Of a stretch of DNA of 64,000 bases, positions 1 through 64,000 are shown one piece after another (positions within the stretch are counted from its first letter, which is position 1; each line of letters begins with the position of its first letter). The notes beneath the pieces are model-generated. The model saw only the letters and a list, made by a program, of their open reading frames with translations, was not told where the DNA came from and made no database searches. A program made the position numbers and the translations under genes. Location of the stretch: assembly GCF_030013205.1 (NCBI RefSeq), contig NZ_CP122648.1; one strand, written 5' to 3'. This DNA comes from Escherichia coli (GTDB lineage Bacteria; Pseudomonadota; Gammaproteobacteria; Enterobacterales; Enterobacteriaceae).

Positions 1-1375
1 CCGCTCAGAACTACTCGATTCACGTTTTGGCGCAAAGGCCATTTCTACTATCGCGGAGTCAAAACGATTTCCGCTGCACGAAATGCGCGATGATGTCGCA
101 TTCCAGATTATCAATGATGAATTATATCTTGATGGCAACGCTCGTCAGAACCTGGCCACTTTCTGCCAGACCTGGGACGACGAAAACGTCCATAAATTGA
201 TGGATTTGTCGATCAATAAAAACTGGATCGACAAAGAAGAATATCCGCAATCTGCAGCCATCGACCTGCGTTGCGTAAACATGGTTGCCGATCTGTGGCA
301 TGCGCCTGCGCCGAAAAATGGTCAGGCCGTTGGCACCAACACCATTGGTTCTTCCGAGGCCTGTATGCTCGGCGGGATGGCGATGAAATGGCGTTGGCGC
401 AAGCGTATGGAAGCCGCAGGTAAGCCGACCAACAAACCAAACCTGGTGTGCGGTCCGGTACAAATCTGCTGGCATAAATTCGCCCGCTACTGGGATGTGG
501 AGCTGCGTGAGATCCCTATGCGCCCCGGTCAGTTGTTTATGGACCCGAAACGCATGATTGAAGCCTGCGACGAAAATACCATCGGCGTGGTGCCGACTTT
601 CGGCGTGACCTACACCGGTAACTATGAGTTCCCGCAACCGCTGCACGATGCGCTGGATAAACTCCAGGCCGACACCGGTATCGACATCGACATGCACATC
701 GACGCTGCCAGCGGTGGCTTCCTGGCACCGTTCGTTGCCCCGGATATCGTCTGGGACTTCCGCCTGCCGCGTGTGAAATCGATCAGTGCTTCAGGCCATA
801 AATTCGGTCTGGCTCCGCTGGGCTGCGGCTGGGTTATCTGGCGTGATGAAGAAGCGCTGCCGCAGGAACTGGTGTTCAACGTTGACTACCTCGGTGGTCA
901 GATTGGGACTTTCGCCATCAACTTCTCCCGCCCGGCGGGTCAGGTAATTGCACAGTACTATGAATTCCTGCGCCTTGGTCGTGAAGGCTATACCAAAGTA
1001 CAGAACGCTTCCTACCAGGTTGCCGCTTATCTGGCGGATGAAATCGCCAAACTGGGGCCGTATGAGTTCATCTGTACCGGTCGCCCGGACGAAGGCATCC
1101 CGGCGGTTTGCTTCAAACTGAAAGATGGTGAAGATCCGGGATACACCCTCTACGACCTCTCTGAACGTCTGCGTCTGCGCGGCTGGCAGGTTCCGGCCTT
1201 CACTCTCGGCGGTGAAGCCACCGACATCGTGGTGATGCGCATTATGTGTCGTCGCGGCTTCGAAATGGACTTTGCTGAACTGTTGCTGGAAGACTACAAA
1301 GCCTCCCTGAAATATCTCAGCGACCACCCGAAACTGCAGGGTATTGCCCAGCAGAACAGCTTTAAACATACCTGA
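1..1375 (+). CDS. gadA: glutamate decarboxylase alpha, 5'-truncated by the window edge (reading frame begins at nt 2)
   Basis: ORF translation matches Gad from about residue 10 to the C-terminus (…[18 protein letters not shown]); followed by gadX, which identifies the gadA rather than the gadB copy. Confidence 0.9.
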
Positions 1376-1392
1376 TAACATAACGTTGTAAA

Positions 1393-1440
1393 AACCGAAT
1401 GCCCAACTTTTAAAAAACAGCTGGGCATTCGGTTGCTTAT
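1393..1440 (+). terminator. rho-independent terminator after gadA
   Basis: Inverted repeat aaccgaatgccca…tgggcattcggtt followed by a T-rich run. Confidence 0.5.
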
Positions 1441-1742
1441 TAATCGCAATAATATATTGGCTGTCTATTCATCGTGTTGATAAGATATATGTTATATGAA
1501 TGTTTATTAAATGTGCGATTATATTTAATGTAACGGAAATGGATTATTTGCTTACTATTAATTTCCCTGCGTTCTTAAACACGTTTTTGTATTATAAATC
1601 CAGTCATCCTGCCCGTAGAACATCACACATTATCATCCTGTTCTCCCGCTTCGTTTAAATTTATTTATCAATCAATTTGACTTAAGAGAGCGGCGTGCTA
1701 CATTAATAAACAGTAATATGTTTATGTAATATTAAGTCAACT

Positions 1743-2567
1743 ATGCAATCATTACATGGGAATTGTCTAATTGCGTACGCAAGACATAAATATATTCTCA
1801 CCATGGTTAATGGTGAATATCGCTATTTTAATGGCGGTGATCTGGTTTTTGCGGATGCAAGCCAAATTCAAGTGGATAAGTGTGTTGAGAATTTCGTATT
1901 AGTTTCAAGAGACACGCTTTCATTATTTCTCCCGATGCTCAAGGAGGAGGCATTAAAACTTCATGCACATAAAAAAGTTCCTTCATTACTCGTTCATCAC
2001 TGTACCAGAGATATTCCTGTTTTTCAGGAGGTTGCGCAACTATCGCAGAATAAGAATCTTCGCTATGCAGAAATGCTACGTAAAAGGGCATTAATCTTTG
2101 CGTTGTTATCTGTTTTTCTTGAGGATACGCAGTTTATACCGTTACTTCTGAACGTGTTGCAACCGAATATGCGAACACGAGTTTGTACGGTCATCAATAA
2201 TAATATCGCCCATGAGTGGACATTAGCCCGAATCGCTAGCGAATTGTTGATGAGTCCAAGCCTGTTAAAGAAAAAATTGCGCGAAGAAGGTACGTCATAT
2301 TCACAGTTGCTTACTGAGTGTAGGATGCAGCGTGCTTTACAACTTATTGTTATATATGGGGTTTCAATTAAGAGAGTTGCAGTGTCCTGTGGATATCACA
2401 GCGTGTCGTATTTCATTTACGTCTTTCGAAATTATTATGGGATGACGCCCACAGAGTATCAGGAGCGATCGGCGCAGGGATTGTCGAACCGTGACTCGGC
2501 GGCAAGTATTGTTGCGCAAGGGAATTTTTACGGCACTGACTGTTCTGCGGAAGGAATAAGATTATAG
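1743..2567 (+). CDS. gadX: AraC-family acid-resistance regulator GadX
   Basis: 274 aa ORF with a C-terminal AraC HTH; position between gadA and gadW. Confidence 0.9.
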   Translation: MQSLHGNCLIAYARHKYILTMVNGEYRYFNGGDLVFADASQIQVDKCVENFVLVSRDTLSLFLPMLKEEALKLHAHKKVPSLLVHHCTRDIPVFQEVAQLSQNKNLRYAEMLRKRALIFALLSVFLEDTQFIPLLLNVLQPNMRTRVCTVINNNIAHEWTLARIASELLMSPSLLKKKLREEGTSYSQLLTECRMQRALQLIVIYGVSIKRVAVSCGYHSVSYFIYVFRNYYGMTPTEYQERSAQGLSNRDSAASIVAQGNFYGTDCSAEGIRL

Positions 2568-2583
2568 AGTTTTACTCTGACAT

Positions 2584-2689
2584 AAAAAAAACCCGGCATA
2601 GGGGACCGGGAAGAGGATAGTCTGCCGTCTCCAGACTAATAAACCGTTATAACACTCCCTGTTGGCACGGGAAACTTTGTGCTCTCAGT
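2584..2689 (-). ncRNA. gadY: GadY small RNA, antisense to the gadX 3' end
   Basis: Minus strand reads actgagagcacaaagtttcccgtgccaacagggagtg…ccggtcccctatgccgggtttttttt, which matches the GadY sequence as I recall it and ends in a hairpin plus U-run. Confidence 0.75.
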
Positions 2690-2935
2690 AAGTTAAATAT
2701 AACTTTTACTGGAAATAAGATCAGCCATTTTTTTATAAACATAAGCTATACGCTGTGCGAAAATATATTCGTGTTGCATTTACTTATTATCAATTAACTG
2801 TTATGCAAAACTACTTTGTGGATAAATTTTGGTCCTACCAAATCTGGCAGTTTTTGCGCTAAGAAACAGTCTGGCATCATTTCATTAGTATACTGAAATT
2901 GAAATAATCGCAGTAATGAAATATAAGGGATAGTC

Positions 2936-3664
2936 ATGACTCATGTCTGCTCGGTGATCCTCGTTCGTCGTTCATTCGATATTTATCATGAACAGCAAAA
3001 AATATCGTTGCACAACGAGAGTATCCTGTTACTGGATAAAAATTTGGCAGACGATTTTGCGTTTTGTTCACCGGATACGCGACGACTGGATATCGATGAG
3101 CTGACAGTTTGCCATTACTTACAAAATATTCGTCAGATACCACGCAATTTAGGGTTACATAGCAAAGACCGTCTGTTAATTAACCAGTCACCCCCCATGC
3201 CGCTGGTGACGGCGATTTTTGATAGTTTCAATGACTCCGGGGTAAATTCACCGATACTGAGCAAAATGCTCTATCTTTCCTGTTTATCGATGTTTTCTCA
3301 TAAGAAAGAACTGATCCCCTTACTTTTCAATAGTATCAGTACTGTTTCAGGAAAAGTTGAACGCCTTATTAGCTTTGATATCGCCAAACGTTGGTATCTG
3401 CGCGATATTGCGGAAAGAATGTATACCAGCGAGAGTCTAATCAAAAAAAAGTTGCAGGATGAAAATACCTGTTTCAGTAAAATATTACTCGCCTCCAGGA
3501 TGTCGATGGCCAGACGATTACTCGAGTTACGTCAAATTCCTCTGCATACTATTGCGGAAAAATGTGGCTATAGCAGTACATCGTACTTTATAAACACATT
3601 TCGACAATATTATGGTGTAACGCCACATCAGTTTGCGCAACATTCGCCAGGTACCTTTTCCTGA
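2936..3664 (+). CDS. gadW: AraC-family regulator GadW
   Basis: 242 aa ORF with a C-terminal AraC HTH; conserved position. Confidence 0.9.
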   Translation: MTHVCSVILVRRSFDIYHEQQKISLHNESILLLDKNLADDFAFCSPDTRRLDIDELTVCHYLQNIRQIPRNLGLHSKDRLLINQSPPMPLVTAIFDSFNDSGVNSPILSKMLYLSCLSMFSHKKELIPLLFNSISTVSGKVERLISFDIAKRWYLRDIAERMYTSESLIKKKLQDENTCFSKILLASRMSMARRLLELRQIPLHTIAEKCGYSSTSYFINTFRQYYGVTPHQFAQHSPGTFS

Positions 3665-4026
3665 CATATTTTGCATTTGAATATTGGTCAGGATCTCACA
3701 CCTGCTTCATGTGAAACTCTTCCCTGATGATTTCTGCCGGGCTACCGGCTAGTTCTCTTTCGCAGTTTGCCAGGCGGTATAGGTATTTTCAGGAGGAAAA
3801 GACTCGGCATGTTTGGGATTATTAAGCTGACAATTCATACGATTACGGGAATGTGGGTCAGTATTGTGTTGTTTAAATTGATGACGAATGGCTGGAGTGG
3901 TTTCTACTTTCAGTGCTGTGTACTAAGCCTGGTATTCCTGACGGTTAGCTGGTTGTTGAGTGGTGAATGGTTAGCGGGAAAGAGTAAGGCTGAACCCTCA
4001 CGTTCAACCTTACTCTCATTTACACG

Positions 4027-7000
4027 TTACGCTTTTTTAAAGCGGGCAAAGAGATGTTCCACTACAACGAAAAAGACCGGAACGAAGTAAATTGCCAGCA
4101 CTGTTGCGGCAAACATCCCGCCCATCACGCCGGTACCTACCGCGTTTTGCGCGCCAGAACCGGCACCATGACTGATAACCAGCGGCAGCACGCCGAGAAT
4201 AAAGGCCAGAGAGGTCATCAGGATTGGGCGTAAACGCATCCGCGCCGCTTCGATGATTGCCTCTATCGGCGTTTTCCCTTCTTTCTGCATCATCTCAACG
4301 GCAAATTCGACAATCAGGATGGCGTTCTTGGCGGAAAGCCCGATGGTGGTCAGCAAACCAACCTGGAAGTAGACGTCATTACTTAAGCCGCGTAGATCGG
4401 TGGCCAGTAATGCGCCAACGACGCCTAACGGTACAACCAACATCACCGAGAACGGAATTGACCAGCTCTCATAAAGTGCGGCGAGGGCGAGGAACACCAC
4501 GACCAGTGAAATGGCATACAGCGCGGGAGCCTGATTTGAGGATAACGCTTCCTGATACGACAGTCCGGTCCATGAGTAGCCGACGCCTGCCGGAAGTTTA
4601 GCGACCAGGTCTGCCATAAATTTCATGGCGTCACCGGTACTTTTCCCGGCCGCCGCTTCACCTAAAATCTCCATTGACGGGATGCCGTTGTAGCGTTCCA
4701 GTCGCGGTGAACCATAGGTCCATTCGGTAGACGAATAGGCAGAAAGCGGTGCCATCGTGCCAGAGGCGTTGCGTACATACCATTGGTTGATGTTATCCGG
4801 CAACATACGGAACGGCGTGCCTGCCTGGACATACACTTTTTTCACCCGCCCCTGGTTGAGGAAGTCGTTCACGTAGCTGCTGCCGAAGGCGGTGGAAATT
4901 GTCTGGTTGATATCAGACAGCGCCACGCCCATCGCTTCAGCTTTCGCGGCGTTGACGTTCACTTTGAACATCGGCGTATCTTCCAGTCCGTTCGGACGTA
5001 CCCCGGTGACTTGATTCGGTGATTGCGCTGCCAGTGATAATAGCTCGTTTCGCGCCTGGGTCAGTTTTTCGTGCCCCAGGTTGCCGTTGTCCAGCAGTTC
5101 CATATCAAAACCTGACGCGGTACCCAGTTCAGCCACCGCGGGTAAGTTGAACGGGAAGACGACGGCTTTATTGATACTGCTTAACGCAATCATTGCCCGC
5201 TGAATGATCGCGGTAACCGAGTTTTCCTCACCGACACGTTCAGACCACGGCTTGAGACTGATAAACGCCAGACCGTTGTTTTGCCCCTGGCCGCTGAAGC
5301 CAAAGCCGCCAACGGTAAACACCGACTGAACATTATCTTTCTCTTTAGTCAGATAATAATCCGTCACCTGTTGCAGCACTTTCGTGGTGTTAACCATGGT
5401 GGCACCGGAAGGTAACTGCGCGGTGGTCATAAATACCCCCTGATCCTCTTCTGGTAAGAAAGAGGTCGGCGTACGCAGGAACAGCACCGCCATCCCAGCG
5501 CAAATCAGCAGGTAGACCACCATGTAGCGACCGGTACAACGCAACAGCGAGCGGGTGCTGTCGGTATAGTGCTGAGTTGATTTTTCAAACAGCGTGTTGA
5601 AGCGTGCGAACAGGGCGTTAGGTTTATGACCGCCTTCCGGCGCGGCTTTCAGAATGGTGGCGCACAGGGCAGGGGTCAGGCTCATTGCCACAAATACTGA
5701 AAGCAGCATGGAGGAGATCAGCGTGATGGAGAACTGGCGGTAGATCTCCCCGGTTGCACCGCTCATAAAGGCCATCGGCATAAACACTGCGGAAAGAACA
5801 ACGGCAATCCCGACCAGCGCACGTTGGATCTGCCCCATCGATTTATGCGTCGCTTCCTTCGGCGGTAGCTTATCTTCCGCAATGACACGCTCGACGTTCT
5901 CCACCACCACGATGGCGTCATCCACCAGTAACCCTATCGCCAGCACCATCCCGAACATAGTTAACGTGTTGATGGTGAAACCGACCGCCGACAAGATCGC
6001 AAACGTCCCGAGAATAACCACCGGTACGGCAATCGTCGGGATGATTGTGGCACGGAAATTCTGCAAAAACAGATACATGACCAGGAAGACGAGGATGATA
6101 GCCTCAACCAGTGTTTTGAAAACTTCCTGAATAGAAATTTCGATAAACGGCGTGGTGTCGTAAGGATAAACCGTCTTCAGACTTGCCGGGAAATAGGCTG
6201 ATAAGCGGTTCAGTTCCTCTTTGACTGCCCGCGAGGTATCCAGGGCGTTTGCTCCGGCAGCCAGTTTGATGGCGATCCCGGCAGCAGGTTTGCCGTTATA
6301 GCGCGCCACGGTGGAATAATCTTCCGCCCCAAGTTCGACGCGGGCGACATCACGCAGCAGCACTTGCGAACCATCTTGCTGAACTTTCAACAGGATTTTG
6401 CCAAATTCTTCCGGCGTTTGCAGACGCGTCTGCACAATGATCGAGGCGTTTAGTTGCTGGTCTGCCGCCTGTGGCATGCCACCCAGTTGACCACCGGAAA
6501 TCTGGTTGTTTTGCACCTTAATCTGGGAAATAACATCGGAAGGTACCAGATTGTATTTATTGAGTTTTTGCGGGTCCAGCCAGATACGCATGGCGTACTC
6601 GGAACCAAAGAGCTGTACGCTACCAACGCCCGCGGTACGGCTTAGCGGGTCTTTGATATTAGACGCTACATAGTCCGCGATATCGTACTGGTTGAGGCTG
6701 CCGTTATCAGAAATAAACGCCGCTACCATCAGAATATTACTGCTCGACTTATCAACGCTAATCCCCTGCTGCTGCACCGCTTCAGGTAATGAAGGCATAG
6801 CGAGTTGCAGTTTATTTTGCACCTGAACCTGTGCGATATCAGGAGATGTCCCAGTCTCGAAGGTCAGAGTGATAGAGGCATTACCCGCCGCATCACTGGT
6901 TGAAGACATGTACATCAGGCCATCAAGCCCATTCATATTTTGCTCAATCACCTGAGTGACCGAGTCTTCTACCGTTTGCGCATCGGCACCTGGATAGGTA

Positions 7001-7140
7001 GCGCTGACGGTAATGGTCGGTGGCGCAATCTGCGGATACTGCGCAACCGGTAAGTTCATGATCGCCAGACCACCTGCAAGCATCATAATAATGGCAAGTA
7101 CCCAGGCAAAAACCGGGCGATCAATAAAATAGTTAGCCAT
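4027..7140 (-). CDS. mdtF: RND multidrug efflux pump, inner-membrane subunit
   Basis: 1037 aa ORF of AcrB/RND type, starting [17 protein letters not shown]. Confidence 0.92.
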
Positions 7141-7164
7141 GAAAGTCCCCTTAAGCCTGCAACG

Positions 7165-8322
7165 TTATTGTTTCGATTCGGTGCTGGCGTTTTCCTGGCT
7201 GGAGGAAATTGCTCGTGCTTTGATACCCGGACGAATGCGTTGCAAACCGGAAACGATCACCCGATCGCCAGCCTGCAAGCCAGAGGTGACAACCCACTGG
7301 TCGCCGATGGCTTTGCTGGCTTCGATTTCGCGTAGCTGCACGACATCGTCTTTATCCAGAATGAGCGCCGTTGCTTTACCCTGGGCGTTGTGGGTGACGC
7401 CTTCCTGCGGCACCAGTAATACATTCTGGCGGCTACCTTCATCCACTAATGCCGTAACGTACATGCCAGGCAGCAAGTCACCATTTGGGTTGGGGAAAAT
7501 CGCCCGTAACGTCACGGAGCCCGTGGTTTCATCCACCGTCGGGTCGGAGAATTTCAGCGTGCCGGTCTGGCTGTAACGTTTACCATTTTCCAGATTGAGC
7601 TGTACTGGCGTACTGCCCTGAACCTGTTTGATTTGCCCACTGGCGACCTCTTCTTTCATACGCAAGAAATCCTGCACCGACTGCGTGAGATCGACATAAA
7701 TCGGGTCCAGACGTTGTACGGTAACCAGCGAATCTGCCTGATTAGCGGTAACGAGTGCGCCGACGGTCACCGACGATTTCCCGCTGACGCCCGTAATCGG
7801 CGAGGTGACATTCGCGTATTGCAAATTGATCGTCGCCTGTTCAACAGCCGCTTTGGCGACGGTGACATTGGCTTCTGCTTCATTCAGCTGGGTGCGCGCG
7901 GTGTCGTAATCCTGACGGCTAACGTAGTTGGTCTTCAGCAACGATGCCTGGCGGTTAAAGGTGATGCGGGCATTGCTGGCGGTAGAGAGCGCTTTCGCCA
8001 GCGTGCCTTTGGCGGAGTTCAGCTCGGCCTGTAAAGGTGCAGGATCAATCTGATACAGCGAATCGCCCTGGTTCACTTTATCGCCTTCGATAAAGTTGCG
8101 TTTAATGATAATACCGCCAACCTGGGGACGTATCTCGGCAACTTCATAAGGAACGGTTCTACCGGGCAATTCGCTCAATACATTGACCGAACCGGGGGAG
8201 AGTGTGACGACACCGACCTCAGGCGTCATGGCGGCGGCGTTTTCCGCCGATTTGTCATCGCAGGCGGTGAGCATCGCGCCGCAGAATAACAACGGTATTA
8301 ACAGCTTTCTTCTTCTGTTCAT
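7165..8322 (-). CDS. mdtE: RND efflux periplasmic adaptor (membrane fusion protein)
   Basis: 385 aa ORF with lipoprotein signal LTAC; AcrA-like; upstream of mdtF. Confidence 0.92.
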   Translation of the reverse strand: MNRRRKLLIPLLFCGAMLTACDDKSAENAAAMTPEVGVVTLSPGSVNVLSELPGRTVPYEVAEIRPQVGGIIIKRNFIEGDKVNQGDSLYQIDPAPLQAELNSAKGTLAKALSTASNARITFNRQASLLKTNYVSRQDYDTARTQLNEAEANVTVAKAAVEQATINLQYANVTSPITGVSGKSSVTVGALVTANQADSLVTVQRLDPIYVDLTQSVQDFLRMKEEVASGQIKQVQGSTPVQLNLENGKRYSQTGTLKFSDPTVDETTGSVTLRAIFPNPNGDLLPGMYVTALVDEGSRQNVLLVPQEGVTHNAQGKATALILDKDDVVQLREIEASKAIGDQWVVTSGLQAGDRVIVSGLQRIRPGIKARAISSSQENASTESKQ

Positions 8323-8660
8323 TTTAGTCCCTGAAAATTCTTGAGAAATAACGGTTCTTTAAATTGCGCGCGAGGAGAGATATGAGGGATTTACAGACCA
8401 GCGGCATAGTGGGGTTGTCAGCCAGTAAGGTGGGATACAGGCATAGTGATCGACATGGTGAGGTCAACGACAAAAAAAATGTTGCCGTTCTGCCAACAGT
8501 TCCTGCCAGCATTCGGGCAACGAAGGGTTCTACTGGTGGATACACATACCAGGGGAATAAAGTCGTTTTAACCTCTCCTTTAGTAATCACCGGGGGTAAT
8601 GAAATCAGCATCTGCATCCCTCGTCATGCCAGCCATCAATTTCAGTTGCTTATGTCCTGA

Positions 8661-9188
8661 CTAAAAATAAGATGTGATACCCAGGGTGACGATGTCGCTC
8701 ATACGTCTTAGTTTCAGCTTGTACATAATGTTGAATTTCTGAATCTTTAATGTTTGTTGCGAAATATTGAGCGTCGACGTGATATTGCTTTCATTTTTAT
8801 TTTTCAGAATCAGTTGCATAATTTTGAACTGATTATGTGAAAAACATAATTGTGAATTCTTATGGGGCAAGTGTTTACCATAAGTAATCTCAAGAAGATT
8901 TTTGATACTTTCTTTGCGGCTGACAAAATAAATAGGCGCTTTAGCTTTTAGTTTACTGATGTGATAAGGTGCCAAAACAATAATTCTCTCGGCATCTAAT
9001 TTCTCCAGAAATTTAATCGCTTCTTCATCAAGGATATGATTGTGATAGGTATCAATGATAACCTTGAAGGGTTTATTGCCTACTTTTTTGATCTCTGACA
9101 GGGAATTGATTTTTATCATTTCGTGATTATCTTTCAACTGCCAAAAGCCCTGTAAAAGAAAAGAATCTTTCGTCATGAGAAAAATCAT
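8661..9188 (-). CDS. gadE: LuxR-family acid-resistance activator GadE
   Basis: The ORF track gives 201 aa; starting at the internal Met (MIFLMTKDSFLLQG) gives the 175 aa GadE. Confidence 0.88.
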   Translation of the reverse strand: MIFLMTKDSFLLQGFWQLKDNHEMIKINSLSEIKKVGNKPFKVIIDTYHNHILDEEAIKFLEKLDAERIIVLAPYHISKLKAKAPIYFVSRKESIKNLLEITYGKHLPHKNSQLCFSHNQFKIMQLILKNKNESNITSTLNISQQTLKIQKFNIMYKLKLRRMSDIVTLGITSYF

Positions 9189-9986
9189 AACTTGCTCCTT
9201 AGCCGTTATCGTTTCGAACATGTCATCCTTTTCATTATTTACATCCTTGTCCGAATCGTTGTTCAATATAGTAAACGCCTATAAGAACTTTGCCCTTCGT
9301 GAACTAATACGTCTATTAACACTAATCAATGCTTCAGATTTATCCATCACACACTCCATATATTGATCCTAAGTAAAATTCCTGGTTGTTATCAGTTTGC
9401 AAACGGCAAACAAAAACTTAACGTTTACGGATTACTGCCCAAGAATAAGTTATCAATAACCAGTTTGTGATCTCTGAAGAATATTACTAAAGTTAAAATG
9501 TAATCCGATTTAAATATCGAGTCTCCTTGTTTCGACTTAAGCTGGCAATTGGATTGCCAGCTTTCTTTTAACGCATTGAAATTACCTGAGTAAATAACTC
9601 ATTCATGTCTTCAGGTTTTTATATAGCGTCTGGAGACACGGATATTTATGCAATGTAATCAACGCCAGTTGCAAAAAAATGAACCCGGATTACTTATTTA
9701 ACCGCCCATAGCATCAACGCTTACGGAACTCTTTGTTCACTTTCCCACAGCACTTTTAAAACATTAAACCTGACTACGGAAAATATCAGCCATGATAATG
9801 TTTGAAATGGCTAATTTGCCATGGAATGAAAAAAATTAGATGAAATTCAGTAGGTTGAAATAATCATCAGCAGGTAATTATTTCAATGATAGTGCGCAAT
9901 TGATCTACAACGCTGTGTAGCGGAGAGAGTATTAATCGGATCATAGTCACATCAAGTGACTATGATCCGGGTGACAACAGGAATAA

Positions 9987-10559
9987 TTATTGCTGCTTAA
10001 CGAACAAACTGGCGAAGCTGAACAGGCTGGCGGCGCTAAATATCAGTTCAATACCCACCAGTGTGGAAACCAAAGTTACAGACACCATCGGCGTTGCACC
10101 AAGGAATATCCATGCAATGACGATATCCAGCACACCAATAACGAGCTGTAGCCAGCTGCCTTTCATTGAACGCTGACGATACCAACTCATCAGGCGAATA
10201 ACCCCTGCAACACAGAACAAACCGGCAATAAATGCCGCAATGGCAAAAATGCCCAGCTCCGGTGCGCGGATGAAGAAATAGCCGATCAATAAATAGGCGA
10301 CTGCGACGAGGAAACCGGATAATACCGGCCAGAAATTATGACTGCGGTTGCTGAATAATCCAACAATAAGCGCAACGCCCGAGCAGATTAATAATGCACC
10401 CACTACCGTGCTTAAAATATCGCCAGAGACGAACGGGAAACTGATACACAGCAACCCGACGATAAACAGCAACACGGCAATAAACTGGATTGCTCTGCGA
10501 TGCTTTTTCAGCATCTCCAGATCAAACTTCAAAATTGTTGCCTTATCTATATATAACAT
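9987..10559 (-). CDS. hdeD: acid-resistance membrane protein HdeD
   Basis: 190 aa multi-pass membrane ORF; divergent from hdeAB. Confidence 0.9.
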   Translation of the reverse strand: MLYIDKATILKFDLEMLKKHRRAIQFIAVLLFIVGLLCISFPFVSGDILSTVVGALLICSGVALIVGLFSNRSHNFWPVLSGFLVAVAYLLIGYFFIRAPELGIFAIAAFIAGLFCVAGVIRLMSWYRQRSMKGSWLQLVIGVLDIVIAWIFLGATPMVSVTLVSTLVGIELIFSAASLFSFASLFVKQQ

Positions 10560-10813
10560 AGAACCACCCTATAAAATTAAGAAGAAAATCCCCTGCTATC
10601 AATCTATGCCAAAAACGCGTCTAAGAATGCAGTCGATTTAATAAAAATTTCCTAATTACAGTATCTGATGCATCTGTAACTCATTGTATTGAAATAAAAA
10701 TATCTGATTTTGATATTTTCCATCAACATGACATATACAGAAAACCAGGTTATAACCTCAGTGTCGAAATTGATTCGTGACGGCTCTTTCACTTTATAGT
10801 TGAGGATATTACG

Positions 10814-11146
10814 ATGAAAAAAGTATTAGGCGTTATTCTTGGTGGTCTGCTTCTTCTGCCAGTTGTGAGCAATGCAGCGGATGCGCAAAAAGCAGCTGAT
10901 AACAAAAAACCGGTCAACTCCTGGACCTGTGAAGATTTCCTGGCTGTGGACGAATCCTTCCAGCCAACTGCAGTTGGTTTTGCTGAAGCGCTGAACAACA
11001 AAGATAAACCAGAAGATGCGGTTTTAGATGTTCAGGGTATTGCAACCGTAACCCCAGCTATCGTTCAGGCTTGTACTCAGGATAAACAAGCCAACTTTAA
11101 AGATAAAGTTAAAGGCGAGTGGGACAAAATTAAGAAAGATATGTAA
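10814..11146 (+). CDS. hdeA: periplasmic acid-stress chaperone HdeA
   Basis: 110 aa ORF with signal peptide, MKKVLGVILGGLLLLPVVSNAADAQKA. Confidence 0.93.
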   Translation: MKKVLGVILGGLLLLPVVSNAADAQKAADNKKPVNSWTCEDFLAVDESFQPTAVGFAEALNNKDKPEDAVLDVQGIATVTPAIVQACTQDKQANFKDKVKGEWDKIKKDM

Positions 11147-11261
11147 TTCCGGGAATGCGTTACATCGTACTTCCTTGCATATTGAACAGGCCGGAATATC
11201 TTCTTTAAAAGCAGCTATTCCTCCTGTTCATATATAATCTCTATATTGAATGGGTTACAAA

Positions 11262-11588
11262 ATGAATATTTCATCTCTCCGTAAAGCGTTTATTTTTATG
11301 GGCGCTGTAGCGGCTTTGTCACTGGTGAACGCACAATCTGCGCTGGCAGCCAATGAATCCGCTAAAGATATGACCTGCCAGGAATTTATTGATCTGAATC
11401 CAAAAGCAATGACACCGGTTGCATGGTGGATGCTGCATGAAGAGACAGTATATAAAGGTGGCGATACCGTTACTTTAAATGAAACCGATCTCACTCAAAT
11501 TCCTAAAGTGATCGAATACTGCAAGAAAAACCCGCAGAAAAATTTGTATACCTTCAAAAATCAAGCATCTAATGACTTGCCGAATTAA
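11262..11588 (+). CDS. hdeB: periplasmic acid-stress chaperone HdeB
   Basis: 108 aa from MNISSLRKAF…; signal peptide ends ALA-ANE. Confidence 0.9.
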   Translation: MNISSLRKAFIFMGAVAALSLVNAQSALAANESAKDMTCQEFIDLNPKAMTPVAWWMLHEETVYKGGDTVTLNETDLTQIPKVIEYCKKNPQKNLYTFKNQASNDLPN

Positions 11589-11651
11589 TGAGGTACAAGT
11601 AAAAAGGAGTAGCAAGTTGAGCCATCTTGCTGCTCCTTTTTGCTTTTTTAT

Positions 11652-12299
11652 ATGACAGCAGAATTTATTATACGTCTTATACTCGCAGCAATTGCCTGTG
11701 GCGCTATTGGCATGGAAAGGCAAATGCGCGGCAAAGGAGCAGGGTTACGCACACATGTATTAATTGGCATGGGAAGCGCCCTGTTTATGATTGTTTCGAA
11801 ATATGGTTTTGCTGACGTGCTGTCTTTAAATCACGTCGGACTGGACCCCAGCCGTATTGCTGCTCAGGTGGTGACGGGCGTCGGGTTTATCGGCGCAGGT
11901 AACATTCTCGTTCGTAACCAAAATATTGTAGGTCTGACGACGGCAGCGGATATCTGGGTGACCGCCGCCATTGGTATGGTTATTGGTAGCGGTATGTACG
12001 AACTGGGCATTTATGGTTCAGTGATGACCTTGCTGGTGCTGGAAGTCTTCCATCAATTAACCTTCCGCCTGATGAACAAAAATTACCATTTACAGCTGAC
12101 ATTAGTGAACGGTAATACGGTATCAATGCTCGACTGGTTTAAGCAGCAAAAAATAAAAACGGATTTAGTTTCGTTGCAGGAAAGTGAAGATCATGAAGTG
12201 GTCGCCATTGATATCCAGCTTCATGCCACAACGTCGATAGAAGATCTGTTGCGATTATTAAAAGAGATGGCAGGGGTGAAAGGCGTTTCAATTAGCTAA
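11652..12299 (+). CDS. yhiD: MgtC-family inner membrane protein YhiD
   Basis: 215 aa from MTAEFIIRLILAAIACGAIGMERQ. Confidence 0.88.
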   Translation: MTAEFIIRLILAAIACGAIGMERQMRGKGAGLRTHVLIGMGSALFMIVSKYGFADVLSLNHVGLDPSRIAAQVVTGVGFIGAGNILVRNQNIVGLTTAADIWVTAAIGMVIGSGMYELGIYGSVMTLLVLEVFHQLTFRLMNKNYHLQLTLVNGNTVSMLDWFKQQKIKTDLVSLQESEDHEVVAIDIQLHATTSIEDLLRLLKEMAGVKGVSIS

Positions 12300-12317
12300 T
12301 CTGTATAGTTATTTATT

Positions 12318-12352
12318 CACAGGAGTACCAGAGCGGTACTCCTGTTGGTTTT
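12318..12352. terminator. bidirectional rho-independent terminator between the convergent yhiD and chuV genes
   Basis: Perfect 10-bp stem caggagtacc/ggtactcctg with loop agagc, flanked by T-runs on both strands. Confidence 0.6.
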
Positions 12353-13121
12353 AATGATCGAGGACGATCAGTGGTGAATGGTTGGCAGGATCTTTAAGTA
12401 CGGTAATATCCGCGCCGTAGAGCATTGTCAGCGCCTGCTGTGTCAATACGTCCTGCGGTTTACCATTTGCGATAACCTTTCCTTTTTGCATTAATACAAT
12501 ACGGTCTGCATAACGCGCGGCAAGATTTAGATCGTGCAATACGCAGCAAACATTGAACTGCCGTTCGTGAACTAACTGGCGTAATAAACGGAACAAGTGC
12601 TGCTGATGGTGAATATCCAGCGCCGAAGTTGGTTCATCAAGAAATAACCATTTCGGTGAGGGAGTAGGTTCCCAGAGTTGCACCAGCAGGCGCGCTAATT
12701 GTACGCGCTGTTGTTCACCACCGGATAATTGCCGATAGTCGCGGTTTGCTAACGCCTGACAGTCACATAACGCCATTATTTGTGCTGTTTCATTATCCTG
12801 ATTACCAGTACGATGCGGATGCCGACCCATCTGGATAACTTCTTGTACGCTGAATGGAAACGCCATGTGGCTATTTTGACGCATCACGGCCCGGTGTTTC
12901 GCCAGTTCAGTAATCGACCATTCATTTAATGGCTTATTAAACAACCGACATTCGCCGCTATCAGGTTGAAGATAGCCGGTTAACTGGCGAAGCAGCGTAG
13001 ATTTTCCCGCACCATTAGGGCCGAGAATGGCAACAATTTCCCCACCGGGAAAAGTCAGCGAGACATTGTCAGTCAGACGCCGCCCCTGAAGGCTATAAAC
13101 CAGATTCTGGGCGCTGATCAT
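12351..13121 (-). CDS. chuV: haem ABC transporter ATP-binding protein
   Basis: Walker [13 protein letters not shown] signature LSGGEQQRV; the start at MISAQNLVY overlaps the chuU stop by 4 nt. Confidence 0.85.
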
Positions 13122-14110
13122 GTGATCCTCCGGTTGCGCAGAATCAACCACATAAAATAAGGACCGCCAAGCAGGCTGGTTAATAATCCCACGGGCATTT
13201 CTGCTGGCTGTACCAGCGTGCGGGCAAGCGTGTCTGCCATCAGCAATAAACAGGCTCCGGCGAGGGCGGAGCAAGGGATTAGCCAGCGGTGATTTGCCCC
13301 GGTAGTCATACGAATCAGATGCGGGATCACCAGGCCAATAAAGCCGATAATGCCGCTTACCGATACGGCGGCACCAACGAGCAGTGAGCTCACTAACAGT
13401 AATTGCTGGCGTTTACGCTTAACGTTCACGCCGAGGTAGTGGGCTTCTTCATCACCGAGCTGCAGTAAATTCAGCGTTCCGGCGAGACAAGTTGTTGCGA
13501 TAATGGCCGGTAGGATGAATGAACTGGCAACCAATAACGTCGGCCATTGCGCCTTTCCAAGATTGCCCATCATCCACAATGTGAGTTGTCGTAGCTGCTG
13601 CTCATCGCCGATATAGCTCAGGATGCCGATCGCTGCGCCGCACAGGGCATTGATGGCGATACCGGCGAGTAATAATTGCATCATGCTGCCATCGCGATGG
13701 CGCTGCGTGATGAGAAAAATGATGGTGCAGACCACTAAACTTCCGGCAATGGCAAACACCATTTGCTCATAGAGCACCAGCACCACTGGGAAGGAGAAGG
13801 GCAGCACAATAGCAACGCCAACCATTAATGCAGAACCGCTACTGACGCCGAGTAATCCAGGGTCAGCCATTGGGTTGCGAAAAAGCCCCTGCATAATTAC
13901 CCCGGCGGTTGCCAACGCTGCACCTACCAGCACCGCCAGCAAAACCCGTGGTAGACGAATATTGAGCCAGATATCGCGGTATTCCTCATCAAAAAGGGCA
14001 TCAAAACTGATCTTTAACGCTCCCTGACTGGCACCGAACAGCACCAGGGCAAGCAATAATAGTGATAGCCCCATAAAGACCCTGGCGGATGAAAATGAAT
14101 CCTTGAGCAC
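13118..14110 (-). CDS. chuU: haem ABC transporter permease (FecCD family)
   Basis: 330 aa polytopic permease of BtuC/FecCD type. Confidence 0.85.
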
Positions 14111-14160
14111 GCAAAACTCCGTTATGACGTTGCGGCGCGGAGAGTCTGCGCCGCATGGGA

Positions 14161-14784
14161 TTACGCCGGTTTCAGGTCAGGTTCAATCAGACTGTAGATC
14201 TGCTTGTTGAGTGCTGGCGCGTTTGCCAGTTCATGAATGTGTGCAGCGACATCGGCACGGTGAACAAAACCATGACACTCCTGATTTTGTATCCGTTGTG
14301 CTTTGCCCGTTGCCGCCCCATCAAGCAGACCGCCAGGGCGGAGAATGGCGTAATCAAGCTGGCTGGTTTGCAACCAGCTTTCCGCCAGCGTTTTTTCCCG
14401 TACCGCCTGACCAAACGCAGCCTTTGCCCGCTCCGATAAAAACGGCCAGCTATCGCCGCATCCCAAAGAGGTCACCAGAATCATGCGACTGATGCCGGCC
14501 TTTTCGGCCTCATCAATCACTGTTCTGTGCGCCAGATAATCCTGAGCTCCTCCCATTGTTGAGATGATAAGCGCATCCGGGCCAGCTGCGCGGCAAGCAG
14601 CCGCAACTACGCTGGCATCACAGGCGTCGCCTGTAAAAACCTGTACGCCTTGTTGCGCCAGTTTCGTGGCGGCATCGGCATGACGAACGACAGCAACGAC
14701 CGGACGTTGTTCCGCCAGCGCCAGTTCAAGCGTTCTGGCACCCACACCTTTTCCGCCTGCGCCAAAGAGTAGCCACGGCGTCAT
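14161..14784 (-). CDS. chuY: ChuY, NAD(P)-binding reductase-like protein of the haem-utilisation operon
   Basis: 207 aa ORF with a Rossmann-like N-terminus; start overlaps the chuX stop. Confidence 0.75.
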   Translation of the reverse strand: MTPWLLFGAGGKGVGARTLELALAEQRPVVAVVRHADAATKLAQQGVQVFTGDACDASVVAAACRAAGPDALIISTMGGAQDYLAHRTVIDEAEKAGISRMILVTSLGCGDSWPFLSERAKAAFGQAVREKTLAESWLQTSQLDYAILRPGGLLDGAATGKAQRIQNQECHGFVHRADVAAHIHELANAPALNKQIYSLIEPDLKPA

Positions 14785-15278
14785 CAGGCGTGTTCCTTTA
14801 ACGATGCCGCCAGAGCATGGAAAGCGTTGACCTGTTCGCTCAGGAGCTGACGATGGTCATCCCTGCCGAGGAAGATTTTCAGCATGGCGCTGCCTTCCTT
14901 ATTGAAAAAGAGAATAGAGGCGGTGTCCATGCCCATAAATTTACGTTCGATCAAGGCAATATGCGTGCAGTTTTCTGCTTTGATATGCCCGGACATGCCG
15001 TGCTTTCCGCGTAGGTTGAAATAGCCGTGGCGGTGGAAACCCGAAGGCAGTTCGCCGCTAAATTCGAGGATTACATCGGCAGTATGTACTAACGTGGTGA
15101 CGTTGCCCCATTCGCAGACGGTATCCCAGACAGTATCGAATTTATCGCCTGACACTATGGTAGAGGAGGGCAGATTTTTCACTACTTCCAGCAGTGTGGT
15201 GTTGTATTGTTCGGCTACCACCTCCAGCGTACCGTCCGGCTCCGTTTTCAAAAATTCTTGTAACGAGACATGGCTCAT
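14784..15278 (-). CDS. chuX: ChuX haem-binding/utilisation protein
   Basis: 164 aa ORF, MSHVSLQEFLKTEPDGTLEVVAEQYN; position in the chu operon. Confidence 0.8.
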   Translation of the reverse strand: MSHVSLQEFLKTEPDGTLEVVAEQYNTTLLEVVKNLPSSTIVSGDKFDTVWDTVCEWGNVTTLVHTADVILEFSGELPSGFHRHGYFNLRGKHGMSGHIKAENCTHIALIERKFMGMDTASILFFNKEGSAMLKIFLGRDDHRQLLSEQVNAFHALAASLKEHA

Positions 15279-15290
15279 AAATCACTCCTG

Positions 15291-16628
15291 TTATGGTTTT
15301 TCACGCACAATCGCTGGCGCATTAAGTACCTGAATTAGTTCATTAAGAGACTGCAAAATATTGCTTGCCCAGAAACGACCTTCATTAGTCAGCCGCAGGC
15401 AAGTTGAAGCATCGCGACTTAAGCCTTTTTGGTGCCATTGAGCCAGTAACGGCGCGAGTTTTTCGGCATGTGGCGTAAGTTCATCCAGCGGTACACGCGC
15501 TGTTTCAACACCTGACTGCAAGGTATGACGCCATTGCGCATCACGTTCGGCGTTACGCATGATCATCATCAGCGGTTTTTTGCCTGCCGCGACGGATTCA
15601 TGCCAGGTCTGAAGATTGCGTTCGTTCATCCAGGAGTAACCATTAATCGAACCGCCGGCTCCGGAACCAAAGGCCAGACAATCGGCACCTTGTTTAATCA
15701 GCAGGTTATAGAGATTGCGTTCGCGTGTGGTACGGCCCCAGTGGCTGTTACTGATGCAGCGCCAACCGGCTTCGTCCATGAAGTCACACCCTTGCAGATA
15801 AAGATCGCGACGTTCTGCCGGAGAGGGCACGGTAGTACGCCCATTTTCCACGGCTTTGCCCAGCGGTGTATTGGGCAGGACATTGAGCGCATAGAGATCG
15901 ACGCCGTCGAGACCGATATCGCGAGCAATAGCCAGATCTTCTCCCCAGGTTTGCGCATCCTGACCCGGCAGGCCAAACAGCAGGTCACAGACCACCGCTG
16001 CACGGTCGCGTTTGACCAGGCTTTCCATAAACGCAATGGCGGTTGGGCCATCCGAGGTGCGGGCCATTTTCTTGCGGATTTTGCTGTTAAACGACTGAAT
16101 ACCAATTGAGAAGCGGTTTGCTCCTGCATCAAGGCAAGCATCGATTCGCTCAGCGTCAAAATTCAGTACCCGGCCTTCGATAGTGATTTCACAATCAGGG
16201 GTCAGTGGCAGCTTTTCTCGTAATGTATTGATAATTCTGGCTAAATCGTGTGCAGAAAGCGCGGAAGGCGTGCCGCCACCGAAATAGACCGCGTGGATGG
16301 GGGCAGACTGATGCAATACGCTGTCCGCTTCCATTTCTATTTCACGAATCAGGGCGTCGGTATAATGAGCACACGCATCTTCATTAAAACGGTTCTGATA
16401 AAAACCACAAAACGTGCAGTGTGTCGCACAAAAAGGAATGTGTAGATAAACCAGTCGCTTACGTGGTGATACCGTTTGATTGATCATCTCTTGCCAGGTC
16501 TGTGCCAGTTGCTCTTTGGCAACCGGAATGGCTCCACGAAACGGCATCATGGCGCGCCTGTCTTTAAATGGCTGATCACCGTCTAAAGCAAAATGTGGCG
16601 TGAGATCCAGGGTGTTATTTGCGTTCAT
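15291..16628 (-). CDS. chuW: ChuW, radical-SAM HemN-like anaerobic haem-degrading enzyme
   Basis: 445 aa ORF with CxxxCxxC radical-SAM motif (CATHCTFCGF). Confidence 0.85.
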   Translation of the reverse strand: MNANNTLDLTPHFALDGDQPFKDRRAMMPFRGAIPVAKEQLAQTWQEMINQTVSPRKRLVYLHIPFCATHCTFCGFYQNRFNEDACAHYTDALIREIEMEADSVLHQSAPIHAVYFGGGTPSALSAHDLARIINTLREKLPLTPDCEITIEGRVLNFDAERIDACLDAGANRFSIGIQSFNSKIRKKMARTSDGPTAIAFMESLVKRDRAAVVCDLLFGLPGQDAQTWGEDLAIARDIGLDGVDLYALNVLPNTPLGKAVENGRTTVPSPAERRDLYLQGCDFMDEAGWRCISNSHWGRTTRERNLYNLLIKQGADCLAFGSGAGGSINGYSWMNERNLQTWHESVAAGKKPLMMIMRNAERDAQWRHTLQSGVETARVPLDELTPHAEKLAPLLAQWHQKGLSRDASTCLRLTNEGRFWASNILQSLNELIQVLNAPAIVREKP

Positions 16629-16647
16629 TCGTCTGATTTAAATCCAT

Positions 16648-17562
16648 TTATTGCGGCCAAAGCTGCTGGTGTAAAGACTCAACGACATCAGCAATACGCG
16701 GACCCATTCCCAGAATCAGGTTTTGATCAACGGTGATAATGCGCTGGTTTTTCCATGCGGCAGTGTGGGTAATTCCGGCAATAGAACGTAGCCGATTAAT
16801 ATCGCCATCGACCATTTGTGAGGTTACGACAATCACTTCTGGATTGGCCGCAATCAGTGATTCTGCACTGTAGCTTTTGTACTGCTGGTGGGTTGCGACG
16901 TTTTCTGCTCCGGCAAGCGAAAGAATGGCGTCCGCGACGCTGCCTTTACCGGCAACTTGTGGCGCACTTCCGCCTGCGGAGAGAATAAACATGGCTTTAA
17001 CCGGGGCTTTTTTGGCCGCCACGTTTTGCTGTACTCGCTCCAGGCGTTGGTTGATCTGTGTCACCAGCGCCTCGCCTTGTTCAGGAACCTGTAGCGTTTT
17101 TGCCAGTTGGCGAATGTTGGCGTACATCTGCTCAAGGGTGGCAGGCACACGCGGCAGGGTAACGACGTTGACTTTCTGCGCCCGTAGTTGGTCGAGCACA
17201 ATTTGCGGTCCAGCATCCTGCCAGGTAATTACGCTATCCGGGCGAAGTGACAAAATGCCTTCGCTGCTGAGTTGTTTCCAGTAGCCAATATGCGGCAGTT
17301 TGGCGGTTTCTGGTGGATAAGATGTCGTTTCATCGACACCAACCACGCGTTCGCCAGCGCCCATCGCGTAGATTAGCTCCGTCAGCGATCCTCCTGCGAC
17401 CACGATACGTTCGGCAGCCGTTACGCTAAAAGCCCAGCTAAGAGCCAGTACTGCCGTAAACAATTTTTTTCGTTTTACCGCGGTCTTCGCGGCAGAGGCC
17501 ACGGCTGAAATACATAACGTTAGTGGGGAAAAAAGAAACGGCCTGGTGATGATCCTTGGCAT
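16648..17562 (-). CDS. chuT: periplasmic haem-binding protein ChuT (start codon uncertain; the ORF track extends to 17640)
   Basis: Class III periplasmic binding-protein fold; the Met at 17562 gives 304 aa and places a Fur-box-like site just upstream. Confidence 0.75.
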   Translation of the reverse strand: MPRIITRPFLFSPLTLCISAVASAAKTAVKRKKLFTAVLALSWAFSVTAAERIVVAGGSLTELIYAMGAGERVVGVDETTSYPPETAKLPHIGYWKQLSSEGILSLRPDSVITWQDAGPQIVLDQLRAQKVNVVTLPRVPATLEQMYANIRQLAKTLQVPEQGEALVTQINQRLERVQQNVAAKKAPVKAMFILSAGGSAPQVAGKGSVADAILSLAGAENVATHQQYKSYSAESLIAANPEVIVVTSQMVDGDINRLRSIAGITHTAAWKNQRIITVDQNLILGMGPRIADVVESLHQQLWPQ

Positions 17563-17585
17563 AATATGAGAACTCTTATCAAATT

Positions 17586-17604
17586 GAGAATGATCATGAT
17601 TATC
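17586..17604. promoter_or_regulatory. Fur-box-like site upstream of chuT
   Basis: gagaatgatcatgattatc matches the 19-bp Fur consensus GATAATGATAATCATTATC at 16 of 19 positions. Confidence 0.5.
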
Positions 17605-17936
17605 ATTTGGGTTATATATGAAATACAACCGTCGATTCAATACGTAAGGCGTTACAAGCGTATTTATTTTTGATTTTTATCAAGATGCTTCGTCAGCTAA
17701 CGTTCTTGTTACCGACTAAATTTCAGCGCGGGAAAAAGCTGAGAACCCAGAGATATCAAGGCTTGCAGAGCAAAGCGAAGAGAAAATTATCACTGTTAAC
17801 GACAAAGTTTAGTGATGAGGTCATGGGGGAATAACCATAAAAACAAAGTGGTTTCCAGGGCGCAGGATAAGTTTCATAACCCCCTGTTTATTGTGTTAAT
17901 GGCGGTTAAAAAAAGCTTGATCATAAAAAATTGATC

Positions 17937-17955
17937 GATAATAATTCTCATTATC
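17937..17955. promoter_or_regulatory. Fur-box-like site in the chuA promoter region, about 290 nt upstream of the chuA start
   Basis: gataataattctcattatc matches the Fur consensus at 16 of 19 positions. Confidence 0.5.
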
Positions 17956-18244
17956 ACGTTTGCGCTTAACAAAACACGACCATATGGATAACAAAACCAT
18001 AGCATTTGCAAGGGATAACGCACAGCGCTCTTCACTCCTGATGGGGCATATCGTTTTGCCTGACAAAGAGGGCGTGCTTTTGCGTATTTGCCGAGATACC
18101 AGGCAATTTCATGGGATATAAACGCCTGTAAACTCACCCGGCGAATATTATCGCTCTGAATTTTAAATAAATTTATTTTTCGCCAGCCACCCCGGTATTA
18201 ACCCAGGCAGCCAGCATTTTTTATTTTCCTCATGGAGAATCGCT

Positions 18245-20227
18245 ATGTCACGTCCGCAATTTACCTCGTTGCGTTTGAGTTTGTTGGCTTTGGCTGTTTC
18301 TGCCACCTTGCCAACGTTTGCTTTTGCTACTGAAACCATGACCGTTACGGCAACGGGGAATGCCCGTAGTTCCTTCGAAGCGCCTATGATGGTCAGCGTC
18401 ATCGACACTTCCGCTCCTGAAAATCAAACGGCTACTTCAGCCACCGATCTGCTGCGTCATGTTCCTGGAATTACTCTTGATGGTACCGGACGAACCAACG
18501 GTCAGGATGTAAATATGCGTGGCTATGATCATCGCGGCGTGCTGGTTCTTGTCGATGGTGTTCGCCAGGGAACGGATACCGGACACCTGAATGGTACTTT
18601 TCTTGATCCGGCGCTGATCAAGCGTGTTGAGATTGTTCGCGGACCTTCAGCATTACTGTATGGCAGTGGCGCGCTGGGTGGAGTGATCTCCTACGATACG
18701 GTCGATGCAAAAGATTTATTGCAGGAAGGACAAAGTAGTGGTTTTCGTGTCTTTGGTACTGGCGGCACGGGGGACCATAGCCTGGGATTAGGCGCGAGCG
18801 CGTTTGGGCGAACTGAAAATCTGGATGGTATTGTGGCCTGGTCCAGTCGCGATCGGGGTGATTTACGCCAGAGCAATGGTGAAACCGCGCCGAATGACGA
18901 GTCCATTAATAACATGCTGGCGAAAGGGACCTGGCAAATTGATTCAGCCCAGTCTCTGAGCGGTTTAGTGCGTTACTACAACAACGACGCGCGTGAACCA
19001 AAAAATCCGCAGACCGTTGAAGCTTCTGATAGCAGCAACCCGATGGTTGATCGTTCTACAATTCAACGCGATGCGCAGCTTTCTTATAAACTCGCCCCGC
19101 AGGGCAACGACTGGTTAAATGCAGATGCAAAAATTTACTGGTCGGAAGTCCGTATTAATGCGCAAAACACGGGGAGTTCCGGCGAGTATCGTGAACAGAT
19201 AACAAAAGGAGCAAGGCTGGAGAACCGTTCCACTCTATTTGCCGACAGTTTCGCTTCTCACTTACTGACATATGGCGGTGAGTATTATCGTCAGGAACAA
19301 CATCCGGGCGGCGCGACGACGGGCTTCCCGCAAGCAAAAATCGATTTTAGCTCTGGCTGGCTACAGGATGAGATCACCTTACGCGATCTGCCGATTACCC
19401 TGCTTGGCGGAACCCGCTATGACAGTTATCGCGGTAGCAGCGACGGCTACAAAGATGTTGATGCTGACAAATGGTCATCTCGTGCGGGGATGACTATCAA
19501 CCCGACCAACTGGCTGATGTTATTTGGCTCATATGCCCAGGCATTCCGCGCCCCGACGATGGGCGAAATGTATAACGATTCTAAGCACTTCTCGATTGGT
19601 CGCTTCTATACCAACTATTGGGTGCCAAACCCGAACTTACGTCCGGAAACTAACGAAACTCAGGAGTACGGTTTTGGGCTGCGTTTTGATGACCTGATGT
19701 TGTCCAATGATGCCCTGGAATTTAAAGCCAGCTACTTTGATACCAAAGCGAAGGATTACATCTCCACGACCGTCGATTTCGCGGCGGCGACGACTATGTC
19801 GTATAACGTCCCGAACGCCAAAATCTGGGGCTGGGATGTGATGACGAAATATACCACTGATCTGTTTAGCCTTGATGTGGCCTATAACCGAACCCGCGGC
19901 AAAGACACCGATACCGGCGAATATATCTCCAGTATTAACCCGGATACCGTTACCAGTACCCTGAATATTCCGATCGCTCATAGTGGCTTCTCTGTTGGTT
20001 GGGTCGGTACGTTTGCCGATCGCTCAACACATATCAGCAGCAGCTACAGCAAACAACCTGGCTATGGCGTGAATGATTTCTACGTCAGTTATCAAGGACA
20101 ACAGGCGCTCAAAGGCATGACCACTACTTTGGTGTTGGGTAACGCTTTCGACAAAGAGTACTGGTCGCCACAAGGCATCCCACAGGATGGTCGTAATGGA
20201 AAAATTTTCGTGAGTTATCAATGGTAA
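18245..20227 (+). CDS. chuA: TonB-dependent outer-membrane haem/haemoglobin receptor
   Basis: 660 aa ORF with signal peptide, TonB box (ETMTVTA) and C-terminal terminal Phe/Trp beta-barrel signature (…FVSYQW). Confidence 0.92.
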   Translation: MSRPQFTSLRLSLLALAVSATLPTFAFATETMTVTATGNARSSFEAPMMVSVIDTSAPENQTATSATDLLRHVPGITLDGTGRTNGQDVNMRGYDHRGVLVLVDGVRQGTDTGHLNGTFLDPALIKRVEIVRGPSALLYGSGALGGVISYDTVDAKDLLQEGQSSGFRVFGTGGTGDHSLGLGASAFGRTENLDGIVAWSSRDRGDLRQSNGETAPNDESINNMLAKGTWQIDSAQSLSGLVRYYNNDAREPKNPQTVEASDSSNPMVDRSTIQRDAQLSYKLAPQGNDWLNADAKIYWSEVRINAQNTGSSGEYREQITKGARLENRSTLFADSFASHLLTYGGEYYRQEQHPGGATTGFPQAKIDFSSGWLQDEITLRDLPITLLGGTRYDSYRGSSDGYKDVDADKWSSRAGMTINPTNWLMLFGSYAQAFRAPTMGEMYNDSKHFSIGRFYTNYWVPNPNLRPETNETQEYGFGLRFDDLMLSNDALEFKASYFDTKAKDYISTTVDFAAATTMSYNVPNAKIWGWDVMTKYTTDLFSLDVAYNRTRGKDTDTGEYISSINPDTVTSTLNIPIAHSGFSVGWVGTFADRSTHISSSYSKQPGYGVNDFYVSYQGQQALKGMTTTLVLGNAFDKEYWSPQGIPQDGRNGKIFVSYQW

Positions 20228-20275
20228 TCATCTGCCCCGATATTTCGGGGCATTTATCTGGAAGGAAGAGAGACA

Positions 20276-21304
20276 ATGAACCACTACACACGCTGGCTTG
20301 AGTTAAAAGAACAAAATCCCGGAAAGTACGCGCGTGACATCGCAGGTTTAATGAATATTAGCGAAGCAGAACTGGCATTTGCGCGCGTCACGCACGATGC
20401 GTGGCGGATGTGCGGCGATATCCGTGACATTCTGGCGGCGCTCGAAAGTGTTGGCGAGACCAAATGTATTTGTCGTAATGAATATGCAGTCCATGAGCAA
20501 GTTGGTGCGTTCACAAACCAGCATTTGAACGGACATGCCGGATTGATCCTCAATCCGCGCGCGCTGGATTTGCGTCTGTTTCTCAATCAATGGGCCAGTG
20601 TTTTTCACATTAAAGAAAATACGACTCGTGGCGAACGCCAGAGTATTCAGTTCTTTGATCATCAGGGCGATGCATTACTAAAAGTTTATGCCACCGACAA
20701 TACCGATATGGCGGCATGGAGTGAGCTTCTGGCACGGTTTATCACCGATGAGAATACGTCGCTTGAGTTAAAAGCCGTTGATGCGCCAGTTGTTCAAACG
20801 CGAGCCGATGCCAGTGTGGTCGAGCAAGAGTGGCGGGCGATGACCGACGTTCATCAGTTTTTTACGTTGCTCAAGCGCCACAACCTGACGCGCCAACAGG
20901 CGTTCAATCTGGTGGCAGATGATTTGGCCTGCAAAGTATCCAACAGTGCGTTGGCGCAAATTCTTGAATCTGCACAGCAGGATGGCAATGAAATCATGGT
21001 GTTTGTTGGCAACCGTGGCTGCGTACAGATTTTCACCGGTGTGGTAGAAAAAGTGGTGCCAATGAAAGGTTGGCTGAATATTTTTAACCCGACGTTTACT
21101 CTTCATCTATTAGAAGAGAGCATTGCTGAAACCTGGGTAACCCGTAAACCTGCTAGTGACGGTTATGTGACCAGTCTGGAATTGTTTGCCCATGATGGTA
21201 CGCAGATAGCGCAACTTTATGGTCAACGTACAGAAGGCGAACAGGAGCAAGCGCAATGGCGTAAGCAAATTGCTTCGCTGATACCGGAAGGCGTTACTGC
21301 ATAA
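20276..21304 (+). CDS. chuS: haem oxygenase / haemin-degrading protein ChuS
   Basis: 342 aa ORF of HemS/ChuS type, immediately after chuA. Confidence 0.9.
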   Translation: MNHYTRWLELKEQNPGKYARDIAGLMNISEAELAFARVTHDAWRMCGDIRDILAALESVGETKCICRNEYAVHEQVGAFTNQHLNGHAGLILNPRALDLRLFLNQWASVFHIKENTTRGERQSIQFFDHQGDALLKVYATDNTDMAAWSELLARFITDENTSLELKAVDAPVVQTRADASVVEQEWRAMTDVHQFFTLLKRHNLTRQQAFNLVADDLACKVSNSALAQILESAQQDGNEIMVFVGNRGCVQIFTGVVEKVVPMKGWLNIFNPTFTLHLLEESIAETWVTRKPASDGYVTSLELFAHDGTQIAQLYGQRTEGEQEQAQWRKQIASLIPEGVTA

Positions 21305-21364
21305 CGTATAATTAACGGGAGGTCTGGCTATTTATTGCTGGGCCTCTTTATATTAATCAATCGA

Positions 21365-21895
21365 TCACACCAGATAATCAATATGCTGATGGCGTACCAA
21401 CTCATTGATCCGCTTAAGATTGAGGATCATCATGATATTGTGTTTATGGCAGTAGAACGTTTTTAGCGATATTTTCAGTTTCTCCAGAATATCTTCCGTT
21501 GTCATTTGATTCGCAATGCAGCTCAGAACCTGATGCTGCTTGCGCGAAAGGGACACATCCGCTTCAGGCACAGAGCAGTAACTGCCATTGATGAGTGCGA
21601 CAAAGTCGATGATGGTGATAGTTCGCGGAACAAAGGTCACCGGTACTTTCCCCAGGCAGCGTTTAATATTAAAGGGAGAGAAAATAATCACATGGACAGG
21701 TTTTAATCGTTCAATTTGAGTGAGCAAATTAGAATGAAATACATTATTCATTAATGTATCAATAATGACGAAGGCATGCTGATGCAACATTACGTCGATC
21801 TCTTCTTCGTTCTGTATATGAACGACATTACCTTTACTCAGAATGTTTTTCATCGCAGTGAAGAACATCGTATCCCTGGTAATTATAAGAAACAT
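21365..21895 (-). CDS. dctR: LuxR-family regulator DctR (YhiF)
   Basis: 176 aa ORF with a C-terminal LuxR HTH; downstream of slp. Confidence 0.85.
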   Translation of the reverse strand: MFLIITRDTMFFTAMKNILSKGNVVHIQNEEEIDVMLHQHAFVIIDTLMNNVFHSNLLTQIERLKPVHVIIFSPFNIKRCLGKVPVTFVPRTITIIDFVALINGSYCSVPEADVSLSRKQHQVLSCIANQMTTEDILEKLKISLKTFYCHKHNIMMILNLKRINELVRHQHIDYLV

Positions 21896-22047
21896 AACCG
21901 ACTCCTGGTGCGGACATTAACTTTATAATCAGTTTGCCAAAGGTAATTAACAGGACAGGGCTTATAATAATAGTTAGCTGGCTGTGTATTAATTTGATGT
22001 AATGCATGATGCAGATGCTGAGAAAGCATCTGCATCTCTCGGTGGTG

Positions 22048-22614
22048 TTATTTGACCAGCTCAGGTGTTACCTGACTCACCGCATTGGTGTAGTAAGGCG
22101 CGCCCCAGCCTGGTTCCGGCCAGAATGCACCATAGCCGTAATCCCACAGGTTATAGGTGGTATTAACCATTTCTCTCAAATGCCACACCTGAATGCCCTG
22201 CATATTCACTTCCAGGAAGTTATACGGGACTTTATTGATAAAGCCAGGTTGTTCACCCTGAATGGTACCGAGGATGGTAACAAAGTGATTACGATAGTTC
22301 ACTGGATCAAGGAAGCCGCTTTGTCTGGCGAGCAGTCGGCCCTGATAGTTGGCTTCAATATCAGGCTTCGCATAGCTATCCAACGGTAATACAGCGATTT
22401 CTAACAACGTATCCGTTTTGCCATTGATAACGTTGATAACCTTCCCACCAAAGCGCGCTTGTTGACCAACATATAACCCCGGCTGGTTATGAACAGCAAC
22501 AAAACTTTTTTGAATATCAGGTTGGTTATTGCCTTTGATATTTTGCGGAATTGAACTACATGCGGCAAGCAAAAATGAAAGGCTGAGGATGAGTGCACCT
22601 TTTGTCATGTTCAT
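22048..22614 (-). CDS. slp: starvation-inducible outer-membrane lipoprotein Slp
   Basis: 188 aa from MNMTKGALILSLSFLLAACSS (lipobox LAAC); the ORF track's upstream extension is ignored. Confidence 0.88.
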   Translation of the reverse strand: MNMTKGALILSLSFLLAACSSIPQNIKGNNQPDIQKSFVAVHNQPGLYVGQQARFGGKVINVINGKTDTLLEIAVLPLDSYAKPDIEANYQGRLLARQSGFLDPVNYRNHFVTILGTIQGEQPGFINKVPYNFLEVNMQGIQVWHLREMVNTTYNLWDYGYGAFWPEPGWGAPYYTNAVSQVTPELVK

Positions 22615-22858
22615 GTTACTATCCTTATCAACAAATATTAAAACCATAATAGATATTTCTTTATAGTTTTCATCTGATTCTGAGGCGATATGCCTGATAG
22701 TAACGTAAACCTGTCTGATGTTTATATCCCTTCTGTTTAGTTTAATTCTGTTAATTTTGGGGCGTGACATGAGTATCCATCGCCCCATAAAATAGCCTTT
22801 TTTTAAAGGTACATAAAATCTATTTTTATTCAATGATTATAAAGTGCTAATGTTCATA

Positions 22859-46062: not shown

Positions 46063-47130
46063 ATGGATAAGAGTAAGCGCCATCTGGCGTGGTGGGTTGT
46101 CGGGTTACTGGCGGTGGCTGCCGTCGTGGCGTGGTGGCTGTTGCGCCCGGCAGGTGTGCCGGAAGGCTTTGCCGTCAGTAATGGGCGCATTGAAGCGACG
46201 GAAGTGGATATCGCCAGCAAAATTGCCGGGCGTATCGATACCATTCTGGTGAAAGAAGGCCAGTTTGTTCGCGAAGGCGAAGTGCTGGCGAAGATGGATA
46301 CTCGCGTGTTGCAGGAGCAGCGACTGGAAGCCATCGCGCAAATCAAAGAAGCGCAAAGCGCCGTTGCTGCTGCGCAGGCTTTGCTGGAGCAACGACAAAG
46401 CGAAACTCGAGCCGCACAGTCGCTGGTCAATCAACGCCAGGCCGAACTGGACTCCGTGGCTAAACGTCATACGCGTTCCCGCTCGCTTGCCCAACGTGGA
46501 GCTATTTCTGCGCAACAGTTGGATGACGACCGCGCCGCCGCTGAGAGCGCCCGAGCTGCGCTGGAATCAGCAAAAGCCCAGGTTTCTGCTTCTAAAGCCG
46601 CTATAGAGGCGGCACGCACCAATATCATTCAGGCGCAAACTCGCGTCGAAGCCGCGCAAGCCACTGAACGGCGCATTGCCGCAGATATCGATGACAGCGA
46701 ACTGAAAGCCCCGCGTGACGGACGCGTGCAGTATCGGGTTGCCGAGCCTGGCGAAGTGCTGGCGGCAGGCGGTCGGGTGCTGAATATGGTCGATCTCAGC
46801 GACGTCTATATGACCTTCTTCCTGCCAACCGAACAGGCGGGCACGCTGAAACTGGGCGGTGAAGCCCGACTGATCCTCGATGCCGCGCCAGATCTGCGTA
46901 TTCCTGCAACCATCAGTTTTGTCGCCAGCGTCGCCCAGTTCACGCCAAAAACCGTCGAAACCAGCGATGAACGGCTGAAACTAATGTTCCGCGTCAAAGC
47001 GCGTATCCCACCGGAATTACTCCAGCAGCATCTGGAATATGTCAAAACCGGTTTGCCGGGCATAGCGTGGGTGCGGGTGAATGAAGAACTTCCGTGGCCT
47101 GACGACCTGGTGGTGAGGTTGCCGCAATGA
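46063..47130 (+). CDS. yhiI: HlyD-family periplasmic adaptor YhiI
   Basis: 355 aa ORF with N-terminal TM helix and coiled coil; stop overlaps the rbbA start. Confidence 0.88.
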
Positions 47131-49862
47131 CGTATCTGGAACTGGTTCCCGTCCCGCCTGTCGCGCAACTGGCGGGCGTGAGCCAGCATTATGGAAAAAC
47201 CGTTGCGCTGAACAATATCACTCTCGATATTCCGGCCCGCTGCATGGTCGGGCTGATTGGCCCGGACGGCGTCGGGAAGTCGAACTTGTTGTCGTTGATT
47301 TCCGGTGCCCGCGTCATTGAGCAGGGCAATGTGATGGTGCTGGGCGGCGATATGCGCGACCCGAAGCATCGCCGTGACGTTTGCCCGCGCATCGCCTGGA
47401 TGCCGCAGGGGCTGGGCAAAAATCTCTACCACACCTTGTCGGTGTATGAAAACGTCGATTTTTTCGCCCGCCTGTTCGGTCACGACAAAGCGGAGCGGGA
47501 AGTGCGAATCAATGAGCTGCTGACCAGCACCGGGTTAGCACCGTTTCGCGATCGTCCGGCAGGGAAACTCTCCGGCGGGATGAAGCAAAAACTTGGGCTG
47601 TGCTGTGCGTTAATCCACGACCCGGAACTGTTGATTCTTGATGAGCCAACAACGGGGGGTGACCCGCTCTCCCGCGCCCAGTTCTGGGATCTGATCGACA
47701 GTATTCGCCAGCGGCAGAGCAATATGAGCGTGCTGGTCGCCACCGCCTATATGGAAGAGGCCGAACGCTTCGACTGGCTGGTAGCGATGAATGCCGGAGA
47801 AGTGCTGGCAACCGGCAGCGCCGAAGAGCTGCGGCAGCAAACGCAAAGCGCCACGCTGGAAGAGGCGTTTATAAATCTGTTACCGCAAGCGCAACGCCAG
47901 GCGCATCAGGCGGTAGTGATCCCACCATATCAACCGGAAAACGCAGAGATTGCCATCGAAGCGCGCGATCTGACCATGCGTTTTGGTTCCTTCGTTGCCG
48001 TTGATCACGTCAATTTCCGCATTCCACGCGGGGAGATTTTTGGTTTTCTTGGTTCGAACGGCTGCGGTAAATCCACCACCATGAAAATGCTTACCGGATT
48101 GCTGCCCGCCAGCGAAGGTGAGGCGTGGCTGTTCGGGCAACCGGTTGATCCAAAAGATATCGATACTCGCCGTCGGGTGGGCTATATGTCGCAGGCGTTT
48201 TCGCTCTATAACGAACTCACCGTGCGGCAAAACCTGGAGTTACATGCCCGTTTGTTTCACATCCCGGAAGCGGAAATTCCCGCGCGAGTGGCTGAAATGA
48301 GCGAGCGTTTTAAGCTCAACGACGTTGAAGATGTTCTGCCGGAGTCATTACCGCTCGGCATTCGCCAGCGGCTTTCGCTGGCGGTGGCGGTGATTCATCG
48401 CCCGGAGATGTTAATCCTCGATGAGCCTACTTCTGGTGTCGATCCGGTGGCGAGGGATATGTTCTGGCAGTTGATGGTCGATCTCTCGCGTCAGGACAAA
48501 GTGACTATCTTCATCTCCACCCACTTTATGAACGAAGCGGAACGTTGCGACCGTATCTCACTGATGCACGCCGGAAAAGTGCTCGCCAGCGGTACACCGC
48601 AGGAACTGGTTGAGAAACGCGGAGCCGCAAGTCTGGAAGAGGCATTTATCGCCTATTTGCAGGAAGCGGCAGGGCAGAGCAACGAAGCCGAAGCGCCGCC
48701 CGTGATACACGACACCACCCACGCGCCGCGTCAGGGATTTAGCCTGCGCCGTCTGTTTAGCTACAGCCGCCGCGAAGCGCTGGAACTGCGACGCGATCCG
48801 GTACGTTCGACGCTGGCGCTGATGGGAACGGTGATCCTGATGCTGATAATGGGTTACGGCATCAGTATGGATGTGGAAAACCTGCGCTTTGCGGTGCTTG
48901 ACCGCGACCAGACCGTCAGTAGCCAGGCGTGGACGCTCAATCTCTCCGGTTCCCGTTACTTTATCGAACAGCCGCCGCTCACCAGTTATGACGAGCTTGA
49001 TCGTCGAATGCGTGCGGGCGATATCACGGTGGCGATTGAGATCCCTCCCAATTTCGGGCGCGATATCGCGCGTGGTACACCCGTGGAACTCGGTGTCTGG
49101 ATCGATGGTGCGATGCCGAGCCGCGCCGAAACGGTAAAAGGCTACGTGCAGGCTATGCACCAGAGCTGGTTACAGGATGTAGCGAGCCGACAATCCACGC
49201 CCGCCAGCCAAAACGGGCTGATGAATATTGAGACGCGCTATCGCTATAACCCGGATGTAAAAAGCCTGCCAGCGATTGTTCCGGCGGTGATCCCGCTTCT
49301 GCTGATGATGATCCCGTCAATGCTAAGCGCTCTTAGCGTGGTGCGGGAAAAAGAGCTAGGGTCGATTATCAACCTTTACGTGACACCCACCACCCGTAGC
49401 GAATTTTTGCTTGGCAAACAGCTGCCGTACATCGCGCTGGGGATGCTGAACTTTTTCCTGCTCTGCGGCCTGTCGGTGTTTGTGTTTGGCGTACCGCATA
49501 AAGGTAGTTTCCTGACGCTCACCCTGGCGGCGCTGCTGTATATCATCATTGCCACCGGAATGGGGCTGCTGATCTCCACCTTTATGAAAAGCCAGATTGC
49601 CGCCATTTTCGGTACGGCGATTATCACGTTGATCCCGGCGACACAGTTTTCCGGGATGATCGATCCGGTAGCTTCGCTGGAAGGTCCAGGACGCTGGATC
49701 GGCGAGGTTTACCCGACCAGTCATTTTCTGACTATCGCCCGCGGGACGTTCTCGAAGGCGCTGGATCTGACTGATTTGTGGCAACTTTTTATCCCGCTGC
49801 TGATAGCCATCCCGCTGGTGATGGGCTTAAGCATCCTGCTGCTGAAAAAACAGGAGGGATGA
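47127..49862 (+). CDS. rbbA: ribosome-associated ATPase RbbA (two ABC ATPase domains fused to an ABC-2 permease)
   Basis: 911 aa ORF with two Walker A motifs ([18 protein letters not shown]) and C-terminal TM helices. Confidence 0.9.
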
Positions 49863-50986
49863 TGCGCCATTTACGCAATATTTTTAATCTGGGTATCAAA
49901 GAGTTGCGCAGTCTGCTCGGTGATAAAGCGATGCTGACGTTGATTGTTTTCTCGTTTACGGTATCGGTGTATTCGTCAGCGACCGTCACGCCAGGATCGT
50001 TGAACCTCGCGCCGATCGCCATAGCCGATATGGATCAATCGCAGTTGTCGAACCGGATCGTTAACAGCTTCTATCGCCCGTGGTTTTTGCCACCGGAGAT
50101 GATCACCGCCGATGAGATGGATGCCGGACTGGACGCCGGACGCTATACCTTCGCGATAAATATTCCGCCTAATTTTCAGCGTGATGTCCTCGCCGGACGC
50201 CAGCCGGATATTCAGGTGAACGTCGATGCCACGCGCATGAGCCAGGCATTCACTGGCAACGGTTATATCCAGAATATTATCAACGGTGAAGTGAACAGCT
50301 TTGTCGCGCGCTACCGTGATAATAGCGAACCGTTGGTATCGCTGGAAACCCGGATGCGCTTTAACCCGAACCTCGATCCCGCGTGGTTTGGCGGGGTGAT
50401 GGCGATCATCAACAACATTACCATGCTGGCGATTGTGCTGACCGGATCGGCGCTGATCCGCGAGCGCGAACACGGCACGGTGGAACACTTACTGGTGATG
50501 CCGATAACGCCGTTTGAGATCATGATGGCGAAGGTCTGGTCGATGGGGTTGGTGGTGCTGGTGGTGTCGGGATTATCGCTGGTACTGATGGTGAAAGGCG
50601 TGCTGGGCGTACCGATTGAAGGCTCGATCCCGCTGTTTATGCTGGGCGTGGCGCTCAGTCTGTTTGCCACTACGTCGATCGGCATTTTTATGGGGACGAT
50701 AGCGCGTTCAATGCCGCAACTGGGGCTGCTGGTGATTCTGGTGCTGCTACCGCTGCAAATGCTTTCCGGTGGATCCACGCCGCGCGAAAGTATGCCGCAG
50801 ACGGTGCAGGACATTATGCTGACCATGCCGACGACACACTTTGTCAGCCTCGCGCAGGCCATTCTCTACCGTGGTGCCGGATTCGAAATCGTCTGGCCGC
50901 AGTTCCTGACGCTGATGGCAATTGGCGGCGCGTTTTTCACCATCGCACTGCTGAGATTCAGGAAGACAATTGGGACAATGGCGTAA
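49859..50986 (+). CDS. yhhJ: ABC-2 family permease YhhJ
   Basis: About 375 aa from [18 protein letters not shown]; start overlaps the rbbA stop. Confidence 0.85.
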
Positions 50987-51088
50987 TTACAGTTGCCCGA
51001 TGCGTAAGCTTATAGGGTCTACGCATTGGTGCAATTTATTGAATTTTAGTTTTTTTTTAGGCCGGATAAGGCGTTTATGAACTGACCA

Positions 51089-51575
<487 letters not shown>

Positions 51576-51874
51576 TTTGTTCTCCTTAATTATGTAAGGA
51601 GAATTTGATCATGTATAAGCAATAAAAAACAGCTTTAGATAATGAGGAATATCTCAATTTTTAAACATAAAATGTGAATTATTTAGTACAAAAAAGCAGC
51701 GTTACGTAATCTTTCCCTGACTAATATATAGTTAAATGCAATCAACTTATTATTCATCGATGCATTTTATAGAATCATCAATGGCTATAATAGTACTATT
51801 AACTCTCAATTTTATATTTTTATCATCACTACAAATATTAACTGAATTTATATCAATGATTTTTATCTTTTATT

Positions 51875-52189
51875 TTATTTTATTTTATTTGCAGTTTCAA
51901 TGCAATCAGCGGCAAGTTGGTGTGAATTTAGATTTTTCAGATATGGTCTTATGATCTTTCCCTTACTTAATAAATAGCATGTATAGGATTCGTAAAGTCC
52001 AGCATCTATTTTGTACCTCATTATATTAGATAAGGATGTGAGAAATTCCTTGTTATCATTCGCAGTCATATATGCCAGTCCGAGTTCAGCCTCTGCGGCC
52101 TTACAGGAAAAATAGCTAAGTGAACACGCTTTTCGTCCCTCTTTAGTACTGGCTGATATTAGTGCCCATAATATTGCTTTGTCTGCCAA
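51875..52189 (-). CDS. hypothetical small protein downstream of the orphan rhs C-terminal fragment (possible orphan immunity gene; TTG start)
   Basis: 104 aa ORF in AT-rich DNA; assigned on position only. Confidence 0.3.
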   Translation of the reverse strand: MADKAILWALISASTKEGRKACSLSYFSCKAAEAELGLAYMTANDNKEFLTSLSNIMRYKIDAGLYESYTCYLLSKGKIIRPYLKNLNSHQLAADCIETANKIK

Positions 52190-52277
52190 ATCTAACTCTC
52201 TCTGAAATTGTCTTGCAGTAAATGCACTCGCAGAAATAGAGAAAAAAATACAATTGTTAATAACTTTGCCATATTTT

Positions 52278-52870
52278 TTAGTCCGTAACTGTTAATGTGC
52301 TATCTGGCTCTGAAAATATTAACTCATTTAATTTTTGCATGTCATTAGATGAACCAGTTATACAACCCTCGGAACAGAATCGAGGTCCTAAAGACGGACC
52401 GAAAGCGTTTAAATAACTATGTATTGAAAATCCATTACGATTATAATTTCCTGTATTAACTGACGGTACTAATCGTATGCCGTCAGGTTTTCTATTGCTT
52501 GCTCCCGGGTCATTAACATTCCAACTCCACAGGCCTTGAGGTATTGGCCCTCTATTTATAAATGTGTACAACGGGGATTATTTTTACATTGCATATTATT
52601 ACCAGAAGCGACTGGAATACTAAGCACATCATAAAAATTATCATCACCTGGTATATCTGAAACACACGAAAGCATACCTAAAGTTATGCTGTATAAACAT
52701 GTGGCTAATCCCAAGGGGATCGATTCCAGAAATCGGGTTCAACGGATACTGATAAAAATTCCACCTACCTTCCAGCCCAATCGGAGCCTGAGTGTTATAC
52801 CGCCCCTGCTGCGGTTAATGTTACCGATAATAGTTATAGTACAGCCCTGATTCATCATCATACTACTGCT
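52278..52870 (-). pseudogene. orphan Rhs C-terminal fragment: core-end remnant with DPLGL motif plus divergent tip, apparently frameshifted
   Basis: Minus strand translates …[24 protein letters not shown]…; the DNA at 52700-52870 is a diverged copy of the main Rhs core 3' end at 54650-54810. Confidence 0.6.
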
Positions 52871-52895
52871 GCGGCAGTCTGATGAATTATTGCTT

Positions 52896-53363
52896 TTACG
52901 GATTCTCCTTATTCTTCCTTCTATCCATTCGCTTTAGCTTTAGCTTTTTGAGCTCTTGAAATTTGCTCTTTGCATCAATATTACCGTTATTTACAGCGAA
53001 TTCCATCCAATAAATAGCTTTATTCAAATTATAATATTCTGATAATATTGGATTTGTATCCGATAAAAAAACCCCATAATTAAACTGCGCTGTAACATTC
53101 CCCTGAGATGCTGATCTTTCTAAGTATTGCAATTGTTTGTAAATGTTATTTTTAGTAAAGCAGTAATATTGATATAGTCGAAATGATGCCTCTGAATCAC
53201 CATGTTGTGATTTATACTTCAGTTTCATCAACTTTTCTTCACTTAAATCATAGGTCATTGCTGTAGACCCCATCATACTTTCGTTTTGTTTTATTTTCAC
53301 ATCAGCACCATGCAATTGAAAAATAAAAGAGAAATAAAAAAATAGTAACAAGCATGCTTTCAT
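52896..53363 (-). CDS. signal-peptide-bearing Sel1-like repeat protein; candidate immunity protein for the Rhs C-terminal toxin
   Basis: 155 aa ORF; N-terminal MKACLLLFFYFSFIFQLHG looks like a signal peptide; Sel1-like segments (SASQGNVTAQFNYGVFL, AIYWMEFAVNNGNIDAK); starts 9 nt after the reconstructed Rhs stop. Confidence 0.5.
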   Translation of the reverse strand: MKACLLLFFYFSFIFQLHGADVKIKQNESMMGSTAMTYDLSEEKLMKLKYKSQHGDSEASFRLYQYYCFTKNNIYKQLQYLERSASQGNVTAQFNYGVFLSDTNPILSEYYNLNKAIYWMEFAVNNGNIDAKSKFQELKKLKLKRMDRRKNKENP

Positions 53364-53478
53364 ACATCTACAACCTATCTTATATCACTGGGTTTTTCTG
53401 GCGTACCTTGCATATTAGAAATGGGGTGCCCAGATGGCCCATATGTTATCCAATTACCAAGGTCTTTTGTTGTTATAG

Positions 53479-54246
53479 GGTAATGACTCCAACTTACTGA
53501 TAGTGTTTTATGTTCAGATAATGCCCGATGACCTTGTCATGCAGCTCCACCGATTTTGAGAACGACAGTGACTTCCGTCCCAGCCTTGCCAGATGTTGTC
53601 TCAGATTCAGGTTATGCCGCTCAATGCGCTGAGTATAACGCTTGCTGATAACGTGCAGCTTTCCCTTCAGGCGTGATTCATACAGCGGCCAGCCATCCGT
53701 CATCCATACCACGACCTCAAAGGCCGACAGCAGGCTCAGAAGACGCTCCAGTGTGGCCAGAGTGCGTTCACCGAAGACGTGCGCCACAACCGTCCTCCGC
53801 ATCCTGTCATACGCGTAAAACAGCCAGCGCTGACGTGATTTAGCACCGACGTAGCCCCACTGTTCGTCCATTTCAGCGCAGACAATCACATCACTGCCCG
53901 GTTGTATGCGCGAGGTTACCGACTGCGGCCTGAGTTTTTTAAGTGGCGGAAAATCGTGTTGAGGCCAACGCCAATAATGCGTGCACTGGCGCGACATCCG
54001 ACGCCATTCATGGCCATATCAATGATTTTCTGGTGCGTACCGGGCTGAGAGGCGGCGTAAGTGAACTGTAGTTGCCATGTTTTACGGCAGTGAGAGCAGA
54101 GATAGCGCTGATGTCCGGCGGTGCTTTTGCCGTTACGCACCACCCCGTCAGTAGCTGAACAGGAGGGACAGCTGATAGAAACAGAAGCCACTGGAGCACC
54201 TCAAAAACACCATCATACACTAAATCAGTAAGTTGGCAGCATCACC
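53479..54246 (-). mobile_element. insAB: IS1 insertion sequence, 768 bp, with insA (53916-54191) and insB (53494-53997), flanked by an 8-bp target-site duplication tgttatag
   Basis: InsA ([30 protein letters not shown]…) and InsB translations; terminal repeats ggtaatgactccaacttactgat and ggtgatgctgccaacttactgat; direct repeat tgttatag at 53471-53478 and 54247-54254. Confidence 0.9.
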
Positions 54247-57200
54247 TGTTATAGCCATTAGATCCTTATTTGAATTAAGGTTCGTTGGTGCTGTTAGCAC
54301 TGTATCCATTTTTAACTTACCATTAGTTCCTCGCCCCCACCACGTCCATAGCGTGTCAGGTCCTATTACATTTGTATGTAACTCTTTAGCTAATTGGCTA
54401 GCAAATGAATTTTGTCCTTTACCTGTATTACAAGAAAATAACCAAACTGTCATCCCATCTTTATAATTCCCATCAAATTTAATTAGATATGCTAGATCTT
54501 TAGCTGTCATGATACTGCGCGTTGCGGATTCAATAGATGTGGGGGTACCATGCCCCCCGATTGTGAAAACGCCTGGGATATTAATCTCATCAGCTACAGA
54601 ATGGATAAGATCACTTTCGGGGTATAAATTTATATCAACCAAACCTTGCGGATCTACATTTATGACCGGATTCAACGGATACTGATAAAAATTCCATCCC
54701 CCCTTCAGCCCAATCGGATCCTGAGTGATATACCGCCCCTGCAGCGGGTCATAATAGCGGTGGCGGTTGTAATACAGGCCGGACTCCTCATCATACTGCT
54801 GACCCGGCAGGCGGATGAGCTGCTGCAGCTGGTGCGGGTTCTCTTCATTCAGCAGGTTGCCCCACTCATCGTATTCTGCGTACCACGCTGTTGCCCCTTC
54901 CGTGCTGACAAGCGCCAGCGGCAGGCCGCGATGGTCGCAGTGGTACAGGTGGATTTTTCGCGCCGGCGTGTACACCGGGTCCATCTGGTTTTGTATCTGC
55001 TCCACCGTCAGGCCGCACGATGCCAGCCAGCGGCGGCTTTCCTCACTCACCCGGTCAGCCAGGATTTCACTTTCCAGCCGGTCGAGCATCTGCACCAGCA
55101 CCGGCGGGAACACCATACTGCCACCGTCTTCACCGCCGGACTGCTGAAGGGCATCCGCCAGGCTGCGGCGCTGCGTTTTCGCCAGCTCACCGGTGGCGGT
55201 TTCGACCCTGATGAGTGGCGTGAAGCTCCCCGGCTGATAAACCGTCTGGATGCGGGTTCTGTCGTTCTGTATCGTGGTCAGCCGGTCGCCGTCCCAGCCG
55301 TACCAGGTCACTTCCGGTTTCCGTGACAGCGACATCCAGCCCGTCAGGTCCCGTTCACGCCGCCACACCCGTTTTGCCACCCTGCGGCCCAGCGGGTTTC
55401 AACCAGCGGCTCTGCATATTGTGTCCGCGTGTAGTGCACCAGCCGGTGCCGGCTGTCGTAATGGTACCGGTGAGTCCGCTCATCATCCGTGCGGATAACC
55501 CCTTCCGGGATGAGGTCGGTTTTCTCCGTCAGCCTGCCGTGACGGTCATACCGGTAAAGATAGTGCGCGTCACGGGCGATACGGTTATCCGGCCACATGC
55601 TGAGGGTGCTGTCCGGGTGCAGCTCCGGGTCGGGCAGGCGGTTGCCCGCCGGGTCCGTGGCATACGGGATGCGGATATCCAGATTCGCTGCGGTGGTGTG
55701 GACGCCGGTCAGCCTGCCGGTGTCGCTGTAGCTGTAACTCCGGGTCTGGCGCGGGCTGCTGATGCGGATGAGTTCGCCGTTGTCGTTCCAGGTGTAATCG
55801 CGGTCATACTGCAGGCTGTTCAGGTGCTGGCTCTGTAACTGCCCGGCAGGGGTGTAAGCGGTGGTGAGTTCATAACGGCCGAAGCTGCGCAGCGTTTCCC
55901 GGTGCAGGCGGTCGCGGGTGTACTCCACCAGCGGTGTGTCGCCGAGTTTCATGCCTGACAGCCAGCCGCTGCCGTAGGTCAGCCATTCCACGGCGGGCAG
56001 GCTGTCCGGTATACAGCGGTTCGCCAGTCCCTGCGTGTTGTAAGCGTGTCTGGTTTCATGCTGCCAGAGCAGTGCTTCCGTCTGCGGATGATGCACCGTC
56101 TGGCGCTCACCGGTCAGGCGGCCTTTCTCATCATACCCGTAATGCACCGTCACCCGGTGGCCTTCGCTGAGATGGCTGATGCCTGTCAGCCAGCCGCGTT
56201 CGTCATACTGCCACTGCTCTGCAGGTTCACCCTTCACGGTGCGGTGAGTGAGGCGGTCTGCTTCGTCATAGTGCCAGTGGGTGACCAGCCCCTCATCCTC
56301 GCTGCGGATAAGTTTACCGGTCAGGTCGTGGTGATAACGCTGTGTGCGGCCGTCAAAGCCGGTTTCCTGTATCAGCCGGTCGAGTACATCGTAACGGAAG
56401 GTGGTGTGGCTGCCGTTTTCACTGGTCAGGCGGATGACCCGTCCGGCAGCATCGTATTCCATACTGCGCGTCAGACCGCCCTGTGTGGTACGGATGGCCT
56501 TTCCCCACGCATCGTACTGTGTCCCGTTTCTGCTGCCGTCCGGGGCAATGACGGCGGTCAGGTCACCGGCGGCGTTGTATTCATACCGCGTTTCATGGCC
56601 CTGCGTGTCTTTCACCGCAATTAACTGTCCACGGCTGTCGTATGCGCGGTACTGACTCAGCCCTTCCTCGCGGTGCACCGCCGTCACCTGACCAAAACGG
56701 TCATGGTCATAACGGGTTACATAACCGGAACAGTCAGTGACGGTCAGCAACTGACCGTAACGGCTCCATGTCATGGTTTTCCGGCTGCCGGTGGCATCTT
56801 CCGTTGCGCAGGGTAAGTCACTGTGTGGATTATCATAACGGTAGCGGGTGATATCGCCGTTGTGTGCGGTTTCCTGAATCAGACGGCCGGATTCATCATA
56901 TTTGCGGCGCAACTCCAGCCCGTCAGTCCCGGTGGCTGACGTTAACTGGTTGTGGTGGTTATAGTAAAATGCCGATGCCCTGCCATCCGGTGTGGTGATG
57001 CGCGTGATGAGTCCCGTCACCACATCCGGGCTGTACTCAGTCGTCCGGCCTGCGGCATCCGTCTGTGCCTTAAGCCCGCCCACCGCGTCAAACTGACTCT
57101 GCGTGACGCTGCCGTCCGCGTGTTCCTTTTTCACCACCCGCTTCAGCCCGCCTTCGCCCTGCGTGTGCAGCACTTCACGGCGGTCCAGACTGTCGGTGAT

Positions 57201-58364
57201 GGTGATGCGGTCTTTCTCATACTGATACGTGTAGCTTAAGCCTGCCGGGTTTAGCTGTTCTGTCACCCGCCCGTCGCTGTCGTAACGGTAACGGATTTCC
57301 GGCCGGCCCGTGTGACGGTGCGCCACCATCCGGCCCCGGTATTTATCATCGTAAGTAAAGCTGCGCACCTGTGTATTGCTGCGGTCATACACCGCCGCCA
57401 GTTCGCCGCGTGGCGTCCAGCCATAGCGCACCAGCGGCGCGGCAGGTAAATTCTCCGGGTATTCCGGGTCGTGCGTCAGCCACACGGCAGACAGACGGAT
57501 GCCGTTGTCCCGGCCATATTCGGTGTAACCCGGCAGGGTATCAGGAAAAGCGGACGGTTCCGTCCCGCCGGAAGAGGCCTGCTGCCGGGCTTCTTCTGCC
57601 CGCTGCGCCTGCGTGGTCAGTACCAGCCGGAAGTGACGCCCGGCACCATCCGTCACGCCGGTGATTTCGCCGCTGAATTCGCCGCCAGCCTCACGGTGAA
57701 ACGTCTGTGTGCGCCCGAAGCGGTCCACCAGCCCGGTCAGTACCCGGTACGGCGGCAGCGGCGCGGGCAGCACCTCATCCGCTTCCGGCACCCGCTCACA
57801 CCAGCCGAGCAGCCACCACGGCCCCTGCGGACTGTTTGTCGCCAGATAACGATGCGGACTTAAGCGGAGTTCTTCCGGCAGCGCCTGCCAGAGTGCGGCC
57901 AGCCGGTGACCTTCATCCAGTTTCAGGACACCGCCACGCACCAGCCAGAGTGATTCGCTGCGGCTGTAACCGTCCTCACCGGGAAACAGGTGCTCAAAAT
58001 ACAGGCTTCTGCCGCCGTTATCACTGAGTATCAGTGTGTTATCGCGCAGCTGTAAGCGGATATCCGCAGGCATTTTCCAGCCGGGGCCTAGGCTTCCCAC
58101 CGGCGCGGGCGTTTTTGTCCGGTAACTGCTGTAGGTGCGGGAGAGGATGAACGGCAGCGGGCCGGGCAGTGCAAGGTCTGTCTCGCCGGGAAGGACCTTC
58201 GCACCGAGCAGCGGATTGACCGGATGGCCGGACGTCACCCCGCCGGGGCACACCGAACAGGCCACGCCGGTGGGGGCACCAATACGTACCCCGGCTGAAC
58301 CCTGGACAATGCTACCGCCATACTGCGTCATGTCGCCCTGACGCGCCGCCGGTTTTCCGCTCAT
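54247..58364 (-). pseudogene. rhs: Rhs-family YD-repeat protein, disrupted twice: frame switch near 55391-55400 and IS1 insertion into the C-terminal tip
   Basis: N-terminus [44 protein letters not shown] repeats; frame A stops at 55344 while frame B carries [17 protein letters not shown]…DPQGL and the tip; the last 8 codons of the tip ORF are IS1 terminal-repeat sequence. Confidence 0.85.
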
Positions 58365-58566
58365 CGTAAAATCCTTTTCTATTATTTTAATGACAGTATC
58401 TTCATACGAAAAAGCGAAGAAAAACTTGTGGTCACAATGAATTGAAGATTTTTAGGAATATATTTAGAACGTTACAAAAGAGAAGGTTCGGATAGGGTAT
58501 TTAGAGAGGAATCAGGTGTGCTAGTGGCCCTTTGTTGATCGTTCACCAAAGGACCCAATAATAGGC

Positions 58567-61369
<2,803 letters not shown>

Positions 61370-61373
<4 letters not shown>

Positions 61374-64000: not shown

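Follow-up and report, generated by a model that had tools for sequence, protein, structure and literature searches.

The gadY small RNA gene between gadX and gadW of Escherichia coli and a terminator hairpin that very probably serves GadY alone

The gadX-gadY-gadW locus

The window, that is the whole 64,000-nucleotide stretch of Escherichia coli DNA analysed here, begins inside gadA, which is followed by gadX and gadW on the plus strand and then by mdtF on the other strand. The intergenic region of gadX and gadW, 368 nt in length, holds gadY, which encodes a small RNA on the strand opposite to both of its neighbours and lies between them as it does in K-12 (Table 1). In a window-wide Rfam scan, the GadY family (RF00122) matched the minus strand over its full length at 2579-2692, with 150 bits, E=8.3e-32 and model positions 1-114 of 114 covered (the gathering score of this family is 45 bits). 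Alignment of the intergenic regions showed agreement at 106/106 bases between 2584-2689 and the curated MG1655 gene b4452, an ncRNA of 106 nt at NC_000913.3 3664864-3664969 that likewise stands 16 nt from the end of gadX. The first-pass annotation had placed GadY on the minus strand at exactly these coordinates, directly after the gadX stop, and had proposed comparison with the annotated reference gene as the check, with a mismatch as the outcome that would speak against it. Both the Rfam match and the complete identity to b4452 confirm the assignment, and GadY begins 16 nt past the end of gadX at 2567.

Compared with K-12 GadY (b4452, formerly IS183), the sequence, the strand relation, the spacing to gadX and gadW, the three-hairpin structure, the terminator and the 3' end are all alike, and there is no difference inside the gene. 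The sole base change near gadY is a T at 2579 (A in MG1655), which falls outside the gene, 5 nt beyond its 3' end. The feature is an ordinary gadY sRNA gene of the E. coli acid fitness island, with nothing that departs from the reference, and GadY itself is an already known, textbook cis-antisense sRNA. At the left edge of the window, gadA (1-1375, plus strand) is cut by the window start, and the 430 aa that the ORF tool lists from an internal ATG are an edge effect which does not indicate truncation; the reading of the gadA ORF at 83-1375 as a pseudogene was rejected, as the window begins inside the gene.

Table 1. Features of the gadX-gadY-gadW locus in window coordinates.
Feature	Position	Strand	Evidence
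gadX CDS, 274 aa, AraC-family acid-resistance activator	1743-2567	+	ORF list; RefSeq annotation of a relative 100% identical over 2400-2950
gadX stop codon TAG	2565-2567	+	stop codon checked
Spacer from gadX stop to GadY 3' end, 16 nt	2568-2583		sequence, alignment
gadY gene, GadY-105 form, annotated 106 nt	2584-2689	-	Rfam 150 bits; 106/106 identity to b4452
U8 tract of the GadY intrinsic terminator	2584-2591	-	sequence, terminator scan; Term-seq (PMC7815308), TRS (PMC10687069)
GadY terminator hairpin	2592-2610	-	terminator scan, folding; every pair unchanged across 8 Escherichia sequences
Central GadY stem-loop, 7 bp, 7-nt loop	2618-2638	-	Rfam, folding; invariant across Escherichia
GadY 5' domain, first, interrupted stem-loop	2643-2689	-	Rfam, folding
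Position equal to the main K-12 gadX-strand RNA 3' end, OD 2.0	2678	+	PMC7815308, sheet LB 2.0; transferred by sequence identity
Probable -10 hexamer TATATT of the gadY promoter	2696-2701	-	sequence and conservation
gadW CDS, 242 aa, downstream partner in the gadX-gadW transcript	2936-3664	+	ORF list, RefSeq annotation

Structure and promoter of the GadY RNA

The hexamer TATATT lies at -12 to -7 relative to the 5' end at 2689 and is invariant in all eight sequences compared, and from this position it is the probable -10 element of the gadY promoter. In K-12, GadY forms of 105, 90 and 59 nt with a common 3' end have been described, as summarised in PMC3050690 and PMC4574537. Since the 3' end is common to all forms, these published lengths would put the 5' ends of the 90- and 59-nt forms near 2673 and 2642. 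Summaries of the K-12 literature describe the RNA as RpoS-dependent, expressed in stationary phase and bound by Hfq. The folding energy of the whole RNA is no better than that of shuffled sequences on either strand (z = -0.73 for the GadY molecule and -0.94 for the opposite one), and RNAalifold draws the 5' domain otherwise than Rfam.

At the 3' end, the hairpin CCCGGU-CCCCUAU-GCCGGG is formed by pairing of 2610-2605 with 2597-2592 through five G-C pairs and one U-G pair around a 7-nt loop; the cccgg…ccggg hairpin of the first-pass annotation is therefore real and lies at 2592-2610. Together, this 6-bp G+C-rich stem and the U8 tract supply the rho-independent terminator of the GadY 3' end, which is also the usual Hfq-binding module. 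The same annotation had described A/T runs on both flanks of the hairpin, and this proved wrong. In the GadY direction, on the minus strand, the stem is followed by TTTTTTTTAT (T8, 2591-2584). On the plus strand, in the gadX direction, the left flank of the hairpin is A8 and the tail that follows the stem is AAGAGGATAG, with 1 T in 10, so that the A8/T8 run stands on one side only.

The stem is nearly palindromic, and a complementary hairpin can therefore also form in the gadX transcript, with a folding energy of -7.9 kcal/mol on the gadX strand vs -8.8 on the GadY strand. A terminator scan found the hairpin to be the best site in 1400-4100 and reported it on the minus strand only, with no plus-strand terminator-like site between gadX and gadW. 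A relaxed search of the same intergenic region for plus-strand hairpins with a T-tail gave candidates at 2752-2777 and 2820-2847, which are weak, A+T-rich (-4 to -5 kcal/mol, 5 T in 8) and unconvincing.

Conservation in Escherichia

Of the 5426 complete E. coli genomes, 5412 carry a 161-nt stretch around gadY at >=95% identity, in each case on the chromosome; 3440 of these genomes reach >=99% and the remainder 95-99%. Relatives were sought among species-representative genomes with an exact 21-mer from the central stem-loop, which identified six loci, in E. albertii, E. whittamii, two divergent E. coli lineages and two further Escherichia species. All six are full-length Rfam GadY matches (117-150 bits), and all keep the order gadX-gadY-gadW. 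In an alignment of eight Escherichia sequences, the TATATT hexamer, the central stem-loop, the terminator stem and a T8-T9 run are invariant. The spacer past the T-run diverges quickly between Escherichia species, whereas gadY itself is nearly invariant. Because the stems never vary among these eight sequences, covariation speaks neither for nor against them.

The asymmetry of the U-tract is conserved as well. On the gadX strand no T-run follows the stem in any sequence: E. albertii has AAGAAAATAG there and the others have AAGAGGATAG; the one-sided arrangement is kept in E. albertii, E. whittamii and three further Escherichia lineages, with the T8-T9 run always present on the GadY side.

Transcript 3' ends and the gadX-strand end at 2678

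Since the sequence is identical to that of K-12, published K-12 transcript maps can be transferred to the window, and scripted coordinate mapping places K-12 3664969 at window 2584 (minus strand) and 3664875 at window 2678 (plus strand). By Term-seq, Adams et al. 2021 (PMC7815308 supplementary file 1) list the 3' end of GadY at 3664969(+), with 18,565 reads in LB at OD 0.4 and 16,443 reads at OD 2.0, and the sole listed gadX-strand end between gadX and gadW is 3664875(-), with 125,068 reads in LB at OD 2.0. No gadX-strand 3' end is listed at the hairpin, in a curated list that holds strong peaks only and would leave room for a minor end. Independent TRS data put the primary GadY terminus at 3664968/9, and the portion of the TRS entries consulted holds no opposite-strand terminus at the GadY 3' end (PMC10687069). 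Mapping of transcript ends had been suggested as a check on the idea of a shared hairpin; the published K-12 ends bear it out for GadY, which ends at the hairpin (2584), and contradict it for the gadX strand, which ends at 2678. BCM data (PMC7815308 supplementary file 2) also list a Rho-dependent region at 3664987(+), which corresponds to about 2566 of the window, just past the GadY terminator on the minus strand and opposite the end of gadX. This suggests that Rho stops the little transcription that passes the terminator and runs antisense into gadX.

Literature summaries report that gadX and gadW are transcribed together, and that pairing of GadY with the intergenic part of the gadX-gadW transcript leads to cleavage inside the complementary region, after which gadX and gadW exist as separate RNAs at raised levels. 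According to the same summaries RNase III takes part, and in rnc mutants GadY-dependent cleavage goes on at shifted sites; since cleavage persists in these mutants, another nuclease is involved. A gadX-strand RNA that ends at 2678 extends 111 nt beyond the gadX stop and 68 nt beyond the hairpin; its 3' end falls within the GadY-complementary stretch, 11 nt from the GadY 5' end, and the overlap with GadY is 95 nt. A 3' end 11 nt inside the end of a duplex would fit the geometry of RNase III, and the 2678 end appears compatible with such a cut.

It is rather unlikely, though worth weighing, that the 2678 end does not come from GadY-directed cleavage at all, and instead reflects weak termination, or trimming by a 3'-to-5' exonuclease that was halted by the mRNA stem-loop 2656-2672 or by the border of the GadY duplex. 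A hairpin of modest stability (-5.4 kcal/mol) does stop only a few bases short of 2678, and AACUUU comes next, but this tail contains 3 T in 8, which is under the usual terminator criteria. For trimming, the Term-seq authors themselves say that 3' ends near sRNA pairing sites may reflect exonuclease protection as well as cleavage, and the summarised GadY-dependent cleavage at shifted sites without RNase III leaves the nuclease picture incomplete; exonuclease trimming to a protected edge is thus a fair alternative as the source of this end. Against termination and trimming alike stand the RNase III-compatible position of the end and the published work, as summarised, according to which gadX and gadW RNAs become separate through GadY-dependent processing in the complementary region.

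Direction of the terminator hairpin

Taken with the anatomy and conservation of the hairpin, the mapped ends make it very probable that the hairpin works as an intrinsic terminator in one direction only, for GadY, that gadX transcription reads through it into gadW, and that GadY is complementary to the resulting gadX-gadW transcript. Read-through is attributed to the lack of a U-tract in that direction. Three features define a shared bidirectional terminator: a G+C-rich hairpin that can form in both transcripts, a T-run past the stem on both strands, and 3' ends of both strands at the hairpin. The first is found here. The plus strand, however, carries no T-run in any of the eight sequences, and in the K-12 Term-seq data, obtained on an identical sequence, only GadY ends at the hairpin, so that two of the three defining features are lacking.

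A weaker role of the hairpin on the gadX strand can also be imagined, in which a hairpin without a U-tract could make polymerases pause or halt some of them, e.g. when they collide head-on with those on gadY, or could serve as a 3' stabilising stem for a minor monocistronic gadX mRNA. This we regard as quite improbable. If it were true, GadY transcription itself, besides the GadY RNA, would tune the gadX:gadW ratio.

That a bidirectional intrinsic terminator ends both GadY and the convergent gadX transcripts, and in this way sets up GadY-directed processing, had been the proposal of the first-pass annotation, and is very unlikely. The almost palindromic stem has similar energies on the two strands and stands only 24 nt past the gadX stop codon, bidirectional terminators are known for other sRNA/mRNA pairs such as sraG and rpsO, and early work described gadX and GadY as overlapping by at least 30 nt at their 3' ends. 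However, the T-run that such a terminator would need after the stem on the plus strand is absent here and in 7/7 related sequences, the terminator scan finds a minus-strand site only, the K-12 gadX-strand end lies well beyond the hairpin, and gadX and gadW are reported as a single transcript. No such claim came up in a literature search that combined GadY with 'bidirectional terminator'; the two papers that use the term apply it to a cloning vector and to sraG/rpsO, and not to gadY/gadX.

Processing of the gadX-gadW transcript

With the hairpin taken as a terminator for GadY alone, the events at the locus can be put into an order. A promoter immediately to the right of 2689 would drive GadY on the minus strand, and the hairpin at 2610-2592 with the U8 at 2591-2584 would end it. 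Since gadY occupies the region between gadX and gadW and is read from the other strand, 106 nt of the gadX-gadW transcript are perfectly complementary to GadY, and this transcript, having passed through the hairpin, would then pair with GadY to form a long RNA duplex. Cutting of the duplex by RNase III and at least one other nuclease would give separate, more abundant gadX and gadW mRNAs. In this account the identity, position, terminator anatomy, one-sided U-tract and conservation come from the present analysis, and the transcript ends, co-transcription and nucleases are carried over from the K-12 literature by 100% sequence identity.

The anatomy fits the processing account in two respects, in that a full duplex requires the mRNA to read through the hairpin and in that the mapped mRNA end falls inside the duplex. 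Processing directed by GadY, which depends in part on RNase III, has its basis in the perfect antisense overlap of 106 nt and not in a common terminator. The suggestion that the arrangement of GadY and gadX underlies processing of the gadX-gadW transcript thus holds for the antisense arrangement, which is in the literature, and fails for the role given to a shared terminator.

Other antisense systems offer partial parallels. SraG is likewise an sRNA antisense between two co-oriented genes, rpsO and pnp, with RNase III taking part in processing. However, the terminator in that system is explicitly bidirectional and ends rpsO transcripts, whereas at gadY the mRNA strand has no U-tract after the hairpin and the mapped 3' end of the mRNA is elsewhere. 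Lambda OOP RNA with the cII-O mRNA, and type I antitoxin RNAs (e.g. OrzO/zorO), share with GadY a cis-encoded antisense RNA, a long perfect duplex and a cut by RNase III, and there too rnc mutants still cleave residually, at shifted sites. These pairings lower the expression of their targets, whereas GadY-directed cleavage raises both the gadX and the gadW halves.

Annotation and neighbouring features

GadY and its role in gadX-gadW mRNA processing have been described since 2004-2011, and the present result matters little beyond correct annotation. In that respect, gadY is unannotated in every RefSeq/PGAP record examined, despite its presence in nearly all complete E. coli genomes. The hairpin should not be recorded as a gadX terminator, because gadX and gadW would then wrongly appear as separate transcription units.

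Further RNA features were matched elsewhere in the window. A full-length Rfam match to the ES205 sRNA (105 bits) lies at 8472-8543 on the minus strand, between the gadE stop (~8661) and the mdtE start (~8274), and two of the six further Escherichia loci likewise have an ES205 match. We take this site to be the position of the gadE 3'UTR-derived sRNA GadF in K-12. The PGAP annotation of the closest RefSeq genome has a 92-aa 'hypothetical protein' at ~8382-8660 on the plus strand, opposite the gadE-mdtE intergenic region and over the ES205/GadF position; this is probably a spurious gene.

The chu haem-uptake genes stand between yhiD and dctR, which indicates that the window comes from a non-K-12 E. 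coli with an enlarged acid fitness island; in this the host differs from K-12. At 18216-18247 on the plus strand there is a match to the shuA/chuA 5' UTR FourU RNA thermometer (60 bits against a gathering score of 58), which ends at about the chuA start (~18245). Finally, tandem matches to the AgrB antisense RNA model at 28477-28560 and 28711-28794, both on the minus strand (106 and 98 bits), are probably the agrA/agrB pair of the dinQ region.

What the first reader, a model, noticed from the sequence alone, without database searches (positions are those of the whole stretch)
3809..4090. Unannotated small membrane-protein candidate between gadW and mdtF
An ATG at 3809, preceded by aggagg at 3791-3796, opens a 93-codon ORF with two hydrophobic helices (MFGIIKLTIHTITGMWVSIVLFKL…YFQCCVLSLVFLTVSWLLSG). 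Its 3' end overlaps the convergent mdtF 3' end by about 64 nt. It may well be spurious, but the strong SD and the membrane-like composition merit a ribosome-profiling check.
Basis: seen in the sequence. Interest (0 to 1): 0.25.

Follow-up and report, generated by a model that had tools for sequence, protein, structure and literature searches.

The report
Acid-induced small membrane protein after gadW
The open reading frame is a real, conserved gene for a small two-helix membrane protein made under acid stress, but it was already published in 2023 as "sORF15" and is only missing from the standard genome annotation.

Summary
In detail: ATG 3809, AGGAGG 3791-3796, a 93-codon ORF ending at 4090, two hydrophobic helices, and a 64-nt overlap with the convergent mdtF.

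The ORF is not spurious, and it is not new. It is exactly "sORF15" of Schumacher et al. 2023 (mSystems, PMC10746267; K-12 complement 3663464..3663745). That study found it in the gadW 3' UTR by ribosome profiling. Footprints rose about 18-fold at pH 4.4, two TM helices were predicted, and a FLAG-tagged product was seen on a Western blot. RefSeq still does not annotate it.

New here:
- The 93-codon frame is intact without indels in eight Escherichia genomes (six species-level representatives from a GTDB scan, including E. albertii, plus this window and K-12).
- dN/dS is 0.03-0.17 over codons 1-56, the same range as gadW. The other two frames give about 0.3-4.
- E. fergusonii has a 54-aa orthologue (49% identity) in the same gadW / ORF / mdtF position. 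It stops just after helix 2.

So the selected unit is the ~55-aa helical hairpin. The basic tail (residues 57-93) lies over the mdtF 3' hairpin and antisense mdtF codons, whose wobble positions coincide with its own. Its conservation may therefore be a by-product.

Function is untested. The most likely role is a partner of a larger acid-island membrane protein.

The parts
2936..3664 (+). gadW, the upstream gene of the same transcription unit
   Evidence: 242-aa ORF, annotated as gadW in RefSeq records. Schumacher 2023 place sORF15 in the gadW 3' UTR and transcription unit.
3665..3808 (+). Spacer between gadW and the small gene. No sigma-70-like promoter was found on this strand. It contains the published 13-aa candidate sORF14 (3711-3752) and a 5-bp GC hairpin (3736-3749).
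   Evidence: The promoter scan found none on the + strand and one terminator-like hairpin at 3736-3749. The spacer differs by about 25% from the four most distant aligned genomes (E69/L005, E. whittamii, E1V33, E. albertii), against 13-17% for codons 1-56. sORF14 loses its start, stop or frame in most species.
3784..3800 (+). Ribosome-binding region TATTTTCAGGAGGAAAA, with the AGGAGG core at 3791-3796
   Evidence: 16 of the 17 positions (3785-3800, including AGGAGG) are invariant in all 8 aligned Escherichia genomes and 3784 differs only in E. albertii, while neighbouring spacer sequence varies. The local fold is no more stable than shuffles, z +0.20.
3809..3976 (+). Conserved core of the gene, codons 1-56. 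Helix 1 spans about residues 2-26, the short loop is TNGWSG, and helix 2 spans about residues 32-56.
   Evidence: dN/dS 0.03-0.17. Variable columns by codon position are 17/9/34. The other two frames give 0.27-3.9. Binomial P for synonymous excess is 2e-9 against E. albertii. The E. fergusonii 54-aa orthologue covers just this part. AF2 predicts helices 2-26 and 32-56.
3977..4090 (+). C-terminal tail, codons 57-93 plus the stop. It is basic, lineage-specific, and laid over other functional sequence.
   Evidence: Absent in E. fergusonii. dN/dS is 0-0.98 in codons 57-72. A 1-nt deletion in GGAAAG gives 76-aa variants in some assemblies. One metagenome allele has a 5-codon in-frame deletion. AF2 pLDDT is 37-59 here.
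3980..4017 (-). mdtF 3' stem-loop (16 bp), crossed by codons 58-70 of the small gene
   Evidence: -27.1 kcal/mol on the minus strand (z -6.4) against -21.1 on the plus strand. It is conserved in 8 species, 4-7 kcal/mol more stable in the mdtF sense in each, with one compensatory double change in E1V33.
4027..4090 (-). 3' end of mdtF (its last 21 codons plus the stop), overlapped antisense by codons 73-93 of the small gene
   Evidence: Coordinates are. Third codon positions of both genes fall on the same bases (4030, 4033...). All 5-6 variable sites here are at that position and are synonymous in the small gene, and the printed MdtF C-terminal residues are unchanged.

Best explanation
3809-4090 is a real protein-coding gene, the published but unannotated sORF15.

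It is transcribed as the distal part of the gadW mRNA. It is translated from its own Shine-Dalgarno sequence when the Gad regulon is induced by severe acid stress.

The product is a small inner-membrane protein that forms a two-helix hairpin. By the positive-inside rule, both termini face the cytoplasm and the loop TNGWSG faces the periplasm.

The part that selection maintains is the ~55-residue hairpin. In the E. coli/E. albertii lineage the frame runs on for 37 more codons. It crosses the mdtF 3' stem-loop and the antisense of the last mdtF codons, giving a basic tail. That tail's conservation is largely dictated by mdtF and by the RNA hairpin.

Shown: the gene exists, is translated, is acid-induced, and is under purifying selection.

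Inferred: co-transcription with gadW, the topology, and the view that the tail is incidental.

Most likely function (inference, about 25% for the specific partner): like other small hydrophobic proteins, it binds and tunes a larger membrane protein of the acid-fitness island. The adjacent RND pump MdtF is the first candidate and the antiporter GadC the second.
For: Identity with sORF15:
- Same K-12 coordinates (3663464-3663745, minus strand) and the same sequence apart from R65C.

Published evidence:
- Even Ribo-seq coverage.
- RIBO log2FC +4.21 (padj 1e-38) and RNA +4.03 at pH 4.4; GadW RIBO +3.03.
- Two TM helices predicted at over 90%.
- 3xFLAG Western blot.

Evolution:
- 93 codons with no indel in 8 Escherichia genomes.
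- dN/dS 0.03-0.17 for codons 1-56, against 0.06-0.13 for gadW.
- dS to E. albertii is 1.04 with dN 0.048.
- 46 of 52 loci are intact; the protein is identical in four further complete genomes, three of them from hits 97.6-98.0% identical over the 551-nt query.

E. fergusonii orthologue:
- 54 aa, 49% identity, HMM E-value 1e-7 against 1.84 billion proteins.
- Same gadW / ORF / mdtF order, with a 19-nt gap after gadW.
- Synonymous sites are saturated (pS 0.97) while pN is 0.30.

Transcription:
- No promoter-like site on this strand.
- A Rho-dependent termination region is mapped at K-12 3663625 (minus strand), in a table scored from 800-nt windows either side of each position. This fits a gadW read-through transcript that lacks an intrinsic terminator.
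Against: - No native, untagged or chromosomally tagged protein has been shown. The Western blot used a pBAD plasmid.
- No phenotype or binding partner is known.
- The SD-to-ATG spacing of 12 nt is long.
- Co-transcription with gadW rests on RNA-seq coverage reported by others and on the absence of a promoter match, not on a mapped transcript.
- A terminator-like GC hairpin (3736-3749) lies between gadW and the gene.
- The E. fergusonii orthologue has no clear SD and an uncertain GTG start.
- The MdtF or GadC partner idea rests only on adjacency and analogy.
Confidence: 0.88

Rival explanations
1. The ORF is a chance frame in the long gadW 3' UTR. The footprints are pervasive, non-productive translation, and the sequence is conserved for an RNA-level role.
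For: An ORF of this length arises in 1.5% of shuffles. Longer spurious ORFs exist antisense to mdtF and mdtE. The 3' third is constrained by the mdtF hairpin and mdtF codons. RefSeq does not call it.
Against: Substitutions are concentrated at codon position 3 (17/9/34) and dN/dS is 0.03-0.17 in this frame only. The E. fergusonii copy keeps the reading frame, the hydrophobic hairpin and the GWSGF.F.CC motif at 55% nucleotide identity. Rfam gives nothing. A tagged protein was detected.
Confidence: 0.03
2. The act of translating the ORF is what matters, not the peptide. Ribosomes on it would shield the gadW transcript from Rho, or affect pairing and collision with the convergent mdtF mRNA, and so tune gadW or mdtF expression.
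For: A Rho termination region is mapped inside or near the ORF in LB. The transcript must run antisense into mdtF across its 3' hairpin. The neighbouring GadY/gadX-gadW region is known, from my own knowledge of Opdyke et al. 2004, to use antisense RNA processing.
Against: A purely cis-acting ORF would not keep its amino-acid sequence. Here dN is 20 times lower than dS to E. albertii. The E. fergusonii gene does not overlap mdtF or its hairpin at all, yet keeps the hairpin protein. This role could coexist with a functional protein.
Confidence: 0.06
3. It is a toxic small membrane peptide of the type I toxin kind, which depolarises the membrane when expressed.
For: It is small and very hydrophobic, is expressed only under stress, and part of its mRNA is complementary to another transcript (mdtF 3' end).
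Against: No match to any Pfam family at E<=10, which includes the Hok, Ldr, TisB and Ibs families. It has two helices rather than one. It is single-copy with fixed synteny in a regulon. The complementary RNA covers the 3' end, not the start region. Induced expression from pBAD24 gave a detectable product, although growth effects were not reported in the text I read.
Confidence: 0.03

Closest known systems
sORF15 of Schumacher et al. 2023 (mSystems 8:e01037-23, PMC10746267)
   Same: The same ORF. K-12 coordinates 3663464-3663745 (minus strand) map exactly onto window 3809-4090. The 93-aa sequence is identical except R65 here against C65 in K-12.
   Different: Nothing biological; the window is simply another E. 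coli strain. That paper gave expression evidence and BLAST hits only. The selection analysis, the E. fergusonii short form and the anatomy of the tail are added here.
AcrZ, the 49-aa partner of the RND pump AcrB
   Same: A small hydrophobic inner-membrane protein encoded in E. coli, co-regulated with an RND efflux system. By my own knowledge AcrZ binds the AcrB transmembrane domain. AcrZ also pulled down MdtF in a cell-free study.
   Different: No sequence similarity (no Pfam hit). Two helices instead of one. Encoded next to the pump but on the opposite strand, and in the regulator's transcript. Binding to MdtF is untested.
Other unannotated or recently annotated E. coli small membrane proteins found by ribosome profiling (Weaver et al. 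2019 type)
   Same: Found by Ribo-seq, hydrophobic, stress-induced, and located at the end of an operon.
   Different: At 93 aa it is above the usual 50-aa cut-off, which is why automated filters missed it. Its 3' third overlaps a convergent gene.
Membrane proteins of the acid-fitness island (HdeD, YhiD)
   Same: Same island, same acid and stationary-phase regulon, inner-membrane location.
   Different: No homology (Pfam and NCBIfam empty). Much smaller.

Membership tests
sORF15 (published candidate gene) | Same genomic position and sequence as NC_000913.3:3663464-3663745 (minus strand) | tested here: met
   The alignment with K-12 places ATG 3809 at 3663745 and stop end 4090 at 3663464. Table S7 gives the same coordinates and peptide.
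Genuine protein-coding gene | Reading frame kept open, without indels, in related species | tested here: met
   93 codons in 8 of 8 aligned Escherichia genomes. 46 of 52 loci intact.
Genuine protein-coding gene | Frame-specific excess of synonymous change (dN/dS well below 1) | tested here: met
   0.03-0.17 for codons 1-56, with the other frames at 0.27-3.9. P=2e-9 against E. albertii. The result is inconclusive for codons 57-93, where the mdtF and hairpin constraints confound it.
Genuine protein-coding gene | Ribosome footprints and a detectable product | not testable with these tools
   Taken from the literature: Ribo-seq coverage and a 3xFLAG Western blot from pBAD24. The native protein has not been shown.
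Two-pass small inner-membrane protein | Two hydrophobic segments of about 20 residues, a short loop, and positive charges on the cytoplasmic side | tested here: met
   KD peaks of 1.68 and 1.95; tail with 11 K/R. AF2 helices 2-26 and 32-56. DeepTMHMM over 90% in the paper. Actual membrane insertion is untested.
AcrZ family | Sequence match to the AcrZ Pfam family; a single TM helix | tested here: not met
   No Pfam family at E<=10. Two helices.
AcrZ-like function (RND pump accessory protein) | Physical binding to the pump's transmembrane domain and an effect on substrate range | not testable with these tools
   Only adjacency to mdtF, conserved in all 9 loci including E. fergusonii.
Type I toxins (Hok, Ldr, TisB, Ibs, ShoB) | Match to a toxin family, plus an antisense RNA covering the translation start | tested here: not met
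   No Pfam hit. No Rfam hit in 3500-4200. The only complementary transcript covers the 3' end.

The most novel reading that the evidence does not exclude
The conserved ~55-residue hairpin may be a dedicated subunit or regulator of the MdtEF-TolC pump (or of GadC), supplied by the regulator's own mRNA only at low pH, so linking acid resistance to efflux. The 37-residue basic tail of the E. coli form may be a recent overprinted extension. It would have arisen by reading through the mdtF 3' hairpin into antisense mdtF, in the one phase where the wobble positions of both genes coincide.
Probability: 0.2. Interest if true: 0.5.

Novelty: already known. Interest (0 to 1): 0.25.

Why it matters
The acid-fitness island is one of the most studied stress loci of E. 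coli, yet this gene is absent from MG1655 RefSeq and from every PGAP record sampled. Knock-out, proteomic and transcript analyses of gadW and mdtF therefore ignore it. A gadW deletion or a polar insertion would also remove or silence it, which could confound published gadW phenotypes.

The selection evidence given here is the argument that curators usually need to add a gene. It also tells experimenters that the first 56 residues are the part to tag and mutate, not the C terminus. Beyond that, the finding is an incremental confirmation of a published candidate.

Tried and rejected
- **Rfam.** Search of 3500-4200 at E<=10 gave only two chance eukaryotic hits.
- **Protein families.** Pfam and NCBIfam searches of the 93-aa, 107-aa and E. 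fergusonii proteins found nothing.
- **Own promoter.** No sigma-70-like match on the + strand in 3400-4300. I inspected 3750-3790 by eye and found only hexamers with impossible spacing.
- **Upstream in-frame TTG at 3767 (107-aa form).** Rejected. TTG is TCG in L005, and the substitutions in that stretch change the encoded residues.
- **sORF14 (3711-3752) as a conserved leader peptide.** Rejected. Its start, stop or frame is lost in most species.
- **An RNA structure hiding the SD and AUG.** CUCUUCC at 3717-3724 could pair with GGAGGAAAAG, and CAUGUG with GGCAUG. This pairing appears in every single-sequence fold. However, the fold is no more stable than shuffles (z +0.86), no pair shows a compensatory change, and the covariation term is unfavourable. 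Not supported.
- **The 3736-3749 hairpin as an efficient gadW terminator.** Weak (z -1.5). It also conflicts with the RNA and footprint coverage reported downstream.
- **Fold search with the AF2 model.** Not run. Mean pLDDT is 62, and a two-helix hairpin would give meaningless matches.
- **Follow-up papers on sORF15, or papers citing its coordinates.** None found.
- **Published claim of >80% identical homologues in Vibrio, Klebsiella, Salmonella and Enterococcus.** Not reproduced. The GadW-anchored scan of 100,044 species genomes found the locus only in Escherichia. The exhaustive HMM search found 19 proteins. All but the E. fergusonii orthologue are copies, fragments or frameshifted forms of the E. 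coli-type sequence; their source organisms were not checked. Those hits are probably mislabelled or contaminated records (inference).
Full report
**1. What is in the sequence**

The window carries the E. coli acid-fitness island in the orientation opposite to K-12. The genes are gadX (1743-2567, +), gadW (2936-3664, +), mdtF (4027-7140, -) and mdtE (7165-8322, -).

All elements of the finding are present:
- AGGAGG at 3791-3796.
- ATG at 3809.
- An open frame of 93 codons ending with TAA at 4088-4090.
- An exact 64-nt overlap with the 3' end of mdtF.

The SD-to-ATG gap is 12 nt. From my own knowledge this is at the long end of what E. coli uses.

The protein has two hydrophobic segments, with Kyte-Doolittle peaks at residues 4-22 and 32-50. 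Its tail carries 11 K/R and 2 D/E.

ORF length by itself is weak evidence. 1.5% of dinucleotide shuffles of the region give an ORF this long. The window also holds longer, obviously spurious ORFs antisense to mdtF and mdtE.

**2. Annotation status**

A megablast of 3600-4150 against 5,426 complete E. coli genomes finds the stretch in 5,414. All matches are at least 95% identical. Every one of the 30 sampled rows has only gadW and mdtF annotated under the match. The curated MG1655 record has nothing between mdtF (b3514) and gadW (b3515).

Gene callers sometimes predict the ORF. The protein database holds 43 related entries, and the named ones are "hypothetical protein" from Escherichia.

**3. 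It is already published**

Schumacher et al. [quoted passage not shown] Their Table S7 gives NC_000913.3:3663464-3663745 (minus strand) and the peptide MFGIIKLTIHTITGMWVSIV....

My alignment of the window with K-12 puts ATG 3809 at 3663745 and base 4090 at 3663464. It is therefore the same ORF. The only protein difference is R65 here against C65 in K-12.

They report the following:
- Even footprint coverage over the ORF.
- RIBO log2FC +4.21 (padj 1.1e-38) and RNA log2FC +4.03 at pH 4.4 versus 7.6.
- No induction at pH 5.8.
- GadW RIBO log2FC +3.03.
- Two TM helices at over 90% probability (DeepTMHMM).
- A possible third helix by ColabFold.
- A Western blot of a 3xFLAG fusion expressed from pBAD24 with 15 nt of native upstream sequence.

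They suggest an association with GadC or MdtF. I found no follow-up work.

**4. Conservation, tested here**

A scan of one genome per GTDB species, anchored on GadW rather than on the ORF so as not to favour intact copies, returned the locus from six Escherichia lineages, out to E. albertii. Together with the window and K-12, all eight genomes have a 93-codon frame without a single indel.

Nei-Gojobori estimates for codons 1-56:

| Measure | Result |
|---|---|
| dN/dS, proposed frame | 0.03-0.17 |
| dS / dN to E. albertii | 1.04 / 0.048 |
| dN/dS, other two frames | 0.27-3.9 |
| Variable columns by codon position | 17 / 9 / 34 |
| Binomial P, synonymous excess vs E. albertii | 2e-9 (3e-5 under a deliberately generous null) |
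| dN/dS, gadW, same genome pairs | 0.06-0.13 |
| dN/dS, last 300 codons of mdtF | about 0.01 |

A DNA-pattern scan of metagenome contigs added 40 loci. Of 52 loci in total, 46 carry an intact 93-codon gene, in 23 nucleotide haplotypes. The rest look like contig ends or chimeric junctions and were not inspected individually, plus one in-frame 5-codon deletion in the tail.

Four further complete genomes all encode the same protein as the window; three of them come from hits 97.6-98.0% identical to the 551-nt query and one (O157, 99.1%) is closer. One O121 strain has an IS66 element inserted at about codon 14.

The ribosome-binding block TATTTTCAGGAGGAAAA is invariant in all eight apart from its first base in E. 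albertii (C for T at 3784). The spacer upstream differs by about 25% between the window and the four most distant genomes. The in-frame TTG at 3767 is not conserved, so ATG 3809 is the start.

**5. A distant orthologue defines the functional unit**

I searched a profile of residues 1-62 exhaustively against 1.84 billion representative proteins. It found 19 proteins. Eighteen are copies, fragments or frameshifted forms of the E. coli-type sequence.

The exception is P0048, a 54-aa protein: MIVGIIKLALLGITAISVCMVLLNLILHGWSGFFFHCCLICLGLLASCLVVNKN. It is 49% identical over 41 residues.

P0048 comes from E. fergusonii ATCC 35469. There it sits 19 nt after a GadW orthologue (62% identity) and converges on mdtF, with mdtE, gadE and hdeD following.

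Between E. coli and E. fergusonii the core is only 55% identical in DNA. Synonymous sites are saturated (pS 0.97) while pN is 0.30. Differences by codon position are 20/9/36.

The E. fergusonii protein ends three residues after helix 2. It does not reach the mdtF terminator or mdtF itself. So the unit kept throughout the genus is the two-helix hairpin with the loop motif (N/H)GWSGF(Y/F)F.CC.

Whether the tail was gained in the E. coli/E. albertii lineage or lost in E. fergusonii cannot be decided without an outgroup. None exists in the databases searched.

**6. Anatomy of the tail**

*The hairpin.* Codons 58-70 run across a 16-bp stem-loop at 3980-4017.
- It is much more stable in the mdtF sense (-27.1 kcal/mol, z -6.4) than in the sense of the small gene (-21.1). 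A C-A mismatch on the plus strand is a G-U pair on the minus strand.
- The hairpin is kept in all eight species. E1V33 has one compensatory double change, and the minus strand is 4-7 kcal/mol more stable in every case.
- It is therefore the mdtF 3' stem-loop, acting as a terminator or mRNA stabiliser.

*The mdtF overlap.* Codons 73-93 are the antisense of the last mdtF codons.
- The two frames are in the phase where third codon positions coincide (4030, 4033, ...).
- All 5-6 variable sites in the overlap are at that shared position and are synonymous for the small gene. The MdtF C-terminal residues printed for all six species are unchanged.
- Conservation of the tail is therefore what the mdtF and RNA constraints alone would produce.

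*Signs that the tail is not selected.*
- In codons 57-72, dN/dS is 0-0.98.
- A 1-nt deletion in GGAAAG yields a 76-aa form with a different tail in about 20 contigs. Some of these are from error-prone assemblies in which gadW and mdtF are also broken. Others have both neighbours intact.
- AlphaFold2 gives helices 2-26, 32-56 and 65-87. Mean pLDDT is 62, and confidence falls to 37-59 in the tail.

**7. Expression architecture (partly inferred)**

- No sigma-70-like promoter is found on the plus strand between gadW and the gene.
- The E. fergusonii gene follows gadW by 19 nt.
- The published RNA-seq shows the region as part of the gadW transcript.
- A weak GC hairpin at 3736-3749 (z -1.5) lies in between. 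It evidently does not stop all transcription.
- On the plus strand no U-tract follows the mdtF hairpin.
- Adams et al. 2021 list a Rho-dependent termination region at K-12 3663625 (minus strand), classed as "orphan". Read counts were 100/25 without and 415/267 with bicyclomycin; the Rho score was 2.57, p 2.9e-5, scored from 800-nt windows either side of the position. This fits a read-through transcript that is ended by Rho around or after the small gene when it is poorly translated in neutral LB.
- An appealing SD-masking structure appears in all single-sequence folds. It has no statistical or covariation support, so I do not claim it.

**8. What it most likely does**

Shown: a translated, acid-induced gene under purifying selection, encoding a very hydrophobic two-helix protein restricted to Escherichia and fixed between gadW and mdtF.

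Inferred: membrane insertion with both ends in the cytoplasm (positive-inside rule), and action through binding a larger membrane protein, as is usual for small hydrophobic proteins.

MdtF is the first candidate partner. It is adjacent in all nine loci, and there is the AcrZ-AcrB precedent; AcrZ itself pulled down MdtF in a cell-free study. GadC is the second candidate. I put about 25% on a specific MdtF or GadC role.

The protein is not a member of the AcrZ family or of any type I toxin family.

**9. Verdict**

The feature is already known from the literature, although it is still unannotated.

The new contributions are:
- frame-specific selection evidence;
- the short E. fergusonii orthologue;
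- the demonstration that the last third of the E. coli ORF rides on mdtF sequence;
- the lack of conservation of the companion candidate sORF14.

Interest is low to moderate.

Noticed in passing
window 3711-3752 (+): The companion published candidate sORF14 (13 aa, GTG start) shows no coding conservation. The start is GTA in L005, the stop is lost in 5 of 8 genomes (it is kept only in the window and K-12), E. whittamii has a premature stop, and E69 and E. albertii have frame-changing indels.
   Followed up: yes
window 3686-3696 (+): An 11-nt block, GGTCAGGATCT, in the gadW 3' UTR is invariant in eight Escherichia genomes, while the surrounding spacer differs by about 25% from the four most distant of them. 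Its GUCA can pair with UGAC at the gadW stop codon, and the helix is longer in E. whittamii, E1V33 and E69. Its function is unexplained. It contains a GGA motif.
   Followed up: partly
window 3980-4017 (-): The mdtF 3' stem-loop is 4-7 kcal/mol more stable on the mdtF strand in all eight species and shows one compensatory double change. Its U-tract (UUUCCC) is poor for an intrinsic terminator.
   Followed up: yes
window 4027-4090: The antisense overlap with mdtF is in the phase where both genes' third codon positions coincide. Every variable site there (5-6) is at the shared wobble position and is synonymous for the small gene, and the MdtF C-terminal residues printed for the six species are unchanged.
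   Followed up: yes
L051 (NZ_CP119441.1, E. coli O121 strain 201805972), about locus 2990-3010: An IS66-family element, with an IS1 next to it, is inserted at about codon 14 of the small gene and separates it from gadW. This is the only large disruption seen among the sampled hits. Across all 5,426 complete genomes, 5,407 of the 5,414 with a match have at least 80% coverage in one piece.
   Followed up: partly
L056-L061, equivalent to window 3978-3982: A 1-nt deletion in the run GGAAAG shifts the frame after codon 57 and gives a 76-aa protein ending before mdtF. It is found in about 20 contigs on a K-12-like background. At least one assembly also has broken gadW and mdtF, so some cases may be sequencing errors.
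   Followed up: partly
L055 (E. fergusonii CU928158.2) 1-6000: In E. fergusonii the gadW-like gene is preceded by a divergent second AraC-family gene and a histidine-acid-phosphatase gene rather than by gadX and gadA. GadW is only 62% identical to the E. coli protein. The island is arranged differently there.
   Followed up: no
K-12 3663625 (minus strand), equivalent to about window 3929: A published Rho-dependent termination region (Adams et al. 2021, Supplementary file 2) is classed as "orphan" because no gene is annotated there. It falls inside this gene.
   Followed up: partly
literature, PMC10746267 Fig. S9C: The paper's statement that sORF15 has >80% identical homologues in Vibrio, Klebsiella, Salmonella and Enterococcus was not reproduced. 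The species-representative genome scan found the locus only in Escherichia, and the exhaustive profile search returned only E. coli-type sequences plus the E. fergusonii orthologue; the sources of most of those hits were not checked.
   Followed up: partly

Follow-up and report, generated by a model that had tools for sequence, protein, structure and literature searches.

The chu Haem Uptake Block in the Acid Fitness Island of Escherichia coli: Probably an Old, Non-Mobile Module Swapped with an Empty Allele

Gene Content and Organization of the chu Locus

The window, i.e., the whole 64-kb stretch of E. coli DNA analysed here, contains the chu/shu haem uptake and degradation module, O-island 140 of O157:H7. 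The module is composed of chuVUYXWT on the minus strand and chuA-chuS on the plus strand, all intact and flanked by yhiD and dctR; no internal stop codons are present in the genes for haem degradation, chuS, chuW, chuX and chuY. Gene order, strands and coordinates bear out the sequence-only reading of this DNA, which had placed the chu block inside the acid fitness island between yhiD and dctR. That reading had also assigned the source to a chu-positive lineage, which holds, the window being 100% identical to E. coli ETEC1748 (the record from which the RefSeq gene names were taken); the B2/D/E-like phylogroup proposed along with it is not readable from the window, which does not include the marker genes.

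The left flank ends with yhiD (11652-12299, plus strand), which encodes an MgtC/SapB family protein (RefSeq annotation; NCBIfam NF007431, 399 bits versus a cutoff of 214) and converges on chuV. The minus-strand genes are, from left to right, chuV for the haem ABC transporter ATPase (12351-13121; annotation and NCBIfam NF010068, 395 bits versus a cutoff of 261), chuU for the permease of this transporter (13118-14110; annotation and Pfam FecCD, E = 1e-95), chuY for anaerobilin reductase with an NAD(P)H-binding fold (14161-14784; annotation and Pfam NAD_binding_10, E = 2e-37), chuX (HutX) for a cytosolic haem carrier (14784-15278; NCBIfam TIGR04108, 210 bits versus a cutoff of 110), chuW (HutW) for a radical-SAM methyltransferase of anaerobic haem degradation (15291-16628; NCBIfam TIGR04107, 570 bits versus a cutoff of 400), and chuT for the periplasmic haem-binding protein (16648-17562; annotation and Pfam Peripla_BP_2, E = 2e-34). 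On the plus strand chuA/shuA encodes the TonB-dependent outer-membrane haem/haemoglobin receptor (18245-20227; RefSeq name and NCBIfam TIGR01785, 588 bits versus a cutoff of 317), and chuS a haem-degrading protein with two HemS/ChuX domains (20276-21304; annotation and Pfam HemS, E = 1e-80, in two stretches). Haem bound by the ChuA receptor is passed from periplasm to cytoplasm by the ABC transporter ChuTUV, and is degraded aerobically by ChuS and anaerobically by ChuW, ChuX and ChuY. To the right lies dctR (yhiF), encoding a LuxR-family regulator (21365-21895, minus strand; annotation and Pfam GerE), the last gene of the slp-dctR unit, which converges on chuS. Around the chu block gadA, gadX, gadW, mdtFE, gadE, hdeD, hdeAB, yhiD, dctR and slp keep their K-12 order, and an Rfam match to the GadY sRNA is found at positions 2579-2692.

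The two operons are separated by an AT-rich divergent control region of 682 bp (17563-18244; 39% GC). A scan of all 64 kb with the Fur-box consensus GATAATGATAATCATTATC, allowing up to three mismatches, returned two sites only (0.02 expected), both in this region: one on the chuT side (17586-17604) and one on the chuA side (17937-17955). The 5'-UTR RNA thermosensor of shuA/chuA spans the chuA start (18216-18247, plus strand; Rfam RF02597, 60.1 bits versus a gathering score of 58). A terminator-like hairpin of eight pairs, six of them G-C, followed by a T-tail, lies between chuA and chuS (20233-20252, plus strand) and may act as an attenuator.

Relation to Known Haem Uptake Loci

The shu "haem transport locus" of Shigella dysenteriae was reportedly described by Wyckoff et al. 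in 1998. The window has what characterizes it: the ChuA receptor, the ChuTUV transporter, intact chuSWXY and the site between yhiD and dctR, as well as its predicted control features, i.e., the two Fur-box matches and the RF02597 thermosensor. O-island 140 (O157:H7 EDL933/Sakai) and the shu locus share the same eight genes, order, strands and site, as checked in O157:H7 F6294, and the window differs from O-island 140 by allelic sequence variation only, with no structural difference. The Yersinia hmu/hem and Vibrio hut systems are built of the same parts (TonB-dependent receptor, HemS-type protein, binding protein, permease, ATPase, and HutW/HutX homologues), and the NCBIfam equivalog models that match chu proteins carry Hut names; the context and gene order of hmu/hem and hut are unlike those of chu. 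The arrangement itself is already known: O-island 140, or the haem transport locus, is long described and has been placed between yhiF (dctR) and yhiD (PMC10540162, PMC5799925, PMC9144400), and earlier work has already discussed that it lies together with the acid fitness island.

Junctions and Regulation

The junctions are as tight as had been claimed, with gaps of exactly 51 bp between yhiD and chuV (12300-12350) and exactly 60 bp between chuS and dctR (21305-21364). The left gap contains a hairpin of 11 perfect pairs (12319-12345; -19.1 and -19.6 kcal/mol, z -3.8 and -5.7) that is followed, on the plus strand, by TTGGTTTTA. The earlier description of a bidirectional terminator on the yhiD side stands as regards the hairpin, of about -19 kcal/mol on either strand, and fails as regards the T-run, present on the plus strand only; the element should thus serve yhiD well as a terminator, and chuV less well. 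The yhiD terminator at this junction is supplied by island DNA. In two other Escherichia species (L003 and L006) the 27 nucleotides of the hairpin are unchanged despite a gene divergence of 8-10%. The hairpin of the right gap, read as the chuS terminator (21318-21347, plus strand, then UUUAUAUU), has -18.7 kcal/mol on the plus strand (z -3.4) and is far weaker on the minus strand (-10.4 kcal/mol, z -2.0), because there the G-U pairs turn into mismatches.

The module would appear self-contained: its two operons diverge from the central region with the Fur boxes and the chuA thermosensor, and transcription of each probably stops at a hairpin of its own, opposite the 3' end of the acid-resistance operon on that flank. 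The whole would sit in a convergent-terminator gap, with no promoter of the acid island broken. With divergent operons and terminal hairpins that face convergent flanking genes, no promoter is expected to cross either junction, and on the strength of this layout we infer that regulatory cross-talk between chu and the acid island is absent.

It could be argued instead that the position of chu is adaptive, iron uptake and acid resistance being co-regulated by GadE, GadX, H-NS or through read-through. In transcriptomes cited in PMC10540162, chu is induced, under acid stress and in macrophages, alongside genes of the acid island; on the strand of the slp-dctR transcript the hairpin is weak (-10.4 kcal/mol), making antisense read-through into chuS conceivable; and another acid-defence system, a urease cluster, fills the equivalent dctR|hdeB gap in a distant relative. 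Nevertheless, such selected coupling is improbable, as both junctions are tail-to-tail with hairpins, the Fur boxes are internal only, the base-composition contrast described below points to separate origins, and the block is missing from 58.5% of E. coli genomes. Also on this side, the GAD-box consensus TTAGGATTTTGTTATTTAAA has no match at up to three mismatches anywhere in the window, a null result that by itself carries no information on GadE control.

Distribution of the Occupied and Empty Sites

The full chu block is present in 2234 of 5426 complete E. coli genomes (approximately 41%), always at the same single chromosomal site, and in 3175 of them (58.5%) yhiD and dctR are adjacent, i.e., the site is empty. 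No genome in the Escherichia scan bore the name of E. marmotae, E. ruysiae or the E. coli type strain. Among the 2238 E. coli genomes with the block, the median number of chromosomal places is one, and no genome has the block on a plasmid. The only matches labelled as plasmids are two records of 4.9 Mb, read as mislabelled chromosomes, and plasmid-borne chu was rejected accordingly. The haplotype of the window is a rarer one, found at an island identity of at least 99% in 30 genomes. Its island is 97.6% identical over 9059 bp to that of O157:H7 (phylogroup E), 96.5-96.6% identical to those of F11 and other low-ranking genomes, presumably of phylogroup B2, and up to 98.6% identical to those of a third, untyped strain set. 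Phylogroups A, B1 and C are devoid of chu.

The acid fitness island of E. coli K-12 (slp to gadA), reportedly described by Hommais et al. in 2004, has the same flanking genes in the same order. A 41-bp gap separates yhiD from dctR in chu-negative genomes, among them BL21 and the K-12 derivatives TG1 and KLY, so that the adjacency of these genes in K-12, stated in the sequence-only reading, is now seen directly in TG1 and KLY. Base-by-base comparison of the window with an empty site (L002) delimits 9060 bp of allele-specific DNA (12305-21364), in place of which the chu-negative genomes have the 36-bp filler GTGGCAGCGTAGCCAGACTCACCGTAAGCCTGAAAT. The two alleles are thus related by replacement of one sequence by another, unrelated one.

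Mobility Signatures and Base Composition

The reading made from the sequence had noted no integrase, tRNA or long flanking repeats, and the searches bear this out. ARAGORN predicted no tRNA gene in the whole 64-kb window, the annotation lists no integrase, transposase or insertion sequence at or near the borders of the block, which is filled by the eight chu genes, the two spurious open reading frames of the central gap have no Pfam match, and no direct or inverted repeats pairing the two block ends were found. The comparison with the empty site reveals a replacement with no target-site duplication. K-12 has no equivalent genes at the site, and no mobile-element remnants lie at the junctions. 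The GC content of the island is 50.3%, compared with 49.3% for the window and 40-43% for the adjoining acid-island DNA; it equals the genome average and does not mark a mobile island. Among the Hacker-type hallmarks of such islands only presence or absence among strains is observed here, while a tRNA, an integrase or insertion sequence, repeats and a deviating base composition are not. The chu block is not a self-mobile island. It resembles tRNA-linked pathogenicity islands, e.g., the LEE at selC, in being strain-variable, virulence-associated and of a GC content unlike that of its immediate neighbours; it differs from them in lacking a tRNA target, an integrase and direct repeats, in the average GC content, and in a divergence that indicates old vertical residence.

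Age and Exchange of the Two Alleles

The identity of chu to the window is 97-98% within E. coli, about 95.5% in Escherichia sp. MOD1-EC7003, 91-92% in L003 and L006, and 89-91% in E. albertii; as far out as E. albertii, chu and its flanks have diverged in step. The order of the species is taken here from a small number of locus-linked genes and not from a genome tree. The left junction is identical in L003 and L006, and the insertion point is common to three species. These data weigh heavily against a recent acquisition, in which a pathogenicity islet would have entered B2, D, E and similar lineages on a phage, plasmid or integrative element that later lost its mobility genes. A horizontal origin was proposed in the original 1998 description, as far as the summary in PMC5799925 goes, and would suit both the patchy distribution among strains, at 41% of genomes, and the GC content of 50% next to 40-43%. 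Such a recent event is very hard to reconcile with a block that has no tRNA, integrase or repeat and no genuine plasmid copy, with one insertion point in three species, and with chu being as deeply diverged as its flanks, not more shallowly.

The origin of the empty allele can be approached through its filler. No match to it at up to three mismatches is present in the window, and its local alignment scores against the island fall in the range of shuffled 36-mers; derivation of the filler from the island was ruled out on these two grounds. Aligned without gaps from the yhiD stop codon, it matches the empty sites of E. whittamii and Escherichia sp. E1V33 at 22 of 36 positions, a level reached by none of 20,000 shuffles; for the yhiD-dctR spacer of E. 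fergusonii homology to the filler is not demonstrable (p = 0.07). The part ACGGGAGGTCTGGCTA of the filler weakly resembles, when reverse-complemented, the left arm ACGGTGAGTCTGGCTA of the chuS hairpin (p = 0.005 before correction). This might hint at a different origin of the filler; the resemblance was set aside as probable chance, being one of about 40 comparisons and confined to the E. coli filler.

A simple alternative is that chu is ancestral in E. coli and was cleanly lost once, in A, B1 and C, by deletion in situ with no exchange of alleles. The flanks of chu-negative genomes are almost the same haplotype as those of chu-positive O157:H7 (group E), up to the junction itself, and the 61-mer comprising the filler is at least 99% identical in 3153 of 3177 genomes, which fits one recent origin within E. 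coli. Partial deletions in situ are, moreover, known at this locus in MOD1-EC7003 and in HH97 and HH45. In HH97 and HH45 the allele is a hybrid, chuV-chuU-chuY'-filler-dctR; the illegitimate joint is one and the same in both, but their chu parts differ by 35 SNPs. Deletion is still unlikely as the source of the empty allele: it cannot create a 36-bp filler absent from the island, and fillers left by independent deletions would not share the homology seen with the empty sites of two further Escherichia species.

Homology of the filler in other Escherichia, together with chu divergence that tracks the flanks, indicates instead that both alleles are old and probably swap via the flanks. Recombination at the locus is also suggested by the nearly shared flank haplotype of chu-positive O157:H7 and chu-negative genomes, and by the hybrid allele of HH97 and HH45. 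Chu would have resided in the chromosome at its present site at least since E. coli and E. albertii shared an ancestor, coexisting with what appears to be an equally old empty allele, and the two were most likely exchanged among lineages by homologous recombination acting on the conserved yhiD and dctR flanks. Such exchange would account for the junctions being clean as well as for the patchy distribution. On balance we favour chu as an old, self-contained, non-mobile module that has been swapped with an old empty allele by homologous recombination, the recombination being deduced from these patterns. A bolder version is put forward tentatively: the gap between hdeAB(-yhiD) and slp-dctR might be an ancient docking gap in which both alleles predate the Escherichia species and have been kept or passed on purely by homologous allelic replacement, the chu-negative A, B1 and C lineages having re-imported the ancestral empty allele instead of arising by deletion. 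Elsewhere the equivalent gap contains yhiD only, nothing, or, in the distant relative mentioned above, the urease cluster in the dctR|hdeB gap.

Significance

As a discovery the window offers nothing new, being a standard, intact O-island 140; what is added here is the replacement by a 36-bp filler, the age of both alleles and the self-contained layout of the block. The widely used Clermont phylogroup PCR branches first on whether chuA is present, and chu is known to contribute to the fitness of extra-intestinal and enterohaemorrhagic E. coli. If the locus is an old chromosomal dimorphism, exchanged through flank homology and not carried by a mobile island, this would bear on the trust placed in chuA as a phylogenetic marker, and also on how virulence-associated cargo may spread without mobility genes.

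The chu block within the acid fitness island

The block of about 9 kb between yhiD and dctR (yhiF) is the already known shu/chu 'haem transport locus', O-island 140 of O157:H7; its primary description is reportedly that of Wyckoff et al. from 1998. O-island 140 has been described as 'inserted between yhiF and yhiD' inside the acid fitness island (PMC10540162), and the O157:H7 acid fitness island, of 22–23 kb, as that of K-12 with the chu genes added (PMC9144400; bioRxiv 10.1101/429480). The co-location of the two islands was explicitly discussed in the xenoGI study, in which chu lies inside the acid island of E. albertii too, and E. fergusonii has an acid island without chu at a different site (PMC5799925).

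The position assigned to the block by the sequence-only reading was borne out by the RefSeq annotation, the ORF listing and the translations, which agree on the layout; the annotation is that of E. coli ETEC1748, a strain isolated from a pig in Belgium, whose chromosome is 100% identical to the window over 16 kb. Next to yhiD (11652–12299, + strand) lie, on the − strand, chuV (12351–13121), chuU (13118–14110; FecCD), chuY (14161–14784; NAD_binding_10), chuX (14784–15278), chuW (15291–16628) and chuT (16648–17562; Peripla_BP_2), and, beyond a central gap of 682 bp, chuA (18245–20227) and chuS (20276–21304; two HemS domains) on the + strand, followed on the − strand by dctR (21365–21895; GerE domain) and slp (22048–22614). 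All eight chu ORFs are intact, and their names were borne out by NCBIfam and Pfam searches, chuV, chuX, chuW and chuA being above the NCBIfam equivalog/subfamily cutoffs. The end gaps, put at 51 and 60 bp, had the same values on direct inspection.

No mobility signatures came to light: there is no tRNA or tmRNA gene in the whole 64 kb (ARAGORN), no repeat pairing both block ends was found in the repeat search, an integrase would not fit into the block, and neither of the two stray ORFs of the central gap matches a Pfam family. The only 'plasmid' matches to the block are two records, both of 4.9 Mb, which we read as mislabelled chromosomes.

Regulatory elements and operon organization

The chu block is a self-contained module. 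The Fur-box consensus has only two matches in the 64 kb (0.02 expected by chance), both in the central gap, one adjoining chuT (17586–17604) and the other upstream of chuA (17937–17955), and the shuA/chuA thermosensor of Rfam (18216–18247) lies over the chuA start. No match to the GAD-box consensus at up to three mismatches was found anywhere in the window, which says little either way. The GC content of the island is 50.3% versus 40–43% in the adjoining acid-island DNA, a contrast that argues against a joint arrival of the two islands. Two small RNAs of the acid island are above their Rfam gathering scores, GadY between gadX and gadW (2579–2692) and ES205 directly downstream of gadE (8472–8543).

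The two chu operons point outward, tail to tail with the flanking genes. Of the bidirectional terminator proposed on the yhiD side, the hairpin (12319–12345) is present, but its T-run is on the + strand only; since this hairpin lies within island DNA, it is the island that provides the yhiD terminator in chu-positive strains. The empty-site spacer of E. coli folds no better than shuffled sequence. The right hairpin (21318–21347) is a good chuS terminator, at −18.7 kcal/mol versus a weak −10.4 on the dctR strand, a weakness that might let slp-dctR transcription run on into chuS in the antisense direction.

Other features of the window

Beyond slp, the yhiS-like gene (22859–24082), frameshifted according to the identical RefSeq record, varies far more than any other segment nearby (85–96% identity among E. 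coli) and is cut short in F11 and HH97. Between yhiS and arsC (24663–25961) a permease gene and a divergent ArsR/SmtB regulator form a strain-variable pair, present in the window and in the Ecol_316, SX48 and OkiPb strains and absent from O157:H7 F6294, WCHEC035148, VR50 and F11. Two AgrB antisense RNA matches (Rfam RF02891) beside the dinQ type I toxin gene represent the standard agrAB-dinQ locus (28477–28560, 28711–28794 and about 29069–29152). The region near selAB (51176–63251; coordinates converted from the RefSeq record annotation) contains two IS1 copies (53494–54191 and 62554–63251), a frameshifted RHS core gene (54220–58352) with RHS and immunity fragments, and an ISAs1 fragment (51176–51574).

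Occupied and empty alleles in E. coli

The 9-kb block is present in 2,238 of 5,426 complete E. coli genomes, essentially at full length in 2,234, with a median of one place per genome; in none of the 2,238 is it plasmid-borne. A 61-mer across the empty yhiD-dctR junction was matched in 3,177 genomes, including BL21 and the K-12 derivatives TG1 and KLY, and yhiD and dctR are 41 bp apart in empty-site genomes; K-12 thus lacks chu at this site, in line with the sequence-only reading. With the site empty in K-12 and no mobility signatures, both the observation and the interpretation of the sequence-only reading are correct.

Alignment of occupied and empty sites places the left breakpoint after TAATCTGT (12304) and the right one at the dctR stop codon (21365), with no target-site duplication at the junctions. 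Between the breakpoints there are 9,060 bp in the occupied allele versus 36 bp, GTGGCAGCGTAGCCAGACTCACCGTAAGCCTGAAAT, in the empty one, and the difference is therefore a replacement and not a clean insertion or deletion. This 36-bp filler has no counterpart anywhere in the window, and its similarity to the island is not above that of shuffled 36-mers.

The locus in other Escherichia

A single scan of species-representative genomes using DctR gave six loci. Two of them, labelled E. coli (L003 and L006), have a flank identity of only 87–92%, the full block and an unchanged left junction. E. albertii has the block and lacks yhiD; in strain NBRC 107761 (L007 19545–19660) the chuV stop is a few bases past the hdeB terminator, and the left junction is therefore unlike that of E. 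coli. Escherichia sp. MOD1-EC7003 retains chuA-chuS alone, chuTWXYUV being deleted (L004 13640–14330, corresponding to about 12307–17818 and 18120 of the window). At its deletion joint there is a partial copy of a repeat, presumably ERIC-type, with a full copy inserted in the chuA 5' region, the only repeat-element trace at the locus among all genomes examined. Escherichia sp. E1V33 and E. whittamii have empty sites.

The chu identity to the window, 97–98% within E. coli, about 95.5% in MOD1-EC7003, 91–92% in L003 and L006 and 89–91% in E. albertii, drops in parallel with flank identity, a pattern of long vertical residence and not of a recent chu transfer. The E1V33 and E. whittamii spacers, 32/37 identical to each other, align ungapped, starting at the yhiD stop, with the filler of E. 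coli at 22/36 identical positions, a value reached by none of 20,000 shuffles; independent clean deletions as the source of the empty sites cannot account for such homologous fillers. The parallel divergence together with the matching spacers shows that both alleles are old.

The E. fergusonii ATCC 35469 island (CU928158.2; L021 7076–16564), found via a DctR homologue that shares 63% identity with E. coli DctR, reads slp-dctR-yhiD-hdeBA-hdeD-gadE-mdtEF without chu and adjoins uxuA/uxuB-type genes, a site differing from that in E. coli. Here yhiD and dctR are neighbours, and the 73-bp spacer, with a canonical terminator, is not significantly similar to the filler (p = 0.07). In a divergent Escherichia-like acid island (Logan SRR26188688 contig, L028 1143–2063; DctR 74%, slp and hdeB about 84–85% identical) dctR directly adjoins the hdeB terminator, both yhiD and chu being absent. 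In a distant relative (Logan contigs L030 10001–19318 and L031 2596–11913; DctR homologue 52% identical) the interval from the dctR homologue to hdeB-hdeA is taken up by a urea transporter, a complete urease cluster and an ammonium transporter, so that the equivalent gap holds acid-defence cargo of another kind.

Exchange of alleles at the locus

Up to the junction, chu-positive O157:H7 and chu-negative strains have nearly one haplotype in their flanks, and among eleven sequences compared only position 12245 tracks chu status; such near-identity regardless of chu status indicates flanks probably well mixed by recombination. A third allele, yhiD-chuV-chuU-truncated chuY-filler-dctR, occurs in HH97 (L013 7855–8190) and HH45 (L018 6796–7127), two genomes from one study. 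Its illegitimate joint, GGCCAGCTACGCC|GTGGCAGCG (about 14452 of the window), is identical in both, while their chu parts (2.1 kb) differ at 35 sites, that of HH97 resembling the strain F11 type. A single odd joint on diverged backgrounds is direct evidence of recombination between the alleles at this locus. The joint is flanked by the 7-nt inverted microhomology GCTACGC/GCGTAGC.

We favour a reading, based on locus-linked genes from a handful of species, in which an old chromosomal module would sit in a convergent-terminator gap, the empty allele would be equally old, and the two would have been exchanged through flank homology. This reading refines the question raised in PMC5799925 and opens no new one.

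Follow-up and report, generated by a model that had tools for sequence, protein, structure and literature searches.

A divergent, Fur- and temperature-gated control region between chuT and chuA in the Escherichia coli haem-uptake locus

Introduction

The FourU thermometer of Salmonella agsA, reportedly described by Waldminghaus in 2007, is the prototype of a class in which a short hairpin keeps the SD paired to four consecutive U residues and melts near 37 °C or above. Thermometer function has been shown by mutagenesis for shuA and chuA (Kouse 2013, PMC3660397), and also by the mutation U273A (PMC9002310); translation of chuA rises with temperature, and this response changes when single substitutions make the stem more or less stable (PMC3660397). 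In EHEC, the chuA 5′UTR was mapped to 291 nt by dRNA-seq, and CyaR, RyhB, Esr41, Hfq and Rho act on this leader, with a CyaR site "about 15 nt upstream of the SD" (PMC9002310). Repression of chuA by Fur goes back to Torres and Payne 1997, as cited by the same study. On the other side of the locus, 5′RACE of Shigella dysenteriae shuT placed +1 at 42 nt upstream of the ATG, and the UU at +15/+16 of this leader was mutated; a Fur site with three mismatches was assigned to +1 to +19, on which reporters, truncation and EMSA agree (Wei 2017, PMC5458455).

Two further systems bear on this locus. The Yersinia-type hemPRSTUV operons carry a small first gene, hemP, ahead of the haem receptor gene (Stojiljkovic and Hantke 1992; PMC6158557). 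HmuP-responsive elements (HPREs) are found in haem-receptor 5′UTRs of α- and β-proteobacteria (Amarelle 2019, as cited in PMC9131926 and PMC9241770), and PMC9241770 gives them as absent from γ-proteobacteria.

Here, we analyze the corresponding region in a 64-kb stretch of an E. coli chromosome (the window). Our data concern its sequence features and their significance, how exactly these line up with the published maps, their conservation and the match to Rfam, while Fur binding, start sites, thermoregulation and the effects of small RNAs and Rho are taken from the literature. An earlier note, made from the raw sequence, had proposed a divergent control region here; this proposal is correct, but every element of it is already in print.

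Results

Overview of the locus

The region belongs to the E. coli chu (Shigella shu) haem-uptake locus and is organized as follows:

16648–17562, minus strand: chuT (shuT) coding sequence, periplasmic haem-binding protein, ATG at 17562
17563–18244: chuT/chuA intergenic region
18245–20227, plus strand: chuA coding sequence, TonB-dependent haem receptor, ATG at 18245
20276–21304: chuS, downstream of chuA

Both intergenic boundaries are given by the ORF list and by the PGAP annotation of NZ_CP062203, an identical record, and the intergenic region is 100% identical to porcine ETEC chromosomes. chuT is the first gene of chuT-chuW-chuX-chuY-chuU-(hmuV) on the minus strand. Across 10 Escherichia lineages, three portions of the intergenic region are near-invariant, namely the chuT leader with its Fur box, the chuA promoter with its Fur box, and positions 18165–18247; the spacer and the interior of the chuA leader are variable. 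With high confidence, we regard the region as the divergent, Fur- and temperature-gated control region of the chu/shu locus, and no result of the analysis speaks against this.

Two Fur boxes at the transcription starts

The whole 64 kb was scanned with the 19-bp Fur consensus GATAATGATAATCATTATC, allowing at most three mismatches. The first two sites below were the only matches, where 0.02 are expected from shuffles of the whole window:

17586–17604: chuT Fur box GAGAATGATCATGATTATC, 16/19 on either strand, 24–42 nt upstream of the chuT ATG
17937–17955: chuA Fur box GATAATAATTCTCATTATC, 16/19 on the plus and 17/19 on the minus strand, 290–308 nt upstream of the chuA ATG
17592–17610: weaker Fur site overlapping the chuT box

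The earlier note had described two 19-bp Fur-like sites, each with 16 of 19 matches, one just upstream of the chuT start and one about 290 nt upstream of chuA. Both exist, with coordinates one base off and a better score for the chuA site on the minus strand, and the distance to chuA holds. The chuT site does precede the ATG, but it lies within DNA that encodes the 5′UTR rather than upstream of the promoter. Set against the start sites in the literature, the chuT box corresponds to +1 to +19 of the chuT transcript (17604 to 17586), and the chuA box spans both the −10 element AATAAT and +1 at 17954.

In intergenic DNA with a GC content of only 39%, such sites could in principle be chance matches within AT-rich sequence. 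However, among 2000 dinucleotide shuffles of the intergenic region, a fraction of 0.0005 (0.05%) contained at least one Fur site, and none contained two. Moreover, both sites are located on mapped transcription starts and are invariant or nearly so across Escherichia, and EMSA has been published for the shuT site (PMC5458455). We give coincidence next to no chance.

The chuT promoter and leader

17563–17604, minus strand: 42-nt chuT 5′UTR, a published hsp17-like RNA thermometer, a single hairpin with UUCUC paired with the SD AAGAG
17611–17640, minus strand: probable chuT sigma-70 promoter, −35 TTGAAT (17640–17635), 18-nt spacer, −10 TATAAC (17616–17611)

The UU mutated at +15/+16 in S. dysenteriae is also present in the chuT leader of the window, for which the hairpin has a predicted free energy of −9.0 kcal/mol at 25 °C and −5.8 kcal/mol at 37 °C. 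That this leader is a published RNA thermometer in its own right was overlooked in the earlier note. The promoter, read off the sequence relative to the published +1, is probable; it was not among the matches of the consensus promoter scan. A minus-strand match of that scan at 17590–17561 lies inside the chuT leader and is considered spurious.

The chuA promoter and 291-nt leader

17917–17945, plus strand: chuA promoter from the promoter scan, −35 TTGATC (17917–17922), 17-nt spacer, −10 AATAAT (17940–17945), overlapping the Fur box at 17937–17955
17954–18244, plus strand: chuA 5′UTR of 291 nt, from EHEC dRNA-seq (PMC9002310) and alignment of the O157:H7 leader
18130–18170, plus strand (+177 to +217): inhibitory segment needed for Rho termination, from truncations T3/T4 and bicyclomycin (PMC9002310)

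The long chuA leader postulated from the sequence is borne out by the EHEC dRNA-seq data (PMC9002310). Since alignment of the O157:H7 leader with the window needs no indels, +1 falls at 17954, inside the Fur box. This register is confirmed by the published mutation U273A, which falls on U18226, one of the four U residues of the thermometer. Since position 17954 is a T, the true start may be 1–2 nt away; the coordinates of the Rho segment are given with +1 at 17954. The inputs of CyaR, RyhB, Esr41, Hfq and Rho on this leader had been left out of the earlier note. An ops element GGCGGTAGnnTG, searched for because of a reported RfaH effect, has no match with up to two mismatches in 17302–21448, and the terminator-like matches that were recorded are weak and no commoner than in shuffles.

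The FourU thermometer

18216–18247, plus strand: FourU RNA thermometer, Rfam RF02597, hairpin A18223–U18240 with loop UCAU
18217–18230, plus strand: U-rich tract ttttttattttcct
18234–18237, plus strand: chuA SD GGAG, within GGAGAA (18234–18239)

The U-rich tract next to the SD, in which a FourU-type thermosensor had been suspected, is indeed a member of the Rfam family RF02597 (shuA/chuA 5′ UTR thermoregulator, shuA_thermo). The match scores 60.1 bits against a gathering score of 58 (E = 3e-8), covers model positions 1–32 of 32 and is identical to the consensus at all 32. Other Rfam matches in 16500–19500 (hammerhead HH9, ceN63 and a viral pseudoknot) are far below their gathering scores.

The folding of the leader at 25 °C versus 37 °C, suggested earlier as a check, was carried out. 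In the full leader, U18224–U18227 are predicted to pair with the SD GGAGAA in a 7-bp stem with a probability of 0.95–0.99, and the energy of the hairpin changes from −8.4 kcal/mol at 25 °C to −6.1 kcal/mol at 37 °C. By nearest-neighbour folding of the full leader, the SD is predicted to become only slightly more accessible from the lower to the higher temperature (0.01 to 0.02). The claim of thermosensing therefore rests on the published mutagenesis (PMC3660397) and not on the folds.

A different pairing, in which the SD is hidden mainly by the distal U-run (18217–18222) together with AGCA (18213–18216) and not by the proximal FourU stem, is the minimum free energy structure of a 35-nt fragment at 25 °C (−9.4 versus −8.4 kcal/mol) and corresponds to the SD-occluding hairpin kept in other genera (AGCGCTTTTC...GGAGAGTTGCT). 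In the full leader, however, the proximal hairpin has a probability of ∼0.99 and the distal one of ∼0.01, and the published mutations at U-19 and C-17, stabilising and destabilising, affect the proximal stem, a part that forms the loop in the distal hairpin (PMC3660397). The distal pairing as the main lock is thus improbable.

A short ORF in the chuA leader

17984–18121, plus strand: 45-codon ORF in the chuA leader, ATG start, ends at +168; not conserved

This ORF lies wholly within the leader and ends just before the +177 to +217 segment, a position from which translation of a functional 45-residue peptide could control the access of Rho and, with it, chuA expression. Nevertheless, no SD precedes it, no Pfam family matches it, and 1- and 2-nt indels occur in this region of the Escherichia alignment. 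Its start codon is missing in two Escherichia lineages, and its C-terminal half is frameshifted or truncated in B2-type loci, E69 loci and E. albertii, giving 53, 40 and 34 residues with unrelated tails. On account of the start codon loss and the frameshifts we reject a functional upstream ORF, which is extremely unlikely. The ORF was also considered as a HemP protein on a by-eye likeness (SSLLMG...EGVLLR), for which Pfam, HMM and shuffle tests gave no support.

The chuA leader as a possible remnant of hemP

17984–18170, plus strand: hemP slot of other genera, AAATAA kept at the hemP stop position (18165–18170)

The core of the HemP family is located at its C-terminus (...H.GQ.Y.LR.T..GKLILTK, Pfam hemP). 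The chuA leader slot and both of its flanks are collinear with 74 hemP-hemR loci of other enterobacterial genera, and only the flanks are recognisably homologous. Counted from the receptor ATG, the intact hemP of these loci starts at −255 to −265 and ends at −73 to −104; in the window, ATGGATAAC is found at −261 and AAATAA at −80 to −75. Positions 17905–17962 are collinear with the hemP promoter (E = 7e-6) and 18164–18247 with the 3′ end of hemP and the following spacer (E = 1e-16). A profile of the Escherichia leader aligns end to end with the Citrobacter koseri sequence (E = 6e-25), and the Rho segment (18130–18170) ends exactly at the hemP stop position.

These relationships would be accounted for if the 291-nt leader were a fossil of hemP, which is the small gene at the head of hemPRSTUV. 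In that case, the Fur promoter would once have driven hemP and the last ∼80 nt would have separated hemP from hemR, while what is left of the gene, no longer translated, would act as the Rho-loading inhibitory segment. Such an origin complements the main mechanism without conflict. On the other hand, the interior of the leader has no significant similarity to hemP. No HemP is found in the six frames of the leader by a protein HMM trained on 69 enterobacterial HemP sequences, and there is no match to Pfam or to a DNA HMM of the hemP core. A profile of the interior only gives E = 0.01–0.4; the global alignment reaches z = 1.9, a result equalled by 8 of 150 shuffles. Alternatively, unrelated DNA of similar length may have taken the place of the interior. 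The collinear slot speaks for descent from hemP but does not make the leader a member of the HemP family, and we consider the odds of a hemP origin to be evenly balanced.

When 5,426 complete genomes were searched by blastn, at nucleotide sensitivity, with the hemP of C. koseri, no hemP was matched elsewhere in E. coli. Somewhat short of an even chance, in our view, is the fuller scenario in which Escherichia lost HemP and kept the Fur promoter, the stop-codon neighbourhood and the HPRE-like motif (see below), the remnant becoming the Rho segment and the motif a landing site for CyaR. That scenario would account for the 291-nt leader, with its many post-transcriptional inputs, in front of a receptor gene acquired horizontally. 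If the leader is a hemP fossil, it would be a clean case of a dead gene recycled as a regulatory 5′UTR.

An HPRE-like motif at the predicted CyaR site

18182–18215, plus strand: HPRE-like bipartite motif GCCAGCC-N19-CAGCCAGC, its 3′ half overlapping the predicted CyaR site

The motif is unique in the window (0.00 expected) and is found once per locus in 69 of 88 loci, and most of its columns are at least 95% conserved among 73 unique sequences. Consensus folding yields stacked 2-bp GC stems with CA/CA loops between them; no covariation was seen in this fold, in which every pair but one is invariant. The CyaR pairing site is predicted at ∼18206–18221 by a duplex search limited to 18170–18250. 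An unrestricted duplex of CyaR with the whole leader spanned 140 nt and was discarded as meaningless. The motif, a by-product of the sequence comparison, is a candidate HPRE. Should the leader prove to descend from hemP, the role of the conserved GCCAGCC/CAGCCAGC in γ-proteobacteria would become a question again.

A candidate FNR box upstream of chuT

17670–17683: perfect FNR consensus TTGATTTTTATCAA (TTGAT-N4-ATCAA), centred at −72.5 from the chuT +1; candidate site

In promoters regulated by FNR or CRP, class I sites are centred near −61.5, −71.5 or −82.5 and class II sites at −41.5. The box is the only exact FNR match in the window (0.14 expected), and its centre, counted from the published aerobic chuT +1, is 1 bp away from the class I position at −71.5. 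A class II layout would lack a good −10 element, as read from the intergenic sequence. The box is invariant in six other Escherichia loci by pattern search and in a 10-sequence Escherichia intergenic alignment, where E. albertii keeps it though the neighbouring sequence has diverged; all examined Escherichia lineages that carry chuT have it. In APEC, an fnr mutant showed lowered chuA-lacZ expression, and EMSA was done on a "chuA promoter" fragment (PMC5481319). The FNR site named in that work (TTGTAATGTTTCAA) is found in the chuT/chuA intergenic region of neither the window nor B2-type loci.

The box, a by-product of our analysis, is a candidate regulatory site of chuT. If the box is functional, an oxygen switch would be complete: FnrS already represses the O2-dependent ChuS, and FNR would induce the operon that contains the anaerobic haem-degrading ChuW.

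Discussion

The sequence features and the published maps together indicate how the region very probably works. Two sigma-70 promoters would fire back to back from starts 350 bp apart, at 17604 on the minus strand for chuT and 17954 on the plus strand for chuA. A Fur operator across each start would keep both operons off when iron is plentiful. Both mRNAs would carry a temperature-sensitive hairpin that hides the RBS at ∼25 °C and opens at 37 °C; this part is played by the only hairpin of the 42-nt leader in chuT and by the FourU hairpin at the 3′ end of the 291-nt leader in chuA. The chuA leader probably adds further layers, with Rho-dependent premature termination that needs +177 to +217 and activation by CyaR just 5′ of the hairpin, as well as repression by RyhB and Esr41 at the RBS and binding of Hfq. 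Fur would tie haem uptake to low iron, and the two RNA thermometers would tie it to host temperature. A multi-layered control region of this kind was recoverable from raw sequence by the earlier note.

Among known systems, the HPREs resemble the chuA motif in having a GCCAGCC/CAGCCAGC-type direct repeat ∼26–30 nt before the receptor start codon (compare CCCGCAAGCCAGCCGACAGCCAGCCAGCG of C. violaceum). Their halves are adjacent, whereas those in the chuA leader are ∼19 nt apart, and Escherichia is without HemP/HmuP; the likeness is drawn from the cited descriptions.

Yersinia-type hemPRSTUV shares with chuA a homologous Fur-controlled promoter, homologous last ∼80 nt before the receptor gene and a U-rich hairpin that occludes the SD. 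It differs in its intact hemP and in hemSTUV on the same strand, whereas in Escherichia the hemP ORF is absent and chuTWXYUV runs divergently. The hairpins of most other-genus loci are also more stable (−8 to −11 kcal/mol at 37 °C, compared to −6.1 kcal/mol in chuA), and Y. enterocolitica HemR1 has been reported without thermoregulation. With Salmonella agsA, chuA has in common four consecutive U residues on the SD in a short hairpin; agsA is a small heat-shock protein gene with other flanking structure and no sequence homology to chuA.

With S. dysenteriae shuT (Wei et al. 2017, PMC5458455), the window's chuT shares the 42-nt leader, the 3-mismatch Fur box at +1 to +19, the UU at +15/+16 and the AAGAG SD within a single hairpin; that work was done in S. 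dysenteriae, and the identity of the two is read from these landmarks. The EHEC chuA 5′UTR map (Sy and Tree 2022, PMC9002310) has the same 291-nt leader, without indels between O157:H7 and the window, and its CyaR site, its +177 to +217 inhibitory segment and its +271 termination site can all be placed on the window. The leader interior differs from O157:H7 by a few substitutions, and the small RNA and Rho effects are those of the EHEC allele. Finally, the shuA/chuA thermometer (Kouse et al. 2013, PMC3660397) agrees with the window in all 32 positions, occupies the same spot directly 5′ of the chuA ATG behind a leader of ∼290 nt, and was mutated at the same U (−19, U18226). No difference from it was found: the window contains the sequence of the family itself, in a further E. 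coli strain.

Locus organization

The open reading frames flanking the region in the window are:

16648–17562, minus strand, chuT
18245–20227, plus strand, chuA
20276–21304, plus strand, chuS, downstream of chuA

From these coordinates, the interval singled out in the earlier note (17563–18247) spans the 682 bp between chuT and chuA together with the chuA ATG. The segment 17400–18400 is 100% identical to several porcine E. coli chromosomes and was matched in 2,236 of 5,426 complete E. coli genomes, chromosomally every time. In the annotation of an identical record, the flanking genes are called shuT/chuT and chuA. The minus-strand cluster begins with chuT and includes hutW/chuW, hutX, chuY, shuU and an ATPase, while chuA and then chuS lie on the plus strand, with yhiD/hdeB on one side of the locus and dctR/slp on the other. 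The chu locus (~9000–22000, viewed through L001, one of the compared haem-receptor loci) is an insertion in the acid-fitness island, flanked by yhiD/hdeB/hdeA/hdeD/gadE on one side and dctR/slp on the other.

RefSeq locus tags jump by one or two numbers from chuT to chuA in L002, L003, L005 and L006 (e.g. RS01515 to RS01525), which suggests that earlier intergenic gene calls were later withdrawn. In strain WP4-S17-ESBL-03 (NZ_AP022044.1), IS26 lies in the chuA leader directly after the start site (equivalent to ~17975); chuA and chuS are deleted, and a truncated rlmJ follows, then gorA.

Fur sites and transcription starts

The two Fur-like sites of 19 bp proposed earlier are present, at 17586–17604 and 17937–17955 (2 mismatches on the minus strand). 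They are the only matches to the consensus GATAATGATAATCATTATC with at most three mismatches in the whole 64 kb (expected 0.02). Because the intergenic region is AT-rich (39% GC), the test was repeated with 2000 dinucleotide shuffles of this region alone, where at least one site arose in 0.05% and two sites in none. A weaker site (17592–17610) overlaps the first.

According to 5′RACE, shuT transcription in Shigella dysenteriae starts 42 nt ahead of the ATG, with a 19-nt Fur site (three mismatches) at +1 to +19; reporters, truncation by 5 nt and EMSA established direct Fur repression through this site (Wei et al. 2017, PMC5458455). Counting 42 nt back from the chuT ATG of the window leads to 17604, and the Fur box (17604–17586) coincides exactly with +1 to +19. 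The site placed just upstream of the chuT start codon therefore sits in the transcribed leader. Judged from the sequence upstream of +1, the chuT promoter is likely TTGAAT-18-TATAAC (17640–17611, minus strand).

The chuA start in EHEC was mapped by dRNA-seq and gives a 291-nt 5′UTR (Sy and Tree 2022, PMC9002310). Since the O157:H7 leader aligns with the window without indels, chuA +1 is 17954, within the Fur box, in agreement with the long leader proposed earlier; the published U273A falls on U18226, 19 nt upstream of the ATG, which confirms the register. A σ70-like promoter, TTGATC-17-AATAAT (17917–17945), overlaps this Fur box. The same study describes activation by CyaR at a site ~15 nt upstream of the SD, peaks of Hfq both at the RBS and at +160–200, and repression by RyhB and Esr41 at the RBS. 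It further reports that +177 to +217 (18130–18170) is strongly inhibitory and that Rho-dependent termination occurs at +271 (18224) (PMC9002310). No ops element (GGCGGTAGnnTG, at most 2 mismatches) was found in the leader (17954–18244), despite a reported effect of RfaH on ChuA. A partial GGCGGTTA lies at 17901–17908, upstream of the start site.

RNA thermometers

The U-tract and SD lie where the earlier note had read them, and its suggestion of a FourU-type thermosensor at the end of the chuA leader is well founded. Rfam family RF02597 (shuA/chuA 5′UTR thermoregulator) matches 18216–18247 with 60.1 bits (gathering score 58), with 32 of 32 positions equal to the family consensus. A functional FourU thermometer in shuA and chuA was demonstrated by reporter fusions with stabilizing and destabilizing mutations, including mutations at the U located 19 nt upstream of the ATG (Kouse et al. 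2013, PMC3660397). The predicted hairpin (A18223–U18240, loop UCAU) pairs U18224–27 with A and G of the SD GGAGAA, and has a probability of ~0.99 when the full 291-nt leader is folded. Warming from 25 to 37°C lowers its predicted stability from −8.4 to −6.1 kcal/mol. Predicted SD accessibility rises only from 0.01 to 0.02, so that folding alone does not demonstrate thermosensing.

An alternative SD-occluding hairpin (18213–18244), formed via the distal U-run 18217–18222, is slightly stabler than the published stem when a 35-nt fragment is folded at 25°C, but its probability in the full leader is only ~0.01. The hairpin conserved in other genera corresponds to this alternative.

Among the compared loci, RF02597 scores above threshold in Escherichia only. 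Most non-Escherichia loci (L009–L087, last 35 nt before the ATG) have predicted U-rich SD-occluding hairpins that are stabler than that of Escherichia (−8 to −11 kcal/mol at 37°C in most orthologues, versus −6.1). This agrees with the reported lack of thermoregulation of Yersinia HemR1.

A second thermometer, in the chuT leader, had been overlooked. The 42-nt shuT leader is an hsp17-like thermometer, as established by mutagenesis of U at +15/+16 and RNase T1 probing (PMC5458455). These positions are UU in the window, where the leader is predicted to fold into one hairpin in which UUCUC pairs with the SD AAGAG (−9.0 kcal/mol at 25°C, −5.8 at 37°C).

The original observation is confirmed, and its interpretation is supported by published work and Rfam. 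All of its proposals were already published and curated in Rfam, and the finding is an ordinary one. The FNR, hemP-slot and HPRE-like observations described below are leads, not results.

Conservation within Escherichia and a candidate FNR box

When ten lineages of Escherichia (D/E/F-type, O157:H7, B2-type and E. albertii) are aligned, three nearly invariant blocks stand out:

17563–17700, chuT leader, Fur box and promoter, plus ~60 nt beyond
17880–17962, chuA promoter and Fur box
18165–18247, third nearly invariant block

The spacer (17700–17880) and the leader interior (17963–18165) show ~20% differences, with 1- and 2-nt indels. Conservation of the ~60 nt past the chuT promoter (17640–17700) equals that of the Fur boxes within E. 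coli. This segment holds a small hairpin (AATACG...CGTATT) followed by a plus-strand T-rich run, directly before a perfect FNR consensus, TTGATTTTTATCAA (17670–17683).

The FNR box is the sole exact match in 64 kb (expected 0.14) and is centred 72.5 bp upstream of the published chuT/shuT +1. It is invariant in all examined chuT-carrying Escherichia lineages, including E. albertii despite diverged adjacent sequence. ChuW, encoded by the chuT operon, is an anaerobic haem-degrading enzyme, and repression of chuS by FnrS is already known; an FNR-activated chuT promoter is therefore plausible. No description of this box was found in the searchable literature. In Escherichia sp. MOD1-EC7003, no chuT was found within 2.5 kb upstream of chuA, nor was the FNR box; its chuA leader contains ~124 extra nt.

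Origin of the long chuA leader

In a scan of ChuA relatives with one genome per species (80 loci), an intact hemP, encoding a small haem-regulatory protein, lies directly upstream of the receptor gene in 74 non-Escherichia loci. These genes encode 52–84 aa with the C-terminus ...GQHYLLRQT.AGKLILTK, starting at about −255 to −265 and ending at −73 to −104 relative to the receptor ATG. Outside Escherichia, a periplasmic binding-protein gene (~32% identity to ChuT) is located downstream in the same orientation. Intact hemP in other enterobacterial genera (among loci L009–L087) takes the exact place held in Escherichia by the chuA leader interior (17984–18170).

In the window, a 45-codon ORF begins with ATGGATAAC at −261, and AAATAA at −80 to −75 occupies the hemP stop position. 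The 3′ end of hemP and the hemP–hemR spacer are 80–84% identical to 18164–18247 (E down to 1e-16). Collinear similarity (E down to 7e-6) links 17905–17962 to the promoter and Fur box of hemP, and a profile built from Escherichia leaders can be aligned over its full length with the region from C. koseri (E = 6e-25). The chuA leader occupies the hemP slot, and we consider the chances about even that it is a remnant of hemP eroded by neutral drift.

The leader interior may instead be a replacement by unrelated DNA. It contains no recognizable hemP, and all five tests failed: there was no match to Pfam, to a HemP protein HMM in six frames across the leader, or to a hemP-core DNA HMM, and comparison with hemP gave E = 0.01–0.4 for an interior-only profile and z = 1.9 for a shuffle-controlled alignment. 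Only the flanks and the ATGGATAAC start and AAATAA stop contexts are still alignable with hemP loci. The ORF is not conserved within Escherichia, which rules out a functional small gene. For descent from hemP, the inhibitory segment that published work found necessary for Rho termination stops exactly at the position of the former hemP stop codon, which fits loading of Rho on an untranslated gene remnant. Published work notes only that a hemP homologue is missing from the Shigella locus (PMC6158557).

An HPRE-like motif

A bipartite motif, GCCAGCC-N19-CAGCCAGC (18182–18215), occurs once in the window (expected 0.00); 69 of the 88 loci likewise have a single copy, located just upstream of the receptor SD. 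Over 73 unique sequences, from Escherichia to Leminorella and Limnobaculum, most motif columns reach at least 95% conservation. Escherichia keeps the motif though it lacks hemP. In consensus folding all pairs but one are invariant, so that covariation evidence is absent. Duplex prediction places the pairing site of CyaR at the 3′ half of the motif. The HmuP-responsive element (HPRE) belongs to alpha- and beta-proteobacteria, and a passage in PMC9241770, citing Amarelle 2019, describes it as absent from gammaproteobacteria. The motif resembles the HPRE in the form quoted for C. violaceum in PMC9131926.

Follow-up and report, generated by a model that had tools for sequence, protein, structure and literature searches.

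Downstream of an rhs gene in a 64,000-nucleotide stretch of Escherichia coli DNA (referred to here as the window), a short Rhs core-end segment is followed by a different tip and by a small open reading frame (ORF). Is this cassette a silent reservoir for toxin switching by recombination, as an earlier note on the sequence had proposed, or a relic? We found that the region is, with high confidence, a displaced and decayed Rhs tip made of a 152-nt core stub, a Tlde1/DUF2778-type toxin domain and an Imm57 gene, and that it is the homologue of yibS/yibW/yibV of K-12. The cassette is thus already known and ordinary, and its damage is too extensive for a role as spare toxin.

A core-end stub in a dead rhs array

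In this porcine lineage of E. coli, the cassette closes an rhs array that is otherwise dead and that occupies the rhsB locus (nikR ... yhhJ-rbbA). The features of the region, in the order in which they are read, are the following:

54220-58364, minus strand: main rhs gene, a pseudogene (16-nt deletion near 55398; tip of the K-12 yibJ type, cut by IS1)
53479-54246, minus strand: IS1 in the 3' end of the main rhs tip (8-bp target duplication)
52896-53363, minus strand: yibG, intact, Sel1-repeat protein (RefSeq annotation of the identical locus, 97% to K-12, weak Sel1 match)
52734-52885, minus strand: Rhs core-end stub, K-12 yibS equivalent (homology to core end and yibS identity)
52710-52721, minus strand: what is left of the DPxGL motif at the core/tip boundary, GATCCCCTTGGG, with one inserted nt that shifts the frame by +1 (comparison with intact PE164)
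52556-52714, minus strand: toxin tip, N-terminal part, ending in ASGNNMQCKNNPRCTHL and a stop (ORF list, PE164 alignment, family alignment)
52278-52571, minus strand: toxin tip, C-terminal part, K-12 yibW equivalent, with the catalytic region GFSIHSYLNAFGPSLGPRFCSEGCITG (Pfam, AF2 model, alignment)
52239-52272, minus strand: Imm57 start codon (ATG 52272-52270) and signal-peptide remnant MAKLLTIVFF... (allele comparison)
51875-52189, minus strand: Imm57 domain ORF, 104 aa, TTG start, K-12 yibV equivalent (Pfam Imm57)
51750-51874, minus strand: Imm57 C-terminal tail remnant, out of frame (alignment to intact 173-aa alleles)
51141-51728, minus strand: truncated ISAs1/H-rpt element, yhhI-like (blastn to the K-12 rhsB locus, Pfam DDE_Tnp_1_assoc)

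The stub had been described as a diverged duplicate of the core end of the main rhs gene. A blastn search with 52650-52920 as the query and the whole window as the target returned a single non-self match, in which 52734-52885 aligned to the main rhs core end at 54667-54818 over 152 nt, ungapped and with 79.6% identity (E 4.5e-34). This E value ruled out chance similarity of the two core-end segments; the homology therefore stood, with coordinates right to within about 15 nt. The idea of a copy of the neighbouring core did not, since among the core ends tested the stub showed the same 78-80% identity to those of rhsA, rhsD and yibJ. The stub is 100% identical to K-12 yibS. It would derive from an old or foreign Rhs core end and is not a copy of the neighbouring one. 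Derivation from the rhsD/E core clade was also considered and found unsupported, the rhsA, rhsD and yibJ stubs being equally distant.

Translation of the stub on the minus strand gave RLPQQ(stop)YDDESGLYYNYYR(stop)H(stop)PQQGRY..., interrupted by three in-frame stops (TAG 52865-52863, TAA 52823-52821 and TAA 52817-52815) that had been missed earlier. The peptide previously reported for the stub was right as far as DPLG, but the last residue of DPLGL is reached only with a change of frame, imposed by the extra base in the boundary motif. This base lies near 52719 in the comparison with PE164 and is present in K-12 too. The region thus has the composition of an orphan module, i.e., a core-end fragment with the PxxxxDPxGL boundary motif but without an attached full-length core, with a frameshift inside the motif. 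Indeed, yibG lies directly upstream of the stub, so that no core is attached. GC content is 60-68% in the core compared to 28-36% in the AT-rich tips, the orphan tip itself having 30-36%.

The reading of this segment as an orphan tip that follows a full-length rhs and retains a short piece of core was upheld, but the presumed main Rhs gene turned out to be a pseudogene itself, carrying the deletion and the IS1 listed above. The IS1 target duplication (CTATAACA) was found at 54254-54247 and 53478-53471. A Pfam search with the yibJ-type tip of this gene gave no match, and yibG is presumed to be the immunity gene of that tip. On the other side, the ISAs1/H-rpt element carries a 713-bp deletion at 51188/51189 and directly abuts the cassette. 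The locus as a whole is a graveyard.

A toxin tip of the L,D-transpeptidase fold

The tip had been suspected to be frameshifted, which we confirmed. It is split into ORF 52714-52556 and ORF 52571-52278 by a TAA stop at 52558-52556, where the intact gene has CAA, and by a subsequent 1-nt deletion (PE164 alignment). The N-terminal part contains the conserved ASGNN/CKNN motifs (family alignment) and a 9-nt in-frame gap near 52605. The PE164 homologue, with 87-95% DNA identity to the window tip, is intact and provides the version fused to a full-length rhs that the earlier note had recommended looking for in other strains.

The earlier note had also advised a search of the tip against toxin families, and this search led to a Tlde1/LD-peptidase toxin domain. 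The intact PE164 tip scored 33.7 bits against Pfam Tlde1_dom (PF10908), over the cut-off of 30.1, and the repaired window sequence scored 27.9 bits, just under it. NCBIfam contained no family for the orphan tip or for the tip of the main gene. When the intact tip was compared to PDB chains with phmmer, no toxin-domain match was obtained, and a tip profile search of PDB chains matched the Rhs core-end part only. Since these searches were uninformative for the toxin domain, the fold was established via a structural model and Foldseek. The AF2 model of the intact tip had a pLDDT of 88.7 and a pTM of 0.84, and its top 17 Foldseek matches in the PDB were all LD-transpeptidases or LD-carboxypeptidases of the YkuD fold, including Bd1075, DpaA, Pgp2, Csd6, LdtMt5 and Ldtfm. 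The H-x(n)-[S/T]-x-G-C motif is present, the window reading IHS...CSEGCI; across 22 homologues, His100, Ser116 and Gly118 were invariant and Cys119 was nearly so. The tip lineage belongs to the Tlde1/DUF2778 family, a peptidoglycan toxin type with the L,D-transpeptidase fold. Ralstonia, Paraburkholderia and metagenomes also yielded homologous tips that are joined to the end of an Rhs core. In the window, codon 52415-52413 is TAT (Tyr) at an invariant column (Cys102) where every homologue has Cys, a change private to this copy.

Rhs-DUF2778 fusions and periplasmic peptidoglycan activity of Tlde1 were reported previously (bioRxiv 10.1101/2020.02.18.954545). These type VI secretion effectors (Sibinelli-Sousa et al. 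2020; named Tae5-7 in the preprint), which include the Shigella sonnei Rhs-DUF2778 fusion WP_052983304.1, have in common with the tip the Pfam Tlde1_dom match (for the intact homologue), the LD-transpeptidase fold, the His ... S-x-G-C arrangement, the fusion to Rhs and a predicted periplasmic target. In contrast to them, the window copy is inactive. The spacing between His and Cys in the tip is 19 residues, nearer to classical YkuD proteins than to the short spacing reported for DUF2778. Moreover, the characterised Tlde1 of Salmonella is not part of a larger protein and has a DUF2195 protein for immunity, whereas the window-type tip pairs with Imm57; LD-carboxypeptidase/transpeptidase-exchange activity with periplasmic toxicity was described for Salmonella Tlde1 only (bioRxiv 10.1101/2020.02.18.954545). 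Tox-LD-peptidase was listed together with RHS repeats and Imm16/Imm57 by Zhang et al. 2012 (PMC3482391), a computational prediction that contains the exact combination seen here, namely, LD-peptidase toxin, RHS repeats and Imm57. In the literature searched, we found no biochemical test or neutralisation experiment on the LD-peptidase/Imm57 pair. If an intact module functions as its families suggest, the Rhs shell would deliver the tip via the type VI system, the tip would attack peptidoglycan stem peptides in the periplasm with its His/Cys active site, and Sec-exported Imm57 would block it.

The Imm57 gene and its leader

The 104-aa ORF downstream of the tip, put forward earlier as a possible cognate immunity gene, proved to be of this type: 52189-51875 matched Pfam Imm57 (PF15596) with an E value of 5.6e-45 and 152 bits (cut-off 25), covering profile positions 2-100 of 100. 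This ORF is 97% identical to K-12 yibV. It lacks a signal peptide, and an early stop has cost it the C-terminal tail, which is broken by an indel in A-rich AAATA-type repeats at 51890-51858. The ATG of the gene is located 5 nt past the tip stop codon, and a run of 7 T (52248-52242) puts the leader and the Imm57 domain in different frames. At this position, intact alleles carry 8 T or CTTTTCTT. The XH990 allele has 8 T, reads MAKLLTIVFFFSISASAVTARQFQ... and is 173 aa long, and the allele at the rhsA locus of K_EC180 is intact as well. As intact alleles start with MAKLLTIVFFFSISASAVTA.., MTRLLTIVLFFSISANAVTV.. or MRSTFFIFLLLLFFSTATLA.., their leaders appear to be signal peptides for export to the periplasm. 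In the window, the out-of-frame leader does not provide for such export.

The domain itself has changed too. We observed four replacements private to the window (A42T, S66Y, P89S and V100A) and no private synonymous change. The cysteines are kept, but the Ser of an SE pair is replaced by Tyr (GLYESYTC versus GLSESYTC). Conserved D, SE and C residues were described for Imm57 (Zhang et al. 2012, PMC3482391); the altered pair is the sole SE pair conserved among the homologues examined and is likely to be the SE of this published signature. The leaderless 104-aa product is probably non-functional, although a leaderless fragment could be made from the TTG start.

One may ask whether the Imm57 remnant has been retained against rival Rhs-Tlde1 toxins after the death of its own toxin, either as a leaderless product from the TTG or as a protein exported by way of slippage on the 7 T or a rare ATT start. 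We consider this unlikely. It would fit with the Imm57 domain being open in all alleles examined despite the broken toxin and with a pN/pS of about 0.2-0.35 in deeper comparisons, although the dN/dS tests had too few substitutions to be decisive; moreover, type VI secretion loci are known to contain orphan immunity genes (bioRxiv 10.1101/2020.02.18.954545). However, the toxin target is periplasmic and intact members carry signal peptides, so that a protein made without a leader would not reach the compartment of the toxin, and the surplus of private amino acid changes, one of them in the SE motif, over synonymous ones speaks against retention. The copy also appears redundant in view of the intact Imm57 paralogue that K_EC180, the closest sequenced genome, carries at its rhsA locus, and a promoter and terminator scan gave no enrichment of such sites over shuffles.

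PE164 has a 7-T allele beside an open, core-attached toxin gene, which would favor an immunity gene that works in this form; against this, the attached rhs of its sister strain E105 carries an internal stop, and the PE164 lineage is thus no evidence for working immunity. The nr database contains a 169-aa product (P0041, 788 members) whose N terminus corresponds to an ATT that is in frame with Imm57. It is conceivable, if very unlikely, that the 7-T gene is not dead and that transcriptional or ribosomal slippage on U7, or the rare ATT start, yields a little exported Imm57. If true, this would amount to widespread "herd" immunity against the rare strains with a working Rhs-Tlde1 toxin, and it would explain why the Imm57 domain is open beside a ruined toxin as well as beside the open attached toxin gene of PE164.

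Decay and distribution among E. coli genomes

We detected the cassette in 3690 of 5426 complete E. coli genomes (about two thirds), nearly always between yibF and yibH. Four states of the tip can be told apart. In 3 genomes it is joined to a full-length rhs, and in about 74-98 it is open without a core and accompanied by intact (8-T) immunity; about 300 genomes keep a toxin fragment together with intact immunity, and in more than 3000 the tip is fully eroded. Intact or core-attached versions thus exist in a minority of other strains. In PE164, the homologous tip is joined to an Rhs protein of 1392 aa, and in XH990 it is open but unattached. The exact 7-T form of Imm57 was found in 3280 genomes (about 60%) and the 8-T form in 74.

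These data also bear on the alternative of a truly intact cassette into which sequencing or assembly has introduced frameshifts and stops, which would be compatible with one of the lesions lying in a homopolymer (the 7 T), a common error site. However, the K-12 reference MG1655 has every lesion apart from the Cys-to-Tyr change and the way in which the immunity gene is truncated at its 3' end, and three lesions arose when a base substitution turned a codon into a stop. Independent assemblies were 100% identical to the window, namely, the K_EC180 rhsB locus over the 1041-nt cassette query and porcine strains over 50900-52000 (1101 nt). Together with the 3280 genomes carrying the 7-T form, the lesions common to K-12 indicate old, fixed decay; the population data refute assembly errors, an explanation that is almost certainly wrong.

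The closest known counterpart is yibS/yibW/yibV of K-12, located downstream of rhsA-yibA-yibJ-yibG. The window resembles it in the stub and, at 97-98% identity, in the tip and Imm57 parts, as well as in the order after yibG, the stops and the frameshifts. It differs in being located at rhsB, beside the left end of ISAs1/H-rpt, and in its extra damage, which consists of the toxin Cys-to-Tyr change, the four Imm57 replacements and a different 3' indel. In K-12, yibS and yibW are annotated as pseudogenes and yibV as a PF15596 family protein; a literature search on the three genes returned one relevant mention only, in a promoter table.

Orphan Rhs modules were described previously (Jackson et al. 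2009, PMC2935791; Poole et al. 2011, PMC3150448). Like the cassette in the window, they follow a full-length rhs and combine a short piece of core with a variable, AT-rich tip and a small ORF for immunity, and strains differ in whether the tip is attached. A displacement model for Rhs C-terminal tips was proposed by Jackson et al. 2009 (PMC2935791), and activation of rhs orphans through recombination was described (PMC3150448, PMC2935791). Following the displacement model, newer tip/immunity modules would have recombined onto the core end and pushed the cassette downstream, unattached, after which inactivating mutations would have built up; the comparison of strains suggests this direction and mechanism. 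In the work of Jackson et al. 2009 (PMC2935791), the stubs at a locus were identical to the resident core, whereas the stub in the window has about 80% identity to any E. coli core end tested. With its many stops, it is an old fossil and not a recombination-ready module.

Could recombination between the stub and the main core nevertheless swap in a working tip and immunity gene? The proposal of a silent reservoir draws on the precedent of orphan activation, on the existence of both attached (PE164) and unattached (XH990, K-12) tip states and on the genomes with an open orphan tip and intact 8-T Imm57. Barring several independent reversions, it fails for the present copy. The homology arm is only 152 nt long, about 80% identical to the core and interrupted by three stops; a frameshift, a nonsense codon plus deletion and a Tyr at an invariant Cys site are found in the tip; the immunity gene has no leader; the recipient main rhs is broken as well; and the lesions are ancient, being common to K-12. 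A reservoir needs an open, potentially expressible tip and immunity gene, and the window contains neither. We therefore give very little credence to a silent but usable cassette. As a displaced, decayed tip, the cassette would make no toxin and could not be revived by a single crossover.

In itself, the cassette matters little: the relic is already annotated in K-12, a prediction of its toxin/immunity type dates from 2012, and partial characterisation of this type began in 2020. The four tip states across strains document the life cycle of an Rhs tip from weapon to displaced spare to fossil, and they advise caution, since not every orphan tip is a usable reserve. Regarding annotation, ORFs 52278-52571 and 51875-52189 are pseudogene fragments and not independent genes. 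Finally, the idea that the array moved recently from rhsA to rhsB via core and H-rpt homology was unsupported, as no rhsA locus with the Imm57/ISAs1 junction was found. This junction is present in 22 of the 5426 genomes and is confined to rhsB, where the two lineages that carry it show a divergence of about 9%.

An orphan Rhs tip of predicted Tlde1 type and its Imm57 gene

The core end of the main rhs gene has a diverged counterpart further downstream, as the earlier note had observed. A blastn search of 52650-52920 against the whole window returned only one non-self match, in which 52734-52885 aligned with 54667-54818 over 152 nt without gaps at 79.6% identity (E 4.5e-34); the pair was also viewed in a MAFFT alignment. 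These 152 nt are all that remains of the core, and they are about 80% identical to every E. coli core end tested (rhsA, rhsD and the yibJ stub). The peptide that the note had read from this stub was correct except for the final L of DPLGL, which requires a change of frame, and three in-frame stops (52865-52863, 52823-52821 and 52817-52815) had gone unmentioned. The two ORFs of the split tip (52714-52556 and 52571-52278) and a 104-aa ORF at 52189-51875 were present as described.

After joining of its frames, the window tip scored 27.9 bits against Pfam Tlde1_dom (PF10908, formerly DUF2778), just below the cut-off of 30.1, and also matched YkuD weakly. We found its intact counterpart at the rhsA locus of E. 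coli PE164, as the tip of an unbroken 1392-aa Rhs protein, and this intact tip reached 33.7 bits, over the same cut-off. Among 5.8 billion proteins searched, 33 relatives were recovered (Ralstonia, Paraburkholderia, Acidobacteria and metagenomes), many of them labelled as RHS or tlde1-domain proteins, and the motifs ASGNN, CKNN, GPxPxGxW, HSC and CSxGC as well as several cysteines were invariant in their alignment. AlphaFold2 modelled the intact tip with confidence (pLDDT 88.7, pTM 0.84), and the best 17 PDB fold matches of the model were without exception LD-transpeptidases or LD-carboxypeptidases of the YkuD fold, among them Bd1075, DpaA, Pgp2, Csd6, LdtMt5 and Ldtfm. By sequence and predicted fold, the tip is thus a putative Tlde1-type LD-peptidase toxin domain directed at peptidoglycan. 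Rhs-DUF2778 fusions were reported in 11% of genomes with one Tlde1 subfamily, and Salmonella Tlde1 is toxic in the periplasm via a His/Cys site (bioRxiv 10.1101/2020.02.18.954545).

The 104-aa ORF spans Pfam Imm57 from end to end (E 5.6e-45), which agrees with the suggestion that it is the cognate immunity gene of an orphan Rhs tip. This pairing is already in the literature, Tox-LD-peptidase being listed with RHS repeats and with Imm16/Imm57 by Zhang et al. 2012 (PMC3482391). Judging from these families, the Rhs protein of an intact module would be delivered by the T6SS and its tip set free behind the DPxGL motif; in the periplasm this tip would attack peptidoglycan stem peptides by a His/Cys centre, and Sec-exported Imm57 would neutralise it.

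Equivalence to K-12 yibS/yibW/yibV and decay of the window copy

Of 5426 complete E. coli genomes searched by megablast with 51860-52900, 3690 contained the cassette segment. RefSeq labels it, after yibG, as "RHS repeat-associated core domain-containing protein" (pseudogene) and "Imm57 family immunity protein". In K-12 MG1655 the order is yibG, yibS (pseudogene), yibW (pseudogene), yibV (PF15596 family protein) and yibU, placed downstream of rhsA-yibA-yibJ. A four-way alignment gave identities between window and K-12 of 100% for the stub, 97.5-98.4% for the tip and 97% for the Imm57 part. The cassette is the equivalent of K-12 yibS/yibW/yibV, already known and ordinary. The disabling lesions are common to both copies, except for the Cys-to-Tyr replacement and the form of the Imm57 3' truncation.

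Lesions of the window copy, judged against the open genes of PE164 and XH990
52885-52734, minus strand: core; 152 nt left, about 80% identical to core ends tested, three stops
52721-52710, minus strand: DPLGL motif; one additional base
near 52605, minus strand: tip; in-frame gap of 9 nt
52558-52556, minus strand: tip; CAA to TAA, then a 1-nt deletion
52415-52413, minus strand: tip; TAT (Tyr) replacing an invariant Cys, private to the window lineage
52248-52242, minus strand: Imm57 leader; 7 T in place of the 8 T or CTTTTCTT of intact alleles, which puts the leader MAKLLTIVFF... out of the domain frame
51890-51858, minus strand: Imm57 3' end; indel in an A-rich repeat leading to a stop at 51877-51875, about 45 C-terminal residues lost

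With stops, frameshifts and truncations in stub, tip and Imm57, the window copy does not bear out the idea of a silent reservoir for toxin switching. It is without toxin function, and one crossover cannot revive it; that it still confers some immunity is improbable.

Exact matches to the 7-T form came from 3280 genomes, compared with 74 for the 8-T form, which marks the 7-T run as a fixed mutation rather than an error. The window Imm57 domain carries four private replacements (A42T, S66Y, P89S and V100A) and no private synonymous change, against a pN/pS of about 0.2-0.3 in comparisons among other Imm57 alleles. Small as these numbers are, the private changes point to relaxed constraint. S66Y falls in the SE pair that we take to be the one in the family signature of Zhang et al. 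(PMC3482391).

The A-rich AAATA-type repeats at 51858-51890 vary in length among the window, K-12 and PE164 alleles and yield differing truncated database products of 103-128 aa; the tract looks slippage-prone. A 169-aa product of the 7-T allele is listed in nr with 788 member sequences (P0041; N-terminus MNNCIFFSISASA), and its residue 1 corresponds to ATT read in the frame of Imm57. E. coli very rarely initiates at ATT, and this start is probably an annotation device and not evidence of translation.

Cassette states across E. coli

States of the cassette
A: attached to full-length rhs; PE164, E105, F2_81; 3 genomes
B: open but unattached, modern core stub of 450 nt, intact 8-T Imm57; XH990; about 74-98 genomes
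C: toxin 3' fragment and intact Imm57; K_EC180 rhsA locus; about 300 genomes
D: eroded K-12 type; K-12, window; more than 3000 genomes

PE164 and E105 have protein accessions in common, and the three state A genomes apparently represent one lineage; in E105, rhs has an internal stop (L010 1932-6636) and Imm57 is of the 7-T form. These four states agree with the model of C-terminal displacement (PMC2935791) and with the orphan-module concept (PMC3150448). Comparison of the strains suggests that an ancestral element once had the cassette as its resident tip, that later tips pushed it downstream and that it decayed afterwards.

The 7-T Imm57 also adjoins the open, attached toxin gene of PE164 (L002 7615-8135). 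State A is the only lineage with the Tlde1-type tip on a full-length rhs, yet its Imm57 is frameshifted, and self-protection of PE164 would be puzzling were the toxin produced and delivered. Recoding or an alternative start could be behind this arrangement, but decay of the locus is the simpler explanation.

A mosaic rhsB locus

The window locus is rhsB, not rhsA, with the gene order nikA-E, nikR, rhs, ..., yhhJ, rbbA. The main rhs core is equally close to K-12 rhsA and rhsB (96%). From 55110 onward the sequence matches the K-12 yibJ orphan (97.8%) and then yibG-yibS-yibW-yibV (97.2%), and from 51694 onward it matches K-12 rhsB-side H-rpt/yhhI and yhhJ. The left end of the yhhI-like ISAs1/H-rpt element (51141-51728, minus strand) directly adjoins the Imm57 tail, and the element has a 713-bp internal deletion at 51188/51189 compared to K-12 yhhI.

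The main rhs gene (54220-58364, minus strand) is a pseudogene, in which the loss of 16 nt near 55398 (AGTCGCTATCTTTACG in K-12 rhsA and rhsB) shifts the frame and leaves two ORFs, 58364-55344 and 55380-54220. Its tip (54247-55110) is of the K-12 yibJ type (97.8%), attached in the window but an unattached pseudogene in K-12, and matched no Pfam or NCBIfam family. IS1 (54246-53479) lies within the 3' end of this tip, flanked by the 8-bp target duplication CTATAACA (54247-54254 and 53471-53478); the IS1 end supplies the final 8 codons of the ORF, and the true last ~33 codons are at about 53478-53377. yibG (52896-53363) is presumably the immunity gene of the yibJ-type tip, and it alone looks intact at this locus.

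Of the 5426 complete genomes, 22 share the Imm57/ISAs1 junction and the arrangement as a whole, always at rhsB: 18 are near-identical porcine ETEC/O139:H1 strains, and four belong to a diverged lineage with intact yhhI and intact Imm57. Over about 47000-64000, order and sequence are 99.9-100% like porcine E. coli (ETEC, O139:H1 edema-disease type), including K_EC180, W13-16 and ETEC4067. The K_EC180 rhsB locus is identical to the window across the 1041-nt query, and its rhsA locus holds a toxin 3' fragment and an intact 173-aa Imm57 with leader, which would make the window copy redundant. The rbbA ORF (47127-49862, plus strand) departs from the EPTxGxD that is usual in the Walker B/D-loop region of ABC transporters.

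Follow-up and report, generated by a model that had tools for sequence, protein, structure and literature searches.

Does the disrupted Rhs gene in this window, by which we mean the whole 64,000-nt stretch of Escherichia coli DNA that was analysed (contig NZ_CP122648.1), end in a toxin that acts in the envelope of its target cell, and is the small Sel1-like gene directly behind it the matching immunity gene? The first-pass annotation had suggested both. We assign a probability of roughly 60% to the reading in which the Rhs protein is delivered by a T6SS (type VI secretion system) and has a clan-CD peptidase as its C-terminal tip, with YibG as the exported immunity protein and likely action in the periplasm.

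Anatomy of the interrupted locus

All features of the locus lie on the minus strand. Those of the tip module are the following.

55344-58364, minus strand: N-terminal part of the Rhs core, 1006 codons (DUF6531 and YD/RHS repeats), shortened by a frameshift
54640-55380, minus strand: C-terminal portion of the Rhs core, read in the shifted frame (ORF 54220-55380), ending at DPQGL (54654-54640)
54247-54639, minus strand: 5' segment of the candidate toxin tip, residues 1 to ~130, with His30 and Cys70; its final 8 nt are the IS1 target duplication
53479-54246, minus strand: IS1, 768 bp, with insA/insB on the minus strand, inverted repeats and target-site duplication, interrupting the tip
53375-53478, minus strand: 3' segment of the tip (...ITTKDLGNWITYGPSGHPISNMQGTPEKPSDIR) with its stop codon TAG (53377-53375), in RefSeq a 'hypothetical protein, missing N-terminus'
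52896-53363, minus strand: yibG, 155 aa, encoding a candidate immunity protein with Sel1-like repeats that is probably exported, with a predicted signal peptide at about residues 1-19 (53363-53307)

The IS1 element is exactly 768 bp long, has canonical inverted repeats and is flanked by an 8-bp direct repeat, TGTTATAG, at 53471-78 and 54247-54. Removing the element together with 8 bp regains a single ORF, and removing 9 bp does not. The earlier proposal that the tip after DPQGL is restored by excising IS1 and one copy of the duplication therefore stands, but the restored tip is 162 aa long and not about 170 aa. Its first residue, V1, lies at 54639-54637, His30 at 54552-50 and Cys70 at 54432-30. 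The stop that had been placed near 53373 is the TAG at 53377-53375, and the next ORF (53363-52896, 155 aa) starts 11 nt past it instead of 9 nt. Intact full-length Rhs proteins of 1409 aa in strains E30 and O157:H7 8368 carry the same tip, without a single nucleotide difference in 489 nt, and are followed by yibG at the identical 11-nt spacer. Because it is identical to these intact E. coli alleles, the reconstruction is not an artefact.

The tip begins directly after the Rhs core motif PxxxxDPxGL. The N-terminal part of the core matches the NCBIfam RHS_core model NF041261 with 2073 bits (model positions 1-1006 of 1261) and, in Pfam, DUF6531 and 10 RHS_repeat matches (E<=0.001). The GC fraction changes abruptly at the core/tip junction, from 0.62 in the core to 0.39-0.40 in the tip, and yibG is lower still (0.31). 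Several rhs loci carry this tip, namely an rhsB-type locus here, rhsA in K-12 and O157, and a locus at rpmE/priA in E30. A 16-bp deletion in the core at ~55397, relative to the intact E30 allele, shifts the frame so that the Rhs ORF ends at 55344. The sequence-only annotation had overlooked this deletion. In strain K_EC180, whose locus is identical, RefSeq lists 'RHS element core protein, frameshifted', an 'IS1 family transposase' and 'yibG: sel1 repeat family protein'. The toxin gene in the window is thus dead twice, by the deletion in the core and by IS1 in the tip, and yibG is intact; we propose that the strain retains the protection without the weapon.

Family and predicted fold of the tip

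The tip gave no Pfam match even at E<=10, in a library without the DUF8616 model, and direct sequence search found none in NCBIfam or the PDB. Its relatives were opened only by a search of 1.84 billion proteins followed by family alignment, which gave 562 representative proteins at E<=1e-3. Newer RefSeq annotation names the tip 'DUF8616'. The family keeps Rhs company, with a DPxG[LW]-type motif just upstream of the domain in 73/117 matches and an Rhs-associated core in 8 of 10 sampled proteins, and genes for VgrG, PAAR and DUF2169 adjoin the relatives at two loci (L017 and L019). Free-living taxa from soil and water have the domain as well.

Among 64 family members H30 and C70 are the sole invariant columns. 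The AF2 model of the tip (pLDDT 92.3, pTM 0.89) is an alpha/beta fold superposable on clan-CD enzymes, in which GGH30G follows beta-strand 24-28 and FSC70 follows beta-strand 64-68, giving the H-G and S-C arrangement. The family profile aligns the two residues with the H-G...A-C motif of legumain, weakly (E=0.13). The best structural match of the model is the Pseudomonas aeruginosa T6SS effector Tce1, followed by the cysteine protease domains of MARTX and TcdA, and all fold matches belong to clan CD. The suggestion that the conserved His (GGHG) and Cys (FSCNTG) hint at a Cys/His hydrolase is borne out to the extent that the invariant pair sits in a predicted cysteine peptidase fold; a match to a known nuclease, which would have spoken against the proposal, was not seen. 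By sequence, the tip appears to be a sister family inside the clan-CD fold, outside Pfam C80 and DUF4347, since it has no Pfam match itself and few of the 64 relatives match either family (DUF4347 in 5, Peptidase_C80 in 1; E<=1e-3).

Other enzyme classes were rejected. An alpha/beta-hydrolase lipase would not agree with the absence of a GxSxG motif or with fold matches that are all clan CD, and in an NlpC/P60 or papain-like (Tae-like) amidase the order and fold would be different, as His precedes Cys here. A match to a Stenotrophomonas 'C80' protein in the literature proved to be a mere cluster label.

The structural neighbours raise the question of whether the tip is aimed at eukaryotes. The H3-T6SS of P. 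aeruginosa has two putative cysteine protease effectors, Tce1 (PA0256) and Tce2 (PA2372) (PDB 9qpe; Nat Microbiol 2026, PMC13323088), and Tce2 is toxic to yeast. The sequence identity is only 12%, and both are Hcp-loaded cargo and not Rhs tips. Neither has an immunity gene or harms E. coli when expressed in it, which speaks against our reading; the tip, in contrast, has a conserved partner that is predicted to be exported. The C80 domains of Vibrio cholerae RtxA MARTX (3fzy) and Clostridioides difficile TcdA/TcdB (3ho6) are internal, autoprocessing, host-directed and InsP6-activated. The tip could accordingly resemble Tce2 or the MARTX/TcdA domains in being an anti-eukaryotic effector that becomes active through a cofactor of the host, for example InsP6, with YibG otherwise employed. 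We regard this as highly improbable. A dedicated small partner gene in tight linkage, as the tip has, is the signature of interbacterial toxins, and Tce1 and Tce2 lack such a gene (PMC13323088). Unlike the C80 domains, the tip is terminal and has a candidate immunity protein; at 162 aa against 216-251 aa for the C80 structures, and being acidic (pI 5.7, 13 K+R), it gives no hint of a basic InsP6-binding pocket, against which size and acidity both argue. Its presence in free-living taxa also speaks against a eukaryotic target.

A second alternative is that the domain is a releasing or otherwise non-toxic peptidase and that yibG encodes an unrelated periplasmic Sel1 protein which is a chance neighbour. 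Zhang, Aravind et al. (2012, PMC3482391) predicted caspase-like domains with H and C residues, named Tox-Caspase, which would be releasing peptidases if internal and toxins if C-terminal; most versions are of the releasing kind according to these authors. Giant actinobacterial proteins do have 2-5 internal copies of the tip domain, which is also found upstream of toxin domains of the pierisin-like, TNT and LT-A-like types. However, it is the last domain here and lies <=70 aa from the C-terminus in 146/150 single-domain matches, so that nothing downstream is left to release, and Rhs proteins cut their own tips through the core motif. Together with the gene order and the fusion model described below, this makes the non-toxic alternative improbable.

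YibG, its gene order and its predicted export

The model of YibG has a Sel1-like repeat fold of helical hairpin repeats; against Pfam models the protein scores E=0.5 for Sel1 and E=3e-4 for TPR_27. Sel1-like repeat proteins are known as immunity proteins from Tli5b (PA5086-PA5088), which protect against the T6SS phospholipase D PldB. Tli5b proteins are larger than YibG and their toxin is a phospholipase and not a peptidase; the likeness is at the level of the repeat type.

The gene order is conserved across phyla. Of 13 independent loci with a tip homologue, 12 have a YibG-like gene directly behind it, at a spacing of 9-20 nt; the first-pass annotation had named co-occurrence elsewhere as a check. 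The 13 loci come from Enterobacteriaceae, Zoogloeaceae, Luteimonas, Verrucomicrobia, metagenomes and Streptococcus. Seeding the related-locus search with 8 closer sequences gave 9 loci only, and word-index homologue searches returned enterobacterial relatives only. The contexts of P0020 and P0063 amounted to one fragmented locus and one 1.8-kb contig.

We modelled the cognate pair alone, as a fusion of the tip, a linker and mature YibG. This predicted complex reaches a pTM of 0.84, with both domains at pLDDT >93 and the linker at <50, and in it the N-terminal segment of YibG gains a beta-strand. These results suggest that yibG most likely encodes the immunity partner of the tip.

Where the pair acts is read from YibG. 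Its N-terminus, MKACLLLFFYFSFIFQLHG, has Lys2 followed by a 10-residue stretch with a mean KD hydropathy of 2.5, and the cleavage site LHG/AD is not a textbook AXA. By hydropathy and motif reading, 10/11 Gram-negative YibG-like copies have a signal peptide or lipobox, and an export signal is present in 8/8 enterobacterial homologues checked; the lipobox of L009 is LVGC, and L005 (AMA/K) and L011 (SRA/E) have AXA sites. The earlier descriptions of the next ORF as secreted-looking and Sel1-like, and of its signal peptide, hold up in this comparison. A lipoprotein reading of the 'MKAC' start of YibG was rejected, as the Cys is at position 4, ahead of the hydrophobic core.

If YibG is exported, the most likely place of action of the toxin is the periplasm of Gram-negative target cells. 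Given the 12/13 synteny and the 10/11 export signals, a periplasm-acting toxin/immunity pair is well supported by computation, and the earlier argument from a periplasmic immunity protein to an envelope-acting toxin gains computational backing from the same evidence. We infer the periplasmic site solely from the expected destination of the immunity protein.

The pair may also be real with a peptidase that acts in the cytoplasm, like most Rhs tips. In that case the N-terminal hydrophobic segment would anchor YibG in the membrane, or the toxin would be caught by YibG on its way across the periplasm. An export signal is absent from the YibG-like copies in Streptococcus, which lie in orphan arrays, and from the betaproteobacterial-like copy at L019, a VgrG-DUF2169-PAAR-Rhs locus; the family is therefore not tied everywhere to an extracytoplasmic target. 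The only characterised interbacterial cysteine protease toxin, papain-like Cpe1, cleaves the cytoplasmic proteins GyrB and ParE (PLoS Biol 2025, PMC12136450). However, the signals in Gram-negative immunity homologues include a lipobox and textbook AXA sites, and Tce1 and Tce2 are harmless to E. coli when expressed in its cytoplasm (PMC13323088). We hold cytoplasmic action to be rather unlikely.

For periplasmic action, the following mechanism can be proposed. The intact Rhs protein would be delivered by the T6SS, and self-cleavage at DPQGL would free the 162-aa C-terminal domain. This domain would be a clan-CD peptidase (caspase/legumain/gingipain; closest to peptidase C80 and DUF4347) that uses a His30-Cys70 dyad, and the peptide bond it cuts may belong to an envelope protein or to the peptides of peptidoglycan. 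The cognate immunity protein would be YibG, which is small, has Sel1-like repeats and a predicted Sec signal peptide, and would act by direct binding of the toxin. The most specific form of the proposal, a caspase-fold antibacterial periplasmic toxin that a secreted three-repeat Sel1 protein neutralises with its N-terminal strand in the manner of a pseudo-substrate, is tentative, and we would give it somewhat less than even odds.

Known systems and spread in E. coli

Parts of this picture are already known. Tox-Caspase toxins were predicted in 2012, covering gamma-proteobacteria, T6SS and Streptomyces repeat arrays (PMC3482391), a distribution that agrees with that of the tip family; the immunity proteins listed there are Imm36 and Imm57, with no Sel1-like protein, and a compartment assignment is absent. 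The tip/yibG pair was noted in silico in 2020 as 'RhsA / RhsAI (z5018)' of EHEC EDL933, which is the identical gene pair (Front Cell Infect Microbiol 2020, PMC7216683). In that study the model of the C-terminus was based on C. difficile toxin A (TM 0.73), and the next gene was described as encoding a putative immunity protein of the TPR/Sel1 type and likened to PA5087/PA5088. The authors inferred GTPase inhibition or phosphatase activity, whereas we find a predicted clan-CD peptidase fold; their report names neither a protease dyad nor a signal peptide, and the synteny across phyla and the identity with K-12 yibJ/yibG are absent from it. Cpe1/Cpi1 of E. coli also pairs a cysteine protease toxin, delivered by T6SS or CDI, with binding-type immunity, but has a papain-like fold, a catalytic triad, cytoplasmic substrates and cytoplasmic immunity (PMC12136450). 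Our literature searches on yibG/yibJ, DUF4347/DUF8616, C80 with Rhs, and clan CD with T6SS found no experimental work on the pair.

The K-12 genes yibJ-yibG are the same module as the tip and yibG of the window, and the module is carried by 3428/5426 complete E. coli genomes (~63%), including K-12, B and O157:H7. Among the E. coli alleles the tip looks frozen and the yibG beside it polymorphic. Most sampled E. coli copies are promoter-less orphans, and a promoter scan upstream of yibG gave nothing above chance. If our reading is true, a function is assigned to two K-12 y-ome genes, with yibJ as a truncated clan-CD peptidase toxin and yibG as an immunity gene retained by strains that lost or never expressed the toxin. 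No clan-CD toxin acting in the periplasm would have been characterised before the tip, the antibacterial toxins of T6SS/Rhs systems would gain a further protease class and a further compartment, and a search for an envelope substrate would be opened. Standard K-12 and B laboratory hosts would be naturally immune through yibG, and the chromosomal gene would hide the effect of the tip domain in toxicity screens that use K-12 or BL21.

A further cassette adjoins yibG downstream.

52278-52860, minus strand: orphan in which what is left of the end of an Rhs core, interrupted by stop codons, is followed by DPLGL and a frameshifted Tlde1/YkuD-like tip, read by three-frame translation
51875-52262, minus strand: gene of the Imm57 family, frameshifted, whose product has a signal-like segment at the N-terminus; it is the immunity partner for the orphan Tlde1-like tip

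This orphan cassette is a separate module from the tip and yibG. Its tip matches Tlde1_dom at E=3.9e-4 and YkuD at E=6e-3 in Pfam and is a pseudogene in RefSeq, where the partner gene is an 'Imm57 family immunity protein, frameshifted; internal stop'. The gamma-proteobacterial Imm57 link reported for Tox-Caspase (PMC3482391) may stem from this adjoining cassette.

Anatomy of the locus and state of the toxin gene

The region matches, at 100% identity, an rhsB-type locus (nikR - rhs - ... - yhhJ/rbbA/yhiI) found in E. coli strains from swine such as K_EC180, where RefSeq names an 'RHS element core protein (frameshifted)', an 'IS1 family transposase', a short 'hypothetical protein' and 'yibG: sel1 repeat family protein', and, downstream, the remnant of an Rhs core, an Imm57 gene with a frameshift and part of an ISAs1 transposase. 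All relevant features of the window are on the minus strand and are listed below.

Features of the rhs locus.
~55397 (-): 16 bp of the Rhs core deleted (reference: intact E30 allele), ...CTGGTTGAAA[--]C...GCTGGGCCGC; frameshift, ORF stop at 55344
54654-54640 (-): Rhs core motif DPQGL, directly before the tip
53375-54639 (-): tip including IS1; 162 residues in the reconstructed frame, VDINLYPES...PEKPSDIR
53479-54246 (-): IS1, 768 bp, canonical terminal repeats, 8-bp target duplication TGTTATAG
53377-53375 (-): tip stop codon TAG
53363-52896 (-): yibG, 155 aa, start 11 nt past the tip stop
51875-52860 (-): orphan module just downstream of yibG: Rhs core remnant with stops, DPLGL, frameshifted Tlde1/YkuD-like tip, frameshifted Imm57
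51141-51575 (-): ISAs1-family (H-repeat) transposase fragment without its C-terminus, at the distal end of the rhs element beside yhhJ; so annotated in the identical RefSeq locus

One reading frame is regained on deleting IS1 and one 8-bp copy; a 9-bp deletion fails. The first-pass annotation had described the tip in this way and the description holds, with the length corrected from about 170 to 162 aa. Its stop near 53373 was slightly off, and the next ORF does lie directly downstream, at a gap of 11 nt rather than 9. The reconstruction is independently confirmed by intact alleles, the complete 1409-aa Rhs genes of strain E30 (rpmE/priA locus) and O157:H7 strain 8368 (rhsA locus), in which the tip has 0 nt differences over 489 nt and yibG follows at a spacing identical to that in the window. 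The core deletion, overlooked in the first-pass annotation, is a second inactivation independent of IS1. Two lesions thus inactivate the toxin gene in the window, whereas yibG is intact.

The tip of the orphan module is Tlde1/YkuD-like (L,D-transpeptidase-type; Pfam Tlde1_dom, E=3.9e-4), and its Imm57 pseudogene has, besides the frameshift, a signal-like N-terminus. In other strains, the order yibG-orphan-Imm57 recurs at three distinct rhs loci. A 2012 prediction of Tox-Caspase toxins (PMC3482391) named Imm36 and Imm57 as their immunity families and no Sel1 proteins, whereas the candidate partner of the tip is the Sel1-like YibG. The orphan Tlde1/Imm57 beside yibG may explain the gamma-proteobacterial Imm57 link reported for Tox-Caspase.

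Family and predicted fold of the tip

The tip alone has no match in Pfam, NCBIfam or PDB sequences, and it is DUF8616 in newer RefSeq annotation. Searching 1.84 billion representative proteins gave 562 relatives at E<=1e-3. The domain ends at most 70 residues from the C-terminus in 146 of 150 single-domain matches, a DPxG[LW]-type Rhs motif is found just upstream in 73/117 matches, and the Rhs-associated core is present in 8 of the 10 carriers sampled; two relatives stand directly behind VgrG, PAAR or DUF2169 genes. Across 64 aligned, diverse members, His30 and Cys70 are the only invariant columns; they are the His (GGHG) and Cys (FSCNTG) picked out in the first-pass annotation. When members were scanned singly against Pfam, DUF4347 was matched in five and Peptidase_C80 in one (E<=1e-3), and matches to C13, CHAT and C25 were weak. 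The family profile aligned the H-G...S-C region to the catalytic H-G...A-C of legumain at a non-significant E=0.13.

AlphaFold2 with the 64-member alignment modelled the tip at pLDDT 92.3 and pTM 0.89, with His30 and Cys70 each just past a beta-strand. Among the matches to the tip in AFDB50 are proteins that bear the names 'Peptidase C80' and 'DUF4347', as well as K-12 YibJ (P32109), which is identical to tip residues 1-80. We conclude that the tip, as modelled, is a putative clan-CD, C80/DUF4347-like cysteine peptidase domain, belonging to a sister family of Pfam C80 and DUF4347 and not to those families themselves.

The same pair appears as RhsA-RhsAI/z5018 of EHEC EDL933 in an in-silico paper of 2020 (PMC7216683), in which the RhsA C-terminus was modelled on TcdA (TM 0.73) and RhsAI/z5018 was described as TPR/Sel1; GTPase inhibition or phosphatase activity was proposed there, in contrast to the cysteine peptidase proposed here. 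The nearest solved or studied relatives are Tce1 and Tce2 (2026; PMC13323088), which have no immunity gene and do no harm in the cytoplasm of E. coli; Tce2 is toxic to yeast. Cpe1/Cpi1 (2025; PMC12136450) involves a papain-fold interbacterial protease acting in the cytoplasm. A literature search yielded no experimental study of either yibG or yibJ. The pair is an uncharacterised Rhs tip and immunity gene of Tox-Caspase type, no new kind of system, and what the result chiefly offers is a candidate toxin of clan CD and, for two E. coli genes of wide distribution, a function concrete enough to test.

Pairing with YibG and putative site of action

Of 5426 complete E. coli genomes, 3428 have the reconstructed tip and yibG DNA at >=80% coverage, in every case on the chromosome. 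The tip ends a full-length Rhs in O157:H7 and E30; in K-12-like strains the pair is the orphan yibJ-yibG downstream of rhsA-yibA, where yibJ is the tip truncated by a stop (CAA to TAA) at codon 82 (Q82), past the putative catalytic Cys (7490-8446 of L021, from the K-12-like strain 6A; UniProt P32109). In an even-step sample of 40 matches, 6 lay on a gene annotated as a full-length 'RHS element core protein' and 2 contained an IS1. Both K-12 and B strains keep yibG undamaged, and standard laboratory hosts would therefore be protected when toxicity is assayed. Nine E. coli alleles were compared (the window, L020, L021 and L023-L028). Over its 489 nt the tip shows 0 synonymous differences and two changes, each in one strain; yibG, with the window allele as reference, differs at 5-25 positions, with nonsynonymous codons at least as many as synonymous ones and a two-codon indel (tip versus yibG, Fisher p=1e-6). 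The flanks vary as well; per 280 nt, the core has 7-13 differences and the downstream side 1-4. Across these alleles, a frozen toxin segment adjoins a polymorphic immunity gene.

YibG has weak Pfam support (TPR_27 E=3e-4, Sel1 E=0.5). We surveyed every fetchable locus encoding a tip homologue (n=13), from E. coli, Salmonella salamae, five metagenomic/MAG loci, Zoogloeaceae, Luteimonas, Verrucomicrobia, two genomes with VgrG/PAAR context and Streptococcus orphan arrays. A YibG-like ORF starts 9-20 nt past the toxin stop in 12 of them, after correction of the start codon or gene call in three (the start is GTG in L007 and an ATG further upstream in L018, and the ORF of L016 had not been called), and these partners have in common the pattern GDxxAxxRLxxYY ... 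YWLxxAAxxG. The sole exception, the 2.9-kb contig L010, has a small membrane protein instead. Tip identity to E. coli across the loci is 31% to 54%, so the linkage does not stem from recent common descent of a single cassette.

The complex was modelled as tip, 30-residue Gly/Ser linker and mature YibG, using 12 paired rows and unpaired rows. Both domains had pLDDT >93 and the linker <50. For two domains on a disordered linker, the pTM of 0.84 suggests that the interface of the predicted complex is placed with confidence. In this model SMMGS, a YibG segment that is otherwise unstructured and immediately precedes the conserved STAMTYDL, forms a beta-strand, and toxin strand 97-101 extends to 97-105.

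The argument on compartment rests on the immunity protein. The N-terminus of YibG (MKACLLLFFYFSFIFQLHG) has a basic residue and then a strongly hydrophobic stretch, and a signal peptide or lipobox is predicted in 10 of 11 Gram-negative homologues and 8/8 enterobacterial ones (for example LVGC in L009, AMA/K in L005 and SRA/E in L011). These export signals point to putative toxin action in the periplasm and argue against a cytoplasmic site. The latter is a live alternative, favoured by the partners without export signal in Streptococcus YD/Rhs orphan arrays (L008, L012-L015) and in the VgrG-DUF2169-PAAR-Rhs locus L019 (7605-7955; CP063166). From these copies, the family is not tied everywhere to an extracytoplasmic target, and the compartment of action may differ between lineages. 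We regard the tip as a candidate periplasm-acting clan-CD toxin; its putative substrate could be an envelope protein or peptidoglycan peptides. The first-pass observation is real, and its proposal of a periplasm-acting toxin/immunity pair is supported by all the tests that this analysis could apply.

In Salmonella enterica, P0189 (264 aa) fuses two YibG-like modules in tandem behind one signal peptide, a duplicated immunity protein.

Other carriers of the domain

Zhang et al. 2012 (PMC3482391) proposed most Tox-Caspase domains as a 'releasing peptidase' and the C-terminal copies as toxins; the E. coli tip belongs with the latter class. Giant actinobacterial proteins have 2-5 internal copies, and in actinobacterial AFDB matches the domain precedes a pierisin-like, TNT or LT-A-like one; such contexts fit the 'releasing peptidase' role. 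By analogy with Streptomyces in that study, the giant-protein copies are probably multi-site autoprocessing modules. Six high-GC, actinobacterial-looking proteins of 3100-6800 aa (P0025, P0028, P0029, P0031, P0033, P0043) have 3-5 internal copies, spaced about 450 aa apart in P0028; P0025 has a WXG/T7SS-like N-terminus. A non-Rhs subfamily of 200-300 aa (P0063, P0077, P0087, P0104, P0107 and similar) has a conserved K/RLDFIP(V/K)EER segment preceding the domain.

Follow-up and report, generated by a model that had tools for sequence, protein, structure and literature searches.

The closest described relatives of the gene studied here are RhsA and RhsB of E. coli K-12, which belong to the clade I rhs genes (Jackson et al. 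2009, PMC2935791). The 64,000-nucleotide stretch of E. coli contig NZ_CP122648.1 that we analysed (the window) carries on its minus strand, from 58364 to 54220, an rhs gene adjoining the nickel-transport operon on its nikR-proximal side, and this gene shares with the two K-12 proteins a position beside nikR (that of RhsB), YD repeats, the PF03527 domain and a DPxGL motif, as well as, with K-12 Rhs elements in general, a GC-rich core (about 60-68% GC) joined to an AT-rich tip, and orphan tip fragments with an ISAs1 (H-repeat) remnant downstream. With RhsA it has in common the peptide at the junction discussed below. Compared to RhsB, however, the open reading frame is broken twice, and the tip carried on the full-length core is of the YibJ type and not the RhsB tip. 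Family membership is supported by 11 RHS_repeat matches in Pfam (E<=0.001) within the 1006-aa 5' part, by a PF03527 RHS core domain (E 2.8e-16) followed by DPQGL, both in the shifted frame, and by a C-terminal tip that is unrelated to the core and is followed by the small gene yibG. A literal P-A-A-R is found at residues 5-8, a region for which Pfam returned no PAAR match, the only N-terminal domain reported being DUF6531 at residues 46-123. The uninterrupted frame of a functional Rhs member is absent, on account of a frameshift and an IS1 element.

Our results suggest, at a probability of roughly 93%, that a 1409-aa Rhs polymorphic toxin was once the product of the nikR-proximal rhs in porcine E. 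coli of the O139:H1 ST1 type, that this gene was killed by a 16-nt deletion and an IS1 insertion as two independent mutations, and that the deletion later recombined into a second rhs gene. In the ancestral protein, an N-terminal region with the PAAR motif would have been followed by a shell of YD repeats, by an RHS core containing DPQGL and by a YibJ-type toxin of 162 aa. The evidence that carries this reading is an intact allele of 1409 aa (WP_107235553.1) at the same locus in strain CFSAN018748, in the context nikR-rhs-yibG-orphan-ISAs1-yhhJ. When aligned to this allele (L002), the window shows one 16-nt gap, IS1 with an 8-bp duplication, and 39 substitutions; when the 16 bases were restored in silico and IS1 was removed together with one repeat copy, a 1409-aa open reading frame was obtained, with 18 amino-acid differences from WP_107235553.1. 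The comparison with the same-locus allele thus supports what a sequence-only reading of the window had mainly proposed, namely a single rhs gene disabled by two separate lesions. In RefSeq the gene is marked as a "frameshifted" pseudogene with an adjoining IS1 family transposase, and what we describe is a pseudogene that is well resolved and of a familiar kind, an ordinary dead Rhs copy. The features of the locus are collected in Table 1.

Table 1. Features of the disrupted rhs locus, in window coordinates
Feature	Position	Strand	Content	Basis
rhs 5' part, original frame	55399..58364	-	ends in YAEPLVE; N-terminus with literal PAAR motif, DUF6531, most YD/RHS repeats	ORF list; Pfam; colinear with WP_107235553.1
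16-nt deletion junction	55397..55398	-		gap against L002 and two intact kdp-locus paralogues
Out-of-frame tail of 1006-aa product	55344..55396	-	stop at 55346-55344	ORF list
rhs 3' part, -1 frame	54255..55398	-	to residue 1378 of 1409; remaining shell, RHS core domain (PF03527), DPQGL (54654-54640), most of toxin tip	ORF list; Pfam
Target-site duplication (8 bp), left copy	54247..54254		tgttatag on plus strand	
IS1	53479..54246	-	768 bp, same orientation as rhs	
Target-site duplication (8 bp), right copy	53471..53478			
Stranded end of toxin tip	53375..53470	-	final 31 codons and stop, TKDLGNWITYGPSGHPISNMQGTPEKPSDIR	
yibG-type Sel1-repeat gene	52896..53363	-	intact, 155 aa, presumed cognate immunity gene	

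On the minus strand the sequence at the frame switch reads ...GCA GAG CCG CTG GTT GAA ACC CGC TGG.... The original frame runs from the ATG at 58364 through YAEPLVETR and 15 out-of-frame codons to a TGA, for an open reading frame of 1006 aa, and the second frame opens directly after the TGA at 55401-55399, covers DPQGL and stops after the IS1-encoded residues GDAANLLI. The switch, placed earlier at about 55391-55400, could be narrowed by the same-locus alignment to the step between 55398 and 55397, exactly where the CFSAN018748 allele has 16 extra bases, so that the frameshifting 16-nt deletion proposed for the core corresponds to a single gap of that size. An alignment to an intact core had been put forward as the check on this proposal, and in it the intact alleles do hold the additional 16 nt and keep one frame. 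The lost string is AGCCGCTATCTTTACG, or its equivalent shifted by one base. As for the repeats, direct copies do flank the deletion, in agreement with the earlier claim, but they are not two perfect ACCCGC copies as that claim had it: the intact comparators (the nik locus of CFSAN018748 and the kdp-locus genes of W13-16 and CFSAN018748) read GAA AGCCGCT ATCTTTACG ACCCGCT, with AGCCGCT as the 5' repeat in 3/3, and AGCCGCT and ACCCGCT are identical at 6/7 positions, the 3' copy being the one kept. K-12 RhsA encodes VESRYLYDPLG, that is, ESR, and a junction screen of complete E. coli genomes gave no match for the left flank followed by ACCCGCT without the deletion. Perfect repeats with an ancestral ETR were rejected, given that the intact alleles and RhsA have ESR with AGCCGC, and the threonine of ETR appears to be a product of the fusion and not an ancestral residue. 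If the ancestral sequence was AGCCGC, the exact microhomology at the junction is one base only. Slipped mispairing between the imperfect 7-nt repeats, with retention of the 3' copy, would be the mechanism of the deletion. The deletion shifts the frame after residue 989 and would end translation at 1006 aa, so that the RHS core domain is not reached, and neither are the DPQGL cleavage motif and the toxin.

The second lesion lies about 1.15 kb from the first and is an IS1 of exactly 768 bp, with 23-bp terminal inverted repeats (GGTGATGCTGCCAACTTACTGAT and GGTAATGACTCCAACTTACTGAT at its ends), insA at 54191-53916 and insB' at 53997-53494, and a flanking 8-bp duplication that reads CTATAACA on the minus strand. 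The octamer is single-copy in the intact allele, where exactly 8 bp (L002 7413-7420) are shared by the two BLAST blocks, and this empty site bears out the clean duplication of tgttatag that had been read at the 3' end of the tip from the window; the tip frame closing on IS1-encoded residues was likewise seen. IS1 duplications are typically 8 or 9 bp (PMC12065110), and in length, imperfect inverted repeats of about 23 bp, insA and insB' gene content and duplication this is insertional inactivation of the usual IS1 kind, with nothing unusual about it. Transposition with its 8-bp target duplication cuts the final 31 residues off the toxin, and with them a G-x-W motif that is conserved and two beta-strands that are predicted. 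The target stretch is AT-rich, and in two other strains IS1 has inserted independently at distances of 10 and 31 nt from this site.

The sequence-only reading had left room for the frame switch being a sequencing error. The rhs core is repeated within each genome (three copies match the query) and is able to confuse short-read assembly, and an error of this origin would leave the core truly intact. Both junctions, however, that of the deletion and that of IS1, occur in the same 17/5426 complete E. coli genomes, assembled independently from sources that include France and Japan, two of them backed by PacBio RSII long reads, and the 1006-aa product has been separately deposited as STL82383.1, on a 5.04-Mb contig. 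Base calling, moreover, does not typically go wrong by dropping 16 nt cleanly between direct repeats, and IS1 would disrupt the tip even were the core intact, all of which reduces the chance of such an error to practically nil. Both breaks are real and are inherited within one pig-pathogen lineage of O139:H1 ST1 type: two of the carriers, W13-16 and P15-25, are published O139:H1 ST1 edema-disease strains, whose published chromosomal inventory includes a T6SS and vgrG1. The uninterrupted IS1 site occurs in 3422 of the 5426 genomes, and the 3,800-odd other genomes with this rhs core all keep a single frame. No genome with only one of the two lesions was found, as 17/17 carriers have both, and exact-match queries with the C-terminal products expected of a "deletion-only" gene returned nothing. 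Both lesions are fixed in a single clonal lineage, in which either may have come first.

The same deletion is also present in the kdp-ybfA rhs gene of three Japanese isolates (EC556, EC571 and EC581). The 6/7 direct repeats flank the site in both paralogues and make recurrence mechanistically possible, so that the kdp-locus deletion might be an independent event at a slippage hot spot. We consider this very unlikely, as the junction is confined to this lineage among the 5426 genomes, which also led us to reject a recurrent hot spot in general, and as six linked SNPs downstream of the kdp-locus deletion (window-equivalent 55273-54982) are switched to the nik-locus state, with EC556 and EC581 being kdp-type again from window-equivalent 54887 onward. 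The kdp-locus genes of W13-16 and of the outgroup CFSAN018748 retain the kdp-type state at all six sites, and no kdp-locus deletion allele with kdp-type SNPs at these sites was seen. A donor-identical patch, a recipient-type border and an outgroup with the ancestral recipient state are together the signature of interparalogue gene conversion, and the deletion was copied with a tract of at least 0.4 kb from the nik-locus to the kdp-locus rhs. In a sub-lineage, a second rhs gene has acquired the lesion in this way, by recombination between rhs cores.

Whether any product of the nik-locus gene might still function was also considered. The two frames overlap by about 55 nt (55401-55344), and a GTG at 55380 could serve as start codon for the downstream frame, so that -1 ribosomal frameshifting in the overlap, or separate synthesis of a GTG-initiated 386-aa product, could be envisioned. 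Inspection of the overlap in the original frame, however, revealed no X XXY YYZ slippery heptamer, and programmed frameshifting was discarded; a recoded product would still miss five shell residues and the end of the toxin severed by IS1, a lone C-terminal fragment would come without the N-terminal region and the shell, and one frame is kept in the other genomes with this core. We find survival of function by either route extremely improbable. Each lesion by itself should abolish delivery of active toxin. It is also unlikely, in our opinion, that the 1006-aa PAAR-motif and shell fragment is still made as a toxin-less helper of T6SS spike assembly, with gene conversion spreading this "disarmed" allele because toxin shedding is favoured in a pig-adapted clone. 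On the preferred reading of two inactivating mutations and a later conversion, the O139:H1 ST1 edema-disease clone would have lost one Rhs toxin and its sub-clone two. The 16-nt and IS1 junctions could serve as clean, datable lineage markers, and the locus offers a small textbook case in which a deletion by slippage, the insertion of an IS and the transfer of an inactivating lesion between paralogues by gene conversion would be combined, even though its importance beyond bookkeeping is little. No description of this locus turned up in our literature search on Rhs with yibG, rhs gene conversion and rhs pseudogenes.

The toxin tip itself, of 162 aa, is of the K-12 yibJ/yibG type and has 562 relatives at the ends of other large proteins. 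The repaired tip with yibG is 97.9% identical to K-12 yibJ-yibG over 1275 nt, and about 63% of complete E. coli genomes carry the module at >=99% identity. In K-12 the pair lies at the rhsA locus as a displaced orphan annotated as a pseudogene, whereas in the ancestor of the lineage described here the yibJ-type tip would have been the active tip of a full-length rhs. The yibG gene starts 12 nt past the original rhs stop, and from this position its Sel1-repeat product is the presumed immunity partner. Pfam and NCBIfam gave no match for the tip, and the Peptidase_C80 profile (E<=0.001) matched only one of 48 diverse tip relatives. Across these 48, no column other than those of His30 and Cys70 is invariant, as would suit a His-Cys dyad (predicted catalytic His codon at 54552-54550, Cys codon at 54432-54430), and the predicted structure resembles a caspase-like alpha/beta fold, with a moderate Foldseek match whose E of only about 0.02 is not significant. 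Identity to the C80 CPD of MARTX, TcdA and TcdB and to the DUF4347 T6SS effector Tce1 of P. aeruginosa (PDB 9qpe) is only about 13%. Based on the conserved residues and the moderate fold match, the tip is predicted to be a clan-CD (C80/DUF4347-like) cysteine protease, and the unexplained yibJ/yibG module of K-12 thereby gains a testable prediction, that of a toxin of the clan-CD cysteine protease type whose immunity partner is a Sel1-repeat protein.

The rhs gene adjoining the nik operon, at the RhsB position of the E. coli K-12 map, is an ordinary, already annotated pseudogene that arose by two common mutational routes, and the sequence-only reading, which had described it as broken by a deletion and an IS1 insertion, was accurate and well resolved; the spread of the deletion by gene conversion and the fold assigned to the YibJ-type tip add modestly to it. 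RefSeq labels the gene "RHS element core protein, frameshifted" and annotates the IS1 transposase after it, so the feature had been recognised by automated annotation. Its first ORF carries DUF6531 and 11 significant RHS repeats in Pfam, and the second carries the RHS core domain PF03527 and then the DPQGL motif at 54654-54640. Downstream lie the IS1, a Sel1-repeat gene, an rhs tip fragment, a decayed Imm57-type gene, a truncated ISAs1 (H-repeat) transposase and yhhJ. Because the orphan tip, Imm57-type and ISAs1 remnants are also found in strain CFSAN018748, whose main rhs gene is intact, this downstream decay is older than both lesions.

Features of the rhs locus (window coordinates unless a record is named)
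Feature	Position	Strand	Remarks
nikR, nikE, nikD, nikC, nikB		minus	upstream of rhs
rhs first ORF (frame A)	start 58364, stop 55346-55344	minus	1006 codons
rhs second ORF (frame B, other frame)	continues to 54220	minus	
Toxin tip domain	54639-54247 plus 53470-53378	minus	
IS1	53479-54246	as rhs	exactly 768 bp; insA and insB' ORFs
Stranded last tip codons	53470-53375	minus	31 codons, TKDLGNWITYGPSGHPISNMQGTPEKPSDIR, then stop
yibG, presumed immunity gene	52896-53363; L001 (W13-16 nik locus) 8288-8755; L003 (EC556 nik locus) 7984-8450		window copy intact, 155 aa
Orphan rhs tip fragment, Imm57-type gene, ISAs1 (H-repeat) transposase	51141-52861		internal stops; frameshifted; truncated

Across the frame switch the minus-strand sequence is GTT GAA ACC CGC TGG GCC, and frame B opens directly after a TGA at 55401-55399, the two translated frames matching exactly those described from the sequence alone. 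When 55150-55650 was searched by megablast against 5426 complete E. coli genomes, 501 of 501 bases were identical in 17 genomes, and the remaining matches listed spanned 516-517 bases in the record. The intact comparator CFSAN018748, from Danish swine, has an unbroken 4230-nt rhs gene lying between nikR and yibG, as in the window, and encoding 1409 aa (WP_107235553.1); alignment with an intact core, the check proposed for the claimed 16-nt deletion, showed one gap only, of 16 nt, which falls between window positions 55398 and 55397, where the intact allele reads GTTGAA AGCCGCTATCTTTACG ACCCGCTGGGCC. An 80-nt junction probe matched end to end only in those 17 genomes, its alignment reaching the first repeat and no further in all others. 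The gap and the restricted probe match thus establish that the deletion is real, 16 nt long and lineage-specific. In silico restoration of the 16 nt, with removal of IS1 and one repeat copy, yielded a 1409-aa ORF colinear with WP_107235553.1, with 18 residue differences.

A sequencing error, which had been raised as an alternative explanation of the frame switch, is excluded by the identical junction in 17 complete genomes, two of them assembled from PacBio RSII long reads, and by the independent deposition of the 1006-aa product (STL82383.1, on a 5.04-Mb contig). Rescue of the gene by -1 frameshifting is likewise unsupported, as no slippery heptamer occurs in the 55-nt overlap, some shell residues would be missing from the product, and the toxin would still be truncated by IS1. 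As for the origin of the deletion, the sequence-only reading had placed it between two ACCCGC repeats, taking an intact core to read "...ETRYLYDPLG". The 3' copy was found as ACCCGCT, but the 5' copy reads AGCCGCT in 3/3 close intact comparators (at the nik locus of CFSAN018748 and at the kdp locus of W13-16 and CFSAN018748), with which the K-12 RhsA peptide at this junction agrees; this makes the repeats 7-mers with 6/7 positions in common, and the "T" of ETR is a fusion product. The deletion product keeps the 3' copy. Slipped mispairing, in which the strand with a copy of the 3' repeat would re-pair at the 5' repeat, would fit both the imperfect repeats and the retained copy.

The IS1 insertion, with terminal repeats GGTGATGCTGCCAACTTACTGAT and GGTAATGACTCCAACTTACTGAT, is flanked by the 8-bp duplication CTATAACA (minus strand) at 54247-54254 and 53471-53478. 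The clean duplication claimed earlier was confirmed by the intact allele, which holds a single copy of the octamer (L002, its nik-locus record, 7413-7420), exactly the 8 bp by which the two BLAST blocks overlap; translation also bore out that the tip ORF ends inside IS1. IS1 duplications are typically 8 or 9 bp (PMC12065110). A 200-nt tip/IS1 junction probe aligned unbroken in the 17 genomes that carry the deletion and in no others, and the reconstructed empty site was present in 3422/5426 genomes at ≥99% identity. No carrier of a single lesion was found among the 5426 genomes and deposited proteins, and either lesion may have come first. Since frame A stops short of the RHS core domain, DPQGL and the toxin, production of toxin from this locus would be impossible. 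The presumed immunity gene yibG is interrupted by an internal stop in W13-16 and by a frameshift in EC556, lesions consistent with independent decay after loss of the toxin.

All 17 double-lesion genomes are of pig or wild boar origin. Two of them, W13-16 and P15-25, are edema-disease strains (O139:H1, ST1) for which PacBio RSII long reads were generated at 50x; their published chromosomal inventory lists T6SS and vgrG1 (PMC8798679). Over 6.2 kb the window matches W13-16 at 99.97% identity, but it is free of the IS2 that in W13-16 separates the orphan fragment from the Imm57 pseudogene (L001 9127-10355), so it derives from another member of the lineage.

In three pig isolates from Iwate, Japan (EC556, EC571 and EC581), the rhs gene at kdp-ybfA, the RhsC position, has lost the identical 16 nt and is likewise labelled frameshifted (L004 7244 for EC556, and L007 for EC581, equivalent to window 55398-54909). 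The 16 nt are retained at kdp-ybfA in the other 14 lineage genomes and in CFSAN018748. In a seven-sequence alignment, six SNPs downstream of this deletion (window-equivalent 55273, 55116, 55093, 55006, 54994 and 54982) have switched to the nik-locus state in the three isolates, all six are still in the kdp-locus state in W13-16 and in the outgroup CFSAN018748, and all kdp-locus genes are kdp-type again from 54887 onward. These linked SNPs, the outgroup state and the return to kdp type mark a gene-conversion tract of at least 0.4 kb, which transferred the inactivating deletion between the paralogues, from the nik to the kdp locus. Independent recurrence of the deletion at the second locus is unlikely, since the same SNPs are linked to it and the junction was not found elsewhere. 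Besides this conversion, 38/39 substitutions between the window and the CFSAN018748 nik allele fall in a 1.6-kb block (57694-56084), across which the window and the kdp-locus core of W13-16 do not differ, indicating core homogenisation within the lineage. A 12-nt in-frame core deletion (window-equivalent 57685-57674), common to the W13-16 kdp-locus (L005) and EC556 nik-locus genes, is not present in the window, in the kdp-locus gene of EC556 or in either CFSAN018748 gene, and reflects a further mosaic exchange, with the third rhs copy as a possible donor. Together, the block and the 12-nt deletion point to repeated exchange between cores.

The tip and yibG are 97.9% identical to the yibJ-yibG module of K-12, a displaced orphan at the rhsA locus there. 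The tip had no sequence match in Pfam, NCBIfam or PDB; an exhaustive search retrieved 562 relatives, many of which form the C-terminal end of a large protein, and a few gave weak matches to Peptidase_C80, C13, CHAT and DUF4347. The only invariant residues among 48 aligned relatives are His30 and Cys70 (1277 and 1317 of the full protein). With this dyad, a confident AlphaFold model (pLDDT 90.9) and weak Foldseek and profile matches in the same direction, the tip can be read as a clan-CD-type cysteine protease toxin, its fold and dyad shown and its activity predicted. Two predicted beta-strands (137-141 and 147-152) lie past tip residue 131, where IS1 cuts, and are lost, so this lesion alone probably inactivates the domain; the conserved G-x-W motif (G136) also lies beyond the cut. 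Giant proteins of 3000-6800 aa (P0040, P0043, P0048 and others) contain as many as five tandem relatives of the His-Cys domain, an architecture unlike that of a terminal toxin tip.

Three independent IS1 insertions in unrelated strains lie within 31 nt in the 3' end of this tip: window 54247, and L009 1610 (CUPS04) and L010 1631 (XD35), both in the orphan tip copy at the rhsA locus, the XD35 duplication being 9 bp (TAACATATG). The AT-rich stretch there appears to be a local hot spot for IS1 insertion.
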